NCBI GenBank assembly: GCA_963793265.1
Contig: CAWBZI010000001.1
Span: 1-64,000, forward strand
Direction: 5' to 3'
Source: an uncultured cyanobacterium
Lineage (GTDB): Bacteria; Cyanobacteriota; Cyanobacteriia; Phormidesmidales; Phormidesmidaceae
Length of the DNA stretch: 64,000 bases
In this document: positions 1 through 64,000 of the stretch, one piece after another
How the letters are laid out: each line of letters starts with the position of its first letter
Numbering within the stretch: the first letter of the stretch is position 1
Position numbers and translations under genes: made by a program
The notes under the pieces: generated by a model
The model's input: only the letters and a program-made list of their open reading frames with translations
What the model was told of the DNA's origin: nothing
Database searches by the model: none

Positions 1-436
1 AGCAAATCAAGATCGCTAATTTGGCGAAGAGATATGTTTTGATAGGCGCTGATGGCTAAGAGGGGGCCTTTGAATGCGATCGCCTGTAAGCCCGAAGCTT
101 CAAAGCATTTAATCAAGCGGCACAGCTCCTTAGTCAGTATTAGATTATGGTACGTGTTCTGACGAAGAAAGCCTCGAGCTGAGTTAAAATATCGGCAGAT
201 AGGTTTTCAGCGCATATCTGCTTCAAGTTACAGCATACTATTGGCAAAACGCCGTGCTGCGCGGCAGTTTGGAAGAAGAATATCCAGTCGACAGGGGTAT
301 TAGCTAGCTCATGAATGCGATCACTTATCGCTTCAGAAGGATTGAGCCTGGCACAGCATAGCAAAAGCTGTAGCGCCGTCTGCGAATGACAGCTCATCTT
401 TGAAGATACCGTTTCTTGTATTAACTGAGCGACCAT
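1..436 (-). CDS. Nucleotidyltransferase family protein (NTP_transf_5-like) of the lasso cluster; frameshifted, runs off the window edge
   Basis: ORF 140-436 has DW..FFQTAAQHGVLP. Other frames below 140 read ILTKELCRLIKCFEASGLQAIAFKGP and AISAYQNISLRQISDLDL, i.e. the KG...R..xDxD motif. At least 2 frame breaks. Confidence 0.8.
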
Positions 437-674
437 TGTATTAAAGTATTATCAGAGTCGTTAGTCATAGCAAAGTGCGGATGCATTCGTACCTTGCTAG
501 TCACTTTGGCCGTTGTTTCATAACAGGTTTCAGCCGACGTTAGTGTCGTAACCCAGGTGACAGGAACTATAGTATTAACCTATTGCAAGCAGTATCAGAG
601 ACATCAGTACAAACAGTCCGAAATTTCATACGCTTCATTGCTAGTCAACAGTTAGAACAAGCACCTTCTTAAAA

Positions 675-2490
675 TCATCGATAGTTTCTCGCCTGTGTCT
701 CAAACAAGTTGGCATACAGCATTGCTTCTCAATCAGTTCATCGTGGCTACCGCCCTCTACAATTCGGCCTTGATCCATCACATAAATCCGATCTGCCATT
801 TTTACGGTCGATAGGCGATGCGTAATTAAAATGGCGGCCTGATCTTGAATAAGTTCTCTAAAGCGCTTAAACACCTCGTATTCTGCCTTTGGATCCATCG
901 CGCTCGTTGGCTCATCTAGCACAATCACCTGAGAGTCTCGCAAAAAGGCTCTAGCTAGCGCCACCTTTTGCCATTGCCCAATACTCAGCTCCTCACCGCC
1001 CTGGAATAGCTTGCCTAGCATCGTGTCGTATTCTTTCGGCAGGCTAGTAATAACATCGTGAGCCCCAGAGCGTTTTGCAGCCGCCATCACAGCACCATCT
1101 TCTGGCGGAAGCTGAATATTGCCTAGCCAAATATTGTCTTGAGCCGAAAGGTGATACTTTGCGTAATCTTGAAAAATAACGCTAATCTGCCGCCGCAAAA
1201 TCAACCACATCTCAGATCTTGCAGGTCAACCCCATCAACTGTGATACGACCCCCCGTTGGATCATAAAGGCGACACCAACAGCTTAATCAAAGTCGTCTT
1301 GCCAGAACCATTCTCTCCTACCAGGGCGATTGTCTCTCCCGGACGCACCGTTAGCGATATATCTGCTAAGGCCTGACGGGTCGTTCCTTCGTACTGAAAG
1401 TCAACATGATCAAACACAATGCCTTCTGTCATCGTCGCAGGCATTACTTTAGGGTGCAATGGCGCAGTGATGTTTGGCTTAAGATCTAAAAACTCGTAGA
1501 GATTCGTCAAAAAGAGATTATCTTCATGTAGCCCTGAAACGCCAGACATCAAAGCCGTCAGCGAATTTTGTCCTCTTTGTAGAGCTTGATGATACAGCAC
1601 CAAATCACCTAGCTTGAGTACACCTTGTAGCGTTTGGTAAAGAATAAAGCCGTATATGGCACCCACCAAAATTCCTGAGAGTATGCTGACGGACAGAAAG
1701 GACAGCGACCGGCGGGTCGTCAGCTTGAGCTTAGCCTGATAAAGGCTAGCCCGCAGGCGATCAAATCGCTGGCTGAATAGGTCGCCTAGCTCAAAAAGCC
1801 GAATTTCTTTTGCAAACTGCTCTCCGGTCATCAACCAGGAAAGATACATCGACTGCCGTTCTACAGGCGTCCAGGTGCGCTGCCATTGATAAAGCTCACG
1901 GATTATATTGCAGTCGCACCAGCACAGAAGGAATAGCCGCTACTATCAAAACGCCCAAAATTCCCCAGTGAAGGGTCAGCAGCAGGCCCACCATTGCGAT
2001 TAAAGAAATGCTGTTTTGCCCTACTTGGGCCAGCCTCGCCAAAATCTGGTTTGGGCGGTAGGTTGCTTCTTGCTGCGCTCGTTGAAGCGTATCGTGGTAG
2101 CGGGGATTTTGTAGTAAGCGCAAATCAATTTCAATAGACTTGGCATGTAAAATACTACGCATGTAGTCTGATACTTTCTGAGTTTGTGCAGTACTAACTA
2201 ATTCAGGAACAGCTCACCATCGTTATTAGCACTACAAACACCACTCCGACCAGCAGCGGTGAAATCTGCCGCATTATCTGCTGCGGCTCGGCAAGTGCCA
2301 AGCCTTCAGTTAATGCATCGACAAGCAGCTTTACTAAATAAATAGAGGCTAACGGTAGCAGCCCTTGAACAAACAAAAGGCTTAGCTTAGCGACAGTCCA
2401 AGCCGGACTACTCTGCCACACAAGCCGCAAGGCAGGTATTAATTTCTGAGTACCTACAACAAATTTATTTAACGTTCGGCCAAACTGCAT
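675..2490 (-). CDS. ABC exporter (fused TMD+NBD), split by several frameshifts
   Basis: Four ORF pieces join into one exporter: TM segments, Walker A GENGSGKTT, signature LSIGQWQKVALARA, Walker B VIVLDEPTS, H-loop ITHRLST. The likely true C-terminus LYANLFETQARNYR* ends at 675 in another frame. Confidence 0.85.
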
Positions 2491-2523
2491 AGTGGATTCA
2501 GTCGTGACTGCTCAGGAGTTTTT

Positions 2524-3374
2524 TCATTTGCATGATTGGTCACTTAACCGCACTAAATCCGGCAGTTCTTCTAACCCAGGTTTGCCAACAAAGCGATAGC
2601 AAGGAACTTGCTCAAGCAACTTTGTACATTGCTGAAAGTGCTTTTTAAGCATTTGCGGGCTGGACAGCGTTTTTGTTGCACGAGTATGACTTACCACATG
2701 GGTAAAAGCGTCTTTCGGATGCATAGATATAATGCGATGCTTATTGCCGCTATCTAGAATATATAGCTTCTTCAGCGGTAGCGACTTCGATTGAAAACCG
2801 CTCTTAAAGTTATAAGCTCTTTTATATGCGTGCGCAAACAGAGGAGACATATCATCGGGATTCTTTCCAAGTGCGACGGCAGATTCCGGTGCGAGTTTGC
2901 ATTCAGGGAAAGAAGGAATAACGTTTACGACACTACTATTTAATTGAAGCGTCATCACATCGTCTGTAAGGACAACCCTTTGCATGTAGCGCTGCTGCCA
3001 ACGTAGATTTCCCACAGCCCGAGCCACCTAGAAATCCTATGGCAGTATCTTGAATAGTGGCGCTGCTAGCGTGCAAAACAAAGTAGCCTAGCTGCCGTAG
3101 TATTATTGACAAACAGCCACCTAAAATATTAGGCGCAATCATTTCGCGAGTAACGCCGTCAAAGGGCTCAAAAGTTACAAACTTTCCATGAGAAACTAAG
3201 CAAGTCCCAAGGTGCTCAAATTTGCACAAAAGAACTTGGGGTGAGAGTGAAACTGACTCTCGGTTTATAGTACCAATGCGTACCACTACGTCAACTGCAG
3301 ACGTTCCAGCGAGGGCCCCAGGCAGCACGGATCTCAGAGTGAATATTTAATCCATAGGCATAGTAGTGATACAT
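2524..3374 (-). CDS. HPr-kinase-like lasso peptide kinase (PadeK-type), frameshifted
   Basis: ATG at 3374 gives MYHYYAYGLNIHSEI. Following frames carry LHAS, Walker A GGSGCGKSTLA and LTDD. Lies directly after the precursor. Confidence 0.8.
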
Positions 3375-3588
3375 AGAGTTCTAATAGTTTCGTTGTGCAG
3401 AGGGTTTCTACTGAATAGTTTTCTTCATAGGTAGACTAGAATGGTTTTCTAGCTCATCCTTGTTTTGTTACAATAATGAGCTAGAGATCTTTAATCTAAG
3501 TAGTTGTGCAAAATAAGCTACATACAATTCATCTAAATCCTAGAGCTTAGGGATTTACCAGCCGTATTTTGCAAATATTTTTGCACGG

Positions 3589-3622
3589 GGACTTATGCAT
3601 CCACAAGCCATGCTACAAGTCC
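3589..3622 (-). terminator. Stem-loop just 3' of the lasso precursor stop codon
   Basis: Minus-strand RNA GGACUUGUAGCAU pairs with AUGCAUAAGUCC (one G-U, one bulge). No U-tract. Confidence 0.5.
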
Positions 3623-3635
3623 ACTTCAATTGAGA

Positions 3636-3794
3636 TTAAATAGGATCAGCGTCCCGTGAACCCTGAAGTTGTGCTACCGGATTGCCTTGCGCATTAAAGA
3701 CAGTATCGTCATTACCATTCGTGAAGTTTGCTTGCGTTATCTGTTCTACATTCCCGTAGGAGGTAAGAACAGGTTGGATGTAGCTTTTTTTCAT
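3636..3794 (-). CDS. Lasso peptide precursor (52 aa), absent from the ORF track
   Basis: Hand translation: MKKSYIQPVLTSYGNVEQITQ-ANFTNGNDDTVFNAQGNPVAQLQGSRDADPI. Leader motif YxxPxLxxxGxxxxxT, Thr at -2, core Ala1 with Asp8/Asp9. SD-like AAAGGAAA upstream. Confidence 0.92.
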   Translation of the reverse strand: MKKSYIQPVLTSYGNVEQITQANFTNGNDDTVFNAQGNPVAQLQGSRDADPI

Positions 3795-3908
3795 GATGAT
3801 GTTTCCTTTGAAGTGTTAAAGCATTACGTGTTCAATTAAGATGCACCTCCTTTGGACTTACAAACCAACTTATGAAGTAGTAGCTTCAGGCTGGTATGCC
3901 AGGATCAC

Positions 3909-5942
3909 CTAATCTATGTCAAACTTACCCTGCATACGCTGAAACCAAAGGGCTATGGCTGTAGAACTCCAAACCGTCAAGCTGTCTTTTTTTGCTATGT
4001 TCACTTTCGGCGTACTATGCTTTTGATATGATTTTAATCGCTGCCATGCCTCGCGCCATTCGTCAATATTAATATATGAGCTTGCTAGCTGTCTTTCATG
4101 GCTGAGCACTTTTTCAAAAGAACGACTATCTATATTCAACAAACCGTTAAGGAAATTAGGGGACATACTGGTTTTATCTCCTCTCTTCAGAATTGCCTCT
4201 GGCAGTATTCCTGCCAAACCTCGTCTCATAACAACCCGACCCAACCCCTGATTGAATTTTTGTTCAGATGGAATAGATAAGCAGAACTCGACAAGTCTTC
4301 TATCTAGAAAGGGATGCCGAGCTTCAAGACCAAAGGCCATCGCGTAACGATCTGTAGATTCTAGGTTTAGAGATAATAGTCCGCTTGTTAGAGTCTGCCA
4401 ATGGCTCTGTCTCACAGACATTCGCAAGCTTCTTTCTCTCCCGTACTCTCTCATTCTCTCATGCAAGTTAACCTTCTCTATAAGCCAGCTATTGACCAGC
4501 TCTGAAGAGAAACTTTCTTTGGTTCTATCTCTTTTGAAAATCTCATTTAGAATTCTTCTTGCAGCGGGTCTAATCCCGTGCTTTATGTATAGCTTGCGAC
4601 GCGAATAGTTAAACTGATTGTGGATACCGCTAGCAGTTTTTACGAAGTCTAAAATTTTTCCTGTCTTAGCTAGGTGTCTTAGATGACCTATAGCGTAGTA
4701 GTTGATAATAGTATCAGGAGGTACGTCGTAGTTTTTCCCGGTAACTTCTGCGGCATCAGCAAACTCATTCCATCTTTGTTCTATCGCTAGCTCATTTAAT
4801 CGCTCTACACCATGACACACTACTGTATCACCATCAAACCCGTCGAATATGACCCGCACTCCTGCCCTATAGGTTGCCTCGTTGAGCCTCCACGGTAAAT
4901 AATGAGACGGCCCTGTGACTGGCTCATCCTCGTATTGCCACATCTGTTCCACATCAGTCAGTGGCCCAAAATTGTCTACATAAATATAATGAGGCGTATA
5001 TTTGCCTTGTTTCAGTACCTCGTTGATATAGACCCTTTCATCACACTCTCTCACTGTGTCGAAAACGTTTGAAAACGTATGAAGTGTTTCTCTAGTTGTC
5101 GCATCTAAAAGTTTTCGAGCCATACAGGTAACTGAAGATGAGTCTAGCCCACCGCTCAAATGGCTACCTATTGGAAATGCGCTGCGCAACCGGCAGCGTA
5201 CGGCCTCTGTAAACATCTCTCTGAATGACTCTGCGTAAGCTTCATCAGACTCTAAAATAAGCTCGTAGTTCGGATCCAACGCCCAATATATTTCGCTACG
5301 AATACCTAATGTATTTATCCACATTCTCGTAGCGGGAGGAAGCCGAACGATCTCTTGGAATGTAGTAATTTCCTGATCCTCTAACATCGGCACCAAGTAA
5401 TCAGCAATCCGAGTTTCGTTAAGCCGACACGGCACCCAGTCGAGGCACAACAGCCCTTTGATCTCAGAAGCTACTGAAAATGAATGCTCAGAAGAATAAT
5501 GATAGAAAAAAGGCTTCACCCCAAAGTGATCTCTAGCACAAAATAGCTGCTGCTTCTCGCCATCCCAAATCAAGAAGGAAAAATCGCCTAGCAAGTGCTC
5601 AGGGCAATCACTATTCCATTTCTCATAAGCCGCCAAAATAAACTCACTATCAGCAATTTTCTCCAGCGGTCGGTCAGGTAAATCCAACACTTCAGCTAGC
5701 TCATCGCGGTTATCAATTCGCGCATCTGCCGTAATCGCCAACGACCCTTTCACTAAAGGTAGATTCTCATGCAAAGACTCCGGCGTCGTCCACAACATCC
5801 GATGCCCCAGCCCTATCGGCCCATCGCACCACACATCTACACCATCGGGCCCACGATGCGCCAGCACATCCACCATCTGCTGCAAATCTTCAGCCTTTAC
5901 TGGTTGCTCATCAAGACGATAGATACCTGCGATACCGCTCAT
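3909..5942 (-). CDS. Lasso peptide isopeptide bond-forming cyclase (AsnB-like)
   Basis: AsnB-like motifs HRGPD, ARDHFGVKPF, LSGGLDSSSV, EARHPFLD. N-terminus is MSG rather than MCG, so the glutaminase Cys is absent. Overlaps the B2 stop (ATGA). Confidence 0.92.
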   Translation of the reverse strand: MSGIAGIYRLDEQPVKAEDLQQMVDVLAHRGPDGVDVWCDGPIGLGHRMLWTTPESLHENLPLVKGSLAITADARIDNRDELAEVLDLPDRPLEKIADSEFILAAYEKWNSDCPEHLLGDFSFLIWDGEKQQLFCARDHFGVKPFFYHYSSEHSFSVASEIKGLLCLDWVPCRLNETRIADYLVPMLEDQEITTFQEIVRLPPATRMWINTLGIRSEIYWALDPNYELILESDEAYAESFREMFTEAVRCRLRSAFPIGSHLSGGLDSSSVTCMARKLLDATTRETLHTFSNVFDTVRECDERVYINEVLKQGKYTPHYIYVDNFGPLTDVEQMWQYEDEPVTGPSHYLPWRLNEATYRAGVRVIFDGFDGDTVVCHGVERLNELAIEQRWNEFADAAEVTGKNYDVPPDTIINYYAIGHLRHLAKTGKILDFVKTASGIHNQFNYSRRKLYIKHGIRPAARRILNEIFKRDRTKESFSSELVNSWLIEKVNLHERMREYGRERSLRMSVRQSHWQTLTSGLLSLNLESTDRYAMAFGLEARHPFLDRRLVEFCLSIPSEQKFNQGLGRVVMRRGLAGILPEAILKRGDKTSMSPNFLNGLLNIDSRSFEKVLSHERQLASSYINIDEWREAWQRLKSYQKHSTPKVNIAKKDSLTVWSSTAIALWFQRMQGKFDID

Positions 5943-6382
5943 TTTCTTACACCTGCAACAGCAAGCGGTTTAAACCGATCCAAATCACTCAGCCCACCCA
6001 TCACAACGCAGCCCTCATACTCAATCCAGGCGTGCGCTTCAAGCTCCTGTTTATCACCTTTAGCCACACCAATATGTAGCTGATGAACATAGCCATATCG
6101 ATTCAACAGAATTTGCGTGGTAAAAGCCTTTACCAAACACATAGCGCCCCCAGGCGTATGCCGACTAGCAAAGGTGACAGCCCATCGAATGAACTGAATA
6201 GAGACAGTTTGCCTAGCGCTAGTGCAAACCCAAATAGAGGAAACTTTATTGAGAAGCTGCCTCACAAAGCCAAAAGGAAACAGCCACAAAGCTAAACGAA
6301 TGCAGTTGAGCAACAGACACGCATAGAGCAATACCCGTCGTTCTTGCCAAGAAAAAGCAAGCAATTTGTTAAGTCGCCTCAT
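5939..6382 (-). CDS. Lasso peptide biosynthesis B2 leader peptidase (transglutaminase-like)
   Basis: CLVKA...LHIGV...AHAWIE Cys/His/Glu pattern; lies between the RRE and the cyclase. Confidence 0.9.
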   Translation of the reverse strand: MRRLNKLLAFSWQERRVLLYACLLLNCIRLALWLFPFGFVRQLLNKVSSIWVCTSARQTVSIQFIRWAVTFASRHTPGGAMCLVKAFTTQILLNRYGYVHQLHIGVAKGDKQELEAHAWIEYEGCVVMGGLSDLDRFKPLAVAGVRK

Positions 6383-6679
6383 CGTTTACCTCAACCAGGC
6401 GAGCCGCCTTCAGCTCCATAATTATTTTTGTCAGGTCTTGCTTACACTCCTCTGAGGGCACGTCATATTCTTCTAGCAAAATGCCGTGCAGCTCATCAAA
6501 CCTTCGAGACTGCTGCACCAGCTCCCAAATCCGAGCGCCTACCTCATTGAGGCCGTAGTAAACGCCCGAAGCCATATTCAAAATAACGGCCTCCCCCCCA
6601 GCTCAGACGAAATCTGATCTTGAGTCGGTGAAATGGTAGCGCTCGCAGAAATTTCTAATAATTTGGAAGACATATGCAT
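6369..6679 (-). CDS. Lasso B1 / PqqD-family RiPP recognition element; one frameshift in a G7 run
   Basis: YYGLNEVGARIWEL...EEYDV motif. The upstream frame MHMSSKLLEISASATISPTQDQISSELGG joins it as ELGGEAVILN if one G is added at 6593-6599. Confidence 0.88.
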
Positions 6680-6876
6680 TTTGAACCGTAGATTTCACAA
6701 GCCGTATGTGGTACGACTGTTCGATTACACTTACATTTACTCAAACAAATCTTGATATCTGGCAAACTGTCCGCACTTTCACGCAGGCTTTAAGCTCGCC
6801 TACAAAGCCTTAACAGTAGCGTGCGTGGTTTGTTCTGTAAGGCATTGGCAATAAGGCACACGCGCCAGCACGCAAG

Positions 6877-7784
6877 CTATCTCGAAGCCGCCTGCTTACT
6901 AATTACAGCCATCGCCACATAGTAATAAACCGTGAACAGCAGTCCAACGAAAATTTGAGCCCCCCAGGAACCATGCCAAAAGTCGAACCACCACTCACCC
7001 CAGTAGGCCGCAGCCATCACCATCAGCACAATTCTAGGCACATTAAACGCTAGGCCCAATCATAATACCTGTGCCCATCAGGCCCAAAATCTGCCCCCGA
7101 CTCCGCCGAAAAAAAACGCCCAGCAGCAGCCCCGTAATCGCCATCGCCACCGCCAAATTAAAGCCATTACACCGCCAGGCCACCTCCACCGCCCCAGACG
7201 GCATCGTAATAAATCGCCCCCCTTCCACCGCCGCAGGCTGACCCACCCACTGCAACACCTTCACACTCACCGCCGCCATCGCATTCTCCAGCCAAAACGG
7301 TGGCACCAAAAACCGCCACACCCCCTGAGCAATTACCCCTGGGCGCGTGTAAACCGTCAGCGGCATCAAAAAAGCCGTCAGCGGATAGCACGCAAAAAAC
7401 GTAGCACCCCAGGAGCGTAAGGGCAATGCCGACTAGCACAAAAAGCCAGACCAAAGCCTGCGACCAGAGTTCGGCTCTAAAAAAGGGGTATAGCGCGATC
7501 GCTCCCATCACCAACAAATGACCCACATACCGATCCGCCTCAGGCGCGACCACCCGGCTCAACTGCCGCCGACTTCGCCAAAGCGGAGCCATCCCCAGCA
7601 AAGCCGCGCTCGAAATTAGCACCAAGCCGGTCGAGCCACTGACCGAGCGCACCACCAAATCTTGCAGCCACAGCGGAAAATACAGCAGCCCCACTACCAG
7701 GCCCGCCAAAACAATTCGACCGTGACCGGTCGAGAGCAAACTGCGAACTGGCTTAACGACAGGTCCAACTACATTGCTCATCAA
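6877..7784 (-). CDS. Exosortase/archaeosortase family transpeptidase (probably cyanoexosortase C type), frameshifted into 3 ORFs
   Basis: Multi-TM protein with VEVAWRCNG (catalytic Cys), FNVPRI (Arg) and FWHG (His); close to a PTPA-CTERM gene. Confidence 0.82.
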
Positions 7785-7790
7785 TATCTC

Positions 7791-8429
7791 CTAGCTCGCA
7801 ATGCGACGAAGATTTGCCACACCCAGCCGACCCAGCGAAATTAAACCAAGCCCAACGACAAACAAATTCCCCACACCCGCCAAGGCTGATTTGGTAATGT
7901 CTGTTCTAGTGTCAGCCTTCAGTTGCTCCGCTTCCAGGCTAATCTGCTGCGCGGCCTGCTCTAGCTGCTCAAGCGTGACGTTAGCCGGTAGCTCATCACT
8001 GGCTCTACCCGCCTCAATCTGAAGCCGAAGCTGCTCTGTTTGCGAGTTAATATTGCTCAGCGTTTCGCCCTGCAAAATTAAGCTATCGCGAATCATGAGC
8101 GTGCAAGAGAGCACAAAAGCCACGCCAATTCCCATAGCCAGCAGAGACAGAGGTCGATTGATGCGGCGATTGTTGGCCTGGCTATAGAGCAATAGCGCTA
8201 CGCCAAATAGCAAAATTACGCTGCGATCGCCCGTCTGCTGCAAAACGCTAATCCGCCACGGCAAATCAAACAGATTCAACGGCACCGCCAGGGCCAGCAC
8301 ATCCACAGCAAACCCAGCCAAACAAACCACACCCACCACCAAACAGATCTGCCTGGAAATAGAAGTGGCTCTTTGCGACACGGGCCTGCGATTGTCGTAC
8401 TGAGCTGGCGGTCTTTGAAGACTGGTCAT
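7791..8429 (-). CDS. HpsJ-like membrane protein
   Basis: TM helices, WRISVLQQTGDRSVILLFG motif, coiled-coil loop, C-terminal helix. Likely start MTSLQR at 8429. Confidence 0.65.
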   Translation of the reverse strand: MTSLQRPPAQYDNRRPVSQRATSISRQICLVVGVVCLAGFAVDVLALAVPLNLFDLPWRISVLQQTGDRSVILLFGVALLLYSQANNRRINRPLSLLAMGIGVAFVLSCTLMIRDSLILQGETLSNINSQTEQLRLQIEAGRASDELPANVTLEQLEQAAQQISLEAEQLKADTRTDITKSALAGVGNLFVVGLGLISLGRLGVANLRRIAS

Positions 8430-8456
8430 AAGAGTGCAATAGGTAAGGATAGGGTA

Positions 8457-8478
8457 GGGGCATAGCACGCTACGCCCC
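8457..8478. repeat. REP-like short palindrome
   Basis: GGGGCATAGC-AC-GCTACGCCCC; related copies at 22691 and 50584. Confidence 0.6.
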
Positions 8479-8520
8479 CGGTGCAACATTATTTAAGTTA
8501 CAAAAGCAAATCAGTTAGTC

Positions 8521-9186
8521 TTACGCTTCCGTAGAGTCTTGATCGGCCAAGTTACGCTTACGCACAGCCGCCATGTCCCATGCCAATCAGACCCGGCAAA
8601 AGCGCAGGCGTAGGGATTGGCTCAGCCGAGATTTCACCTGCGAACGCAGTCACGCCTGTGAAACGGTTTGTGCTAAAAGTTGCTGATAACAGCACCTGTC
8701 CCGACAACAGATCCCCTGCCGTCTGTGAAAACACCTCTCAGGCCACCACCATTAAGCCCAAAAGCGCCAGTGGGAAGACTCATAGCCTGGGTAAAGCCAT
8801 CAAACTCAGTTAGATCAAATCTCAGGGTTGTGCCAGCCGCCTGAATGCCGCTAATGAAGCTGGTGATCGGTGCTGTTGGGAAAGTTATTGACTGCTGTCA
8901 GCGAAGAGAGGTCGCTAATTCTAGCGGTACCAGAATTTGAAAAAGACCCTGTACCGGCACCAACCGTCAGATCACCCGCTGTTCCAGCGTCGGCGTTTGA
9001 ATTTGTTCTTAGAAAATCGAACTGATAGTTGTTGGGTGCTGTTGTAGGTGCAGATCGAAAAATTCTGACTCTTCCAGCAAAGTTGAAGTCGCCGTTGAGC
9101 GTGAGAGCATGGGCAGGGGCGGAAACTGTCGTTGCGATCGCCACCGCACCAGCCGTCACAAAAAGCTTATTTACATTGTTGAACAT
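8521..9186 (-). CDS. PTPA-CTERM sorting-domain secreted protein; at least 3 frameshifts
   Basis: Signal peptide ending APAHA, Ser/Thr/Gly/Asn-rich body. C-terminus IPTPALLPGLIGMG (8576-8617) then MAAVRKRNLADQDSTEA* in shifted frames. Confidence 0.82.
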
Positions 9187-9499
9187 TTAAAGGAACTACC
9201 GTAATAATGAGTTGTAGAGATAAATATCAGATACGAAAGCCCGTTTGCAGCCAACTGCTATCGTCCAAGTTTTGCAGCAGACTCACAATTGTGATTTAAT
9301 AACTCTCGTATCGGTAGTGCCCTAGCCATGAGCAAACATAAATCGTCTGCCAGGCCCCTTTTTGTCTGTACTAAAGTACTCTACACCCGCATTCTAATAG
9401 TTAAATCTATCTTTCTTGATGTTTGCATCTTCTTAATCAAGTAATCTACAAATATCAAAAGACTGTAAAGCCTTACTTATTTGTCCTCGTCCAAACCAG

Positions 9500-11681
9500 C
9501 TACTTCTCTCTAGCGACTACCCCCAGCACATTCACATCTGCCAGCCTTAGCTGCTCCATCGCCCGCTCCAGCAGCGGCTGTTTCACCCGCCCCGACTGCG
9601 CCACCAGCAGCAGCCCGTCCACATGGTTCGCTACCAAATAAGCATCCGACTGCCCCAATAATGGTGGCGTATCAAAAATAATCAAATCAAACACCGGCTT
9701 CATCTTCTCTACCAGCTTTCGCATCCCCCCAGAGCCCAGCACTCGCGAAGGCTCAATCGGATGCGAACCCGAACACATCACATAAATCGTCGGATCTTCT
9801 GAAAACTTCTGAATCACCGCCGGATTCACCGCCCCAGAAAACAAATTTGTCAGCCCCTTCTCATTCGGCAGCTCCAAATACTGATGAATTTGAGGATTTC
9901 TTAAGTCCGCATCTACCAGCAGCACCCGCTGCCCCATCGCCGCCGCCGCCTCCGCCAGGTAAATCGCCACCGTCGATTTGCCCTCACCCGCCGTCGAAGA
10001 GCTAACCGCAAGCGATCGCACCCGCTTCCCTGAATTCGGCTGTCGCAGATTGGTATACAGCAATCGAAAAGCCTCCGAAAACGGATCGCTATCGTAAGCC
10101 TTACTCACCACCTTGCCATTGCGCGGAACCGATCCATTTTGAGCTGCTCTTACCCTGGTGCCCTCTTTAATGTTAGAGCCCACATACTGCAAAGACTCCG
10201 TAAATCTCTCCTGAACATCGCCCCCATTAAGAATCTGATTAGTTGGAATCCTGGCCAAAATTGGAAGCTGCGTTGACCGCCGAATCGCCTCATCGCCATA
10301 GATAACGCCCCCCGACTTGTCGAGTAAAAGCGCTGCCCCTGTACCTAGCATTAGGCCCAGCATCGCGCCTAGCAGCAGGTTCTGCGGCAGGCTCTCAGGC
10401 TGAGGCCGAGGCGTCGTTGGCGGCGTCACAATCTCCCAGGGCACTTCCCGCTGGGCCGCATCAATTTGCAGCGCCTCCCGCTTCGATAAAAACTGGTTCA
10501 AATTGTTAGTCGCAATCTCTAGCTCTCGGGTAATGTCTGAATAATCTCTCGAAATACCTGACAAGTCGTCTACATTCGTATTCAACTCCTGTAGGGTTTG
10601 CCCTAGCGATCGGTCACGCTCCTCTAATTCCTGGATTTGGCTCAACACCTCTCGCTGAGACTGCACCGCCTGCTCCTCCAACAGCCTCAGCAAATTATCT
10701 CGCTGCTCTTGCAGCACCTCCATATCGGGGCTACTGTCTAAATATATTGTTGAAGCTTCAGCCATTTGCGCATCCAGCGCCAGCAAACTATCCAATAGCG
10801 ACTGATAGCGAGGATTTTGATTGAGCAAAGAAGAGCTGGCCTGCTCCTGCGGCTGACCCGCCTGCTGCTGAAGCTCAGCATAGAGCTGACGCTGTTCTCT
10901 AAGCTGCGACTGCACCGCTAGCTGCTCATTAGAAAACGAACTCACCTGAGAGGCTAGCTGAGAACCCCGAGACTCCGGATCAATAAGATTGTTGTCCGAG
11001 CGCAGCGTTTGCATCTGGCCCTGTAGCGTATTTACCTTATCGCGCAAATCTGGGAGCTTTTGCTCAACAAAATCAATTCCCCGGCGAATATCTGCCTGCT
11101 TAGAAGCCAAACTGTAGTCCAAATAAGCTTCTGACAGCAGATCTAGCGCAATCTTCACCGTCTGAGGATCGAGATCTTGAAAAGACGCCTGAATAATCTG
11201 TGAGTCATCACCCGCGCTACCTACTGACAGTCGCCCAGCAAGCTGATCGTAACAAGGATCGTAGTTCGTCTGCTCAACTGGCGCGGCTACTCCCGACTGG
11301 CAAAAAGTCGGGTCTTGCTGGCGCATTCCATCTACAACTGGCTGTAGAATATTGGGGCTCTTGAGTAGCTTCAGCAAGTCGCCAGTAACCACCTCATCAG
11401 GCTGTATAGTCGTCAGCGTATCCGGCACGTCTGAAATCACCTCAGTTTCAGTACTTTGCGCCTGCACCAAAATCTCAAATAGGCCGCTATAAGTCGGCGT
11501 ATCAGTTAGCACCTTTGCGCCCCGCTAGCGTTGTAGTCGCCGCCGTCATCCCCGCAATCAGCCACCACTTTCTTTGCAGCGTCTTTAAGAGCGCACCAAA
11601 ATTAAGACCGCCTTCTTCTTCCTCCATTGGCCCTACCGGCGGCATGGCTATCGGCATGGTTAAAGCTGTGTCGGTTTTCAT
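9500..11681 (-). CDS. wzc: Wzc/GumC polysaccharide co-polymerase with tyrosine-kinase domain; frameshift near 11515
   Basis: N-terminus MKTDT...LKTLQRKWWLIAG from 11681, coiled coil, TM, FSEAFRLLYTNL, Walker A GEGKST, LVDADLR, FDTPP. Confidence 0.88.
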
Positions 11682-11691
11682 AGAATGCTAC

Positions 11692-13179
11692 CTAGTCAAA
11701 AATCCCAAAGAGTCTTAAAGGGAAAAATACGCTTTGAATCACCCGGCCTACGGGGCCTAAAATTGCGCCCACTCTGTCGTCAATGTTGGCGATCGCAGAA
11801 GGATTCACCACCACCACATCGTTATTCCGCAACAGCGGATTATTCTCCTCATCAATCCCTTGAGCAAAGTCCACATCAATCACCCGGCGACTCACCGAAC
11901 CATTCGGATTCAACCGAATCAGCTCAGCCTCTAGCTCGTTCGCCCGGTTATTAAATCCACCTGCCGCCAAAATAGCCTGACTTAAAGACGTATTCGGCGG
12001 CAGCTCCAATCTTCCGGTACGTTCTGTTTCGCCCACCACATTTACCTGAATAGAATTTGGCGAAAAGCTCGCTTCGGCGATCGCACTCACCTGCTCAGGA
12101 TCCACCTCAGTCGCCGCTGGCACAAACACCGTATCCCCTGCCTGCAAAATCGCATCCTGCTCCAAATTGCCCACCTCAATCAGCCGCGCCAAATCCACCT
12201 CAAAGAGCTGAGAAGTCCCCCCTCGCGTCGCCCGCACCACCTGCACACTCCGAATATCCGCCTCCGGCTTAATGCCGCCCGCCACCTGCAGCGCTCTTGT
12301 CACGGTCGTTGGGCTATCACCACCGCTACCGCTTGAGGCCCCCGGCACACCAGCATCACCCGTACGCGCCTGCCCCCCTTGCAACGTATAGGAGCCAGGC
12401 CGATACACCTCACCAATCACCGCAATATTAATCGGCTGCGTCACGCTCCCAGCAAAATTCGCCTCCGAAAGCAGCGCCATCTCCGCCAGCGGCACCGTCG
12501 TTGTCGGCACAAAAATAGAGTCTCCATCTCGCAGCGTCACGTCCTGACGCTGATCGCCCGTTTGCACCAGCGCCCACAGATCCACCTGAAACTGCTCATA
12601 GCTACCGTCCGCTTTTTGCCTTTGCACCTGCACCTGGCGCACGTCTGCGGCCTGCGTCGTTCCGCCCGCATCTCGCAATAGCTGAGTCAGTCGGGGCAGC
12701 GACGAGCCCTCACGGCTGAGCGCATAAGACCCTGGACGATTCACCTCACCCGCAATCCCGATTTGCAGCGGTCGGCTGCTAATCAGGCCCACCGTGAGGA
12801 TCGGTCGTCTGAGAAAATTGCCATAGCGATCGCTCATCAAAGCCGTCGCCTCAGCAATCGTCAGCCCGCCCACGTTCACACTGCCCACCAAGGGCAAATT
12901 CACCGTACCGCCCACGAGTACCTGGCTCTCGCCGCTGTACTGCGGCACCCGAAAAATGTCTACGCGCAGTACGTCTCCGGCCCCTAGCGTGTAGGGCGTT
13001 TCGGCCAAAGGCGCTGGGGGCGCTGTCGGGATTGGCGCTGTCGGAACGGGTGCGACAAGTACTGGTAGACTAGGCTGGGCGACGACAGCAGCAGGGCTCA
13101 TAGCCAAGCCTAAAAACGCAGACAGTAGCGGTAGCTGAAACAATAGACGCGATCGCATAGGCACCTCCAATCTACTCAT
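11692..13179 (-). CDS. wza: Wza-like polysaccharide export protein with SLBB domains
   Basis: YTLGAGDVLRV, LPLVGSV, repeated GEV.RPGSY and L..GD.IFVP motifs. Confidence 0.9.
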   Translation of the reverse strand: MSRLEVPMRSRLLFQLPLLSAFLGLAMSPAAVVAQPSLPVLVAPVPTAPIPTAPPAPLAETPYTLGAGDVLRVDIFRVPQYSGESQVLVGGTVNLPLVGSVNVGGLTIAEATALMSDRYGNFLRRPILTVGLISSRPLQIGIAGEVNRPGSYALSREGSSLPRLTQLLRDAGGTTQAADVRQVQVQRQKADGSYEQFQVDLWALVQTGDQRQDVTLRDGDSIFVPTTTVPLAEMALLSEANFAGSVTQPINIAVIGEVYRPGSYTLQGGQARTGDAGVPGASSGSGGDSPTTVTRALQVAGGIKPEADIRSVQVVRATRGGTSQLFEVDLARLIEVGNLEQDAILQAGDTVFVPAATEVDPEQVSAIAEASFSPNSIQVNVVGETERTGRLELPPNTSLSQAILAAGGFNNRANELEAELIRLNPNGSVSRRVIDVDFAQGIDEENNPLLRNNDVVVVNPSAIANIDDRVGAILGPVGRVIQSVFFPLRLFGIFD

Positions 13180-13928
13180 ATAAACCGTCTGAAAAGAGCA
13201 GCCGTTGAGCTTAGTCTTAACTACCTGTACGAGGCAGCAGATCTCAACGCCTAAATTACTAATGCAACCTATCTAGAACTAATCCGAAAGACTATGAAAT
13301 AAAGTTGATAAGTTGACGCAAAGTTCATACACTTTCTGATTGAAGTCTGGCTGCCTTGAAGGGTTTATAAACCATCAAGAAATCTAGATGAAAATTAAGG
13401 CGATGTGTCTTGTTAAATTCAAGAACAGGGTGTAAGTTGATATGTATGCAAATTTTAGGATTTGCAATATGCAACTACCATTAAGTTTCTCTAGTAGAGA
13501 CTTATTAAGCATCAGCATTCAAAACTTTTATTTATAGACGGCACGTCTCCGTATATATAGACGCTCACTTCTGCCTTACGCTCAAGTCTTCACTTCTCAG
13601 CCGGTTCAAGTTCCCCTTAGTAGGGGAGAAAGTCCGCTGCGAGTACATAAGACTTCTTGAGCCAAAATGACGTTATTCATTTTTTTAATCGCATCTGCAG
13701 CAATCTATTGATCTCGCAGATCATCTACCAAGTTTAACTTCAACAAAACTATCAGACGGGCTAAAGCTGTTCTCAGTACCGTCTTGAGTTTGCGTGTATA
13801 TTTTGTTCTTTTGAACAAAGAGAATATTAGAGTGCAGTCTTTTTTACCCGGAAATTGCTTAGAGAAGTGTAAGAAGACAATCATAGGGTGCCGTGTTCAG
13901 CATTTTGAAAATTACTCTTGCAGGTCTA

Positions 13929-14735
13929 ATGTTGTCATCTCATCCACAAGGATCAGTCTCTCTCAAGCCAAAGCCTTCAATTCAAAAAAGCCCTAGCCAA
14001 GATGTCATTGGCTTTCCAGTGTGCGTACTCTCTCTCGAAGAGCACATTGATCAAATATTAGAATGGGCAAGCGCGCGGCTAAGCAAGATCGTTTGTGTTG
14101 CCAACGTGCACATGCTTATGGAAGCACACTGGAATGAAGACTTTGCTGGCATACTCCGCAAAGCAGACATGCTCACACCCGATGGTGCGCCTCTGGCCTG
14201 GATGGTGGGCTGGCTAAGGCTGAAGCCTCAAGAAAGAGTTGCAGGTATGGATGTTTTTCTAGGCATTTGCCAGCGAGCCAAAAAGCAGTCTGTAAAACTG
14301 TTCTTTATTGGCTCAACGTCTGATGTTCTATCGCTTATTAAGCAGCGGATTGAACAAGAATTTCCGAATGTGGAAATTTCAGGCATTGCAGACTTCCCCT
14401 TTCGACAGCTCACGGCAGAAGAAGATAACGCCCTAGTAGGAGAAATCAACCAAAGCGGTGCAAATATCGTCATGGTGTCTTTGGGATGCCCTAAGCAAGA
14501 GCGATGGATGAGCGAACACCAGCATAGAGTGCACGCCGTCATGATCGGGCTCGGTGGCGCTTTCCCCGTATTTGCAGGCCAAGTAAAGCGCGCACCCACA
14601 CTCGCAAGAAAGCTAGGACTAGAGTGGATGTATCGGCTAGTGCAGGAGCCCAAAAGGCTTTGGAAACGCTACTACAGCACCATTCCACCATTTGTATTTT
14701 TGGCGCTGCGGCAGGCTATTCGCAGAAGCTGGTAG
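13929..14735 (+). CDS. WecB/TagA/CpsF glycosyltransferase (GT26)
   Basis: ANVH, PDGAPL, RVAGMD, LGCPKQERW, GLEWMYRL.QEPKRLWKRY. Confidence 0.92.
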   Translation: MLSSHPQGSVSLKPKPSIQKSPSQDVIGFPVCVLSLEEHIDQILEWASARLSKIVCVANVHMLMEAHWNEDFAGILRKADMLTPDGAPLAWMVGWLRLKPQERVAGMDVFLGICQRAKKQSVKLFFIGSTSDVLSLIKQRIEQEFPNVEISGIADFPFRQLTAEEDNALVGEINQSGANIVMVSLGCPKQERWMSEHQHRVHAVMIGLGGAFPVFAGQVKRAPTLARKLGLEWMYRLVQEPKRLWKRYYSTIPPFVFLALRQAIRRSW

Positions 14736-14822
14736 CGGTGGGTTACTTTTGATACTATCGTCAGCAACCGCTACTCAATTCAGCCGTGAACGGTTGCGAT
14801 ATAATTGCCATAATTGATTGGT

Positions 14823-15722
14823 ATGGGTGGTTTTGTATCCGTGACTTTTTGCTCTGTTATAATTCCAACTTACAATCGCCCTGATCGATTGGCAGGCTGC
14901 TTAAGTGCGCTAACTCAGCAAAGCTACCGGCGCGATCACTTCGAGGTCGTCATCGTTGATGATGGCAGCGCTACACCCATGGATAGCGTCGTTGAGCCTT
15001 TCCGCTCACAGCTAGATATTGTGCTAATACGCCAGACTAATGCGGGGCCAGCCGCTGCGCGAAACACAGGCGCACGTCAGGCAAAAGGAGAGCTGCTCGC
15101 CTTCACTGACGACGACTGTATGCCCAGCCCCGACTGGCTAAGCGGGTTTGCCAGCCAAATTTCTCATCATCCAAAGGCAATGATCGGCGGGCGCAGCCTC
15201 AACGCGCTGCCGAACAATCTCTATTCCACAGCGTCTCAGGCGCTTATCGACTATCTCTATACCTACTACAGCGATCCGAGAAAGGAGATGTTTTTTGCTA
15301 GCAACAATATTGCCATGGCAAGAGAGCATTATTTAGCATTAGGCGGATTCGACACGTCTTTTCCATTAGCGGCGGCTGAAGACCGGGAGCTGTGCGATCG
15401 CTGGCACCAAGCCGGGCTCCCCATGCACTACGACCCCAGCATCACCATCCGCCACGCCCACCACCTCTCACTCCGCTCTTTTTTCAAGCAGCACTTCGGC
15501 TACGGACGCGGAGCCTTCTGCTTTCACCAAGTCCGAGCCAAACGCAACGCCAAACCCATCAAAGTAGAGCCCTTCAAATTCTACAAAGACCTGCTCACCT
15601 ATCCCCTCAGCCGCAAAGACGTAAAGTCTCCCTGGTTCGTTTCTATGTTGTTCTTTCTTTCTCAGGTCGCGACGACAACTGGCTTCTTTTGGGAACGCAG
15701 CACACAAAAGAAGCCAGCCTAA
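14823..15722 (+). CDS. Glycosyltransferase family 2
   Basis: SVIIPTYNR, VDDGS, GPAAARNTG, FTDDD, EDREL. Confidence 0.92.
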   Translation: MGGFVSVTFCSVIIPTYNRPDRLAGCLSALTQQSYRRDHFEVVIVDDGSATPMDSVVEPFRSQLDIVLIRQTNAGPAAARNTGARQAKGELLAFTDDDCMPSPDWLSGFASQISHHPKAMIGGRSLNALPNNLYSTASQALIDYLYTYYSDPRKEMFFASNNIAMAREHYLALGGFDTSFPLAAAEDRELCDRWHQAGLPMHYDPSITIRHAHHLSLRSFFKQHFGYGRGAFCFHQVRAKRNAKPIKVEPFKFYKDLLTYPLSRKDVKSPWFVSMLFFLSQVATTTGFFWERSTQKKPA

Positions 15723-16291
15723 AGCAATAGTAAATCAAACAAGTCTTTGACAGTGAACGTCAGCCCCTGCATGAACTCAGGAAAGGGTAATAACGCTTCA
15801 GGTTCATCTATTAACTCTAAGATTTCGATATCCTTCTTAGACTTGTAAACAGTGACGGATTCTTCGTCTGGATCGATCAGCCAGCCGATCTGAGTACCGT
15901 GCTGTAAACAACGAATAACCTTCTTCCTTATCTTCCTGTATCCTTGCCCTGGCGATAGTACCTCAATCGTCCAGTCTGGTGCAAGTAAAAATACATCAGT
16001 AATTTTTCCTTTAGCATCAACTGGAATATGGCCCCAGGTAAAAACAGCAATATCTGGAACGATAGAAGCACCCCCAAAAGTACAGCGAAGCTCAGGAAAA
16101 GCACAGGCAATTTTTTGAGTTTCGACGACAGCATTGATCACATTTACAAGCTTATCTTGGAATCTGCTGTGTCTTCCTTGCGACATAGGCTTTTGAATAA
16201 TTTGGCCATCAATGTACTCGCTCGCAGGCTTCGTTTCCGGCAGCGCCAAAAAAGCATCGAGCGACAGCGGCCTAGCTTGAGTTTGAACCAT
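15719..16291 (-). CDS. Uma2 (DUF820) family endonuclease-like protein
   Basis: ETKPASEYIDG, PELRCTFGG, VPDIAV, PDWTIEVLSP, GWLIDP. Confidence 0.9.
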   Translation of the reverse strand: MVQTQARPLSLDAFLALPETKPASEYIDGQIIQKPMSQGRHSRFQDKLVNVINAVVETQKIACAFPELRCTFGGASIVPDIAVFTWGHIPVDAKGKITDVFLLAPDWTIEVLSPGQGYRKIRKKVIRCLQHGTQIGWLIDPDEESVTVYKSKKDIEILELIDEPEALLPFPEFMQGLTFTVKDLFDLLLL

Positions 16292-16392
16292 TTGAGTACC
16301 CTTCGCTTGAATTGGCTACCGACCTATCTTAGATCATTGGCGACAAGGCAAGACTCTGGTAAGGATGAGTAGCTAACTTAAGCCGCAAACCC

Positions 16393-17565
16393 GTGAAACT
16401 TCTTTGGATGACAGAACGCTTTCCGCCTGATATTGGCGGGGTAGCGCGCAGCTCAGAGCGAATTGTGCGATCGCTCACCACCTTAGGCATTTCTGTAGAT
16501 GTCGTCACTTGGAGCCGCTATGTAGACCCTGGAGAAATCCTTCCTCCTGAAGCCTCACCAACAGAGAACAAACAGTTACGCATCTACAGATTAGGGCCCT
16601 ATCGCAACTGGGACATGACCCTGCCGCATACGATGAACCTATTGGACTGGCTGCACCAAAAGCAACAGTACGATGTCGTTTGGGGACATTACCTTTTTCC
16701 TGCTGGATTTGTTGCAGCCTGGTTTTCGCAGCTCAACCACATCAAGTCTATCGTTAGCGCCAGAGGCAACGATATTGACAAAGCCATTTTTCCACCTGGA
16801 GACTTTTCACGGTTGCAGTGGACGCTAGCGAATGCGACGAGGGTGACCGCCGTGAGTGCAGACATGGCGAAGAAAGTAGAAACCTTAAGCCATCGAACCG
16901 CAGAGGTACTCGCGAATGTTGTCGATACAAGTGTGTTTAAGCCAAATGAAGAAGATAACGCTACTTTACGAGAATCCTTTGGAATTTCTTCACAAGAGAC
17001 TGTGCTTGGCTTTTCGGGTGAGCTGCGAGAGAAGAAAGGACAGCGATTTCTGTTGCAAGCATTAAGTGAAGTGCGACAAAAGCGGTCTGCTTGTTTGTTA
17101 ATAGTTGGAGAACTACGGCCTGAGAGCCAGGCTTTTTTACAGAGCTATGCTTCCACTAATCCTGAAGACGGGGCCAGGGTAATTGTTACCGGGCATTTAG
17201 ATTCACCTGATCTAGTAGCCCAGCACTTGCGCCTGTGCGACGTATATTTGCAGCCGTCGCTGTGGGAGGGAATGCCCAATGCGCTTATGGAAGCGATGGC
17301 CTGCGGCTGCGTTTGTATTGGTAGCGATGCAGGCGGTATTCCTGAAGTCATTGAGCATGAAGTGACCGGGTTTATGGTGGCGCGATCGCACCTCCACTAT
17401 CTAGGCACAGCCATCCTGGAATATCTCGAACTTGACGAGTCGCACCGCCGTAGAATTAAGCGACAGGCCAGCGATCGCATCGCCCAACAACATACCCTCG
17501 CTCAAGAACAAAAAATGCTAAAAGATCTGATGGAATCTTTAGTCCCTGAGTTTCAGCCCCGCTAA
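16393..17565 (+). CDS. Glycosyltransferase family 4
   Basis: FPPDIGGV, KKGQ, PSLWEGMPNALMEAMACG. Confidence 0.88.
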   Translation: MKLLWMTERFPPDIGGVARSSERIVRSLTTLGISVDVVTWSRYVDPGEILPPEASPTENKQLRIYRLGPYRNWDMTLPHTMNLLDWLHQKQQYDVVWGHYLFPAGFVAAWFSQLNHIKSIVSARGNDIDKAIFPPGDFSRLQWTLANATRVTAVSADMAKKVETLSHRTAEVLANVVDTSVFKPNEEDNATLRESFGISSQETVLGFSGELREKKGQRFLLQALSEVRQKRSACLLIVGELRPESQAFLQSYASTNPEDGARVIVTGHLDSPDLVAQHLRLCDVYLQPSLWEGMPNALMEAMACGCVCIGSDAGGIPEVIEHEVTGFMVARSHLHYLGTAILEYLELDESHRRRIKRQASDRIAQQHTLAQEQKMLKDLMESLVPEFQPR

Positions 17566-17581
17566 AGTCTCCATCAGACTA

Positions 17582-18247
17582 CTACTGATAAGGCTTTTGC
17601 AAAGCGGCTCCCGACTCAGCTTCAGACATCACACCCGTCATCACGCTCCAATTAATCAGCACCCGGTAGGCCATCTGCAAGCTCTCACCAAACACAACCA
17701 CGCCCTCCTCATGCCCAGCCATCGCAAATATTCTCTGCTGCATTAAAGAGCTTTCTTGAAACAACCACCGCGTTTCCGCTGCCATCTCCGGCGTTCCGTA
17801 GCGCACAGTCTCACGCGTTGTCGGCACCTGATGAAGTAGCCGCTGCCACAGCGAGCGATGATGAACGTGAATAATCGAGCGAATGCCGGGGTGAGCCTGA
17901 TAGATAACGCCGTGAGTCAAAGATTCTGACGAAGCCTGGCGCAGCCCTTCGCATGTCAGCGTGTTTTTCTGTGGATCGAAAGCAGTCACTAGCGCATAGT
18001 CGGCAGCAGCAAGAGTTTCAAGATTGCCCGTTTGAGTGCCTGAAACAATGAACTGTGGCGATGCTGCCAGATCGCTATCTACGCGCTGAGAAATATTGCC
18101 AAAGCCAATACCGTCAGGATACTCACCAATAAAGTTGAGCTGGTGGAGGGCGTTTCTGTAGGGTGTGATAGGCGCGATCACCTCACCCGTCACCACATCT
18201 GCCTTCACCCACTCACACCGATACTTGATATAGCCTTCGTCAATCAT
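17582..18247 (-). CDS. Class II aldolase/adducin family protein
   Basis: GNISQR, ASSESLTH, IIHVH, GHEEGV. Confidence 0.85.
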   Translation of the reverse strand: MIDEGYIKYRCEWVKADVVTGEVIAPITPYRNALHQLNFIGEYPDGIGFGNISQRVDSDLAASPQFIVSGTQTGNLETLAAADYALVTAFDPQKNTLTCEGLRQASSESLTHGVIYQAHPGIRSIIHVHHRSLWQRLLHQVPTTRETVRYGTPEMAAETRWLFQESSLMQQRIFAMAGHEEGVVVFGESLQMAYRVLINWSVMTGVMSEAESGAALQKPYQ

Positions 18248-19179
18248 GTTGTAGAACCGTCTGCCACGATAGCTGACGCCTTCAGCCAGTCTAAAACCAG
18301 CTTATTCACAACCTCTGGACGCTCATCGTGAGGGCAATGTCCGGTATCTGCGATCGCCCGAAACGTCACATCCCGCTCAGCATCCGCCGCCATCTCCTGA
18401 TAAATATCCGCCGCCTTAATCGGCGTCCACGGATCTTTCTCACCCCACAGCACCAGCAGCGGCTGCGTTACTTCAGGCAGCAGTTCGCTAGGCCGAGGCC
18501 CCGGCGGCGCACTCAAAATAGAGGCAAATACTTTTTGCGCCCCCGGCTGACAGGCAGGCCCGTGCAAAATATCAATCAGCTCAGGCGTAATTGCCTTGCG
18601 GTTACCATACACCTGCTTCAGCGACCCGCGAATTCGCCCTTTCGTCCGCACCCGGTTGAACAGAAAAGGGCCGGTTATATTAGAGCCTACGAGCCTGCCA
18701 AAAGCGCCCATCACTACCCGCAACGGCCCCGGCAAATCTTCAGGGCGATGGTTCAAACTGCCCGCGCAGTTGAGCAACACGCCGCCGCTCGCCGTTTCAG
18801 GATAGGTGGCCAGCGTCATCAAAGCCATTAAAGCGCCGATGGAGTTGCCTGCAAATACAGCGGGTTCTTTGACGTGCGATCGCCAAAAGTCATGAATTAG
18901 CTTCACCCAAAACTCCAGGCTATAGCTCAAATCGGGCTTATCAGAATCACCAAACCCCAGCAAATCCAGCGCATATACCCGGTAGCCCGCATTCGCCAGC
19001 GCCGGAATGTTTTTACGCCAGTGACCAATAGAAGCCCCGAAGCCATGCAGCAGCACAATCGGCGGCCCCTCACCACAGGCAACGTATTTGACATCGTAGC
19101 CGCGCCAGTCCCAGGTGAGCTTTTCACCGGTATAAGAGGAGGCCGCGATCGGTAGCTGTGATGTCAATTGTGCCGTCAT
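18244..19179 (-). CDS. Alpha/beta fold hydrolase
   Basis: HGFGAS, GNSIG nucleophile elbow, WGEKDPW, GHCPHDE. Confidence 0.9.
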   Translation of the reverse strand: MTAQLTSQLPIAASSYTGEKLTWDWRGYDVKYVACGEGPPIVLLHGFGASIGHWRKNIPALANAGYRVYALDLLGFGDSDKPDLSYSLEFWVKLIHDFWRSHVKEPAVFAGNSIGALMALMTLATYPETASGGVLLNCAGSLNHRPEDLPGPLRVVMGAFGRLVGSNITGPFLFNRVRTKGRIRGSLKQVYGNRKAITPELIDILHGPACQPGAQKVFASILSAPPGPRPSELLPEVTQPLLVLWGEKDPWTPIKAADIYQEMAADAERDVTFRAIADTGHCPHDERPEVVNKLVLDWLKASAIVADGSTT

Positions 19180-19256
19180 CGGATTAATCGTCGTGCGTAG
19201 AATATACCTACATCATATCGCTCCGTCGTTTACCCGGCGCTTATCCAGCCCCGGCC

Positions 19257-20051
19257 CTAAGAAGCACATGGACGCATACCCACTTGCTGAAGAAAATCTT
19301 CTAGCCAAACACTTTCCTGATGGCGCAGAGGCGGCAGCGGATCTTGCTGATAGTTGACCAGCAGATCGGTGCGATCGCACGCCCGATCCACCACTGGCTT
19401 CAGGCAAAACGGCAGCTCCTCATGCCCCGACAGCGGCACCACGATCTGCGGAATCGGCTCCGTCACCGTCCAAGCATAGAGCTGAGCCCGCGGCCGCTGT
19501 TCGCTGCGGCTAATCAAAATCCGATAGTCGCCCGCCTCATCAGGGCCATAAATAGACGGCGGCTCCCAGCCTCGTAGCAAATCAATTTCGACAAAATGCA
19601 CAGCGCTGCCAAAAATAGCCTCTCGATGACGCTCGTAGAGTGTGCGCCCTCGGCCAAATCGCTTTTTCTTAGGCGAAAGCGCCTCTACAATAGTCACCAC
19701 ATCGCCCGCCGCGTCCACAATTTCCAAATAGGTTTCGTAGACTCTTTGCGGCACCGGAATCAGCACAGAAATCGGCTGACTAGAGTCTGGGCACGGGCCA
19801 GGTGCAGGCGGGCTGACCATCTCGACAACCTCACCAGTATGTGCCCTGCCCCAGTTTAGCCCCGGTGAACCCACCACCAAAGAATCTTCCCCACTCACCT
19901 GATAGTGCCTTTCGCGAAGCCTGACTTGATAAGCCTCTGGAAGCTGATGCTCTAAAGCATCGGCCAGCGCCGTAATCATCTTTTGATGAACGTTAGGCCA
20001 TAGGTCTGGATGTTCTAGATAAGGGTTCATCCCTGGGAATGGAATAGGCAT
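19257..20051 (-). CDS. DUF4058-like protein
   Basis: MPIPFPGMNPYLE, VEALSP, HFVEIDLLRG, DYRILISR. Confidence 0.8.
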   Translation of the reverse strand: MPIPFPGMNPYLEHPDLWPNVHQKMITALADALEHQLPEAYQVRLRERHYQVSGEDSLVVGSPGLNWGRAHTGEVVEMVSPPAPGPCPDSSQPISVLIPVPQRVYETYLEIVDAAGDVVTIVEALSPKKKRFGRGRTLYERHREAIFGSAVHFVEIDLLRGWEPPSIYGPDEAGDYRILISRSEQRPRAQLYAWTVTEPIPQIVVPLSGHEELPFCLKPVVDRACDRTDLLVNYQQDPLPPLRHQESVWLEDFLQQVGMRPCAS

Positions 20052-20410
20052 GACGTGCACTCTTGACTTGTAAAAATGACGGTGGAAATGACGGCGATGT
20101 GAGAAATCAGGAAAAAAGTGAACTTTTTATCCACTCTTTACGTCGCCGCTTCATATCTATTTTCATTGTTCAAAGGAATGTCTGTGGGTCAGACAGGTTT
20201 GCGTACTTTTTCTGACGAAAAGTGAAATTTAATACATCAATTTCTCTTGATATGTCAGCTTGAGATCGCATGTTATACAGCGTCTCAGGCCGTTTCAAGC
20301 TGCTTTAGACTTCTCAACGGCCGCGCTCAGGCGGTAGGCTACTAAAGGCTTTCTCACAGCTTTACAAAAACGACCTTTACAAAAACCACTTACTCGCCTA
20401 CACCAAACCC

Positions 20411-20836
20411 ATGGAAATTTCCAACTTTATCGTTTGGGCTGTCGTCGTTTTCGGCATCGCCGGATTTGCTATCACCTCTATGCTCAGCGCCTTCCGCACG
20501 CCTATTGAGCAAACCCCTTTTCCTGACAATCCCATCGATGAGCTGTCGATTCCGCTGAGTCAGTCGGCCACACAGGCTTTCGTTGGCGCAGTCGGCACCT
20601 ACAAAGCAGGCGACTATCGCAAAGCCATAGAGCAGCTTACGCCCGTTGTAGAAGAAGCGCCAAACTGCGCTGAAGCCTGGCATAATATCGGACTTGCCTA
20701 TGCCAACGTGGGTGATAATAACAAAGCCGTCCGCAGCCTGTTAAAAGCAAGCGAAGCGTACGACAAACAGGCGACCAAATCGGGCATTGATCGAATTAAG
20801 GAAGATTTGAAAACGTTGAAAGGCGTTAGTGGGTAG
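20411..20836 (+). CDS. Membrane-anchored TPR protein
   Basis: N-terminal TM; AEAWHNIGLAY TPR. Confidence 0.75.
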   Translation: MEISNFIVWAVVVFGIAGFAITSMLSAFRTPIEQTPFPDNPIDELSIPLSQSATQAFVGAVGTYKAGDYRKAIEQLTPVVEEAPNCAEAWHNIGLAYANVGDNNKAVRSLLKASEAYDKQATKSGIDRIKEDLKTLKGVSG

Positions 20837-20864
20837 ATACAACGCTGCGTCGCTTTTATCAGTT

Positions 20865-21572
20865 TTAAGGAGTGCTCAGGAGCTGAGCAAGCTTGCCCCA
20901 TTCCTGCACTGTCCAAGTAAGGGTGCGATCGCCTACCCTCTGAACCACCTGATTGCGCGTGGTATCTACCGTCAAATTTTCTGGTAGCCACAGGCGATCG
21001 CCTTCTTGCTCAGGCCGCGTAGAAAGCTGAATGTCCCAAGGCTGAGCGCCCTGCTGAACAGAACCCATAGAGATTTCGCAAAATGGTTTCTGCAAGTCAG
21101 ACTCGTGCGAAAGCTTTTGCGTGCAGATAAACCGATCACCGCACACCACGAGCCACCCGCACCAGCCAGATTCATCAGAAAGCGTCATCGCCGCCGTCGC
21201 CCCGGTTGCGACCCGCTGCCATTCTTCTTTGTAGGCATCATCAGGCCCCATCTCAACTAAGATGTCGCCTTCCCAATACAGCCTGCCTACGTCTGAAGCG
21301 TCGCCGTCGGGCCGATAGTCCATCGTGTGCTCCCATTCGCAAAGGTCGTCTTTTAAGCGAGTAACGCCTGCAAACCCATCCATCTGATCGCGCCCCATCG
21401 CAAGCCGCTCAGCCGGAACCCGAATATCACCAAAGCAACAGCTCGTTTGCAGCCAAAAAACCTGCGTTGTTGTATCTCGCTTGCCATTCTCTTCAATCGA
21501 AAGCCTCCGCCATACGCCCCTTAGCCAATCGGGCACTTTCTCAGCAAACAAACTATCAGTAGGGCTTGTCAA
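20865..21572 (-). CDS. Hypothetical Trp-rich protein (resembles the Hri1-like family)
   Basis: WRRLSI..VFWLQT..DIR..GFAG..EMG..YKEEWQR. Start overlaps the aquaporin stop. Confidence 0.5.
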   Translation of the reverse strand: MTSPTDSLFAEKVPDWLRGVWRRLSIEENGKRDTTTQVFWLQTSCCFGDIRVPAERLAMGRDQMDGFAGVTRLKDDLCEWEHTMDYRPDGDASDVGRLYWEGDILVEMGPDDAYKEEWQRVATGATAAMTLSDESGWCGWLVVCGDRFICTQKLSHESDLQKPFCEISMGSVQQGAQPWDIQLSTRPEQEGDRLWLPENLTVDTTRNQVVQRVGDRTLTWTVQEWGKLAQLLSTP

Positions 21573-22270
21573 TTCACCTTCCCCAAATCAGAAAAATTAT
21601 TAGAAAGCTGTCGGTACGCCAGCATCGCAAGCTGCGCCCCCAAAATGGGAGCTACCCAGTATAGCCATTGATACTGCCACAAACCGCTCACCAGCGCAGG
21701 CGCAAAAGACCGAGCCGGGTTCATACTCGCTCCGGTAATCGGCCCCATGCAAGCGGCCTCTAGCCCCACCGTCAGCCCAATCGCGGCCCCCGCAAATCCA
21801 ATCGGCCCGCGCCGATCTAGCCCCGTGCCAAAGATCACCAGCATCAGAAAAAAAGTCAGCACCGTTTCTAAGACAAAAGCCTGTAGCCAGTTGCCTGCCA
21901 GTGGCCGTGTCGCACCCATATCAGCCACCAGGCCAAAAGCAAGCCACAGCAGCAGCGAGGCCAAAACGCCGCCAGATACCTGCGCCAAGATATAAGAGAT
22001 CACCTTGCTTTTGCTAAAAAAACCACTGCTCCAAAAAGCCAGCGTTACTGCCGGGTTAAAGTGAGCATCGCTGATATGCCCTAGTGCATAAATCATCGCT
22101 GCAACCACCGCGCCAAACACAAAGCTCACGCCTAAATGCGTCAGCGCACCCTCGCTAATCGCATTGACCATCACCGCGCCTGTTCCGGCAAACACAATTG
22201 CAAACGTGCCAATAAGTTCCGCAAACTCTGGGGCGTAAGACCGAGCGCGCGATCGCCTTTTTGCCTGCAT
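21569..22270 (-). CDS. MIP/aquaporin channel, probably arsenite-conducting
   Basis: Two NPA motifs (HFNPAVT, SMNPARS); divergent from arsR. Confidence 0.9.
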   Translation of the reverse strand: MQAKRRSRARSYAPEFAELIGTFAIVFAGTGAVMVNAISEGALTHLGVSFVFGAVVAAMIYALGHISDAHFNPAVTLAFWSSGFFSKSKVISYILAQVSGGVLASLLLWLAFGLVADMGATRPLAGNWLQAFVLETVLTFFLMLVIFGTGLDRRGPIGFAGAAIGLTVGLEAACMGPITGASMNPARSFAPALVSGLWQYQWLYWVAPILGAQLAMLAYRQLSNNFSDLGKVN

Positions 22271-22284
22271 ATCGATTAGGCTCT

Positions 22285-22310
22285 ATATTGATAAATATCA
22301 ATATTATTAA
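22285..22310. promoter_or_regulatory. Putative ArsR operator in the 48-bp divergent promoter
   Basis: Perfect inverted repeat ATATTGATA-AA-TATCAATAT (22285-22304). Confidence 0.65.
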
Positions 22311-22318
22311 ACATATCG

Positions 22319-22651
22319 ATGGCTGTCAATATAAGCAAGACACCGCAGTGCTGTCCGCCTTTACTGACAGGCAAGCTAACCAAGGCAGACGCCCAGCCAA
22401 TCGCAGCCCTGTTTCGCGTGATGGGTGAACCGATTCGGCTGCAAATACTCAGCTTGATTGCCGCCCAGCCGCAGCAGGAGGTGTGTGCTTGCGAACTGGT
22501 CGAATCTCTAGGAATTTCTCAGCCGACGGTGAGTCATCATCTCAAGGTGATGTATGGGGCGGGGCTGTTGGAGAAAGAGAGAAGAGGGACTTGGATTTAC
22601 TATCGGATTGTGCGATCGCAACTCGATACCCTTAGGAATGTCCTTGCTTAA
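22319..22651 (+). CDS. arsR: ArsR/SmtB family metalloregulator
   Basis: PQCCPP, VCACEL, SQPTVSHHLK, RRGTWIYY. Confidence 0.88.
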   Translation: MAVNISKTPQCCPPLLTGKLTKADAQPIAALFRVMGEPIRLQILSLIAAQPQQEVCACELVESLGISQPTVSHHLKVMYGAGLLEKERRGTWIYYRIVRSQLDTLRNVLA

Positions 22652-22690
22652 GGTGAAAAACTTTTTGAGTTGCTGCTTCGGAGATTCGGA

Positions 22691-22710
22691 GGGCGTAATG
22701 CCTTACGCCC
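22691..22710. repeat. REP-like palindrome between convergent arsR and arsM
   Basis: GGGCGTAA-TGCC-TTACGCCC. Confidence 0.6.
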
Positions 22711-22726
22711 CTGAGGGCTTGTGGTT

Positions 22727-23716
22727 CTAGCAACAGCCACCGCCGTCGTAATACCAGGTGGAATCGGTGACGGTGATATCATCGAACTTATCAAGGTTTC
22801 GAGCCGTCTTGTCACAGATTGCCAGGGGAATGCCGGGCATTAGAATGTGACCTGCATTGTCGTCAAAGTACTCTTGCTCGCCTGCGTACACGGCCATCTT
22901 GCCCGTAAAAATGCACGCGCCATCCTCAGCGATTGGCACCTTAAACGAAACGCAGTCTAGGCTCTCTAGCATGAGGTGCTCGTTGAGCTGATAGTGCTTC
23001 GCATTTAGCAGCCGGTAAGGACGACGCGCGCGCACTTCTACTTGGCCAAAGCCCGCATCGATAATGCGCTGCGTGTAGTCCTCATAGGTCAGCGCGCCCG
23101 AGAGGCACATCGCGCGCAGGCGGTCGTCATTTCTGAGATGAATTGGAATTTCGCGGGTCGTAATCGGATCGCTCATCACCAGGCGGCCTTCGGGCTTGAG
23201 CACCCGGTAAGCCTCAGCCAAAGCTTTGGCTAAATCTTCAGGCTCAAAAATATTGAAAAGGCAGTTTTGAGCTACCACGTCTACCGAATTATCAGGCATT
23301 GGAATGCTGAAGGCATCGCCAGCGCGAACGCTGACAAAGCTCGGATCAAACCAATCGTTTTGCTCAGCTGCTAGCACTAAATTTCGCTCAGCCGCTTCTC
23401 GCATAGAATCCACCGGATCAACTGCGATGATGGCACCGGGGCGGCGAGAAAAGTAGGCAAACTGCAAGGCTTCTAAGCCGCCACCCACGCCGACATAGAG
23501 CACCGTTGGGTCGCCAGTCAGCTCGGCAGGATGAACGGTCGTGCCGCAGCCGTAGTTCATTTCCTGCATTTCGACAGGAATCGTTAGTCCAGGCATTTGC
23601 AAAGGCGTGCTTTGTACGCAGCACAGCCCCACATCAGGGGTTTCAGCAACTTCTGTATAAAAATCGGCAACCGCTTCTAAATAACTCAAAATATTTTCAC
23701 GGAGAAATTGGGCCAT
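22727..23716 (-). CDS. arsM: Arsenite S-adenosylmethionine methyltransferase (cyanobacterial type)
   Basis: GLCCVQ, MNYGCG, YVGVGGG, QNCLFN, AMCLSGA, C-terminal GGGCC. Confidence 0.88.
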   Translation of the reverse strand: MAQFLRENILSYLEAVADFYTEVAETPDVGLCCVQSTPLQMPGLTIPVEMQEMNYGCGTTVHPAELTGDPTVLYVGVGGGLEALQFAYFSRRPGAIIAVDPVDSMREAAERNLVLAAEQNDWFDPSFVSVRAGDAFSIPMPDNSVDVVAQNCLFNIFEPEDLAKALAEAYRVLKPEGRLVMSDPITTREIPIHLRNDDRLRAMCLSGALTYEDYTQRIIDAGFGQVEVRARRPYRLLNAKHYQLNEHLMLESLDCVSFKVPIAEDGACIFTGKMAVYAGEQEYFDDNAGHILMPGIPLAICDKTARNLDKFDDITVTDSTWYYDGGGCC

Positions 23717-23874
23717 TAAAGTGTAAAACTTTCGCCTGAGTTTTTACTGAGGAAAAAGCAAAAACATTATTTAGCGATCGCGCATTGCTTACTTGAGCCA
23801 TCCATGCGAGCTGTCGATATTCAGCTACCTGGCGCAGACAGTTACCTGTAGTGACCTAGTGTTCGGCTAAATCA

Positions 23875-23898
23875 ATTGATATATCTTGATATTATTGA
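23875..23898. promoter_or_regulatory. Second putative ArsR operator upstream of arsM
   Basis: ATTGATATATCTTGATATTATTGA matches 22287-22310 at 19 of 24 positions. Confidence 0.5.
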
Positions 23899-23987
23899 GT
23901 CACAAAGCTCTTTAGTATTGGGGCCGCACCGCTGGTTTGCTACCGAACGAGGCTGCTGGGCGAGTAGGTGACGGCACGTAGCCACTC

Positions 23988-25667
23988 ATGCGATCGCCAA
24001 ACATCATAACCCTCATGAGCATGCCGCTAATACTAGGCTCCCTACTCAGCGCCTGCAATTCAGCGACCACTTCAGTTACGGGCACGACAAGCGCCACAAA
24101 CAGCGCTGTACAAGCCGATGAAGCAGCCTGTGAAATGCCTACCGCTGATCTGCAGCCGCTCTCCGCGCCAGAAGACATGCCAGTGTATGAGCAGTTCAAC
24201 TTTCAGCCGCAGAACATCTCGGTGTCGCCAAGTACCCTCACGCTCAAAACGCCTTACTACACCTTTTCTCAGTGTCGAGGCGATCGCACCTGGTCAGTCA
24301 CCTCCTCCGACCCCGACCCCGCCGAGCCCTTCGACTACAATCAGTACGCCCGCAGCCTAGCTGACCCCGACTACGAAACCGTTCAAATTAACGAAGACTC
24401 ATACGAGTATCGCGTTCGCCTGCAAGCCGACTGGCTAGACGAACAGATTGCCGATACCGACCCCGCTGCCGCTGCCACGCGAGCACCCACCAATGAGGGA
24501 GAAACCACCGAAGAATCTGTTTACTTTGACATCAAATCACCCGATGGTGAGGTCACCAGCTATCAGCTTTACACCGTAGAAGACGTACGAGAAGCTAGCT
24601 TAGGTGCCAGCTTAGGCGTTCCGACCATTTCAGGGACAGTCGTCACGGGTGATACAGTGTGGTTTGCAGCCACCACCAGCCAGGGCGAAGGCGAAAACGG
24701 ATTTGCCAGCCTGCTGCACTATACGCCTGAAACCGAAGATCTAGATATCCAGCGGCCCGCCGAGATTCAAGGCGATCAGATTTCATCGATGGTCGCCACT
24801 AGCGTAGAAGACACCAGCGAACTCACTCTTTGGCTAGGCACCTTGCGCAGCGGTGAAGGTAATCCGGCTCTACCTGCCAGCGGTTTAGTCTCCTATCAGC
24901 CCTCTAGCCAAACGCTCAGCCAGTACACCCTAAACAACAGTCCTATAGTCGGTGCTATTCCGAATCAGCTAGCCGTTGAAGGCGATTTACTTTGGGTCGG
25001 CACGGGCAACGGCATTTGTGAGGTAGCGTGGCAGGCCATTGAGCAAGATCAAAGCTGGGACTGCTGGCGATTTATCACCACAGCTAAACTCCCGGATGAA
25101 GGCGTTGCGCTCTACGATAGCTTTTTGGCTGAAGAGGCCGCAACCACGTTGACAGAACCCTCTATAGAAGTCCTCTGGGCTGCTTGGGAGCATTTCAACG
25201 AGCCAGAGGTAGACAAAGAGGAAACGTTTCGCTACGAGGTGGTTTATGAGCCTGGCTTTGAGGTGAATTTGTCTCAGGGCGGCTATCGGGTAAATAACGA
25301 AGTCGCCAGGCTGATGGTGGGCGATAGCCGCGTTTTTTGGCCCGGCAGGCAGTGGCACTGGGACGGTGACACCTTTACCAGAACCTTTGACGAAGTAGCC
25401 CTGAACCTGATCGGCGGTGGCCCATATGGCCTCATCTCTTCTAATATCCAAACGGGCTTTTCATTCGATCACAATGCGATTCGAGGAGACTTTGACCTAT
25501 TGAGTCTTGAGTCAGACGGCACCCAGGTTCGACATTATTCTGGCTGGGTAGAAGGCGCTGGGCTAGAAGTCTATCCAGATATGGTTGCCGTCGTTCCCCC
25601 TGTAGCGGTAGAACCAAATCCAATAGATGAAATTGCTGCTAATTTACCGGCATCTTCGGGGCCATAG
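23988..25667 (+). CDS. Hypothetical acidic lipoprotein
   Basis: Lipobox LLSAC, Ser/Thr linker, repeated beta-rich motifs (LWLGT, LWVGT). Confidence 0.65.
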   Translation: MRSPNIITLMSMPLILGSLLSACNSATTSVTGTTSATNSAVQADEAACEMPTADLQPLSAPEDMPVYEQFNFQPQNISVSPSTLTLKTPYYTFSQCRGDRTWSVTSSDPDPAEPFDYNQYARSLADPDYETVQINEDSYEYRVRLQADWLDEQIADTDPAAAATRAPTNEGETTEESVYFDIKSPDGEVTSYQLYTVEDVREASLGASLGVPTISGTVVTGDTVWFAATTSQGEGENGFASLLHYTPETEDLDIQRPAEIQGDQISSMVATSVEDTSELTLWLGTLRSGEGNPALPASGLVSYQPSSQTLSQYTLNNSPIVGAIPNQLAVEGDLLWVGTGNGICEVAWQAIEQDQSWDCWRFITTAKLPDEGVALYDSFLAEEAATTLTEPSIEVLWAAWEHFNEPEVDKEETFRYEVVYEPGFEVNLSQGGYRVNNEVARLMVGDSRVFWPGRQWHWDGDTFTRTFDEVALNLIGGGPYGLISSNIQTGFSFDHNAIRGDFDLLSLESDGTQVRHYSGWVEGAGLEVYPDMVAVVPPVAVEPNPIDEIAANLPASSGP

Positions 25668-25697
25668 CACAACGCTTAAAGAGGTTTGAACTACAGC

Positions 25698-27116
25698 ATG
25701 TCTGCGTCAGAAGCGAAATTTCAAGCCTTACTCAACCAGTCAAGCCTCACCCGCCCGATGTGGATGCTGTGGATACTCTCTGCCGGGCTAATTGCGCTAG
25801 ACGGCTTTGACTTTTTTATTATCGGCGTGGCGATGCCGTTTATTCAGAGAGACTTTGGTTTGAGTGCGGGGTGGGTGGGGGCGATCGCGACGGCTGCACT
25901 CGCCGGAGCCCTCATCGGTTCACTCACGCTCGGCCCCGTTACTGATAAAGTAGGCCGTCAGCTCATGCTAGTGGTTGATATCGGCCTATTCGTCGTTGCC
26001 TCAGCCGCCACCGCGCTCGCCTGGAATGCCTGGTCACTGCTCATCTTTCGCTTTTTAGTCGGCGTTGGCATCGGTGCTGACTATCCCATCAGCGTTTCTT
26101 ATATTACTGAAAACACACCGGCCAGACTGCGAGGCCGAATGGTGATTGGTGCTTTTAGCTTTCAGTCAGTCGGTGCGCTATTAGGTGCTTTGGTCGGCTG
26201 GCTGACGATTTGGGGCTTTCAACAGTTTGCGCCCGAGTTAGCGATCGCCTACGCCTGGCGAGTCATGCTGGGCGTGGGCATTGTGCTCTCAGTCATGGTC
26301 GGCGGATTGCGACTGCTGTTTTTACTAGAAAGCCCTAGCTACTACCTGGCGAAAGGAGAATACGAAAAAGCCTCGAAGGCCGCTTCTGAGCTACTAGAAC
26401 AATCCGTCCATTTTGAAACTGTTGAATCTGAGGCAGTCTTTGAAACGCTTGAAAGTCAACCCAAACCTAAGCTTGGCTATACAGACCTATTTTCCGCTAA
26501 ATACAGACAGCAAACCGCCCTGGCCTCTATTCCATGGTTTCTACAAGACATTGCCACCTACGGCATCGGCATTTTTACGCCTACCATCATCGCAGCCCTT
26601 ACGCTCTCGACTGAAGGCAATCTGTTAATAAAAGAAATGTCTTCAGCCAAAGGAGCCGCTATTGTCAATGTCTTTTTAGTCGTTGGCTTTCTGCTAGCTA
26701 TTCTATTAATCAACCGTGCAGGCCGCATTTCACTACAGATGATCGGCTTTTTGGGCATGGCCGCAGGGCTCTGGATACTCTCCACCTCAGGCACCAGCTT
26801 AGCGCTATTGTTCACAGGATTCATTCTGTTCAACTTAATGATGAATCTTGGGCCAAATTCCACAACTTTTCTGATCTCAGGAGAAGTCTTTCCGCCCGCG
26901 ATTCGAGCGAGTGGCGCAGGACTAGCGGGCGGCATTGCCAAATCAGGAGCCGTATTAGGGGCGCTGACGCTACCTATATTGCAAGAGAGTATTGGCGTCG
27001 TGCAGGTATTACGGTTACTTGCGCTTATCTGTGTCGTTGCAGCCGTTGTTACCTACGGTTTGCGAGCTGCTGTCAGCTATCAAGATGTACTCATAGAGTC
27101 AGAGGTTCAGACATGA
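25698..27116 (+). CDS. MFS transporter (sugar porter / phosphate:H+ symporter-like)
   Basis: LDGFDFFII, DKVGR, GIGADYP, GPNSTTF, EVFP..IRASG. Confidence 0.88.
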   Translation: MSASEAKFQALLNQSSLTRPMWMLWILSAGLIALDGFDFFIIGVAMPFIQRDFGLSAGWVGAIATAALAGALIGSLTLGPVTDKVGRQLMLVVDIGLFVVASAATALAWNAWSLLIFRFLVGVGIGADYPISVSYITENTPARLRGRMVIGAFSFQSVGALLGALVGWLTIWGFQQFAPELAIAYAWRVMLGVGIVLSVMVGGLRLLFLLESPSYYLAKGEYEKASKAASELLEQSVHFETVESEAVFETLESQPKPKLGYTDLFSAKYRQQTALASIPWFLQDIATYGIGIFTPTIIAALTLSTEGNLLIKEMSSAKGAAIVNVFLVVGFLLAILLINRAGRISLQMIGFLGMAAGLWILSTSGTSLALLFTGFILFNLMMNLGPNSTTFLISGEVFPPAIRASGAGLAGGIAKSGAVLGALTLPILQESIGVVQVLRLLALICVVAAVVTYGLRAAVSYQDVLIESEVQT

Positions 27117-27946
27117 AAATGATCAAACTACCTTCAGGACAAAGCATTCCTACGCTGGGAATGGGCACCTGGGGCATGGGTGAAAAGAGAAAGACCCGGC
27201 AGCAAGAAGTTGAGGCTTTGCGGCACGGGCTAGCGTTAGGATTCTCGCTAATTGATACGGCAGAAATGTATGGAGAAGGCGGTGCGGAAGAAGTGATTTC
27301 GCAGGCGATCGCTTCTCAGCGTGAAAAAGCTTTTATCGTCAGCAAAGTCTATCCCCACAATGCTTCAAAGCAAGGGGCTATTGCCGCGTGCGATCGCTCT
27401 CTCAAACGCCTCAAAACTGACTATATCGATCTCTACCTTTTGCACTGGCGCAGCAGCACCCCGCTCTCTGAAACCCTAGAAGCCTTTCAAACGCTACAGC
27501 AGGCGGGCAAAATTCGCAGCTATGGCGTCAGTAACTTCGACACCAACAATATGAAAAAAGCCGTTCAGCTTAAAGGCGGCAACAATATTTGCACTAACCA
27601 AGTGCTCTACAACCTAACCCGACGAGGCATTGAGTTAGATCTGCTGCCTTGGTGCCGTCAGCAAAACATTCCAATCATGGCTTATTCTCCCATTGAGCAA
27701 GGACGGCTGCTGGATCATAAGGCGCTACAAGCAATGGCAAAAGAGAAAGAAGTAACCACCGCTCAGATTGCGATCGCCTGGCTTCTCCATCAAGAAAATG
27801 TCATCGTTATCCCCAAGTCCAGCCGCATCGAACACGTCGAACAAAACTACGCTGCTTTGAATATAACCCTGAGTGCCGCCGAACTCTCAGCATTAAACGA
27901 CGCCTTCCCCCAGCCTACTCGCCCTGTCCCCTTAGCCATGCTCTAA
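27113..27946 (+). CDS. Aldo/keto reductase
   Basis: GMGTW, IDTAEMY, DLYLLHW, GVSNF, IPKS. Confidence 0.92.
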   Translation: MKMIKLPSGQSIPTLGMGTWGMGEKRKTRQQEVEALRHGLALGFSLIDTAEMYGEGGAEEVISQAIASQREKAFIVSKVYPHNASKQGAIAACDRSLKRLKTDYIDLYLLHWRSSTPLSETLEAFQTLQQAGKIRSYGVSNFDTNNMKKAVQLKGGNNICTNQVLYNLTRRGIELDLLPWCRQQNIPIMAYSPIEQGRLLDHKALQAMAKEKEVTTAQIAIAWLLHQENVIVIPKSSRIEHVEQNYAALNITLSAAELSALNDAFPQPTRPVPLAML

Positions 27947-27947
27947 T

Positions 27948-29496
27948 TTAAAAACGCTCTAGATCATTCTGCACCTCAGCAACGCGCTCATAAAGCGGTG
28001 CAAAGGTTCCAATCAATTGCATATACAGCGGCAATACAACCTTATAGCGAGCCACATTTTCAGCAATCGGCTCGTGACTATGCGTTGTACCAATCATTTC
28101 ATCTACATTGTCCAAATTAGGAATGCGCTCTAAAGCATATAAGCCTAATACGGCTGCGCCAAAGCTTGAGCCCTGGTGACTTTCAGGAAAAATGACGGTA
28201 CGGTCGAATACGTCAGCTAGCATTTGTCGCCAGAGGGGTGATCGCGCAAATCCACCTGTCGCCCGAATGCTGGTTGCAGCGCCCACGGCCCCTTCTAAAG
28301 CAACCGCAACCGAATACAGGTTATACACAATGCCTTCTAGCACCGCTCGCACAAAATGCGCCTTGGTGTGGTTCAGGTTTAGAGCCCCAGAAGCTTCCTC
28401 GGGCATTGGCGTCCCATAGGGGCGATCGCTCCCCCGCTAAATAAGGGTGAAAAATCAGACCGTTCGAGCCCGCCGGAACCGTCGCCGCAATCTCAGTCAA
28501 AATGTCATAGGCATCTCTTTGCAACAAGCTCGCTGTGGCCACCTCTGCATCGGCTAAATTATCTCGCACCCAGCGCAGCACAATCCCACCGTTGTTAATA
28601 GCGCCACCAATTACCCACTTATCCTCAGTGAGCGCGTAGCAAAACAGCCGCTCTTGTTCATCTGTTTGTGGGCGATCGAGCATAGAACGGACTGCGCCGC
28701 TAGTACCAACTGTAACTGCAACGGTGTCGGAGGCGATCGCCCCCACCCCCAAATTAGCCAGCACCCCATCGCTAGAGCCGATCACCACCGGCATCTCAGC
28801 CGGTATACCCATCAACGCTGCCGCCTTCGGCTCCATCCTGCTCAAAACATGAGTCGTCGGCACTATCTCTGAAAGCCGCTCCGACGTAATTCCAGCTAAA
28901 TCTAAAGCTTCTGCATCCCAATCCAGCGCCTTCATATTGAACAGTCCAGTCGCATTCGCAATTGAATAGTCCACCACATACTGTCCGAACCAGCGGAAAG
29001 TCACATACTCTTTAATAGAGATAAACTTGGCGGCCTGCGCAAACAGCTCCGGCTGCTCGTATCGCAGCCATAGTAGCTTCACCAGCGGCGACATTGGATG
29101 AATCGGCGTTCCCGTCCGCACATACAAATCATGAGCATCACACTGTTGTTTAATTTTATCAACCCATGCAGCGCTACGGCGATCGGCCCAAGTAATGCTA
29201 TTTGTCAGCGGCTGGCCTTGACTATCAACGGCGATCAGGCTGTGCATCGCCGCACTAAACGACATCCCAATCACAGACTTCGCCGCCTCTGGATAGCGCT
29301 TAATTACGCCCTGAACACTGCCAACAACTGCCCGGTAAATCTCTTCTGGATCTTGCTCTTGAATTTCAGGTTGAGGTGAGAGCAGCGGGTATTCGATTGA
29401 ATGCTGGCCGACGACTTGTCCGCTGGCTGTAAACAGCACGACTTTAGTGCTTGTTGTGCCGATATCAATGCCGAGAATATGTTCAGAGTTTGTCAT
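27948..29496 (-). CDS. gntK: FGGY-family gluconokinase; frameshift near 28390
   Basis: GIDIGTTSTK, FSAAMHS, GTPIHPM, PYLAGERSP, then RAVLEG and TGGFARS in a second frame; downstream of gntP. Confidence 0.85.
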
Positions 29497-29544
29497 AGGT
29501 ACGAATATTTTTTAGAAGAATCGGTTTAATTGTTATTTACCGAA

Positions 29545-29671
29545 GCCCTCACCCCAACCTTTTGAAGACACAATTTAGTGACACCTCTGTAGCACAATGC
29601 GTTTTCCCGAGGGGAGAGGGAGCCGGACTCAAAGTCCTTCTCCCCTCGGGAGAAGGATTTAGGATGAGGGC
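29545..29671. repeat. Long imperfect palindromic intergenic element (CCCTCACCCC...GGGAGAGGG type) with a short insert
   Basis: 29602-29621 pairs with 29635-29654; outer arms GCCCTCACC / GGATGAGGGC. Confidence 0.65.
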
Positions 29672-29721
29672 CGCGATATAGCCGCGATATATAGGGTAGT
29701 TTGATCCTCATCCATAAACGT

Positions 29722-31110
29722 CTACAAAAAGAAGCTCAAAATCAGCACGACCAAAAAGCCTACAAGCCCCAAGATAGTCTCTAACACCGTCCAAGATCGC
29801 AGCGTTTGCTGTTCACTCATGCCAAAGTACTTACCCACCAGCCAAAAGCCCGAATCGTTCACGTGAGAAAGAACCGTAGCCCCACAGGCGATCGCAATTA
29901 CAATCGCCGCTACCATCGGCGCTGAATAGTCCGCGATCTCCACCGCCGGGGCAATCAATCCTGCCGCTGTCACCATCGACACCGTAGCCGACCCCTGACT
30001 CACCCGCACCGCCGTCGCAATCAAAAACGCCAATACAATAATCGGCAAATTCGAGGCCGCCATCACATCAGCTAAAGCAGCACCCACCCCCGTAGTAATT
30101 AGAACTCTACCAAAAACGCCGCCCGCGCCCGTCACCAAAATAATTAGGCCCACCGGCTCAAAAGAACGGCTGGCAATATTGCCAATATCTCGCCTGGAAT
30201 AGCCCTGGCGCGTTCCTAAAAAGTAAAACGCCAGCAGCGAGGCCAAAATTAAAGCGACAAACGGATGCCCGATGAATGAAATCCAGTCTCTAACCGGGTT
30301 GCCCTCTGGCAAAACAACGCCTGTTACGGTATTGAGCAAAATCAGCACCAGAGGCACAGCAATAATGCCGATAACCATTCCAAACGTCAGCGGCTCTTTA
30401 GGTTTGCGCTCAGCAACGGTCGGCGCAGCCATATTCTCAGCAGCAGGCGGCGAGGCAGGTGCAGTAGTTTCTTCTTCTACAGGCGCATCAATATGAATCT
30501 GCCCGGCAATATATTTACCAAAGACAATGCCGCCGACCAGCATCGCTGGAATGCCCGCCAGTAAACCAAACAAAATCACCCAGCCCAAATCTGCCCCCAA
30601 AAGCCCGGCCACCGCAACCGGCCCTGGCGTTGGCGGAATAAAGCTGTGGGCTACGGCGATTCCTGCGGTGAGCGGGATACCGTAATAAAGTAGCGATCGC
30701 CCCGTCCGCCGCGCCATGCTATACACCAGCGGAATGAACAGAATTAAGGCCACGTCAAAAAACACTGGAATCGCCACAATCAGCCCGGTTAAGCCCAAAG
30801 CCAAAGGCGCTTGCTTATCACCGGCCTTTTTCAGCAGCGTATCAGCAATAATCTCAGCCCCGCCCGATGCCTGAAGAATCTCACCAAAAATAGCGCCGAG
30901 CCCAATAATAATTGCAATATAGCCCAGCGTACCGCCCATCCCTTCTTGAATAGTGCCTGCAATCTCAGCCGGTGGAATGCCGCCAATGACAGCGACAAAC
31001 AAACTGGCAATCAGCAGTGCAATAAAAGCCTGAAGGCGCAGATAGATAACGAGAAACAGCAGTAGCGCTATTCCTAAAACAGCGATAAAAAGAAGCGAAA
31101 AGGTAGACAT
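29722..31110 (-). CDS. gntP: GntP family gluconate:H+ symporter
   Basis: IPVFFDV, PPTPGP, RVSQGSATV, SHVNDSGFW. Confidence 0.9.
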   Translation of the reverse strand: MSTFSLLFIAVLGIALLLFLVIYLRLQAFIALLIASLFVAVIGGIPPAEIAGTIQEGMGGTLGYIAIIIGLGAIFGEILQASGGAEIIADTLLKKAGDKQAPLALGLTGLIVAIPVFFDVALILFIPLVYSMARRTGRSLLYYGIPLTAGIAVAHSFIPPTPGPVAVAGLLGADLGWVILFGLLAGIPAMLVGGIVFGKYIAGQIHIDAPVEEETTAPASPPAAENMAAPTVAERKPKEPLTFGMVIGIIAVPLVLILLNTVTGVVLPEGNPVRDWISFIGHPFVALILASLLAFYFLGTRQGYSRRDIGNIASRSFEPVGLIILVTGAGGVFGRVLITTGVGAALADVMAASNLPIIVLAFLIATAVRVSQGSATVSMVTAAGLIAPAVEIADYSAPMVAAIVIAIACGATVLSHVNDSGFWLVGKYFGMSEQQTLRSWTVLETILGLVGFLVVLILSFFL

Positions 31111-31351
31111 ATTTCCCCTGACTGCGCTATTGGGCTGATCACCCAAAATCAGCAGATTTTAAAACAAACGAGATAGATTACCTTTCAATGCTCATTAAAC
31201 AAGAGAACCCTTGCTTCTCACCTATGACAGAGATCACTCTCTTCGTTAGATTTCTTAACTGTCTGTCAAGACAGGTAGGCGCTTTTAGGTAGTTGATTTT
31301 AAACAAAGAAACGCATAGCGTAGCGAGGTGGTCTATGGCAGATTTGACGCT

Positions 31352-32302
31352 ATGAAAACGTTTACACTCAACGACGGTACCGTGATGCCCGCTTTTGGAC
31401 TGGGCACCTGGAAGTCAGCAAAAGGCAAAGTAAGAAAGGCGGTTGCTGAAGCCCTTCGTATTGGCTATACCCACGTTGATGCGGCCTGGATTTATCAAAA
31501 CGAGCAGGAGGTGGGTGAAGGAATTCGTGAGGCCATAGGCTCAGGTGCGATCGCCCGCGAGTCACTATTTGTCACCTCAAAGCTATGGAACACCTTCCAC
31601 AAACCAGAAGCCGTTGAAAAAGGCTGCAAGGAAACCTTAAGCGCACTAGGGTTGGACTACCTCGATCTTTATCTCATGCACTGGCCGATCGCCTTTAAGC
31701 CTGACATATCGCAGCACAACAGCCCTGAAGACTTTTACTCGCTAGACGAAGTGCCGTTTTCCGAAACCTTTGAAGCGATGGCGGCACTGCGCAAAAAAGG
31801 ACTGGTGAAAAGCGTGGGCGTTTCAAATTTCACGCAGTCAAAGTTAGAGAAAGTCATTGCAGATACCGGCATGGTGCCCGCAATGAATCAGGTAGAGCTA
31901 CACCCTTATAATCCGCAAAATGAGCTGCTGGCGTATTGCAAAGAGCAGGGAATTTGTGTGACGGCGTATTCCCCTTTGGGCTCAGGCGATCGCCCCGACA
32001 GCATGAAACAAAAAGACGAACCCCCGCTCCTCCAAAACGACCTTGTAAAAACCACCGCCGAGAAAGAGAACGTAACCCCTGCTCAACTCCTGATTGCCTG
32101 GGCACTAGCTCGCGACACCATCACCATTCCAAAATCTACAAACGCAGATCGTATAGCTGAGAACCTAGCCGCCACCAAACACACGCTCTCTTCAGAGGCA
32201 AAATCAGCCCTAAATAGCATTGATATCCGATACCGATACGTCAGCCCAAAATCGTGGTTCTTCCCAGGCATCACTTACCAAGGAGAAGATTTTTGGGCAT
32301 GA
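31352..32302 (+). CDS. Aldo/keto reductase
   Basis: GLGTW, DAAWIY, SKLWN, DLYLMHWP, NQVELHPY. Confidence 0.92.
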   Translation: MKTFTLNDGTVMPAFGLGTWKSAKGKVRKAVAEALRIGYTHVDAAWIYQNEQEVGEGIREAIGSGAIARESLFVTSKLWNTFHKPEAVEKGCKETLSALGLDYLDLYLMHWPIAFKPDISQHNSPEDFYSLDEVPFSETFEAMAALRKKGLVKSVGVSNFTQSKLEKVIADTGMVPAMNQVELHPYNPQNELLAYCKEQGICVTAYSPLGSGDRPDSMKQKDEPPLLQNDLVKTTAEKENVTPAQLLIAWALARDTITIPKSTNADRIAENLAATKHTLSSEAKSALNSIDIRYRYVSPKSWFFPGITYQGEDFWA

Positions 32303-32335
32303 TCTTCAAAAGTCACCTATGGTAGAAAACGCCAG

Positions 32336-33109
32336 ATGGATATCCAGCCCCTCATTCAACAAGAACTCAACCGGATCGAGGCCGAGGAATCCGTCAAGAT
32401 TATTTTCGCCATCGAATCAGGCAGTCGCGCCTGGGGGTTTCCCTCCCAAAACAGCGACTACGATGTCAGATTTATCTATGCCAGAGAGCCCTGGTGGTAT
32501 ATCAACGTCTATAAAGGCCGTGACGTGATTGAGCGCCCAATCGAGGGAGACTTAGACATCAACGGCTGGGACTTGCAAAAGGCTTTTGGCCTCCTGCGCA
32601 AATCTAATCCCGCGCTGATGGAGTGGATAAACTCACCCATCCTCTATCGCGAATACTCACCCCACGCAGATAATTTCCGTCAGTTTGCCAGACAGGCATT
32701 TCTCCCCCTGTCCGCCTGCTACCACTACCGGTCAATGGCCTACAAACACCAAATTCGCAGCGCCCGAAAATCTCAGGTTCGGCTGAAGCACTATCTCTAT
32801 ACCGTACGACCTTGCTTAGCGGCGCGTTGGGTCATAGAGCACGGCACGCAGCCGCCTATACTATTCGCTGAATTAGTCAATAGCTTGCTGCCCAACGGCG
32901 AGATTCGCGACATTGTTGATCGCTTAGTCGAGATAAAGGCCAGCACTTTAGAGATAGATACTGTTGATCGCATTCCTGCACTCGATCATTTTATTGAACA
33001 AGAATTGACGACAATTAAGGATAGATTACCGGCAGCAAAACCTGCTATGAGTAAAGACAAGTGCAATCATTCATTTAGAACAATGCTTAAAGACTGCTGG
33101 CACAACTGA
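32336..33109 (+). CDS. DNA polymerase beta superfamily nucleotidyltransferase (YcgL/RlaP-like)
   Basis: ESGSRAWGFPSQNSDYDVRFIY, GWDLQKA, KSNP.L.EW..SP. Confidence 0.85.
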   Translation: MDIQPLIQQELNRIEAEESVKIIFAIESGSRAWGFPSQNSDYDVRFIYAREPWWYINVYKGRDVIERPIEGDLDINGWDLQKAFGLLRKSNPALMEWINSPILYREYSPHADNFRQFARQAFLPLSACYHYRSMAYKHQIRSARKSQVRLKHYLYTVRPCLAARWVIEHGTQPPILFAELVNSLLPNGEIRDIVDRLVEIKASTLEIDTVDRIPALDHFIEQELTTIKDRLPAAKPAMSKDKCNHSFRTMLKDCWHN

Positions 33110-33148
33110 TAGAATCTGTTGTATCTCGCCATAAGGATCGCGTGCAAA

Positions 33149-33331
33149 ATGTCTGAAGAAAACTGGTACATCATCAAAGCCGCCTCTGAACAGTGCGAAA
33201 TTGTGACTGAGCAAAAGATCGCGTCGCTAGATACGCCGCCGACAGAACAATGGGGGCCGTTTAAAACGCAAAATCAGGCGATCGCAAAACGCGTCGGCCT
33301 GATTAGAGCGGGTAAGTGCAAACCAGCTTAA
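33149..33331 (+). CDS. Small conserved cyanobacterial hypothetical protein
   Basis: WYIIK..CEI..WGPF..AIAKRVGLIRAGKC. Confidence 0.7.
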   Translation: MSEENWYIIKAASEQCEIVTEQKIASLDTPPTEQWGPFKTQNQAIAKRVGLIRAGKCKPA

Positions 33332-33361
33332 AGGCTGATTACTAAATAGATTCTCTACCGA

Positions 33362-34654
33362 TTAGCGAACACCAGCCGTATTTGAAGACTGACGAGCAGC
33401 TCGAATAGAATCTGTCAGCACGTCAATGGCCTTAGAGTACTGCGGATCTTCTAGCGTTCCAATTTTGTCACGGTCATCGGCTAGCTCTTCACGCTGTTCG
33501 TCAGAGAGTTCCACAATAAAGTCAGGCTCAATGCCTAGCTTATTAATGTCTCTGCCCGAAGGCGTTAGGTACTTAGCAATCGTCACTGCCACGCCCGAAC
33601 CATCCGCCAAACCGCGCACCGACTGCACCAGTCCTTTACCAAAAGTTTGAGTGCCGATCAAAACCGCACGATCGTTATCTTGCAACGCGCCCGAAAGGAT
33701 TTCGCTCGCACTCGCTGAGCCACCGTCTACCAAAACCACTAGCGGCTTGTCTGTCAGCGCCTGGTTCTTAGCAACTTCCTCATCGCTAATAGAGTTGCGA
33801 TCAACGGTCGAAACAATTGTGCCGTCGTTGATCCACATCTTTGCAATGTCAATACTCGCAAAAAGCAAGCCACCTGGGTTCGAGCGCAAATCAAGCACAT
33901 AGCCCGTCACGTTACGCTCTTCTAATGCCTTAATCGCATCTCGCATTTCATCAGAAGCGTTAGCGCTGAACTGAGTGAGGCGAATATAGCCAACCGTGCC
34001 CTCAGGCGATGTTTCAACCGAGTAGCGCACAGGATGAATTTCAATGCGTGCTCTGGTAAGTTCAAAGTCGCGGGGCTCGCCATCACGCGTAATGGAAATG
34101 GTCACCGTTGAGTCAACCGGGCCGCGAATAAGATTAACCGCGTCGCTCAGCTCTAAACCTTCTGTAGATTCGCCATCAATAGAGCGAATAACGTCGCCCG
34201 AGAGCAGTCCTGCCTCGTAAGCAGGCGTGTCTTCAATCGGGGCAACAACGACAATCTCTTCGGTTTCTTCTTCTTGCGTAATTTGAATACCGACCCCGGT
34301 AAGTTCTCCCGAGGTATCGATTTGCATATTGCTAAACTCTTGAGGATCCATAAACCGCGTGTACGGATCGTCAAGCTGTTCGAGCATTTCTCGAACAGCG
34401 GTGTAGGCTTCCTCTTGATCGGTATAGTTTCTATTTAGATAAGACGTACGAACGTCGTTCCAATCAACGGCATTAAAAGAGTCGTCAACGTACTCGTGAT
34501 CGATGAGTTGCCACACCTCATCAATGAGTTCTTTGGGGCTCTCCTTAAAAAAGGCTTGGCCATCGGATAAATGAATGCCGGTGCCGGTAATCACCACGGC
34601 GGCACTCGCTAGTGCTGTTGAGCCTAAAACAAGGCCGCGCTTCGTAATAGCCAT
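33362..34654 (-). CDS. Carboxyl-terminal processing protease, S41 family (CtpC-like)
   Basis: DPYTRF, PDZ GVGIQ, DLRSNPGG, SASASEI, TFGKG. Confidence 0.9.
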   Translation of the reverse strand: MAITKRGLVLGSTALASAAVVITGTGIHLSDGQAFFKESPKELIDEVWQLIDHEYVDDSFNAVDWNDVRTSYLNRNYTDQEEAYTAVREMLEQLDDPYTRFMDPQEFSNMQIDTSGELTGVGIQITQEEETEEIVVVAPIEDTPAYEAGLLSGDVIRSIDGESTEGLELSDAVNLIRGPVDSTVTISITRDGEPRDFELTRARIEIHPVRYSVETSPEGTVGYIRLTQFSANASDEMRDAIKALEERNVTGYVLDLRSNPGGLLFASIDIAKMWINDGTIVSTVDRNSISDEEVAKNQALTDKPLVVLVDGGSASASEILSGALQDNDRAVLIGTQTFGKGLVQSVRGLADGSGVAVTIAKYLTPSGRDINKLGIEPDFIVELSDEQREELADDRDKIGTLEDPQYSKAIDVLTDSIRAARQSSNTAGVR

Positions 34655-35074
34655 AGACTAAAAAATCCTGTGTGGAGGACGTTAATTTACGCCCAATTTA
34701 GCACACCCTTCTTATTGCTAACCTGAGTTTAAGGTGAAGAGTCGCTGTTGTTGTATAAGAATGCGCAAGTATTGAGATTAAATTGCGCTGAGCACTACTT
34801 TTGTATGCAATGGGACAGTTTGAAAAGCGTACGTTCCATACCATTTATAGGCAAGCTAACAATCACGAGAGTAGTGCTGTTGCAAATGCTACTTAACAGC
34901 TTTGCGCACGTAATTGTGCAGGTCGCCATACGCACTATTGACGCGTTTTTTTCTTTTGGTAGTTTTTAAACGGCCTGAAAAAAGGCGATCGCACCCCTTC
35001 CAAAAGCAACCTCAAGAACAACCTTTCAGCCCGCAATATTCTCTCTTAAGCTGCTCTTTCAAAAGCCCTACACC

Positions 35075-36373
35075 TCATGCCTGCTCGTTTGGCGTCTGCT
35101 CGTCTGGTTCAACCCACCGACCATCTGATTTAATCAAACCGATCAGCTCTTCTACCCCTTGAGCCTCAGGCACCCGTTTTATCTCTTCTCGGCCTCGATA
35201 GAGCGCAATGGTGCCAGGCTGTTTGCCGACATAGCCATAGTCAGCATCGGCCATTTCGCCCGGCCCGTTCACAATACAGCCCATCACCGCAATATCTAAT
35301 CCGGTTAAATGGCTCGTTGCGTTGCGCACCTTATGCAGCACATCTTCAAGGTTAAACAGCGTCCGCCCGCACGAAGGGCAAGCCACGTATTCCACCATCG
35401 TTTTACGCAGGCCCAGCGCCTGCAAAATGCTGTAGCACACCGGAATTTCTTTTTCAGGCGCTTCGGTCAGTGAAACGCGAATTGTATCGCCAATACCCAT
35501 CGCCAGCAGCGTTCCAATCCCTGCGGTCGATTTGATCCGGCCATACTCGCCGTCGCCTGCTTCAGTGACGCCTAAGTGCAGCGGATAGTTCATCCCCTCG
35601 TCGTTCATGCGCTTCACCATCAGGCGATAGGCCGCGAGCATCACCGGCACCCGCGAGGCTTTAAGCGAGATAATGATGTTATAGAACGCTAGCGATTCGC
35701 AAATACGGATAAATTCTAGGGCCGACTCCACCATGCCCTCAGGCGTATCACCGTAAGTAAAGAGCATCCGTTCGGCTAAGGAGCCGTGGTTGACGCCAAT
35801 CCGCATTGCTTTGCCCTGATCGCGTAGGGAAATGACTAGAGGCTCTAGGGTTTCGCGAATTTTTGCGCCGATATTGTCAAATTCTGACTGGGTGTATTCA
35901 GTGCGATCGCTATCCGACTTCTCAAAAACGTACAGCCCTGGATTAATCCGCACTTTATCCACGTGCTTAGCCACTTCCAAGGCAATCTTCATACCGTTGT
36001 GATGCACATCAGCCACCAAAGGCACAGTCTGATAGGTGTCTTTTAGGCGAGTCTTAATCTCTGCCAAAGCTCGTGCGTGCGCCATACTAGGCACTGTCAC
36101 TCGCACGATTTCACAGCCTGCCTCATGCAGCCGACGAATCCCGGCGACTGCCGCCTCAACATCCAGCGTGTCTTCATTAATCATTGACTGCACCACCACC
36201 GGATGACCGCCGCCAATGGTAATATCGCCCACCTTTACCGGGCGAGTTTTGCGGCGCACAATCGTCGGTTCAAAGGCTTGCTCGGCGGTTTGCTCGGCGG
36301 TCTGCTCGGCGGTTACAGAGGCAGCATCACCCGTAGTCGGACTGGCAGCAGGTGGGGTAGACAGAGTTTGCAT
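35075..36373 (-). CDS. ispG: (E)-4-hydroxy-3-methylbut-2-enyl-diphosphate synthase
   Basis: [34 protein letters not shown]. Confidence 0.97.
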
Positions 36374-36463
36374 AGTTCAAGTTTGAGCGCTCAAAGTACT
36401 CTAGCGCAAGTCGCTCTGGCGACATCTATACGCAAGGAAAATCTTATTTATCAGCCCAATTTA

Positions 36464-36961
36464 TTATTCCAGTTTGGCGGTGCATTCGAGGATCATTCGC
36501 TGATTAGAGAGCGCGTAGGGCTGCACTTCTAGAGCGCCACGAAAGGCTTGAATCGCAGCAGTATAGTTGCCAAGCTGGCTGTGGCATAGGCCAAGGCCGT
36601 GCAGTGCGCCAAAGTGATAGGGCACAAGCTGAATGGTCTTTTGGCAGTCTGCAAGTGCTCGCCAGTAGTCTGCCTCGGTGTAGCGCAATACCGCCCGCCG
36701 ATTCCACGCCTCAGCAAAATCTGGCTGGGCCTGCACTACTTCACTTAGCAGCTTATCGGCCTGAAACATTTGCTCAGAGTGCAGCAGCGTTTCGGCCTGC
36801 ATGAGCTGCTGCGCCCCGTAGGCCCCCTTTTGATGAAACCAGTGGTGCCATAGGGTAGAGGTGGCGCGATCGCGCGCAGCCGAATCGGGATCTTTCAGCG
36901 CAGCTAGCAAAGCTTCGATCTGAGCAGCATCCATAGACAAAAGATCCTCAAAAAACGTCAC
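36464..36961 (-). CDS. TPR protein
   Basis: PDFAEAWNRRA, HFGALHGLGLC. Confidence 0.8.
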   Translation of the reverse strand: MTFFEDLLSMDAAQIEALLAALKDPDSAARDRATSTLWHHWFHQKGAYGAQQLMQAETLLHSEQMFQADKLLSEVVQAQPDFAEAWNRRAVLRYTEADYWRALADCQKTIQLVPYHFGALHGLGLCHSQLGNYTAAIQAFRGALEVQPYALSNQRMILECTAKLE

Positions 36962-37008
36962 TCGAAAAGAGATATTACAACGAACAGAACGCGCTAATCA
37001 CATCATAG

Positions 37009-37045
37009 AAAAAGCTTGGCGACTAAAGTGTCAGCCAAGCTTTTT
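37009..37045. terminator. Intrinsic terminator, bidirectional-looking
   Basis: AAAAAGCTTGGC-N13-GCCAAGCTTTTT. Confidence 0.7.
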
Positions 37046-37208
37046 ATTGAAAGGAGAGACTTCAGGCAGCCTTAAGAACTTACCGCCTTAACGATAGGGC
37101 TATACAGCGGTTAAGTGTAAGGATCAAGAGCTTAGTCAACACGTGGCTGTTTCTGGGGGCCATAAAACAGGTGGCTAGCCTCTCCTGGAGTCTCTCTTGC
37201 AGTTAGCC

Positions 37209-37631
37209 TTAAGCAGCCTGCTTACGCTTGACAACAATCAAACCGGCAGCGGCGATCGCTAAGCCAGCAAGTGCCGTGGGCTCAGGCACAGTTGCTACAG
37301 CTTCAGCAGCACCAATTGCCGCAGAAGCTACTGCATCTGCACCAGTCGCCTCGTCAGTCGTGGGTGCCGGAGGCAGCACGTCTGCGATAGTCGTTGGCTC
37401 AGGATCAGTGTCGATGCTAACTTCAGGCGCAGCCGGAGGTGTGGTACCTGTAGGAGTATTGCCAAAGCCACTGCTAGGCTGAGCGGCCACTACGATAGAT
37501 GCCGAAGCAGACTGCTCGGCGTCAGCTTGCTGAGCGGAAGGGGTCTCTTCGCCGCAGGCAGTTGCCAACAAGAGCAAAGGCAAGGATACTTTCAAACCTT
37601 GCTTCTTGAAGAATTGGATGGTTGGGTTCAT
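37209..37631 (-). CDS. Low-complexity lipoprotein with a PEP-CTERM sorting signal
   Basis: GGAGG RBS, LLLLATAC lipobox, Ala/Thr/Pro/Ser-rich body, VPEPTALAGLAIAAAGLIVVKRKQAA tail. Confidence 0.8.
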   Translation of the reverse strand: MNPTIQFFKKQGLKVSLPLLLLATACGEETPSAQQADAEQSASASIVVAAQPSSGFGNTPTGTTPPAAPEVSIDTDPEPTTIADVLPPAPTTDEATGADAVASAAIGAAEAVATVPEPTALAGLAIAAAGLIVVKRKQAA

Positions 37632-38058
37632 GAATGCCTCCATATGGGATCTGAATGAATGGGATCTACAAAACATTCCGTGCTACCACCGAGGCTTTAT
37701 CTCTGCGATAGGTTGGCGTCTGTGTACATCTATCCACAGAAACAATCGGAAGATCAGCAAAAACTAGGAGGCTTCACGAAGGCTATACATCGCTTTGGGT
37801 GAAAGCACTTAGAGCATTTTTAACCAGGTTTCTTTGAGTTCAATTTTACTTGATACGTCTGGCGTAAAAAGATTATGCAACAACGTCTGCACAGCAGCAG
37901 TTTTGACCTTTTTTGCGAAACCAAGCGCTCGCAGAACCCATCAACTTACTCAAATACGCAAGTGTCTTTTACGACTAACAGCAACCTCATGAAAACTAGG
38001 CATTTCTATATAAAGTTACCGACAATTGAGGCGTTGCAAAGTGCCTACTCAATCACCT

Positions 38059-38478
38059 TCACTCAACCGCTAAGGAAACGCTACGCCCACCGACCTCACG
38101 CAGCTCGCTAAGTAACGTCGCAATGTCGTCATACGGAAGGGCGCGGTCAGCTTTGAGCATAATGCTACCGTCAGGATTTTCTTGGAAATATGCTCTAATA
38201 GCCGGAGAAAGCTCGCTGATGCTTGTGATTTCACCGTCTATTAGCAGTTCTTTATCGCTGTTGAGCCCGATAGTAAAAGGTTTACGCTCATCCGCTCTAT
38301 CGGTTACGGCTTTGTCTGCACCTTCTACCGATCTCGGCAGCGTAACACCGTTGACTTTCACACCCGTTAGACCCATAGAAATAATTACGAAAAAGATCAG
38401 CACCGTCATCAAAACGTCCATCATCGGGACGAGATTGACTTCAGGAATGCGGCTTTTAGGACGGCGACGAGTACGCAT
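38059..38478 (-). CDS. exbD: ExbD/TolR biopolymer transport protein
   Basis: NLVPMMDVLMTVLIFF, LKAD. Confidence 0.9.
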   Translation of the reverse strand: MRTRRRPKSRIPEVNLVPMMDVLMTVLIFFVIISMGLTGVKVNGVTLPRSVEGADKAVTDRADERKPFTIGLNSDKELLIDGEITSISELSPAIRAYFQENPDGSIMLKADRALPYDDIATLLSELREVGGRSVSLAVE

Positions 38479-38544
38479 GAGTATTTGGTTCTATTGAGTT
38501 TAGGGATCTAAATCTGGTTGGGCTCTTTTGGTAGAGTTCGTGAC

Positions 38545-38964
38545 CTATTCTTCCAAGGCCAGTGAGACGCGATCGCCGCCCACCATCCGCATATCGCCCA
38601 AAAACCGCATCACCTGCTCGTAAGGCAGCTCGCGACTAGGCACTAAGTACACCACGTTCTGAGGATTCTGAGCCAGGTAAGCTTGCACCCTAGCAGAGAG
38701 CTGATCGGGGCCAATCGGTTCGCCATTTAATAGCTGCAGGCCCGTCGCGTCCATTTCAATAATGAAAGGCTCTTGCGCGGCAGCATCGGCTGTTGGCGTA
38801 TCTTCGCTCTGCTCCGGCGGCAAATCGACCTGTATAAGCTGCTCGCTGCCGAGGGCCACTGAAATCACCACAAAAAACGCCAGCACGCCCATCATCACCG
38901 TGAGCATCGGAATCAAGTCGATAGTCGGAATGTCGTTTTCTTCTGAGGTGTGGCGAAAGCGCAT
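38545..38964 (-). CDS. exbD: ExbD/TolR family protein (conserved TM Asp replaced)
   Basis: IDLIPMLTVMMGVLAFF; tandem with a second exbD. Confidence 0.85.
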   Translation of the reverse strand: MRFRHTSEENDIPTIDLIPMLTVMMGVLAFFVVISVALGSEQLIQVDLPPEQSEDTPTADAAAQEPFIIEMDATGLQLLNGEPIGPDQLSARVQAYLAQNPQNVVYLVPSRELPYEQVMRFLGDMRMVGGDRVSLALEE

Positions 38965-39005
38965 GAGGTTAACTGCCTTAATATGCCTTAATATATGGAC
39001 GACTT

Positions 39006-39749
39006 TTAGAAAGAGGGCCGTTCAGTCGCACTCAAAGGTGGCGTCGTTCGCGCTGAAGAATCAGGCTGTGGCAGGCGACTTCTGGGCGGCGCAGCATTTT
39101 GAGGCACAGGGAGCCTGTCGGCCTCGTACCAATACTCACGATATATCAGCTCCAGCTCGTTCCCTGCTTCAGAAAAGTAGTCCATTTGCTGAGCTTGCAG
39201 CGTCACCATAACCCGTAAAACCAGTAGGGCTAAAATTGCCACCACCATGCCCGCAGCGGTGGTAACCAAAGCTTCACCAATGCCCCCGGCTGCTTCAGTT
39301 GCACCCACGCCGCCATCGCCACCGCCAATATCTAAGCTCTCAAAGGTCGCAATCAGACCCGTAACTGTTCCGAGCAGCCCGAGCAAGGGAGCCACTGCGA
39401 CAACGGTTTCTAGCAGCTTGTCGCCCTTTCGCATTTTTACAAATTCTTTATCGCCCGCGTTCTCCAAGGCCAATCGGAAGCTATCAGGAGAGGGATTTTT
39501 GAGACTCAAAGGGGCGAGGAGGAATCGAGCAATGGGAAGATCGCGATCGCGTGCAGCAATAGCCGCAGCCTCCGGCAAATCCCGACGGGCCATATCGAGC
39601 ACTTCATTAACCACGCGGGCCTCTCGCTTGAGCAAGTTCGTCCAAAAAGTAGCTCGCTCTAATGCGCAGGCCACCGTAAAGACAGACGCCCCTACAATAG
39701 GCACCATCACAGGGCCACCCTTGGCCAAAAAATCGAAGACGGTTGACAT
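39006..39749 (-). CDS. exbB: MotA/TolQ/ExbB proton channel
   Basis: APLLGLLGTV, GIGEALVTTAAG. Confidence 0.9.
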   Translation of the reverse strand: MSTVFDFLAKGGPVMVPIVGASVFTVACALERATFWTNLLKREARVVNEVLDMARRDLPEAAAIAARDRDLPIARFLLAPLSLKNPSPDSFRLALENAGDKEFVKMRKGDKLLETVVAVAPLLGLLGTVTGLIATFESLDIGGGDGGVGATEAAGGIGEALVTTAAGMVVAILALLVLRVMVTLQAQQMDYFSEAGNELELIYREYWYEADRLPVPQNAAPPRSRLPQPDSSARTTPPLSATERPSF

Positions 39750-39909
39750 AGATTTTAAGAGATATCCGCAGATCTTCTGTAGTCTTAACTAGATATAGGA
39801 TTTGCCACCCGAAGGCGGCTGTAGATGCGAGAATTTTAAGTAAAAATCACTCAAAGGACTATAGCCGTTGCTGGCGATCGCTAAGTAAACAGAAGATTAA
39901 ACCTGAACG

Positions 39910-40302
39910 CTACACAAGCTGGCGACGATGCATTTCACTCAGCAGCCAGTTTGCCATGGTGGCCCTGCGCGTTAGCCGGGGCACAAGCTGATCGACCGAG
40001 TAACCCTTGAACCCCAGATAAGTTTTGAGCAACTGCTTATTCTCTTTGGGAATAGAGCGGGTGAGCTGCACCGTCGCCGGACGGCTTTCGATAAAGTTAG
40101 GCGGTTGGGGGTACTTTTCTCGCCATTTTTCGTCTACCTCATCAGTCAGCCATTGTGTTTGATCAGCCGCTTGATCAGGCGTACCCGTGTAGCGGTAGCC
40201 TAAGGTATGCCACACAAGCTGGTTCACAGTCTCATCGGGCAGCTCATTATTTAAGATCGCCCACAGCGTTTCGGTGGTTAGGGGAGGAAGGTTAGTCATC
40301 AT
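39910..40302 (-). CDS. DUF1823-like cyanobacterial protein
   Basis: VNQLVW..LGY, YPQPPNFI, LTRSIP, LGFKGY, TRRATMANWL. Confidence 0.75.
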   Translation of the reverse strand: MMTNLPPLTTETLWAILNNELPDETVNQLVWHTLGYRYTGTPDQAADQTQWLTDEVDEKWREKYPQPPNFIESRPATVQLTRSIPKENKQLLKTYLGFKGYSVDQLVPRLTRRATMANWLLSEMHRRQLV

Positions 40303-41404
40303 AAAGTCGATAATACCAACCTCTACGGCGACGTGTCTTGGCCTAGAAGAAAGCCGAGAGAAAATAAGCACAATTCTGGCAGCAGACGGCGCAGATGTTG
40401 GCGTCTCTGCCGAGTTCAGACAAATTCGCTCCAAGTTCGACGTGCACACATTTGAGCAGGTGCCCTCAACGAATGCAAAGCTGTGGGAGATGATAGCGCA
40501 GGGGGCCAAGGCGGGAACTGTTGCGATCGCCCAGTCTCAATCTTCTGGCAAAGGCCAGCGCGGACGATTCTGGCAATCAGATCCTGGCGGACTCTATCTT
40601 TCATTAGCCCTAGAGCCCGACTGGCCCGTTACCCACAGCGCCCAGCTCACCTGCATTAGCGCCTGGGGCATCGCCACCGCCTTTAATAACCTTGGCCTAC
40701 CCATTCAAATCAAATGGCCCAATGACTTATATTTCCAGGGCAAAAAATTAGGCGGCATCTTAACAGAGACAAAACTGGCACCCGCCACATCTGTTACATC
40801 CGCGCTCGGCGATCGCACCAAAGCCCCGCCCCGCATAAAACAGGCCGTTATCGGCGTCGGCATTAACTGGCACAACGCAGTGCCCTCAACCGGCATCACA
40901 CTGGCACAAATACTAAAGCAAATGCCCGAGAGCACCGCCAAAAACAAAATAAATTGTTTAGAGATGCTAGCCGCGCTCGTCCTTAAGGGAATTCTTCAGG
41001 GGTACTTCTTCCAGCAGCGGGTAGGCAGTCAAGATTTCATGAAGGTCTACTCAAATTTACTGACACAGGTCGGCAGCACTGTTTTATTAGAAAGTAACTT
41101 ACGTTACCCTTATGTTCTCCGTGCTTCTGATGTCAGTATTACTGAAGAAGAGCCTTCAAAGTCCGTCCAAGCAGAGGAAAGCGCTCAGTTGGCCCTTAGT
41201 CAATCGGAACTAAGCCAATTGAAAAACCGTTCCGGAGAAGTGATAGGCGTCTCAGAAGAGGGTTACCTACAGGTCGCGATATCTCGCGCCCGAGCTAGCC
41301 CGATACGAGATAGGCCGCCAGATAGCGCAGTACCAGATTGCGTTGCGCAAGGATGTATCAAAGATATCTTGCTGATTAAACCGAGTGAGATTCACATAAG
41401 TTAA
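40274..41404 (+). CDS. birA: Biotin--[acetyl-CoA carboxylase] ligase (start uncertain)
   Basis: STN, GKGQRGRFW, IKWPNDL, KLGGILTE, GVGIN. Confidence 0.88.
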   Translation: MVRGGRLVIIKSIIPTSTATCLGLEESREKISTILAADGADVGVSAEFRQIRSKFDVHTFEQVPSTNAKLWEMIAQGAKAGTVAIAQSQSSGKGQRGRFWQSDPGGLYLSLALEPDWPVTHSAQLTCISAWGIATAFNNLGLPIQIKWPNDLYFQGKKLGGILTETKLAPATSVTSALGDRTKAPPRIKQAVIGVGINWHNAVPSTGITLAQILKQMPESTAKNKINCLEMLAALVLKGILQGYFFQQRVGSQDFMKVYSNLLTQVGSTVLLESNLRYPYVLRASDVSITEEEPSKSVQAEESAQLALSQSELSQLKNRSGEVIGVSEEGYLQVAISRARASPIRDRPPDSAVPDCVAQGCIKDILLIKPSEIHIS

Positions 41405-41440
41405 TATTGATTGATTGGGATTATTTTTAGGTTATTGACT

Positions 41441-43465
41441 ATGACTGCGCCCCAGCATACTGCTCAGCCAAAAGCAGATCAAAGCGACCTGTCTTCTGTA
41501 GAAGACAAGTCCTCTACTAACAAGGTCAGCTCGCCCAACAGCTACCCGCAACAAAGGTGCTGGTTTATGGCCTTAGGGCTGCTAGGTGGCTTTGGCTTTG
41601 TCGCTGGTCAAGTAAGCTTTGCCCATGCTGAAGGCGACTTCTTAGTCAACGACTACGCCCTGAGCACTGAAAGTGCGAATCATTCAGTCGCAGACACTAC
41701 CTTTTCAATTTCTGAGTCTGCGCCTATTTCACAGCCCATACCCAATGCCTTCGTTGAAGTAGCACCGGCTCCGGGCGTGGCTGCTGAAACCTTTACGCCA
41801 GCACCCACGCCCGCGCCAGCACCGGCACCCGCCTACGTTCCCCCGGCACCTACCCCAGCGCCAGTCGTTGTAGCCGCGCCCACGCCCGCACCGCCCGTTC
41901 AGGTAGCCACACCCGTTGCCCCATCGGCCCCCGAGCCCTCTATCACCATCGAAATAGAGCCTGCCCAGAACGTGCAACCCGCCGTTACGCCCGTTGCCAG
42001 GCCCACCTTTACAACAGCCAACAGAACAGCCAACAGAACAGCCAGAAAGCCCACACCGAAGAAGACAGCGCGTCTTAATAATCGGCTAGTCGGTATGACA
42101 GAAGCAGGTGCCCTGGCCATCCCCTTCTCTAACTACATGACGCACAGCGGTGCGGTTGCCGCTGTCACTGCGCCCAGTCGTGGGCCTATTAGCCGTAGCG
42201 CAGCCACCCTAGGCGTTGTTGAAGTATCGGCCAGAGATATCGGTACGCTGGTAGCTACAGGTGATTTGACGGATGAGCTAGCGATAGAGGCCGCACCTGT
42301 AGAGGCTGCGCCTGCCGTTCCTGACTTTTTACCCGAGCAAATGGAAACGGCTGCGCCCCCGATTGTAGATATCGCGCCAGTTGCTGAAGAGATTGTGCCG
42401 GTTAGGCCCGCAGATAGCGTGCCGGTTGCGCTGCCTGAAGGCACTGGCCTGCCTGAAGAATACAACAGCATTTTTGTTGATCCTACTGACTACAGCGTCG
42501 GCGCAACGCAGTCGCCTGATGTGGTCGTTTCTGAGCAGTCTACAGGCTGTGAGTTTACGATAGGCGGTGGTCAGGGTGTGCCTAATGGAGCCTGCGGGAC
42601 AAGCCTGCCGACTGCACCTGCGCCTGCGCCCGTTGCTCAAGGCAATCAGCAGGCTCCGGTAGCAGCTGCCAGTGCCCCAGCGGCGACTGGCTATCACGAA
42701 CAGTCGCCAGTCGCCAGCAGCAGCTATAGTCAACCGGCTGTTAATGTCGGGCCAGTCAGCTTTAGCACGTCAGGCATCCGGTTTAATAGCTCAACGACAG
42801 CAGCCGGTCGCGAATATCTCAATCGCTCCGTACGTCCGCTGGTCAACCTTCAGGCGGCTCAGCAGTTTATTTTCCCGCTGGCAGTGCCATCTCCAATTAC
42901 GTCATTGTTTGGCTTTAGAATTCACCCAATTACGGGCACACGGCGGTTTCACGCCGGTACTGATATTGGCGCGGAGCAAGGTACGCCCGTACTAGCAGCT
43001 CAAGACGGTAAGGTGGTTACGGCTGACTATGCTGGTGGCTATGGCTTGATGGTGGTATTAGACCATTTGGTTGAAGACACAGAGTTACAGAGCCGCTATG
43101 CTCACCTTTCAGATATTTTGGTAGAGCCTGGTGCAGACGTGAAAAAAGGCGAAGTGATTGGGCTAGTCGGCAGTACGGGCAACTCGACAGGGCCTCACCT
43201 GCACTTTGAAATGCTGCAAAATACCGCTGATGGCTGGGTGCTGGTGAACGCTGACGGTCTGGTACAGAATTCTTTGGCTAATTTGGTCAAAGCGCTGAAC
43301 AATCCCGTGCAGGCATTCAAGCTAGCTGATCTCACGATGAACTTGCGATCGCTTAATCAGACCTCAGCACCGTCTCAGCCAGGCATAACAACTTCGCCAG
43401 TCTTGAATGATTTACCCGGACAAAACGGTGTGCCCTTCCGTCCAGCGCAGCCTAATGCTAGCTAG
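41441..43465 (+). CDS. M23 family metallopeptidase with a long Pro/Ala-rich N-terminal region
   Basis: ITSLFGFRIHP, HAGTD, YAHL, STGPHLHFE. Confidence 0.9.
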   Translation: MTAPQHTAQPKADQSDLSSVEDKSSTNKVSSPNSYPQQRCWFMALGLLGGFGFVAGQVSFAHAEGDFLVNDYALSTESANHSVADTTFSISESAPISQPIPNAFVEVAPAPGVAAETFTPAPTPAPAPAPAYVPPAPTPAPVVVAAPTPAPPVQVATPVAPSAPEPSITIEIEPAQNVQPAVTPVARPTFTTANRTANRTARKPTPKKTARLNNRLVGMTEAGALAIPFSNYMTHSGAVAAVTAPSRGPISRSAATLGVVEVSARDIGTLVATGDLTDELAIEAAPVEAAPAVPDFLPEQMETAAPPIVDIAPVAEEIVPVRPADSVPVALPEGTGLPEEYNSIFVDPTDYSVGATQSPDVVVSEQSTGCEFTIGGGQGVPNGACGTSLPTAPAPAPVAQGNQQAPVAAASAPAATGYHEQSPVASSSYSQPAVNVGPVSFSTSGIRFNSSTTAAGREYLNRSVRPLVNLQAAQQFIFPLAVPSPITSLFGFRIHPITGTRRFHAGTDIGAEQGTPVLAAQDGKVVTADYAGGYGLMVVLDHLVEDTELQSRYAHLSDILVEPGADVKKGEVIGLVGSTGNSTGPHLHFEMLQNTADGWVLVNADGLVQNSLANLVKALNNPVQAFKLADLTMNLRSLNQTSAPSQPGITTSPVLNDLPGQNGVPFRPAQPNAS

Positions 43466-43498
43466 TCAAAACTTAGCAAAAGCGAATGGCTTTTTCGT

Positions 43499-43933
43499 AT
43501 GGCTTTCTCGTACGCTCGGGTGATTCGGTTTCATGAAACGGATGCAGCAGGCGTTGTGTATTTTGCGCGCCTGCTGACGCTGTGTCATGAAGCTTATGAA
43601 GCCTCTCTAGCGGCAGTAGGTATAGATTTGCGCGCGTTCTTTTCGAGTGCGGATGGCGTAGCGGTGCCAGTGGTACGGGCAGAGGCTGATTTTCTGCAGC
43701 CGATTTTTTGTGGTGATGTGATCGCTATCTCCCTCACGCCAAAACAGCTCAGCCCTCACAGCTTCGAAATTGCCTACACCATCACCAAAGCCGACAGCCC
43801 AAAGCCATTAGCCCAGGCGGCAACCCGGCACGTTTGTATCCGCACAGATAAAGCAGAAGGCGCTAGGCGTCGTCGGCCCCTAACGGCTGCGCTGGAAGAT
43901 TGGATAAACGATCTATCAAAGTCCGACGATTGA
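43499..43933 (+). CDS. 4HBT-like thioesterase, probably DHNA-CoA thioesterase
   Basis: IRFHETDAAGVVYFA..CHEAYE; convergent with menE. Confidence 0.8.
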   Translation: MAFSYARVIRFHETDAAGVVYFARLLTLCHEAYEASLAAVGIDLRAFFSSADGVAVPVVRAEADFLQPIFCGDVIAISLTPKQLSPHSFEIAYTITKADSPKPLAQAATRHVCIRTDKAEGARRRRPLTAALEDWINDLSKSDD

Positions 43934-45291
43934 GCTTGCCTTGAGCATTACGGGGCAAAGCGGCTAAGGGCACCCAGTACTTTGGGTGTTTATATCGGCT
44001 GAGGGCGGGCGTAGATTTGGTCGAAGGCGCGGACGGGGAATTCATTAGAGATAGTTTCAGGCTTTCTATACAGACGCTTTCATCGGTAGGAACGTAGGCT
44101 GCGGTAACGGCTTCTCCCCATTCAGGATGTGGCAGACCGAGCACACACACATCTTTAACCAGGCCAGTGCTGCGCAAGGCCGCTTCGACTTCGGCTGGAA
44201 AAATATTCTCGCCGCCGCTGATGATTTTACCGCTGGCTCTGCCCGTGACGTGTAAGTGTCCGTTGTCATCTAGGTAGCCGAGGTCGTCTGTGTAAAAGGT
44301 GTCGGCGTCTGAACTGTCGGCGATCGGAGGCTTTGCCAGTGCGGCTGAACGGATAGCGATCGCCCCAACTTCACCCGGCAATGCCATCCGTCCATTTTTA
44401 AGAATCTGAATCGTGGCATGGGAGAGCGATCGCCCACTGCTCAAGCGTCCTCGCAAAAAATCATCAGGACTCAACGCACTCACCATAGCCGCCGTCTCAG
44501 TCATGCCATATGAAAGGCACAAAGGAATTTGTAAAGCGCTAGCCTGTTCTAACAAAGTCGGCCAGGCAGGCGCGCCCCCCAATAAAACGGCCCTGAACTG
44601 GTTAAGCCAAGCGCCTTTACCCGAGCGAATCAATCGCTCAAGCTGCGTAGGTACCAGGGAAATAAACCAGCCTTTATAGTCGTGAGGGAGAGCATCAGCC
44701 GCTTCTAACTGCTTAAAAGGCGCAATTCTCACCTGCGCATTGCTCACCCAGGCTCGCAAGATTTGCATTAGCCCGCTCACGTGATAGACCGGCAGCACGC
44801 AGTAGGTATTAACAGGGCAGCCTTCAGGGGTGAAAAACTGTTGAAATCCGCTGACTGAAGACATCAGGCTCGCCCAGGTATGATAGGCAAATTTAATCTG
44901 GCCGCTACTCCCACCAGTAGGAATGAGAATGGCAGATTCCGAAAAGTTCACTAGGCTCCGCAGCAGGCGCATCAAAGACCGCTGAACATTTACCCCATAC
45001 AAGATCTGGCGCGATCAGCTGACTGACGGACTGCCATTCCTGATAGCCCCACTGTGAATTGGCAAAAGCGACGTTCCATCCTGCTAACAATGCAGCTAGA
45101 AAGCAGGCTAAAAACGTGGCTGAATCGGGTTCGGCAATGAGAACTAAGGGTGAAGTTGAAGAGCTGGGATGACTTTCGAGCTGATGGCGGCGATCGCGCA
45201 CCTCTTCAAACCAGTCCTCTCCTTGATTCTCTAAAATTAGCCAATCTTGCCTCAACTGCGCCCATAGCACCTGCGGATCTGGCGCTAACAT
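43863..45291 (-). CDS. menE: 2-succinylbenzoate--CoA ligase; frameshift near 44950-45000
   Basis: PTGGSSGQIK, SLVPTQL, YGMTET, TDDLG, GGENIFP, GKLNR. N-terminal part is in ORF 44905-45312. Confidence 0.88.
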
Positions 45292-46289
45292 CTCGGACGT
45301 AGCCGCTGCCACAGCGCCTCCCAGTCAGGATCGTCTAGCCCATCATTCGGCAACCACTGCTGCGTACCCAAGCCCATCACCCGATGCGGCGCATTCGGTA
45401 GCACATCCGCAATTTCCAACGTCAAATCAATCAGCGCCTGGCGACCAATGTCCGTCTCAAAAACAGACGACACCACAACATCAATCGGATAGTCGGCGCA
45501 AAACTGCTTGAGCCGACTGGGCGATCCTAAAATCGCCGCCTTGATTACATAAATGCCGCGCCAGCCGCGAAAATAGTGGGACTTAAGCTGCTCAAGCGTC
45601 GTCACTGACTCGTCTAAGGCAATCGGCGTCTGGTAGCGGTGGGCGAGCTTGACTAGATCATCAAAGTGACTAGGGGGTAGCGGCTGCTCAATAAACTCAA
45701 TGCGGTGGCCGAGGCGATCGCACTGATCGAGCCAGCGATGTGCCGCTAGCTCATCAAGCCCACCGTTGGCATCAAGCCGTAACTTTGCCCCCAGCGGCAA
45801 TTGCGCCATCAGCCGATGCAGCCAGGCCAGCTCAACGGCTACCGGAGCCACCCCAATTTTCCACTTAAACGTGCGATGACCTAACGCCCAAAGCGTCGGC
45901 CAGGCAGAGAGCGCCGCCTGCCCGGTCGGCAGCAGGGCGCTGTACTGATCGGTTTCTAACTCAGCGGTGAGATGACCCGTCGTCAAATTACGAGCCAGGT
46001 TATTCAGGGCTACTTCAAAGCCAAACTTGCAAGCTGGTAGCGTCGGCAGTATGGCAAACACATTATGCTCCGAAAGCCGCTGCGGAAGCTGCATACAAAA
46101 AGAAACTGCCTGCGCCTGAGTTTCGGTGCCAAACCAGGGTAGGGGCGCAATCTCACCAAAGCCAATGCACCCACGATCATCAGTGAATTTTAAAATGATG
46201 CCTTCACGATATTTCCAGGCCCCATGGCTGGTTTTGAGCGTTCGACGAAACGGTCGCCGGTAAGCGCGAAACTCAAAGCGGTAGGCCAT
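45285..46289 (-). CDS. menC: o-succinylbenzoate synthase
   Basis: GEIAPLPWFG, FKWKIG, LRLDANG, EFIEQP, ALDES. Confidence 0.93.
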   Translation of the reverse strand: MAYRFEFRAYRRPFRRTLKTSHGAWKYREGIILKFTDDRGCIGFGEIAPLPWFGTETQAQAVSFCMQLPQRLSEHNVFAILPTLPACKFGFEVALNNLARNLTTGHLTAELETDQYSALLPTGQAALSAWPTLWALGHRTFKWKIGVAPVAVELAWLHRLMAQLPLGAKLRLDANGGLDELAAHRWLDQCDRLGHRIEFIEQPLPPSHFDDLVKLAHRYQTPIALDESVTTLEQLKSHYFRGWRGIYVIKAAILGSPSRLKQFCADYPIDVVVSSVFETDIGRQALIDLTLEIADVLPNAPHRVMGLGTQQWLPNDGLDDPDWEALWQRLRPRC

Positions 46290-46295
46290 GTGCAG

Positions 46296-47363
46296 CTACC
46301 CCGCGCTCGGGCCGAACGGCATTGGGGCCGCTGAAACTAATAGACCTAGCACCAGCAGCAGCCCGCTCCAAAGGTGAAAGCGAATGGCCAAAAATTTGGC
46401 GTTGCTAATGCGTTTGGGCCGATCGTGAAACCGCAGCACATGCCTGCACAAACGCAGGGCAGCAGGCGCACTGCCCCATATCAGTATTACGCCCCAGGGG
46501 AGCCCGCCTAGCAGCATTGCCACTGCCGAAACTACGAACACACCTGCGCAGGCTAAGGGCAAAAGCTGCGAGCCTCTGCGAGTGCCGAGCCGCACAATGG
46601 GCGATTTCTTCCCAGCTTTCAGGTCGTCTTCAACCTGATGAAAATGGGAGCAAAAAAGCACTAGCGTCGTTGCAATGCCGACAATTGTTGCCGCCGGTAG
46701 CAGCGGCGTTTGCCAGCTCCAAACCAACGTCGAGCCAGCGGTAGAATCAACCTGCCAGCTTCGTGCTTGCGCGTAGTAAGCGGCCCCTACAGCTAAAGGG
46801 CCAAAGCTGAAAAAACACAAAATTTCTCCAAGCCCCTGATAGCCCAGGCGGAAAGGAGGCCCCTGATATAGGTAGCCGAGTGCGCAGCAGGCCAGCACCA
46901 TCGTTAGTACGGTGGCATCGTTTTGCCAGAAGGCGATCGCAACAATACCCGCAATCCCTAGCAGCAAAGCGGCATTCCCAACCCAAAAAATTAGCGAGCG
47001 ATTGCGGGTGAGATTCACCAAAGAATGGTGCTTGTTTTTATCAATGCCAGTCGCGGCGTCAAACACGTCATTACTGAGATTTTCCCAAACCAGTAGCAGC
47101 ACTGCTGAAAGCGCAAATGTCGCAAATATGCCAAAGCGGAACGCGCCCGTTTGAGCGTAGGCCACCGCGCTACCCACACAAATTGGCATCACCGCCACGC
47201 AGTACATCGGCGGCTTAATTGCAGCCATCCATAGCTTAGAACGGTCAGGCGCGCGATCAGATACGCGACCAGGTGGCAAAACGGCTTCGCCAAGCTGTTG
47301 GGAATGCCTGCTGAGAAGGGTATTCGATGACGCCTGACGAGGCTTGGCCGTTTGAATGGTCAT
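46296..47363 (-). CDS. menA: DHNA phytyltransferase
   Basis: AAIKPPMY, NDVFDA.TGID, YQGPPFRLGY, DLKAGK. Confidence 0.93.
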   Translation of the reverse strand: MTIQTAKPRQASSNTLLSRHSQQLGEAVLPPGRVSDRAPDRSKLWMAAIKPPMYCVAVMPICVGSAVAYAQTGAFRFGIFATFALSAVLLLVWENLSNDVFDAATGIDKNKHHSLVNLTRNRSLIFWVGNAALLLGIAGIVAIAFWQNDATVLTMVLACCALGYLYQGPPFRLGYQGLGEILCFFSFGPLAVGAAYYAQARSWQVDSTAGSTLVWSWQTPLLPAATIVGIATTLVLFCSHFHQVEDDLKAGKKSPIVRLGTRRGSQLLPLACAGVFVVSAVAMLLGGLPWGVILIWGSAPAALRLCRHVLRFHDRPKRISNAKFLAIRFHLWSGLLLVLGLLVSAAPMPFGPSAG

Positions 47364-47546
47364 AAAGTCCGCAGTGTAAAAGCTCAGGGAACCAGCATAG
47401 CCTTTTGCACATAGGCGCTTGGCCGATGGCAAAAAAACTCAAAGGTTAGCCAAAGACTTTTCGTCGAGATCGATTAGATAAGAGTTTCTTCGGTCATTTT
47501 GTCAAGTTCTCTGCTACAGTGCAGTGCGACTATCTGGCTCAAGCGC

Positions 47547-49334
47547 ATGGAAGACTCAGCAACCACAAAAACGGCTCAGCCCACTAAGTTTGGGTTAAAG
47601 TCGCTGACAAAGCTACCTAAGCTGGTGACCTTTGGCGCTGCTTTTTTGCTAGCAGGTGGCGCTATTGCCTATCTCAATTTTGTCCAGCGCGCCCCTCGTA
47701 GCCTCTCCCCGGCAGGCACGCAGCTCGTGCCCCAAACGGCTTTGGCGACCATGACTATCACCACCGACGAGCTGACTTGGACAAAGCTGCGGCAGTTTGG
47801 CACCGAAGAAAGCCAGCAGCAGTTTGACGGTGTGCTCAGCCAGTGGAAAGACCTTTTATTTACGGATAATGGCTATAGCTTTAAGCGCGATATTAAGCCC
47901 TGGATAGGCGATCGCGTCACGCTAGCCATGCTCAAAGGCAAACCAACCGCCGATAGTTCCTTAGCAGGCATAGAAACCACCCTGCAAAACCTGGTTCTTG
48001 TCGTACCCATTAACGATCCGCTCAAGGCAAAAACACTCATTGGCGAAGGCCCTAAAAGCTCAGAGGTCACTTGGGAAGATCGCACCTACAAAGGCATATC
48101 GGTTAAAACAATTCAGTCGAAAGCAGGCGCTGCCGTTGAGTCAGCAGTAATTGGCAGCGACTGGCTATTGCTCAGCAACTCTACAGAAGGCATAGAGCAG
48201 GCGATTGATACGCATAAAGGCGGTCGCTCCTTGCTAGACGTATCGGGCTATCGTAAGGCGGCGCTGCGCATTGAATCTCCGCAGCCACCCGGCAAAAACT
48301 TCGCCCAGGTTTATCTCAATATTCCGGTAGCTACCGAAGCGCTAGGGTCACCTGTGTCTAACGCGCGGGGCAGTATTGTTCCGCTCCAAGGATCGCAAGG
48401 CTTAGTCGCAACCGCTCTGATTGAGCCCGAAGGCGTACGTTTTCAGGGCACAAGCTGGCTGGCTCCCAAAAACGATTTGGCCTACAGCAGCATGAGTAAC
48501 GAGGCCAGTGAAATGCCGCGTCGGCTGCCCGATGACACGTTAATCATGATGTCAGGCAGCAATCTTCAGCAGTTCTGGCGCGGCTTTAGAGAAGAAAACA
48601 GCTCGCCACCTTTCTTCCCTAATCCGCAGAACCTGGAGTCTGGCCTGCTGACGCAAACGGGTTTGGATTTGAACGAAGACATCATGCCCTGGGCCGCAGG
48701 TGAGTTTGCAGTGGGGCTACTGCCACCCGAGCTAGCCGCAGGCTCAGCAGAAGATCCTGACGAACCAGCAGAGATTGAGCCGATTGAGCCGGAGGGCGAT
48801 GAATCGACGATTGAGCCCACGATGGAGAGTGCGCCGCTGATGATTATGGTGCAAACCAACGACCGTAAGACGGCAGAGTCGGTGTGGGCGCAGCTTGACG
48901 ATGTGATGGTGAGCCGGTATCGGTATCAGGTTGAAACCGAAGAGGTTGAAGGCGGTTCGGTAACGCGATGGGTGTCGCCTTTTCAAGGGGTGCAGTTCAG
49001 CCATGGCTGGCTACCGGGGAACGTGACCTTTTTTGCGGTGGGCAGCGGTGCAGCTGAGGCGATCGCCCCCAGTCCTGAAAAGTCACTCGCTGAAACCCGT
49101 CAGTTTCAAACCCTCACCCGTCAGGCCCCACAGCCCAACAACGGCCACTTCTTTTTAGATCTGGCTCAAATTAATGCCTTAGACGGCGCGGTTTTCCCAC
49201 TGCCTGAACTGCCTGAAGAAGGCGCGACAAGAGCGATTCAGGCGATTGGAATGACGGCTACGGTGGGCGATCGCAACATGGACTACGACCTCTATGTAAA
49301 GTTAGCCAAAGCCGCCAAGCCAGCGCCACTTTAG
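47547..49334 (+). CDS. DUF3352-like membrane-anchored protein
   Basis: N-terminal TM; repeated DIKPWIG / DIMPWAAGEFA motifs. Confidence 0.7.
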   Translation: MEDSATTKTAQPTKFGLKSLTKLPKLVTFGAAFLLAGGAIAYLNFVQRAPRSLSPAGTQLVPQTALATMTITTDELTWTKLRQFGTEESQQQFDGVLSQWKDLLFTDNGYSFKRDIKPWIGDRVTLAMLKGKPTADSSLAGIETTLQNLVLVVPINDPLKAKTLIGEGPKSSEVTWEDRTYKGISVKTIQSKAGAAVESAVIGSDWLLLSNSTEGIEQAIDTHKGGRSLLDVSGYRKAALRIESPQPPGKNFAQVYLNIPVATEALGSPVSNARGSIVPLQGSQGLVATALIEPEGVRFQGTSWLAPKNDLAYSSMSNEASEMPRRLPDDTLIMMSGSNLQQFWRGFREENSSPPFFPNPQNLESGLLTQTGLDLNEDIMPWAAGEFAVGLLPPELAAGSAEDPDEPAEIEPIEPEGDESTIEPTMESAPLMIMVQTNDRKTAESVWAQLDDVMVSRYRYQVETEEVEGGSVTRWVSPFQGVQFSHGWLPGNVTFFAVGSGAAEAIAPSPEKSLAETRQFQTLTRQAPQPNNGHFFLDLAQINALDGAVFPLPELPEEGATRAIQAIGMTATVGDRNMDYDLYVKLAKAAKPAPL

Positions 49335-49537
49335 AGGCACTAAAGGGGCAACAGGCGAGGAAACAGCGAGTTATTTTGCCAAATCTCAGCATGTAGAATG
49401 GTATCGATCTTTACGTAAATATGCCAACCGAATCAGGACAGCTACTATTCTCTGATAAACTCGATGGTGGCCCGCAAGAGAATTAAAGACTCTTTTAACA
49501 TCGGCTATATTCGGCAGTTTGGAGGAATAAATATCCC

Positions 49538-50575
49538 GTGGAAACCACCCTCGGATTAGAGATTATTGAAGTCGTCGAGCAGGCAGCGATCGCATCTGCC
49601 CGCTGGATGGGTAAAGGCGAGAAAGACATTGCTGACGAAGTAGCTGTAGAAGCTATGCGTGAGCGCATGAACAAAATTCACATGCGCGGCAAGATCGTAA
49701 TTGGTGAAGGCGAACGCGACGACGCACCCATGCTCTACATCGGTGAGGAAGTTGGCATCTGCACACAGCCCGATGCTGACAAGGTTTGCACCCCTGACGA
49801 GCTGATCGAAATTGACATTGCCGTAGACCCTTGCGAAGGCACCAACCTTTGCGCCTATGGTCAGCCTGGATCTATGGCCGTGCTCGCCATTTCAGAAAAA
49901 GGCGGTCTGTTCGCAGCCCCCGACTTCTACATGCGCAAGCTCGCTGCCCCTCCGGCTGCAAAAGGCAAAGTAGACATCAACAAGTCACCCGCTGAAAACC
50001 TCAAGATTTTGGGCGAGTGCTTAGAGCGCGGCGTAGACGAGCTAGTCGTGATTGTCATGAAGCGCGAGCGTCACAACGATTTGATCAAAGAGATCCGCGA
50101 TGCCGGTGCCCGCGTTCGCCTAATTAGCGACGGCGACGTTTCTGCCGCGATTTCCTGTGGCTTTGAAGGCACGAACGTTCATGCCCTGATGGGTATTGGC
50201 GCAGCGCCTGAAGGCGTGATTTCGGCAGCAGCTATGCGCTGCTTGGGCGGTCACTTCCAAGGTCAGCTCATTTACGATCCTGCGGTTGTGAAAACGGGTT
50301 TGATTGGCGAAAGCAAAGAGGCTAACCTTGAGCGTTTGTCTTCGATGGGCATCAACGATCCTGACAAGATTTATACTGCTGAAGAGCTTGCCAACGGTCA
50401 GAACGTCTTGTTTGCAGGCTGCGGCATTACGCCCGGTACGCTCATGAACGGCGTTCGCTTCTTTAACGGCGGCTACCGCACTCAGAGTTTGGTTATCTCT
50501 AGCCAGTCTAAAACGGCTCGCTTTGTTGATACCGTTCACATGGGCGGCAATCCTAAGCGTGTGAATTTGGTTTAA
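49538..50575 (+). CDS. glpX: Class II fructose-1,6-/sedoheptulose-1,7-bisphosphatase
   Basis: [44 protein letters not shown]. Confidence 0.97.
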
Positions 50576-50583
50576 GTAGCCTC

Positions 50584-50616
50584 TTTCTCGGGCGTAGCAT
50601 GTCTATGCCCGAGAAA
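50584..50616. repeat. REP-like palindrome after glpX
   Basis: TTTCTCGGGCGTAG-CATGT-CTATGCCCGAGAAA. Confidence 0.6.
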
Positions 50617-50626
50617 ATGACACAGG

Positions 50627-50672
50627 GCGCAAAAAGAGACTTCGGAACTAATCCAAAGTCTCTTTTTTGTGC
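50627..50672 (+). terminator. Intrinsic terminator of glpX
   Basis: AAAAAGAGACTT...AAGTCTCTTTTTT stem ending in a T-tract. Confidence 0.75.
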
Positions 50673-50868
50673 TGTTGGCTGATGTTTTCTAACTATTAAT
50701 TATTAAGCACTGTTCTATTCCTATCTCTTAAAATGGAGTTTTGTTGAGTTTTCTTGAGATAGCGCTTAGGTTATTTAATACTTTAGGAATAGGGGTGTTT
50801 GCCCCTTCACTATGAATAGAAGATTCTTCATTCGCAGAACTCTTTAGGAAGCCAAGAAGGAAGCCAAG

Positions 50869-52167
50869 ATGAACATTGCCGTTGTTGGGCTCAGTCACCA
50901 GACCGCGCCCGTTGAAGTCAGAGAAAAACTCAGCATTCCTTCTGCACAGGTCGCAGACGCGATCGCTCATCTCAGCAGCTCGCACACCCTCGAAGAAGTT
51001 TCTATTCTCAGCACCTGCAATCGTCTCGAAATTCACATTGTCACCACCGAAACCGAAGCAGGCGTTCAGGGCGTGATGCGCTTCCTTTCCGAGCACAGTG
51101 GCCTTTCTTTAAACGAACTGCGCCCCCACCTGTTCGTACTGCTTCAGCAAGATGCGGTCATGCACCTGATGCGCGTCTCAGCAGGGCTCGACAGCCTGGT
51201 ACTGGGCGAAGGCCAAATTCTAGCGCAGGTAAAGCACGCGCTTAGCTTAGGCCAGCAGCACAAGGGCGTTGGTCGCATTCTCAACCGTCTGCTCAAAGAT
51301 TCTATTAAGGCCGGTAAGCGCGTTCGCACTGAAACGAACCTGGGCACGGGCGCGGTGTCGATTAGCTCGGCAGCAGCAGAGCTTGCGCTGATGAAAGTTG
51401 AGAGCTTTGACAACTGCCATATTGCAATTTTGGGCGCGGGCAAAATGGCTCGTTTGCTGGTGCAGCATCTCATTTCTAAGCGAGCCAGTAAAATCACGCT
51501 GCTCAATAGAACCATTAAGCGAGCTGACGAACTGGCCGCACAGTTTGGCGACGTTGATATTACAACCGGCACACTTGAGGGCATGTTGGATGCGGTAGTC
51601 GCCGCAGATGTGGTGTTCACCTGCACCTCTTCAGTAGAACCAATTTTGCACCGGGAGAATTTGGAGCCCGTTTGCGATGGTTCCTCAACGCTGGTGTTTG
51701 ACATCGCTGTGCCTCGTAACGTGCATAGCAATATCAGCGAAATTAACAATGTGTTTGCCTTTAATGTAGATGACCTGAAGGCGGTAGTGGCGCAGAATCA
51801 GGAGAGTCGTCGGCAGATGGCGATGGAGGCTGAGACGCTGCTAGATGAGGAGGTTGAGGCGTTTATGGACTGGTTGCGATCGCTCGACACCGTACCGACT
51901 ATCAGCAGCCTGCGCAGCAAAGTAGAAACCATTCGCACCCAAGAGTTAGAAAAAGCCATGTCGCGTTTGGGCTCAGAATTTTCTGAGAAGCATCGCGGCG
52001 TCGTTGAAGCGCTCACTCGTGGCATCGTCAACAAAATTTTGCACGATCCGATGACGCAACTACGCGCTCAAAGAGATATGGACGCGCGTGACAATGCAAT
52101 GGAGACGTTGCAGGTATTGTTTAATTTAGAAACTGCTGCTCGGGAAAAAGCGAATAGCAACCGATAG
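50869..52167 (+). CDS. hemA: Glutamyl-tRNA reductase
   Basis: [22 protein letters not shown]. Confidence 0.97.
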
Positions 52168-52215
52168 CGGTTCGATAATATAAAGCACAGCACTCCTGAG
52201 ACGAAGTGAATCAAT

Positions 52216-52473
52216 ATGGCGAAGTTAACAGTTGATATTCCAGATAGGTTAGTTAGCCAGGTTGAATCAGCAGGACAGTCAGTTGAGGCTGTCCTGCTCA
52301 AGGCATTCACTAAGTATGTAGACGACGAGCTGCCTAAACGAGATATTACAAAAACTCGTACTTGGGAGCTACGCGGTAGTTTTGCAGTTGCAGAGCCCGA
52401 AGCAAAAGGCTCTGAGGCAGTAGAAACCAACTATGCAGAGCATATTGATGATGTCCTTTATAAAGGACTTTGA
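52216..52473 (+). CDS. Putative antitoxin
   Basis: Small protein with a beta/helix N-terminus and AEHIDDVLY C-terminus; overlaps the PIN gene start. Confidence 0.6.
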   Translation: MAKLTVDIPDRLVSQVESAGQSVEAVLLKAFTKYVDDELPKRDITKTRTWELRGSFAVAEPEAKGSEAVETNYAEHIDDVLYKGL

Positions 52474-52877
52474 TGACGCGGGTTTTGTGGGATACTTCTG
52501 CGCTAGTTGCCTTGTTCGTTCAATCTGAGACTCGCTACGATCAGATTGAGCGCTACGTTTTGGAAAACTCCGATCTTGAATGGGTGATTCTCTCCACAGT
52601 GCTAGACGAAACAGTAACTTGGATGAGAGCGAAAATTTCTCCAAAAGCCTCTATCCAAGTGGGCTGCATTCTTCGGCAAGAGCACACATACATAAATCTG
52701 TCAGATTCAGATGACAAAGCAGTATGGGATGCTTTTTGCAATTATGACGATAAAAGGTGGAGCTATACAGATTGCTCGCTGTTAGCGATGTCTAATCGTT
52801 TAGGCATTGCCAACGTTGTCTCATTTGATAGTCATATTAAGCAAATGTCAGGTTTAGGAATCATTTGCGTTCCCTAA
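52470..52877 (+). CDS. PIN-domain (VapC-like) toxin
   Basis: WDTSAL, VLDE, SYTDC, SFDSH acidic tetrad. Confidence 0.85.
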   Translation: MMTRVLWDTSALVALFVQSETRYDQIERYVLENSDLEWVILSTVLDETVTWMRAKISPKASIQVGCILRQEHTYINLSDSDDKAVWDAFCNYDDKRWSYTDCSLLAMSNRLGIANVVSFDSHIKQMSGLGIICVP

Positions 52878-53238
52878 GCGGTTAGTTGATAGCTACATTC
52901 ACTTGGCAAGGACTGCATATGCGGTAAATTAGAGCCGTTGTACGCAGCAGCTTATCGCCCCTTTGCTTATGCCTTTATTTGAGCGCGCGATTGGCGGCAT
53001 TGCCTGGTCGGTTGGCGATGAGTGCGATCGCCCGCAAAACCCAGTTCAAAGACGGCTCAAATAATGGTCGAACAAAAGTATATAGACTACTGGAAAGCCC
53101 AACAGACCGAGCAGGCAGCTCAAATAAAAGAGAGGGTGCTATCGACTGGAAGGGTTGTCTATGAAAGTAACGAATCCTCAAGTAGAAGCCGTAGATAATG
53201 ACCGACAATGGCAAGACATACTTGCTACACACCTTGCC

Positions 53239-54007
53239 ATGCCCCGTTCTATCTGCCAGTCATTAATTCAGCACTTCCGCCCCTTCGCCCGCATTTGCAC
53301 AATTTGCCTACTCCTGACGCTCACCATAGGCTGCGCCGCCAGTGCAACGGAACCCACTGACGGCCCCTACAGCTACAAAACGCCCAGCTCAGACGGCATC
53401 GGCAAAGTCTATTACGGTCGCGAAATTGCCGAAGTCATGGGCTATCAGGGCGCGAACTGGCTCGCTCGCCCAAGCCGTACTACCGAAGAACGATCGGATA
53501 TGGCGGTAGACGCGCTCATGCTAGAACGCGATGACGTGGTTGCCGATATTGGCGCAGGGCTAGGCTACATCAGCTTTCAGCTTGCGCATTGGGTAGATGA
53601 CAGGGAAAGTGATTGCAGTTGATGTGCAGCCAGAAATGCTGGCGCTGCTAGAGGCTGAACGCGATGAGTATGGCGTTAAAAACGTAGAGACTGTATTGAG
53701 CGCCGAGTCAGATCCAAATCTGCCTGATGAGAGCATTGATATGGCCGTGATGTTTGACGCCTATCATGAGTTTGCCTATCCAGCAGAAATGATGGCAGGT
53801 ATTGTGAAAGCACTCAAGCCGGGCGGGCAGGTGGTGCTGGCTGAGTATCGCGCTGAGAATCCTTTAGTACTGATTAAAAAACATCATAAAATGTCTCAAA
53901 AGCAGGTGAAAAAGGAGTTAACAGCAGCGGGCCTAGTGTGGACTAAGACAGATGATCGGTTACCGCAACAGCACCTTATGTTTTTTGAAAAGCCTGAGCG
54001 CGCCTAA
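53239..54007 (+). CDS. Class I SAM-dependent methyltransferase with a lipoprotein-like N-terminus; frameshift near 53597
   Basis: LTIGC, YYGREIA.VMG, VADIGAGLGY, then AVDVQPEM and DAYHEF in the next frame. Confidence 0.8.
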
Positions 54008-54044
54008 GTAAACTGCTGAAAAGATTACTAGCAGGCACTGGCGG

Positions 54045-55469
54045 ATGAATCGGTTCGTGGGGCAGTTTCAATTAGGATTAGAAGCATCGGCCCTTCAGAT
54101 AGGGAGTCGAACGATTTCGGTGAGTGCGATCGCTCAGTTTCTGCTCATTGTTTTAGTCACGGTCGCTATCTCTTTGGGCATAAAGCGTGTGCTATCGCTT
54201 TATTTGCTGAACCGGCTCGGGTTGCAACAGGGCACAAGAGAATCTATCGCAGCGATTACAACCTATGCGTCAGGAACATTGCTGTGCATTGTTCTATTGC
54301 AATTTGCAGGGATTAACTTAGCTTCAATAGCTGTCTTAGCAGGGAGCTTAGGCATCGGTATTGGCTTTGGCCTGCAAGAAATTACCAAAGACTTTACCAG
54401 CGGGTTAGCGCTACTGATTGAGCGCAAGCTGAAAGTAGGAGACTTTGTTGAGCTTAATGACTTAAGTGGCTACATTGCCGAAATCTCTCTGCGATCTACT
54501 GTGATCAGAACCCTCACCCAAAAGCATATTGTTGTGCCTAATAGCCATTTGGTCAGCAATCAGGTCATCAACTGGACATACTCTAATACCAAAGGGTGGG
54601 TTTCTATGCTAGTTAGCGTGACGCACGAAAGCGATCCGCTACTGGTGATTGAAGTACTAATGGACTCGGCCTATCTAGAAGAAACAGTTTCGCTAGAGCA
54701 TCCACCGGAGGTCTACTTCACCGCAATTAGAGAAAACGCTTTGGACTTTAAGCTTTGGGTTTGGAGCAACCAGATTGATACGAAGTTTATGCTGGAAAGT
54801 TCGCTCAACTATATTATTTTGCAAAACTTGAAGCAGCACGGTATTCGGCTTGCCTCACCCCGACTGGACTTGTGGAACCGTACGCCTAATTTAGCGATCG
54901 CACAAACCTCATCAACCCACGAAAATAATTTAGACACCCTGTCTAAGCCCGTTGCCGTTAGAGACTTACTCAAGCAGCTTTCCTTTTTCAGAAACTGCAC
55001 CGAGATAGAACTACGCAAGCTCGTTGAAATCGGCCATCGCAAGCGACTAGAACCGTTTGAAACGCTTTATCAAGAAGGTGACCCAGGAGACGCATTCTAC
55101 ATTATTCTGTGTGGTGCGGTGGGATACACGCTTGAAAGTACTGACGCAAACCCCGAACAAGCGACCATCATGAGAACAGGACAGTTTGTCGGGGAGTTCT
55201 CTTTAATGTTGAACGTACCGCGAACGGTCACGGTCAGGGCAGTCGAGGAGACAACGCTGTTTTCTATTAGTCCCAAAGGATTCAAGAAGCTGCTACGCGA
55301 TCAGCCTCATCTGTACGATGTCATTGTCAAAGAAATGGCTCGTCATGAGGAAGAACTTTCCCAGCAGGGCCGTCAGCTACGAAAGCTGGGTCTGATCAAC
55401 TCGGACGATTACAATCTAAACCCGGTTGAGTGGATTCGGAAGCGTTTAGAAGGGTTGTTTGGGCTGTAA
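54045..55469 (+). CDS. MscS mechanosensitive channel with C-terminal cNMP-binding domain
   Basis: GIGFGLQ, VPNS, GDPGDAFYII, GEFSL..PRT.TV. Confidence 0.9.
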   Translation: MNRFVGQFQLGLEASALQIGSRTISVSAIAQFLLIVLVTVAISLGIKRVLSLYLLNRLGLQQGTRESIAAITTYASGTLLCIVLLQFAGINLASIAVLAGSLGIGIGFGLQEITKDFTSGLALLIERKLKVGDFVELNDLSGYIAEISLRSTVIRTLTQKHIVVPNSHLVSNQVINWTYSNTKGWVSMLVSVTHESDPLLVIEVLMDSAYLEETVSLEHPPEVYFTAIRENALDFKLWVWSNQIDTKFMLESSLNYIILQNLKQHGIRLASPRLDLWNRTPNLAIAQTSSTHENNLDTLSKPVAVRDLLKQLSFFRNCTEIELRKLVEIGHRKRLEPFETLYQEGDPGDAFYIILCGAVGYTLESTDANPEQATIMRTGQFVGEFSLMLNVPRTVTVRAVEETTLFSISPKGFKKLLRDQPHLYDVIVKEMARHEEELSQQGRQLRKLGLINSDDYNLNPVEWIRKRLEGLFGL

Positions 55470-55501
55470 GCCCGTCTGCTGTCAGCCTAAGGGTCAGCAC
55501 C

Positions 55502-56374
55502 TCATTCGTGCCAGTCTACCAAATCAGCAACCGGGGCTCCTTGGGAGCTAACGTCTAACTCTTCGCGGCGAATAGTCTCTTGAGTTCTCACCACATCTTG
55601 CATGGTTTCTTTGCGAACCGTGACGTTTTGGTAGGGGACTACGCGGCGACAAACTTCAGCTTGGTCTTCGTAGATGCCCATGCGAACGGTGCCATCTTCA
55701 GCCACTTCAGCATCCCCAAAGTCTACACGTGTCTCTCCACCGTAAATAGACTCTATTTCAATAATGACTTTCTCTTTGGTGATAGGAATAGCGGTACCGT
55801 TCGTCTCAGTGACCGTACGCTTTGAAATTTTCACCTCGCCAGTTTTCACCCGTTGCCTTTGAGTGGTTATGCGTTCCTCGTATAGCTGAATAGGCCGATC
55901 TTTTTTCTCTGCCACGTCTTGAACAACATCTTCTCTGGCTACAGCTGGCTCAAATTCTCTCGTGGCCATAGGCTCAGTTGCAAGCCCTCGTTCCTCTACA
56001 GGCACCGTCATTTCAACCGGCACTGACTGTTCGAGCGGCGTCATCTGGTATATCTCTAGTCCCCGACCCACTACGTACTGACTATCGTCGTACTTTGATA
56101 GGTGACCAAACTCTTCTCGATTGAGAGTGCGGGTATAAATTCGATTTTCGTTAGGAAGGTCAGTACAGCGGTCAACCGGTACTAATACCCTCTTATGCCC
56201 ACCAGATTTGACGACTAGGTACTGTAACTGATCTTGCTCATCAACCAGCAGTTCGTCAACGCTTCCTACCTTATGATTTTCGGCGCTATAAACGTCTAGG
56301 CCCTTAAGGTCACGCCCCTTGAAGTAGGTATCTCTATAGTTGGGGTGGCGATCGCCTATTTTGTGCAGGGCCAT
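55502..56374 (-). CDS. PRC-barrel + DUF2382 protein
   Basis: KVGSVDELLVD, YLVV, LYEER, IRREELDV. Confidence 0.85.
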   Translation of the reverse strand: MALHKIGDRHPNYRDTYFKGRDLKGLDVYSAENHKVGSVDELLVDEQDQLQYLVVKSGGHKRVLVPVDRCTDLPNENRIYTRTLNREEFGHLSKYDDSQYVVGRGLEIYQMTPLEQSVPVEMTVPVEERGLATEPMATREFEPAVAREDVVQDVAEKKDRPIQLYEERITTQRQRVKTGEVKISKRTVTETNGTAIPITKEKVIIEIESIYGGETRVDFGDAEVAEDGTVRMGIYEDQAEVCRRVVPYQNVTVRKETMQDVVRTQETIRREELDVSSQGAPVADLVDWHE

Positions 56375-56718
56375 AGTAGCTAACCTTCGTTTAAACGATT
56401 TACGACTGTGAGCCAGCATAGCCAAGTAGTTTTCTCTTTTCCTTCCACCGGAGGAGAGAGTATTGAAGGCTAGGCGATTCTAGAGGTACTGAAATGTTGT
56501 TATGAGTAAAACTATACCTACCTGGATGTTACTGTCTCTAACTTTCGGTAGGTTCATATAAAGCGCCGTCTGCATAGTCTAAAGGAGAAGCGTTTGCGAA
56601 AGACAACGCTCGTTAGCAGTCGTAGAGTGATGTCGGCGCTAGCAGCAGTTCTAGCCGTAAGAAAGCTAAGAATTAAGCAAACACAAAAGAATCTACAGCA
56701 CTTTAAGGAGTCTTGACT

Positions 56719-57363
56719 ATGACATATACAGAGAGAAACGACAGAACTGACGTGGGCGTTCGCACTGCGCCCGTGCCTACTGGCATCGTAGCCGAATACC
56801 ATGACACCGTGCGATGGGGCCCAATCTTCGCCGGTATTGTTGTAGCTGTTGTTTCACAGCTAATGCTTAGCGCGCTGGGTGCATCCATAGGTGGATTTGC
56901 CGCAGGTGAAGCTGCTCCCGGAACAATCGGCACCAGCTTAGGCATTTGGGCTGTTATTAGCCTGTTAATCTCCTTATTCTTAGGCGCATGGGTGATGGCC
57001 TCATCGTGTGGCCCCATGAATAGCAAAACAGCTATGCTCAACGGCACTATCATGTGGGCAACCACGCTTGTGATTAGTGGCTGGTTGCTAGCTAGCGGTG
57101 TATCAGGTACCTTCGGCGTGTTAGCCACTAGCGTAGGCGATGCGGCAGGTGGCGTATTCAATCAGGTTCAACAGCCCGGTGGTTTAGAGATTCCTAGCCA
57201 AGAGCAGGTTGCGCAAGCCGTTCCTAATATCAATGCTGACCAGGCTGCTGCAACGGCTGCTAAAGGTGGGCTCTACTTCTTGATTGGTTCACTGCTCGGT
57301 TTGGTAGCCGCTCTGATCGGTTCTTCAGTAGGTGCTAAAAAGCCCAGAGCTGTTGTTCGCTAG
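56719..57363 (+). CDS. Conserved Gly/Ala-rich membrane protein
   Basis: HDTVRWGPIFAG; about 4 TM helices. Confidence 0.7.
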   Translation: MTYTERNDRTDVGVRTAPVPTGIVAEYHDTVRWGPIFAGIVVAVVSQLMLSALGASIGGFAAGEAAPGTIGTSLGIWAVISLLISLFLGAWVMASSCGPMNSKTAMLNGTIMWATTLVISGWLLASGVSGTFGVLATSVGDAAGGVFNQVQQPGGLEIPSQEQVAQAVPNINADQAAATAAKGGLYFLIGSLLGLVAALIGSSVGAKKPRAVVR

Positions 57364-57406
57364 AAGCATTCTTCGCAAGATCTTACAATACAGGTTCGTG
57401 AATTTT

Positions 57407-57442
57407 AGAGAGTGCTGATGTATTGGCACTCTCTTTTCTTTT
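57407..57442 (+). terminator. Intrinsic terminator
   Basis: AGAGAGTGC-N10-GCACTCTCT followed by a T-rich tract. Confidence 0.7.
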
Positions 57443-57587
57443 GACTGTTCTGCTTACGCCTATTTGAGTACTTTGCAAAAAGAGTATCTCTCTCTATTTA
57501 TTCATGAAACCTCAAAGAGAAATCGCTACATTGTTTACATAGCGTTAAACACGCGAAGAACATAATTAGAAATGGAGAAACCAACGC

Positions 57588-58460
57588 ATGGCACTTGTCA
57601 GCCTGAAAGAAACTTACCCCGATTATCGCAACACTTTTAGCGATCCTAGTCTCAGTCACCTTGACGACTACAGCGTATACGCAGACGGCGACGATAAAGT
57701 CGGTACTATAGAAGACGGTTTGTTTGATAGCACCACGGGTCAATTCCGCTACCTGATTGTTGATACAGGCGTTTGGATCTTTGGTAAAAAGGTCTTGCTG
57801 CCGATCGGTCGCGCCCAGTTTGACAACTCCCAGAAACGTGTTTATGTCTCCGGCCTTACAAAAGAGCAGGTAGAGAATTTGCCTAAGTACGATGGTATTA
57901 GTAGCGTAGATTACGACTACGAAGAGAACGTTCGTGGTGTGTATCGCGAAAACACCGTTGGTCAGAGTGCGGCTGTTGCAGGCGCTACCCCAGTGAGCGG
58001 CAGAGCTTACACCAACGAAACCTATAGCTACGAAGATCACGACGCCGATCTTTATACGGTTCCTGAAACTGAGAGAGCCAACCAGCCTATTCGTCTTTAC
58101 GAAGAGCGCCTGATTGCAGGTAAAGACCGCTACAAAGCAGGTGACGTACGAGTTGGTAAGCACGTAGAAACTGAGACTACTAGCGTATCTATTCCTGTTG
58201 AGAAAGAGCGCGTTGTTATTGAGCGCTCAGCGCCTACGACAACGACTAGCACTGACGTTAACCACGCATTCGAAGATGGCGAAGTTGCTCGCGTAGAAGT
58301 ATACGCTGAGAAAGCAACCGTTGGTAAAGAAGCGTTTGTACGTGAAGAAGTGAACGTTCGTAAAGAGACAGAGCAGGAAATGGTCAGCGAGCAAGCAACC
58401 ATTCGCCGTGAAGAGCTAGACGTCGTAACTGATGGTGATGACACTGTTATTAACCGATAG
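57588..58460 (+). CDS. PRC-barrel + DUF2382 protein
   Basis: RYLIVDTGVWIFGKKVLLPIG, LYEERL, IRREELDV. Confidence 0.9.
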   Translation: MALVSLKETYPDYRNTFSDPSLSHLDDYSVYADGDDKVGTIEDGLFDSTTGQFRYLIVDTGVWIFGKKVLLPIGRAQFDNSQKRVYVSGLTKEQVENLPKYDGISSVDYDYEENVRGVYRENTVGQSAAVAGATPVSGRAYTNETYSYEDHDADLYTVPETERANQPIRLYEERLIAGKDRYKAGDVRVGKHVETETTSVSIPVEKERVVIERSAPTTTTSTDVNHAFEDGEVARVEVYAEKATVGKEAFVREEVNVRKETEQEMVSEQATIRREELDVVTDGDDTVINR

Positions 58461-58537
58461 ATCTGCTGCATACTCCAAAATCTAGCCTGCGGTCAGATCG
58501 GCCGGACGAACAAATGGCTAGATAAATAGTGCCTTGT

Positions 58538-58578
58538 AAAGCGAAGTGCCCTTGTAAAGGTCGCTTCGCTTTCCTTTT
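58538..58578 (+). terminator. Intrinsic terminator
   Basis: AAAGCGAAGTG...CGCTTCGCTTT followed by CCTTTT. Confidence 0.65.
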
Positions 58579-58637
58579 GCGATTCACCGCCTCATGGCAC
58601 AATTGACAGTAGCTATGAGGATAGAGGGATCTTAAAA

Positions 58638-59186
58638 ATGTTTAAGCGATTTGCTACGCTGCTGTTGGTTGTTTGTTTGTTTGTAGGGGCACAGGGCTTG
58701 CAAAGCTGCTCTAGCACGACGAGTTTGCAATCGTACAACGACAGCTATGAGGGCTACGAGTTTAAGTATCCAACTGGGTGGGTAGAGGCGGATGTGCCTG
58801 GCGGGCCGGATACGGTTTTTCACGACATCATTAACGCCAGTGAAAACGTTAGCGTGGTCATTAGCCCCGTTTCAGGTGGCAAAACACTGCCGGACTTGGG
58901 TACCCCTACAGAAGTTGGCTACAAGCTTTCTAAAAGCATTACCTCGATGAGTACTGACGATCGCAACGTAGAGCTGGTCAATGCTCAGTCGTTTGAGGCG
59001 GGCGATAAGCTGTATTACATTTTGGAATATATTGCTAATTTGCCTTCGGGAACGCGTCATGATTTGGCGAGTGTGATTGTTCGTCGCGGCCAGCTCTATA
59101 CGTTTAATGCTTCTATTCCCGAGCGCAGATGGGACAAGGTGAAGCAGACGATGAAGCAGACGGTGGCGTCTTTCTCGGTGTATTGA
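58638..59186 (+). CDS. psbP: Cyanobacterial PsbP lipoprotein (CyanoP)
   Basis: LQSC lipobox, YEFKYPTGW, ENVSVVISP, LGTPTEVG, SFSVY. Confidence 0.92.
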   Translation: MFKRFATLLLVVCLFVGAQGLQSCSSTTSLQSYNDSYEGYEFKYPTGWVEADVPGGPDTVFHDIINASENVSVVISPVSGGKTLPDLGTPTEVGYKLSKSITSMSTDDRNVELVNAQSFEAGDKLYYILEYIANLPSGTRHDLASVIVRRGQLYTFNASIPERRWDKVKQTMKQTVASFSVY

Positions 59187-59207
59187 TTACTTGCTTTTTG
59201 GGTTTTT

Positions 59208-59801
59208 ATGGCTGATATTCAATTTGTGCTGGCGTCTGCTTCGGTGGCGCGGCGAAAGCTGCTGATAGACGCTGGTATTCAGCCCTTTGTGTGTCCGAGC
59301 AACTTCGATGAAGATCAGGTTGTGATTAGCGATCCGCCAGAGCTGGTAAAGGTACTGGCGAGAGGCAAGGCTGAGGCGGTCGCGCCCCAGTTTCCAAGTG
59401 CGCTGGTGCTGGGCTGTGATTCGGTGCTGGCGATCGCAGGCACTATCTACGGCAAGCCTGAGAGTGAGGCCGAAGCGATCGCCCGCTGGCAGAAAATGCG
59501 CGGTGGCACAGGCGAACTCTACACTGGCTACGCCCTGATTGCCCCAAACTGCGAGCCCTTAGTCAGGTGCCGCATGACCAAGGTATTTTTTGCAAACGTC
59601 ACTGACGACGAGATTGAAGCCTATATCAGAACAGGCGAGCCAATGCAGTGTGCTGGGGCGTTTGCGACAGACGGCAAGGGCAGTATGTTTGTCGAAAAAA
59701 TTGAAGGCTGCAATACAAATGTTGTGGGTTTGAGTATTCCGTTGCTGCGAGAAATGATGGCTGAGTTGGGCTATCGTGCGATAGATTTTTGGGGACGGTA
59801 G
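59208..59801 (+). CDS. maf: Maf-like nucleoside triphosphate pyrophosphatase
   Basis: LASAS.ARRKLL, GCDS, YGKP, NVVGLS. Confidence 0.92.
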
Positions 59802-59838
59802 CGGTCAGTCTTGGGACTGGTCAGTGGAGTAAATCAAG

Positions 59839-62800
59839 ATGGCTAGTGTTGACGATCGCCTTTCGGATCGCGTTTCTCAGCGGCCTGTTCGTCCGCATCG
59901 GCATCTGGGTAGTCGTTGGGTGAGAGGGGTGCGATCGCCCGCTGGTAAAAAAGCTGTGATCGCAACCATCCTCCTCCTGATCGCCGCCTACGTTCTCACC
60001 TACTACTGGGCCGAGGGCATGTGGTTTGCTGAGCTGAACTTTTTGAACGAGTTTTGGCTGCGATCGCTTACCCAAATCGGCCTGGGCCTGCTGGCGCTAT
60101 TCGTTAGCCTTGGCGTTTTCTTCTATAACTTTCGCATCGCTAACCGCCTCCAGGCTAGCCAAAACTGTCTGCTGCCGAACCAGGCTAACTTGCAAGTAGG
60201 CATCGGGCTAAGAGGACTACTGCCTCTGCTATTGCTACTAGGTATTCTCCTCAGCGCCAGCTTGATCTATCACGTTTACCTGGCCGCGATAGAACTCAGC
60301 ACCATACGCACCGCGATTCCAGCGCCCTTTGGCATAGACTTTGAACTCGACTGGATACTGGCCCGGCAGCTCGTGCAGCAGCCGATTGGATTAGGGCTGG
60401 CGGTAGGGGGTGCGATCACTTTAATTGCCTTTCCCCAGCGGCTTATTCAAATCGGGGCGATCGCCCTGAGCCTGTGCTTTAGCATCATCGCCGCCGAAGA
60501 ATGGGCCAGGGTATTGCCTGCGATTAACCCCTCTTCTTTTGGTCAAAGCGATCCCGTCTTTGGGCGCGAACTGAGCTTTTATATTTTTGAGCTGCCGCTG
60601 CTAGAGCTGGTGAACTTTTGGCTCTCAGGACTGCTGCTGTTTGTTTTGGTGGCAACGACGCTGCTGTATTTGCTGGCTGGCAAGACGCTTAGCCAGGGAA
60701 GATTTGCAGGGTTTTCGCGTCCACAGCAGCGGCATTTGTATGCGATCGCCGCCAGCCTGCTCATCGTCACTTCTATGAGCCATTGGCTAGGCCGCTTCGA
60801 GCTATTGTTTTCAGAGCAGGGCGTCACCTACGGCGCGAGCTTTACCGATATTCACGTTGATTTGCCCGTCGATTCAGCGCTGTGCCTAATTTCGTTAGGG
60901 CTCGGCATGTTTTTGGTATGGCGCACGGTCATGTGGCCCAAAATGGAGAAAATCGACGGGTTTCAGACGGTAGGGTCGCTTAGAGATATTGCGCTGAGAA
61001 ACGGTGCGCTGAGAAACGGTGCGCTAAGGAATGGTGCCTTTACGAACGGCTCAATCAGAAGTGGCCTGCCGAAAGGGCGTAAAAAGTGGAGCCAGTGGCG
61101 CAGATTTTTCATAGCGCATCCCGTTGTGTTTGCGATCGCCCTCTACCTGCTATGCGCGCTTCTAGGCAACACAATCGTACCCTGGGTCGTGCAGCGCATT
61201 GTTGTACAGCCCAACGAACTTCAGCGAGAAACGCCCTATATTGAACGCACTATCGCCTTCTCTCGCGATGCGTTTGGCCTCACAGATATCGAAACAGAAC
61301 AGTTTGATCCGCAGGGAAGCCTCACCACCGCCGACCTGGAAGAAAACGATCTGACCATTCGTAACATTCGCCTGTGGGACACGCGCCCGCTATTGGACTC
61401 CAACCGACAGCTCCAACAGATTCGGCTGTACTACGAATTTGCCGATGCCGATGTAGACCGGTACGCGCTAATCGGAGACGACGATGCTATCGACCGCAGA
61501 CAGGTGCTTATTTCAGCGCGCGAGCTGAACTACGAAGAGGTGCCAGCCGAGGCCCAAACGTGGGTTAACGAACACCTGATTTACACTCACGGCTACGGCT
61601 TTACCATGAGCCCAGTCAATACCGCAGGGCCCAGTGGCCTACCCGAATATTTCATCAAAGATATCGCACACAACCCCAGCTCGGCCAGCGTTGCCCGCTC
61701 GATTCCAATTGGCAAGCCGCGTATCTACTTTGGCGAACTCACCAACACCTACATCATGACCGATAGCCAGGTGTCGGAGCTAGACTATCCGAGCGGCAGT
61801 GAAAATGTGTACAACCGCTATGACGGTGATGGCGGCATCAATATTGGGGCGTTTTGGAAGCGGCTGCTGTTTGCCAAGCACTTGGGCGACTGGAAGATGC
61901 TGCTCACCGACAACTTTACCGCCGATACGCAGCTTATGTTTCGGCGTAATATCAAACAGCGCGTGAAGCAAATTGCTCCATTTTTGCAGTTTGACGGCGA
62001 TCCGTACCTGGTGGTTGCTGACGCGGAGGGTGAGTTTTCATCGCCCAAAGCAGAGTCAGGTGAGAACTATTTGTATTGGATTGTTGATGCCTATACGACG
62101 AGCGATCGCTACCCCTACTCCGACCCTGGCGATAACGCCTTCAACTACATTCGCAACTCCGTCAAAATTGTTGTCGATGCCTACAACGGCTCCGTTCGGC
62201 TCTTCATTGCTGACGCCAGCGATCCGATCATTCGCACCTGGTCAGAGGTTTTTCCTGGCCTGTTCGAGCCCCTTTCGGCCATGCCACCCGCCCTTTTCTC
62301 TCACATTCGCTATCCTCAAGATTTCTCTCTTATCCAAACCAATCAGCTTCTCACCTACCACATGACCGACCCTCAGGTTTTCTATAACCGAGAGGATCAG
62401 TGGCGGGCTCCTAACGAGATCTATGCCAACGAACAGCAGGTTGTAGAGCCTTACTATGTGACGATGGAACTCCCCGGAGAAGAAGCGGGAGAGTTTGTGC
62501 TATTGCGTCCGTTCACACCTGCCCAGCGCAACAACTTAGTCGCCTGGATTGCCGCTCGGTCAGATGGCGAACAGTATGGCCGTCAGCTTCTCTATCAGTT
62601 TCCTAAGCAAGAGCTGGTATTTGGCCCCGAACAAATTGAAGCGAGAATCAATCAGGAGCCCGATATTTCTCAGCGAATTTCGCTTTGGAATACACAAGGA
62701 TCTAGGGCTAATCAGGGTAATTTGCTGGTTATTCCGATTGAACAATCTTTGCTGTATGTGGAGCCCTTGTACTTAGAAGCTGAGCAAAACCGGCTGCCGA

Positions 62801-63024
62801 TTTTAGCCAGGGTAATTGTGGCCTATCAGAACCGAATTGCGATGGCAGAGACGCTAGATCAGGCGCTAGAGGCTATTTTTAATCGACCACAGCGCAGTAG
62901 TCCGGCGATTATTCGCGAGTTGGATAGTGAGGGTAGCGATGGCGTCGAAGAACTGCTGTTGCCTGACGTGTCCGATCCGGCCCCAATTGGTGATACGCCT
63001 TCTGAGAGCGTACCGTCTGAATAA
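59839..63024 (+). CDS. UPF0182 family membrane protein
   Basis: DPVFG, NIRLWD, YTHGYG, DPYLV, NYIRNSVK, YVEPLY. Confidence 0.92.
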   Translation: MASVDDRLSDRVSQRPVRPHRHLGSRWVRGVRSPAGKKAVIATILLLIAAYVLTYYWAEGMWFAELNFLNEFWLRSLTQIGLGLLALFVSLGVFFYNFRIANRLQASQNCLLPNQANLQVGIGLRGLLPLLLLLGILLSASLIYHVYLAAIELSTIRTAIPAPFGIDFELDWILARQLVQQPIGLGLAVGGAITLIAFPQRLIQIGAIALSLCFSIIAAEEWARVLPAINPSSFGQSDPVFGRELSFYIFELPLLELVNFWLSGLLLFVLVATTLLYLLAGKTLSQGRFAGFSRPQQRHLYAIAASLLIVTSMSHWLGRFELLFSEQGVTYGASFTDIHVDLPVDSALCLISLGLGMFLVWRTVMWPKMEKIDGFQTVGSLRDIALRNGALRNGALRNGAFTNGSIRSGLPKGRKKWSQWRRFFIAHPVVFAIALYLLCALLGNTIVPWVVQRIVVQPNELQRETPYIERTIAFSRDAFGLTDIETEQFDPQGSLTTADLEENDLTIRNIRLWDTRPLLDSNRQLQQIRLYYEFADADVDRYALIGDDDAIDRRQVLISARELNYEEVPAEAQTWVNEHLIYTHGYGFTMSPVNTAGPSGLPEYFIKDIAHNPSSASVARSIPIGKPRIYFGELTNTYIMTDSQVSELDYPSGSENVYNRYDGDGGINIGAFWKRLLFAKHLGDWKMLLTDNFTADTQLMFRRNIKQRVKQIAPFLQFDGDPYLVVADAEGEFSSPKAESGENYLYWIVDAYTTSDRYPYSDPGDNAFNYIRNSVKIVVDAYNGSVRLFIADASDPIIRTWSEVFPGLFEPLSAMPPALFSHIRYPQDFSLIQTNQLLTYHMTDPQVFYNREDQWRAPNEIYANEQQVVEPYYVTMELPGEEAGEFVLLRPFTPAQRNNLVAWIAARSDGEQYGRQLLYQFPKQELVFGPEQIEARINQEPDISQRISLWNTQGSRANQGNLLVIPIEQSLLYVEPLYLEAEQNRLPILARVIVAYQNRIAMAETLDQALEAIFNRPQRSSPAIIRELDSEGSDGVEELLLPDVSDPAPIGDTPSESVPSE
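60991..61050 (+). repeat. In-frame 15-bp tandem repeat
   Basis: GCGCTGAGAAACGGT x2 plus two degenerate copies, encoding ALRNG-ALRNG-ALRNG-AFTNG. Confidence 0.8.
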
Positions 63025-63035
63025 AGGGGCGCAAG

Positions 63036-64000
63036 CTACCTATCCGCAATAGAGAATTGCTCACTATATTCAGAGATGCTCTCATCGCTTCGGCTAGTGA
63101 GTCGGAACTGGTAGTTGTTGCCGCTCTGAATATAGGAAGGAATACGCCAGGTGTAGCTGCCATCGCTGGCGGTTGAGTTAGTGAGTATGCGCTTAAACTG
63201 ACCGTTTTGGTAAAGCTCGATTTTCAGAGTTTCGTCCAGGTTGTCGCGCCAGGTGATTTCGTAGCTGCTGTTGGTACTAAGAGAAGTGCCTGAGCTAGGT
63301 GAGTTAACGGTTAGCAAGGGCTTGGGACTAACGGTAAAGGGAATATCGCTAATGCTTGAGACGCCGCTGCTATCGACGCTACTCACCTTGATTTTGTAGA
63401 AGCTGTCACTGTCCAAATCGTTCGGCACCTGCCAGGTATACTGGCCGTCACTATCGGTTGAGCTTTCAATAGTGCGCCTGTATCTGTTGCCCTCGTACAG
63501 TTCGATCTTTACGGCCTCTGAAAAGTTATCTGACCAGCGTAGGGTGTATGAACTGCCATTTTGCAGTTTGTTCGTGTCCTGACCGTTTTGCTGGATAGCA
63601 AGAACTTCAATCTTCGGTACAGAATTTAGAGATGAATAGTCGATGGTGTAGCCAATATCGTCTAACAGCGCTACATCCAACCTAGTCAAAAGCTTTCTAG
63701 TGCCTTTAGAGAGTCTTGGATCTAATGCGTTTTCGCCCAGTCCAGGCACCTCAAAGTCGTCTTTAATATGAGAGCCCTTGGGATCTAAAGGAATAGGATT
63801 GCCATTATTAAGCGCTGTTGACTTTTCTCCCGTGAACTGTCCATTCTTTATTAGCGCGCTAAAAGCATCGGTGCTCGAAGAGATGCCTAAAATATGGCCG
63901 AGTTCGTGAACGGCAACCGATAAGAAATCAGCCTGGCCAAAAGGCACCTCGGGACTGCCTTGCAGATCTGAATCAACAAACCAGGATTCGCGGGTGTTGA
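63036..64000 (-). CDS. Zinc metalloprotease with two C-terminal Ser/Thr-rich Ig-like repeats; N-terminus outside the window
   Basis: HELGHILG; two repeats of Y.I.W.DN..E..KIELY...DG.YTW.VP...Y.I. Confidence 0.75.
   Translation of the reverse strand, partial: NTRESWFVDSDLQGSPEVPFGQADFLSVAVHELGHILGISSSTDAFSALIKNGQFTGEKSTALNNGNPIPLDPKGSHIKDDFEVPGLGENALDPRLSKGTRKLLTRLDVALLDDIGYTIDYSSLNSVPKIEVLAIQQNGQDTNKLQNGSSYTLRWSDNFSEAVKIELYEGNRYRRTIESSTDSDGQYTWQVPNDLDSDSFYKIKVSSVDSSGVSSISDIPFTVSPKPLLTVNSPSSGTSLSTNSSYEITWRDNLDETLKIELYQNGQFKRILTNSTASDGSYTWRIPSYIQSGNNYQFRLTSRSDESISEYSEQFSIADR

Follow-up and report, generated by a model that had tools for sequence, protein, structure and literature searches.

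At positions 1 to 15,722 of the window—by which we mean the entire 64,000-nucleotide stretch analysed—a lasso-peptide cassette furnished with a kinase and a nucleotidyltransferase lies in a variable surface locus, and we consider, with a probability of about 0.5, that the product of this cassette is a phosphorylated, probably sugar-decorated peptide that leaves the cell to serve the extracellular matrix as an optional accessory. The argument is that lasso clusters occur at surface-sugar sites far above chance, which frequency points to a matrix accessory bearing phosphate and sugar. The coupling of the cassette to cyanoexosortase C (CrtC) is recurrent yet optional, and the lasso genes of the window belong to a known cyanobacterial family (NF033535, NF033528), for which neither a chemical characterisation nor an exosortase linkage was found in the literature searched.

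The earlier note had described a run of twelve minus-strand genes extending from wza to a nucleotidyltransferase gene, and all of them were found in that order and on that strand. On the lasso side, the intact, asparagine-synthetase-like macrolactam cyclase (3909..5942) scored 934.7 bits with NF033535 (cut-off 525); its assignment as an amidotransferase of the XrtA system was discarded, since the TIGR03108 score was 229 bits against a cut-off of 817 and NF033535 was passed. The B2 leader peptidase (5939..6382), likewise intact, reached 105.4 bits with NF033537 (cut-off 33) and matched PF13471, while the B1 RiPP recognition element of the PqqD type (6369..6673, with its start at 6673 and one frameshift) matched PF05402 with an E of 2.6e-19. 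The precursor (3636..3794; NF033528, 38.2 bits, cut-off 33) consists of a 21-residue leader with the motif YxxPxL and Thr at position −2, followed by a 31-residue core with Asp at positions 8 and 9, within the range of 7–9 where a lasso core should have Asp or Glu; the genes and motifs expected of a lasso cluster are thus present, and those with models in the NCBIfam cyanobacterial lasso family pass the respective cut-offs. Downstream, the HprK-like peptide kinase (2524..3374; TIGR04352, E 5e-5, below the cut-off) was recognised by alignment with intact orthologues, which alignment located its His-Lys-Asp-Asp motif across two frames. The MsbA/HlyB-type ABC exporter (641..2490) has several frameshifts and NCBIfam matches below the cut-off, and, for the greater part of its length, agrees at 72–76% with intact relatives. 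The PsmN-like NTP_transf_5 nucleotidyltransferase (1..436; PF14907, E 5e-11 at 3–137; also recovered by tblastn with intact relatives) bears one frameshift and is truncated by the contig start.

On the surface side, CrtC (6877..7784) is split over three frames, and NF033464 matched all three pieces (model positions 2–277), each falling under the whole-protein cut-off because of the frameshifts. Next to it are the CrtC-associated HpsJ-like protein (7791..8489; HpsJ_like_C, NF050019, 222.3 bits, cut-off 140) and a frameshifted, secreted PTPA-CTERM protein (8511..9186; NF033465, 31 bits, cut-off 29, over the first 14 of 26 positions), so that the gene set of the cyanoexosortase C/PTPA-CTERM system, as delimited by the NCBIfam models, is present in full. 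Then follow the Wzc polysaccharide co-polymerase/tyrosine kinase (9500..11687; TIGR01007, 126.9 bits, cut-off 108), with one frameshift near the start and a weak PF02706 match in its N-terminal piece, and the outer-membrane polysaccharide export protein Wza (11692..13179; PF02563 plus SLBB domains). The divergent glycosyltransferases that the note had placed beside the run were both confirmed on the plus strand: a WecB/TagA/CpsF protein (13893..14735; TIGR00696, 179.6 bits) and a GT2 (14814..15722; NCBIfam GT2 matches below the cut-off). The spacing of about 200 bp claimed between exosortase and B1 was also borne out, as measured from the CrtC stop to the B1 start; in five relatives with the same junction the spacing is 310–480 bp. 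Of the components of a Wzx/Wzy-dependent polysaccharide locus (Wza, Wzc, flippase, polymerase and priming transferase), Wza and Wzc are present; neither flippase nor priming transferase was found in the window, whose contig ends inside the cluster. Scans of the locus for promoters and terminators stayed at chance level, an Rfam search of positions 1–20000 gave no match, and no insertion-boundary repeat was recognised at the locus.

The wzc, PTPA-CTERM, CrtC, B1, kinase, ABC and nucleotidyltransferase genes are split over several frames, about a dozen breaks falling within 11.7 kb, and the median ORF length in the first 12 kb of the contig (C1, of which the window is the start) is 157 aa, lower than in internal regions. 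Taken at face value, these breaks would make the whole block a pseudogenised insertion decaying in this strain, which explanation we deem very improbable: near-identical metagenome contigs carry compensating indels at no fewer than six sites (1900, 2110/2120, 2544, 2972, 7059 and 11519/11523)—each time in single contigs at a depth of 2.5–6, from three fragmentary DNA runs of which no contig spans the locus—and the cyclase, B2, HpsJ, wza, WecB and GT2 frames are intact. These indels point to assembly error, and the breaks cluster at the contig end, where the remainder of the nucleotidyltransferase is missing from the assembly; the frameshifts are therefore probably assembly errors at that end. 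In the ABC exporter the indels differ between the metagenome contigs and the window. The end of the contig C2 is fragmented in a similar way, a further point against decay, and shares no sequence overlap with the start of C1, to which it is possibly joined.

The core of the peptide contains an internal GSRD and ends in Pro-Ile, with no C-terminal Ser. Among 75 distinct related cores, GSxD was found in 31, as compared with a mean of 2 and a maximum of 8 in 1000 shuffles, Asp or Glu occupied position 9 in 53, and a C-terminal Ser was present in 20; GSxD also occurs in clusters not linked to CrtC, a circumstance that counts against a matrix role. The assignment of the cluster to the paeninodin/pseudomycoidin type, as proposed in the note, is upheld by the HprK-like kinase with its His-Lys-Asp-Asp motif (as defined in PMC9266682) and by the NTP_transf_5 protein, but not by the precursor, which lacks the C-terminal Ser and has a YxxP leader in place of the WxxP, or Trp-type, leader (a criterion taken from PMC13381572). 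According to the excerpts consulted of PMC6993621 and PMC9266682, the pseudomycoidin (psm) and paeninodin (pade) clusters share with the window the split B1/B2, the cyclase, a kinase with the same motif, the nucleotidyltransferase and the ABC exporter; they differ from the window, in which the gene order is B1-B2-C-A-K-D-N, in the modification of a C-terminal Ser, whereas the window core has its internal GSxD. In the bsf cluster of Bradymonas sediminis (PMC10368454, in the part available) the same seven genes occur in a Gram-negative host, and a non-terminal Ser is phosphorylated; BsfK, however, targets Ser3 of the ring and the bsf leader has Ile at −2, as opposed to a candidate tail Ser and Thr at −2 in the window.

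In the reading preferred here, B1 would bind the YxxPxL leader and B2 would cleave after Thr-Gln, as in known lasso chemistry; the kinase may phosphorylate Ser25, the internal Ser of the conserved GSxD; the cyclase would join Ala1 to Asp9, a position that is acidic in 53 of the 75 cores; the nucleotidyltransferase, by analogy with PsmN, could extend the phosphate with a hexose; and secretion would fall to the ABC exporter. The precursor possesses neither a Sec signal nor a sorting tail, on which account an action of the exosortase on it was discarded: that enzyme would process the PTPA-CTERM protein and not the lasso peptide, and what ties the two halves of the locus together would be common regulation and a common destination, not a common enzyme.

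In a survey of 173 genomes of the host family, in which two genes within 12 kb were considered linked, the cyclase (E<1e-100) lay near CrtC in 13 of the 20 genomes with both, and B2, used as the marker, in 14 of 24 belonging to three genera, ten of these 14 being of one genus and hence kin rather than independent cases; random 24-kb windows from five genomes contained an exosortase in 0.4–1%. Of the 44 loci from 26 genera beyond the family, 17 (in 11 genera) had a glycan-assembly or exosortase gene, or else two glycosyltransferases, within about 10 kb, which criterion is satisfied by approximately 10% of random windows. A third set, drawn from an alignment-based locus scan—a single-protein scan having matched nothing—and overlapping the others, had a glycan neighbourhood at 42 of 77 named loci and at 28 of 36 full-length ones among the best 80 of 522 matches. 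The note had regarded homologous clusters at unrelated loci as evidence against the coupling; the counts of 14/24 and 17/44 run the other way. Against a matrix role stand the ten of 24 genomes in which CrtC and B2 are unlinked (two of them contig-broken), the 46 of 70 CrtC genomes with no B2 match, and the 22 of 44 outside loci with no glycan neighbour, a further five being ambiguous, such as G046, in which over 10 kb separate the cyclase from both GT4 matches. The g37/g39/g40 lasso clade (seven loci, several of them short) has no glycan neighbour either.

These exceptions bring forward an explanation that we hold possible, if less probable than that of a matrix accessory; namely, that surface-glycan loci are exchanged by recombination and that lasso cassettes inserted into them are retained, while the peptide, whether an antimicrobial, a signal or something else, is functionally unrelated to the matrix. 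Physical linkage by itself explains co-transfer, which consideration weighs against the matrix accessory, and the distribution is indeed patchy, the cyclase being found in 38 of the 173 genomes, most CrtC loci lacking the cassette, and about half of the outside loci lying amid housekeeping genes (purA, glnA and fusA among them). The window cluster is itself a mosaic: the best matches of B1, B2 and the ABC exporter differ from those of CrtC, cyclase and kinase; and the window CrtC, by tree and identity survey, falls in a subclade found otherwise only in another genus, its grouping with the syntenic CrtCs of its own genus being rejected (AU p 5e-6, for a group named after the tree had been seen). 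Yet two other RiPP systems were never within 12 kb of CrtC, neither the NHLP bacteriocin transporter (0 of 35 genomes; a weak control, as that transporter is probably inherited vertically) nor LanM (0 of 2). Moreover, the linked cyclases are 24–65% identical to that of the window and involve two exosortase paralogues, CrtC and CrtA; on a 78-row FastTree cyclase tree, in which the long branches G002, G046 and G118 are of unsure place, the exosortase-linked label changes seven times, and starred branches make six of these changes necessary. The exosortase-linked loci show at least five gene orders: in G092 and G111 the cassette lies between a priming transferase and HpsJ/CrtC, while CrtA and HpsJ-A are found inside the lasso gene run in G411 and G477—between kinase and B1 in G411—and take the role of CrtC/HpsJ in three of 43 genomes outside the family.

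The same tendency exists in Bacilli, where paeninodin-like lasso and LPP clusters sit within loci for capsular polysaccharide (Popov et al., 2026; PMC13381572), so that the note's statement that no characterised system couples the two holds for function but not for the pairing of loci. From the sections consulted of that paper, those clusters likewise combine an RRE, a kinase of the HprK-like kind, an NTP transferase and an exporter of the MsbA-like type in or next to polysaccharide loci and in a patchy distribution, a biofilm role is only speculated, and in P. alginolyticus a lasso RRE gene rises with an EPS gene in the stationary phase, in favour of a matrix accessory. Paeninodins and LPPs are there stated to be restricted to Bacillota, and no exosortase link was found in those sections; the window, by comparison, comes from a Gram-negative cyanobacterium, with an exosortase/HpsJ/PTPA-CTERM module as partner, a YxxP rather than a Trp-type leader and no linear LPP machinery seen, and has a cyclase and B2, whereas LPPs have no cyclase and use a SipW-like signal peptidase as leader peptidase. 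As to the exosortase, the CrtB of Nostoc punctiforme is required for EPS retention, motility and biofilm (PMC12188702), lies beside wza/wzc and has PEP-CTERM-type targets; CrtC is a different paralogue, and the portion of that article consulted describes no RiPP cluster at the crtB locus and contains none of the terms CrtC, PTPA, hpsJ and lasso. The new elements here are an enrichment in cyanobacteria, quantified against random windows and a control RiPP system, a recurring surface-sorting partner (exosortase/HpsJ) recruited with two paralogues, and a predicted internal phosphorylation site, GSxD, testable by mass spectrometry; and since filamentous cyanobacteria offer clear read-outs (gliding, EPS retention, biofilm), the matrix hypothesis is directly testable. 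If hitch-hiking alone held, the locus would still represent an uncharacterised lasso family, likely with new tailoring chemistry.

A more intimate coupling can be conceived, in which the lasso phosphoserine would be the primer or linker for a glycan built or attached by the priming transferase, GT4/WecB and Wzy/ligase-like proteins, the glyco-lasso then being a small-scale equivalent of the glycosylated PTPA-CTERM proteins. Of 41 family lasso loci, 17 have a priming phosphoglycosyl transferase, which immediately precedes B1 in eight; in four g35 genomes the cassette lies between CrtC and a convergent membrane-protein/GT4 block, a position taken in lasso-free relatives by one or two extra PTPA-CTERM genes, which arrangement also favours a matrix accessory; and the pseudomycoidin phosphate carries PsmN-dependent hexoses for which a host glycosyltransferase could not be excluded (PMC6993621, PMC9266682, as excerpted). 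In addition, an unannotated, Wzy-like membrane protein of about 450 aa, linked by an Atlas lead to a cluster with PF04932 in 15% of its members, adjoins 24 of the 77 named loci (best 80 of 522 matches). Nevertheless, the partner genes differ among loci and are absent from many, the precursor lacks a Sec signal and a sorting tail, and the membrane protein, which matched neither Pfam nor NCBIfam, was absent from searches of this assembly and is mostly found where there is no lasso cluster: in a class draw, 72 of the 102 genomes with it had no cyclase, and only four of the 30 with both had them within 12 kb, counts that speak also against a matrix accessory and on which we discarded this protein as an obligate partner. 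We thus judge the direct coupling improbable, and equally so its formulation as a ribosomal glycan carrier or linker in the exosortase C/A surface pathway for PTPA/PEP-CTERM glycoproteins; if true, it would provide lasso peptides with a structural, non-antibiotic job and explain why, in different phyla, lasso clusters with a kinase and a nucleotidyltransferase come to lie in polysaccharide loci.

The joining of wza, wzc, WecB and GT2 to the lasso genes, which the note had taken as a unit, did not hold as such, these neighbours being variable across the family loci. There, wza/wzc adjoin the lasso cluster only in the window and in the non-cyanobacterial-looking G002 contig, lie 20–45 kb away in G109 and G032, and are joined to the CrtC module in the lasso-free close relative G177, for which reasons a conserved unit was discarded; nor was WecB a conserved partner within the family. 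What recurs beside the lasso genes is the CrtC/HpsJ pair, the priming sugar transferase and the GT4/Wzy-like block. Among the related loci compared, none has a close orthologue of the window GT2 (best match 33%); some of the GT2s at the C2 end, for their part, resemble those beside the locus in G092 and G111.

The family scans bore out the gene order that the earlier note had read at the start of contig C1, whose first 64 kb make up the window, and gene identities and linkage at the lasso–exosortase locus are direct observations. On the minus strand are wza, wzc, a PTPA-CTERM gene, an HpsJ gene (HpsJ_like_C, 222 bits, cut-off 140), the gene of cyanoexosortase C (CrtC), the RiPP recognition element B1, the leader peptidase B2 (105 bits, cut-off 33), the lasso cyclase (NF033535, 935 bits, cut-off 525), the lasso precursor (NF033528, 38 bits, cut-off 33), an HprK-like kinase, an ABC exporter, and an NTP_transf_5 nucleotidyltransferase gene truncated by the contig start, with WecB and GT2 divergent from that run. 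The narrow gap between exosortase and B1 likewise held, B1 starting at 6673, some 200 bp past the CrtC stop, and the lasso–exosortase junction is real.

As to whether cyclase homologues are linked to an exosortase elsewhere, which survey the earlier note had proposed, the linkage was recurrent in the Phormidesmidaceae. Among 173 family genomes we found the cyclase, counted at E<1e-100, in 38 and CrtC in 70, the two lying at most 12 kb apart in 13 of the 20 genomes with both; with B2 as the marker, CrtC was within 12 kb in 14 of 24 genomes from three genera, one genus supplying 10 of those 14 and contig ends breaking 2 of the 10 unlinked genomes. Random positions had an exosortase within 12 kb in 0.4–1% of cases (five genomes), while, as further controls, none of 35 genomes had an NHLP transporter near CrtC and neither of 2 had LanM there. 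Nominal p-values for this linkage overstate it, since related genomes are not independent. The join of wza, wzc, WecB, and GT2 with the lasso genes, taken earlier as part of the same unit, proved peculiar to this genome.

The linked loci are arranged in at least five ways: HpsJ and CrtC followed by the lasso genes; a sugar transferase followed by the lasso genes and then HpsJ, with CrtC convergent; CrtC convergent with the lasso genes; the lasso genes, an inverted nucleotidyltransferase, then HpsJ and CrtC; and CrtC, B2, B1, and cyclase with an HpsJ remnant behind. Their cyclases are 24–65% identical to that of the window, and on a tree of 78 cyclases built with FastTree, which excludes fragmentary ones, the exosortase-linked label requires 7 changes, 6 of them forced by the starred branches. 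In genome G124, found after that tree, a CrtC locus initially scored as lasso-free has, behind its second HpsJ, a divergent lasso-like cassette (L145:3221-12526; cyclase 232 bits, below the cut-off). Genome G081 has three tandem CrtC copies with HpsJ and PTPA-CTERM genes (L140), and the second loci of G093 and G111 (L074, L075) have two back-to-back divergent sets of B2, cyclase, and kinase, adjoining a TPR-GT41 gene and an epimerase.

Outside the family, an even draw of 401 genomes of the class contained the cyclase in 54, of which 43 lay outside the Phormidesmidaceae and gave 44 loci. Among the matches listed, with 6 further ones beyond these, an exosortase was within 10 kb in 3 of the 43 genomes, and all three are the paralogue CrtA with HpsJ-A, two being assigned by NCBIfam and that of G477 by a partial exosortase plus HpsJ-A. 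In G411 the CrtA/HpsJ-A pair stands between kinase and B1; at its locus (L108:2848-8497) and at that of G477 (L106) the two genes share one strand between the kinase and B1-B2-cyclase, and a precursor adjoining the cyclase was not found at either locus. When a glycan neighbour was defined as Wza, Wzc, a priming transferase, WecB, a flippase, a ligase, an exosortase, or two glycosyltransferases within about 10 kb, blast and Pfam located one at 17 of the 44 outside loci, in 11 of 26 genera, with 5 loci ambiguous and none found within that distance at 22; the Pfam input comprised 266 references, for the most part ORFs that flank these loci. For L098, L100, and three loci added late, the scores come from blast alone, and several loci were cut short. 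About 10% of random windows qualified by the same rule (two genomes), and 5–8% with the core genes alone (five genomes). In a named set of 77 loci, which derives from the 80 best among 522 matches and shares members with the other sets, 42 qualified by blast, as did 28 of 36 full-length loci. Many of these are from Nostocales, in which the cassette lies between wzc and the same GT4/membrane-protein block as in G095, G096, G106, and G110 (below), an arrangement that probably reflects one ancestral insertion. Among named strains with an intact locus, Leptothoe sp. PORK10 BA2 (L164) has the order sugar transferase, HpsJ, PTPA-CTERM, CrtC, lasso genes, while Leptolyngbya sp. AN02str (L231) is of the CrtA type and Nostoc minutum NIES-26 (L179) of the Wzc/GT4 type. 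In genus g151 (L097, L098, L100), JmjC and 2OG-Fe(II) oxygenases accompany lasso clusters that adjoin GT4, Wzc, and a flippase. A lasso-type cluster also lies beside wza, the start of wzc, an O-antigen ligase, and a BBP2 barrel at L043 (G002:C208), which contig looks proteobacterial, in a genome of the family survey listed with 7% contamination.

Regarding the history of the window block, wza, wzc, and HpsJ have their best matches in the window's own genus; in G177, wza and wzc of 74–88% identity adjoin a CrtC module that lacks lasso genes. CrtC, cyclase, and kinase have their best matches in genus g35. The window CrtC belongs to a 9-row clade (SH-aLRT 100; 37 CrtC-like rows sampled) whose eight other members are g35 CrtCs; of these, seven are linked to lasso genes and the eighth sits on a 2-kb contig. 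At least 60% identity to a member of that clade was found in only those 9 of the 70 CrtC genomes; an AU test rejected grouping with the syntenic CrtCs of its own genus (p 5e-6, for a group named after the tree had been seen). These sequence relationships fit a transfer of CrtC together with the lasso cassette, but B1, B2, and the ABC exporter have other best matches than CrtC, cyclase, and kinase, which makes the block a mosaic. In G095, G096, G106, and G110 the cassette has CrtC on one side and, on the other, a convergent block made up of GT4s and an unannotated membrane protein; in the lasso-free G177, G011, G180, G004, and G172 this slot is filled by one or two extra PTPA-CTERM genes. The co-transfer could be explained by physical linkage alone, and hitch-hiking of the cassette in a recombination hotspot is a less likely yet appreciable alternative.

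Several results stand against a tight coupling. A B2 match is absent from 46 of the 70 CrtC genomes of the family; no lasso genes were nearby at 19 of 20 sampled CrtC loci picked as lasso-free, nor at the host genome's own second CrtC locus (G000:C1:868503-891201), outside the window, which has wzc, wza, PTPA-CTERM, HpsJ, CrtC, ABC, and many glycosyltransferase genes. A lasso/HpsJ/CrtC block in G025 occupies a site that shares flanking genes with this second locus. The GT4-flanked, unannotated membrane protein of about 450 residues (e.g., L164:16855-18252 in Leptothoe and L179:19449-20810 in Nostoc minutum), possibly a Wzy or ligase, occurs in 102 of the 401 class genomes, 72 of them without the cyclase; of the 30 class genomes that have both genes, only 4 place them at most 12 kb apart. 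Throughout the lasso clade of genera g37, g39, and g40 no glycan neighbours were found within the stretches covered. That the peptide itself serves directly as a primer or linker for glycans we hold to be improbable.

With a probability of about one half, we propose to read the cassette as an optional part of a surface locus that varies, and its product as a matrix accessory. On the chemistry, co-regulation, and role of the peptide we infer the following: the product would be an Ala1–Asp9 lasso whose tail Ser would be phosphorylated and probably hexosylated, export would proceed through the cassette's own ABC transporter, and the PTPA-CTERM protein would be the target of the exosortase. The surrounding genes suggest the matrix as a common destination, because CrtB in Nostoc is required for EPS retention, motility, and biofilm, according to the accessible text of PMC12188702.

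The leader of the precursor contains a YxxPxL motif, with Thr at position −2, and the core has 31 residues, with Asp8 and Asp9. Monoisotopic masses calculated for the window core are 3227.49 in cyclic form, 3307.45 once phosphate is added, 3469.51 with one further hexose, and 3631.56 with two. In 75 distinct cores recovered with a strict pattern, position 9 was Asp or Glu in 53, an internal GSxD occurred in 31 (1000 shuffles: mean 2, maximum 8), and a terminal Ser in 20. In the accessible parts of the reports on paeninodin and pseudomycoidin (PMC9266682, PMC6993621) the C-terminal Ser is the kinase target, and PsmN is required for the hexoses on its phosphate, whereas the window core lacks a terminal Ser and has an internal GSRD instead; an internal target, Ser3, is given for BsfK (PMC10368454, in part). 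The window kinase retains His-Lys-Asp-Asp, spread over two frames, and Ser25 of the core is thus a candidate phosphorylation site. In G007 and G004 (L034, L035) a precursor whose tail contains Cys lies on either side of the kinase, the two precursors being nearly identical, and the nucleotidyltransferase is elsewhere in the genome.

The general theme of lasso with polysaccharide is already known: as far as the text consulted goes, paeninodin-like and LPP clusters lie inside capsule loci of Bacilli, with co-induction of the lasso RRE gene and an EPS gene and a biofilm role offered as an idea only (Popov et al., 2026, PMC13381572), and a rumen survey had glycosyltransferases in 36% of clusters (PMC7533575). 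Apart from single mentions of both terms in two papers, the literature searched, to which most subscription journals were external, yielded no lasso link to an exosortase or PEP-CTERM. What appears to be new is the cyanobacterial enrichment of lasso clusters at glycan loci, their recurrent association with HpsJ and either CrtC or CrtA, and the GSxD site inside the core.

Seven genes of the window locus carry frameshifts, which might suggest that the locus is truly decaying; near-identical metagenome contigs have compensating indels at six sites and the breaks are concentrated at the contig end, for which reasons we read them as assembly errors and regard decay as very improbable. The remainder of the nucleotidyltransferase is absent from the whole 5.68-Mb assembly. 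The end of contig C2 (G000:C2:838000-873742), itself fragmented, has many glycan genes, and some of its GT2s match those that adjoin the lasso/CrtC locus of G092/G111; it may be the neighbour that the C1 start lacks. After the GT2 of the window, at 15719-18247, come an Uma2 endonuclease-like gene, a GT4, and a class II aldolase-like gene, unconnected with the lasso–exosortase finding.

Follow-up and report, generated by a model that had tools for sequence, protein, structure and literature searches.

The lasso peptide cluster and its surroundings

The window, meaning the whole stretch of 64,000 nucleotides that was analyzed, opens contig C1, one of 7 contigs in the assembly. At its very beginning lies a lasso peptide gene cluster, arranged on the minus strand in the order B1-B2-C-A-kinase-ABC exporter-nucleotidyltransferase, with the last gene (N) being cut by the contig start. 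The following features were recognized:

6369..6673, minus strand: RRE protein B1 (PqqD family), with one frameshift at a 7-G run (6599-6593); PF05402, 63.8 bits
5939..6382, minus strand: leader peptidase B2, 147 aa, intact, with Cys82 and the AHAW His motif; NF033537, 105.4 bits (cut-off 33)
3909..5942, minus strand: lasso cyclase C, 677 aa, intact, with both ATP-binding motifs; NF033535, 934.7 bits (cut-off 525)
3802..3809, minus strand: Shine-Dalgarno-like AAAGGAAA, 7 nt before the ATG of gene A
3636..3794, minus strand: lasso precursor gene A, 52 aa; translation, NF033528, sole match in the genome
3794-3732, minus strand: leader of gene A, 21 aa; YxxPxL..G and Thr(-2)
3731-3639, minus strand: core of gene A, 31 aa; Ala1, Asp8, Asp9, no Cys
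3705..3707, minus strand: core Asp9, predicted macrolactam acceptor; invariant alignment column, 46/49 G-S-x-D cores
3651..3662, minus strand: G-S-x-D motif (core Gly24-Ser25-Arg26-Asp27), with Ser25, the sole core Ser, as predicted kinase target
2524..3374, minus strand: HprK-like peptide kinase K, with frameshifts near 3335 and 2973; His, Walker A and Asp-Asp motifs
675..2490, minus strand: ABC exporter D, with three frameshifts (near 2205, 1901 and 720); short-read contigs have indels at all three
1..436, minus strand: 5' part of an NTP_transf_5 nucleotidyltransferase N (PsmN-like), with a frameshift near 170; PF14907

The original prediction assumed that B1, B2 and the cyclase would all need repair before expression. 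This holds for B1, which is frameshifted, but B2 and the cyclase are intact and carry their catalytic motifs, the Cys and His patterns of B2 both being present in 36/36 homologues. B1 was matched in two frames (tblastn) to intact homologues of 99-102 aa, and its fragment scores over the cut-off of PF05402 and under those of the lasso-specific B1 models. Kinase K is 52% identical to an intact homologue, and the K homologues match HprK-related models only below their cut-offs. N reaches 50 bits with PF14907 at 3-179 (cut-off 31.2); the rest of this gene, truncated at the contig start, did not turn up in other parts of the assembly.

Compared with intact homologues, frameshifts occur in B1, the kinase, the ABC gene and N, and the cluster is patchily spread (9/45 genomes of the genus). 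Both observations would suit a decaying pseudogene set that yields no product in its host, but we regard such decay as extremely improbable. Short-read contigs, mostly near-identical to the window, differ from it by indels at 718, 1900, 2206-2210 and 2972, which close four breaks of the kinase and ABC genes when frames are counted against intact homologues. These contigs come from two runs of one study and are mostly single with a depth under 5. In the three runs compared, neither A, most of C, nor the frameshift sites of B1, N and the 5' end of the kinase gene were spanned, and on B1 only an unrelated 38-base piece was matched. In addition, the damage lies at the contig end (the first 10 kb of C1 have the lowest long-ORF cover among 190 bins), the breaks consist of indels, the matched pieces being free of in-frame stops, and C, B2 and A are intact. 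Given the four closed breaks and the position at the contig end, the frameshifts in B1, the kinase and the ABC gene are likely assembly errors.

The region directly upstream (6880-13179, minus strand) carries a cyanoexosortase C gene in three frameshifted pieces, an HpsJ-like protein C gene, Wzc- and Wza-like genes and a PTPA-CTERM protein gene (NF033465 over cut-off), and is followed on the plus strand by WecG and GT2 glycosyltransferases. The lasso cluster abuts this exopolysaccharide/exosortase locus both here and in the nearest kin, the synteny exosortase-B1-B2-C-A-K-D-N being common to the window and loci L066 and L067. Bacillota lasso clusters adjoining exopolysaccharide loci are also described in the accessible text of one report (PMC13381572). 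A general link between the two kinds of loci was rejected, since among the 40 wide loci similarity to the window's genes revealed exosortase in 3, Wzc in 2 and WecG in 2. The GC content of the lasso cluster (1-6700) is 0.43-0.47 vs. 0.51-0.54 in the flank (6880-64000); the AT-richer cluster and its patchy spread within the genus fit lateral gain or repeated loss. A lasso cyclase was found in 54/401 genomes of the class and in 36/173 of the family, and the best titled cyclase match (64%) belongs to Leptothoe sp. (L101). This match and the cyanoexosortase C and HpsJ-like neighbors mark the host as a cyanobacterium. Further along the window, a methyltransferase-like ORF (22727-23716, minus) and an aquaporin-like ORF (21569-22270, minus) may resemble arsenic-handling genes.

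The precursor gene and its cyanobacterial relatives

Gene A, which had been proposed as a lasso precursor missing from the ORF track, is read on the minus strand from an ATG at 3794 to a TAA at 3636, while the plus-strand reading of 3636-3794 is interrupted by a stop. The exact 52 residues were recovered by translation, and the peptide scores 38.2 bits against the NCBIfam model NF033528 (lasso_cyano), with a cut-off of 33. In a search of the whole 5.7-Mb genome it was the sole match to this model (37.4 bits), and 0/14 control genomes gave a match over the cut-off; it was likewise the single match of a genome-wide scan with the leader-motif pattern. It starts 115 bases past the stop of the adjoining cyclase, the only NF033535 match of the genome. 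The score above the cut-off and the uniqueness of the match place the ORF beyond chance. Gene A is a genuine lasso precursor, added to a family already named by curated models.

The leader was predicted to carry YxxPxL..G and to be cleaved after Thr(-2)-Gln(-1). The motif is indeed present, and Pro8, Gly14 and Thr20 of the leader are invariant in the A1 alignment of 41 long precursors, i.e., 41 of the 45 first-set cores of at least 29 aa, with L011, L050, L053 and L059 omitted as atypical. The profile of this alignment also matches lasso leaders in the PDB (5v1u_E, E 1.4e-4). The SD-like element upstream of the ORF was borne out, whereas no promoter- or terminator-like sites were found in 3300-4000. 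A stronger Shine-Dalgarno-like element, AAAGGAGGT, lies at 3847-3855 (minus), past the cyclase stop and ahead of the precursor. The only frame behind it is a TTG frame of 3 codons, and the element may be left over from a second precursor or from a longer start.

The core contains Ser25 as its sole Ser, two Thr and no Cys, which agrees with the class II assignment made earlier, and ends with Ile31. The frame is backed by family motifs through Asp27. Shifting the frame by one base within the last codons would lengthen the core to 34 residues and raise its score against a profile of 49 motif precursors by at most 1.9 bits; the as-is reading ranks 9 among 187 scored readings, all better ones altering the end only. 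There is thus a small chance that the exact C-terminal end (the last 3-4 codons; 31 vs. 34 residues) is wrong. Protein searches with the precursor returned only itself, in line with the earlier remark that the core was not recognized as a characterized peptide; this exact core is without precedent in the protein collection, and the best-matching one (L031) shares 12 identical positions. No relative was found by a precursor pattern scan of metagenomes, the precursor alignment being too variable for such scans, or by a cyclase pattern scan of genomes.

Conservation of the ORF beside homologous cyclases, proposed as a check in the original prediction, was observed. Precursors were mined beside cyclases using one leader pattern, which other leader forms escape. 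The first set (loci L001-L079) yielded 65 distinct precursors, gene A included, and among later-fetched cyclase loci 85 of 101 carried a leader-pattern precursor. From this second set (L080-L180), 27 loci with non-cyanobacterial record titles were set aside (22 precursors, median 28.5), leaving 67 new cyanobacterial cores. The pooled set comprises 131 cyanobacterial cores, with gene A excluded and near-copies from kin counted in. The median core length was 32 aa in the first set, 37 in the second and 35 in the pool; cores of at least 31 aa numbered 43 and 46 in the two sets, and 83 of the pooled cores exceed 31. The seven cores adjoining the closest cyclases (61-65% identity) measure 36-42 aa. 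Ala1 is the commonest first residue in the first set (22/65) and occurs in 10 cores of the second and 31 of the pool. Asp9 was present in 47, 51 and 97 cores, respectively.

These figures do not sustain the earlier view of an unusual length, and Ala1 is common, being also known from pseudomycoidin and paeninodin (described in the accessible text of PMC6993621). Within its lineage the gene A core has an ordinary or even short length, and it is long only against characterized peptides: the 47 solved lasso structures covered in the available part of PMC12214591 measure 14-33 aa and come from three phyla, none of them cyanobacterial.

Two further groups stood out among the mined precursors. Nine loci (L055, L056, L096, L097, L099, L100, L134, L141 and L167) form a separate group whose cores start with Gln, Val or Asn and are rich in Lys and Thr at the N-terminus. 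By the Thr(-2) rule, their first conserved Asp falls at position 9-11, and this lineage may use another cleavage site or ring size. At L103, L107, L111, L116, L124, L125, L040 and L011, cores of 43-58 aa carry two Cys in the extension past S-x-D, often with 2-3 paralogous precursors per cluster. A tail disulfide is predicted for them (class IV-like), and they exceed every solved lasso peptide cited in the papers compared.

Ring closure and the conserved G-S-x-D motif

The ring had been predicted to close on either Asp8 or Asp9, and the relatives favor the latter. The Asp9 column is invariant in the A1 alignment; without that selection, Asp9 is found in 37/44 long cores of the first set and in 44/55 later ones. 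It is present in 46 of the 49 G-S-x-D cores, only one of which has an acid at 8 alone, and in all seven cores beside the closest cyclases, none of which has an acid at 7 or 8. Pseudomycoidin is described with an NMR-supported Ala1-Asp9 ring and Val11 and Phe12 (PMC6993621, text available in part), the same register as Asp9-Thr10-Val11-Phe12 of gene A. An 8-residue ring would be compatible with the Asp8 of gene A and with relatives, as Asp8 rings dominate some short-core ones and an acid at 8 only is seen in 4/44 and 5/55 long cores. It nevertheless appears very unlikely, since the hydrophobic register (Asp, any, Val, Phe) lines up on Asp9, the residue kept in 46/49 motif cores and 7/7 nearest relatives. 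Because of this conservation, the ring of gene A is very probably the predicted Ala1-Asp9.

The earlier reading of the core overlooked a conserved G-S-x-D motif and its link with the kinase. The motif (after position 12) was found in 28/44 long cores of the first set, in which it was picked by inspection, compared with a mean of 1.6 and a maximum of 6 in 1000 shuffles; in the later-fetched loci it was found in 21/55 long cores (shuffle mean 1.5, maximum 7). In the pool, in which kin are not independent, 49/99 long cores carry the strict motif, 50/99 are without it, and 66/99 match a looser pattern. Short cyanobacterial cores have none (0/20 and 0/12) and frequently end with Ser (12/20 and 8/12), while a terminal Ser is seen in 2/49 G-S-x-D cores. 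The Ser25 column is at least 90% conserved in the A1 alignment. Cores of this subtype range from 31 to 58 aa, gene A being among the shortest at 31, and have 5-23 residues beyond the Ser and an Asp9-to-Ser distance of 14-28 (16 in gene A).

A full-length-type kinase ORF is present in 38/40 wide loci, the two misses both being at contig ends, and the kinases of the long-core lineage retain the His, Walker A and Asp-Asp motifs; N was found in 20/40 loci and in 10/20 motif loci. PadeK-type kinases phosphorylate the C-terminal Ser of the linear precursor and are described as specific, while PsmN puts a hexose on the phosphorylated Ser (available text of PMC8498205, PMC6993621 and PMC11912497). Internal targets are also on record: BsfK acts on ring Ser3 (PMC10368454) and LppK on Ser3 of a 45-aa linear core, without accepting Thr for Ser (PMC13381572), both as far as the accessible text goes. 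Both of these sites lie near the N-terminus, unlike the loop/tail Ser of gene A. Since the kinase is kept, the core lacks a C-terminal Ser and internal-Ser kinases are known in the family, Ser25 is probably the phosphorylation target of the neighboring kinase, by analogy with these enzymes. In a kinase tree, the 19 motif-linked kinases were all found together to one side of a 100/99 branch; co-evolution of kinase and motif was nevertheless rejected as independent evidence, as the loci divide in nearly the same way in the cyclase tree. Because both trees split alike, they show cluster lineage only.

It is possible, though in our view rather doubtful, that G-S-x-D is kept only for the passage of small residues through the ring or for recognition by the cyclase, with the kinase acting elsewhere, on Thr or a partner protein, or leaving this peptide unmodified. 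Gly and Ser are small and stand right after the predicted hairpin, and, given the single split in the kinase and cyclase trees, kinase retention could be lineage inertia. On the other hand, threading would not account for the retention of Ser, instead of Ala or Gly, in at least 90% of the sequences, the catalytic motifs of the kinase are retained in the long-core lineage, and LppK did not take Thr in place of Ser (PMC13381572, as described in the part available). Alternatively, the residues past Ser25 might be a follower removed by a host protease, leaving a 25-mer with a C-terminal phospho-Ser like that of pseudomycoidin. The Asp9-to-Ser25 distance is nearly that of the terminal Ser of pseudomycoidin, the extension varies from 5 to 23 residues, and known PadeK-type kinases favor a terminal Ser (accessible text of PMC8498205). 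Such trimming seems unlikely, as no extra peptidase is seen in the cluster here, no peptidase at a shared position was found in eight relatives partly scanned (49/104 ORFs), and the paired Cys of some extensions suggest that these are retained in the product.

In lasso biosynthesis, the precursor is bound by the RRE, cleaved and adenylated, in that order. Our preferred reading, to which we assign a probability of about 0.6, is that gene A is the precursor gene of a pseudomycoidin-type cluster. Its product is predicted to lose the leader after Gln(-1) and to form an Ala1-Asp9 ring, with phosphorylation likely at Ser25. By analogy with characterized systems, B1 would bind the YxxPxL leader, kinase K would modify the linear precursor, B2 would remove the 21-aa leader, C would adenylate Asp9 and close a 9-residue macrolactam round the chain, and D would export the product. 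The kinase target in this scheme would be Ser25 of G-S-x-D, and N may put a hexose on its phosphate, as PsmN does. The calculated monoisotopic mass of the cyclized core is 3227.49 Da, which would rise to 3307.45 with a phosphate and to 3469.51 with a hexose added to it.

The 22-23 residue tail of the original prediction is better divided, the 22 residues after the ring being loop plus tail: residues 10-23 would fold back as a hairpin loop, which would leave the small Gly24-Ser25 at the ring and a short tail past it. A low-confidence AlphaFold model on the alignment placed strands at core 8-12 and 18-23, with a pLDDT of 65, a pTM of 0.23 and the isopeptide bond outside the model. The modified Ser25, together with Arg26, may help to hold the thread. 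Unmodified pseudomycoidin is described as unthreaded after purification, and its phospho-hexose was proposed as a lock (PMC6993621, text available in part); a phospho/hexose lock at Ser25 of the same kind is speculative. Concerning function, neither paeninodin nor pseudomycoidin was antibacterial in the assays covered by the accessible text of PMC6993621, and an antibiotic role was therefore left unassumed; there is a weak indication that the product is an exported, modified peptide rather than an antibiotic.

Comparison with known lasso systems

Genome-level cyanobacterial lasso clusters have been reported (PMC9967302; PMC9332814), including a predicted core of 36 residues (PMC9332814), while the lasso products covered in PMC9576775 belong to other phyla, all three papers being available in part. 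No isolated or characterized cyanobacterial lasso peptide was found in the literature searched, mostly the main texts of freely available papers; the same literature gave no mention of the G-S-x-D site, although the RODEO/LassoPred supplementary tables may list both this motif and long cores from cyanobacteria.

The closest match is the family described by NF033528. Its members resemble gene A in leader, Asp9 and long core, gene A passes the cut-off, and the order B1-B2-C-A-kinase-ABC is common to this cluster and most of the 40 loci. The model spans the first 33-35 residues, and G-S-x-D falls outside it. As a single gene, gene A is of little importance, as curated models recognize it already. 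The testable novelty is the internal Ser25 phosphorylation in a long-core subtype, length and Ala1 being ordinary, and gene A, as a short, Cys-free, single-Ser member, offers a clean test substrate for kinase site and threading. More broadly, and only tentatively, we propose a widespread cyanobacterial subfamily (31-58 aa, Asp9 ring) in which the kinase and nucleotidyltransferase would place phosphate, and perhaps a sugar, on the internal loop/tail Ser of G-S-x-D rather than at the C-terminus; the modification would act as a lock at the ring, with a variable extension beyond. If true, it would represent a third site class for lasso kinases, contain lassos longer than any solved so far, and provide a direct test of the "modification as lock" idea that arose from pseudomycoidin.

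The pseudomycoidin (psm) cluster of Bacillus pseudomycoides, as described in the accessible text of PMC6993621, comprises the genes found here (C, A, K, B1, B2, N and D), N being a truncated PsmN-like candidate in the window, and arranges them differently, as C-A-K-B1-B2-N-D. Its Ser lies about 15 residues after Asp9 (deduced from His23 followed by the terminal Ser) vs. 16 in gene A, but it is C-terminal, whereas six residues follow Ser25. Paeninodin shares an N-terminal Ala, an inner Asp ring, an HprK-like kinase (PadeK) and a linear precursor as substrate, yet its target is a C-terminal Ser and its cluster lacks the N gene (PMC8498205 and PMC6993621, both in part). Furthermore, paeninodin-like leaders are described as WxxP (available text of PMC13381572), while that of gene A is YxxP. 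The gene A cluster likely works like the paeninodin/pseudomycoidin group, but we do not file it there because its core ends with Ile31 and its sole Ser is Ser25.

Bsf (BsfK; PMC10368454) and LPP (LppK; PMC13381572) combine, in the portions available, a YxxP leader with an internal Ser phosphorylated by an HprK-like kinase, as predicted here. They differ in that Ser3, in the ring or at the N-terminus, is targeted rather than a loop/tail Ser; in addition, the Bsf leader has Ile(-2) instead of Thr(-2), and LPP is described without a cyclase.

Finally, the geometry predicted here resembles that of achromonodin-1, a class II peptide of 30 aa with a 20-aa loop and a short tail (bioRxiv 10.1101/2023.06.21.545946, in part), but the latter is proteobacterial and has a Gly1-Glu8 ring and Lys/Tyr locks (same source and available text of PMC13352647). 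Pandonodin, also proteobacterial, measures 33 aa, with an 18-aa tail and a tail disulfide (PMC13352647, same text); the two are the record lengths among characterized lasso peptides. A threaded Cys-free 31-mer, as gene A would encode, would exceed achromonodin-1 by one residue, and Cys-free cores of at least 31 aa were found in 54 of the 131 relatives.
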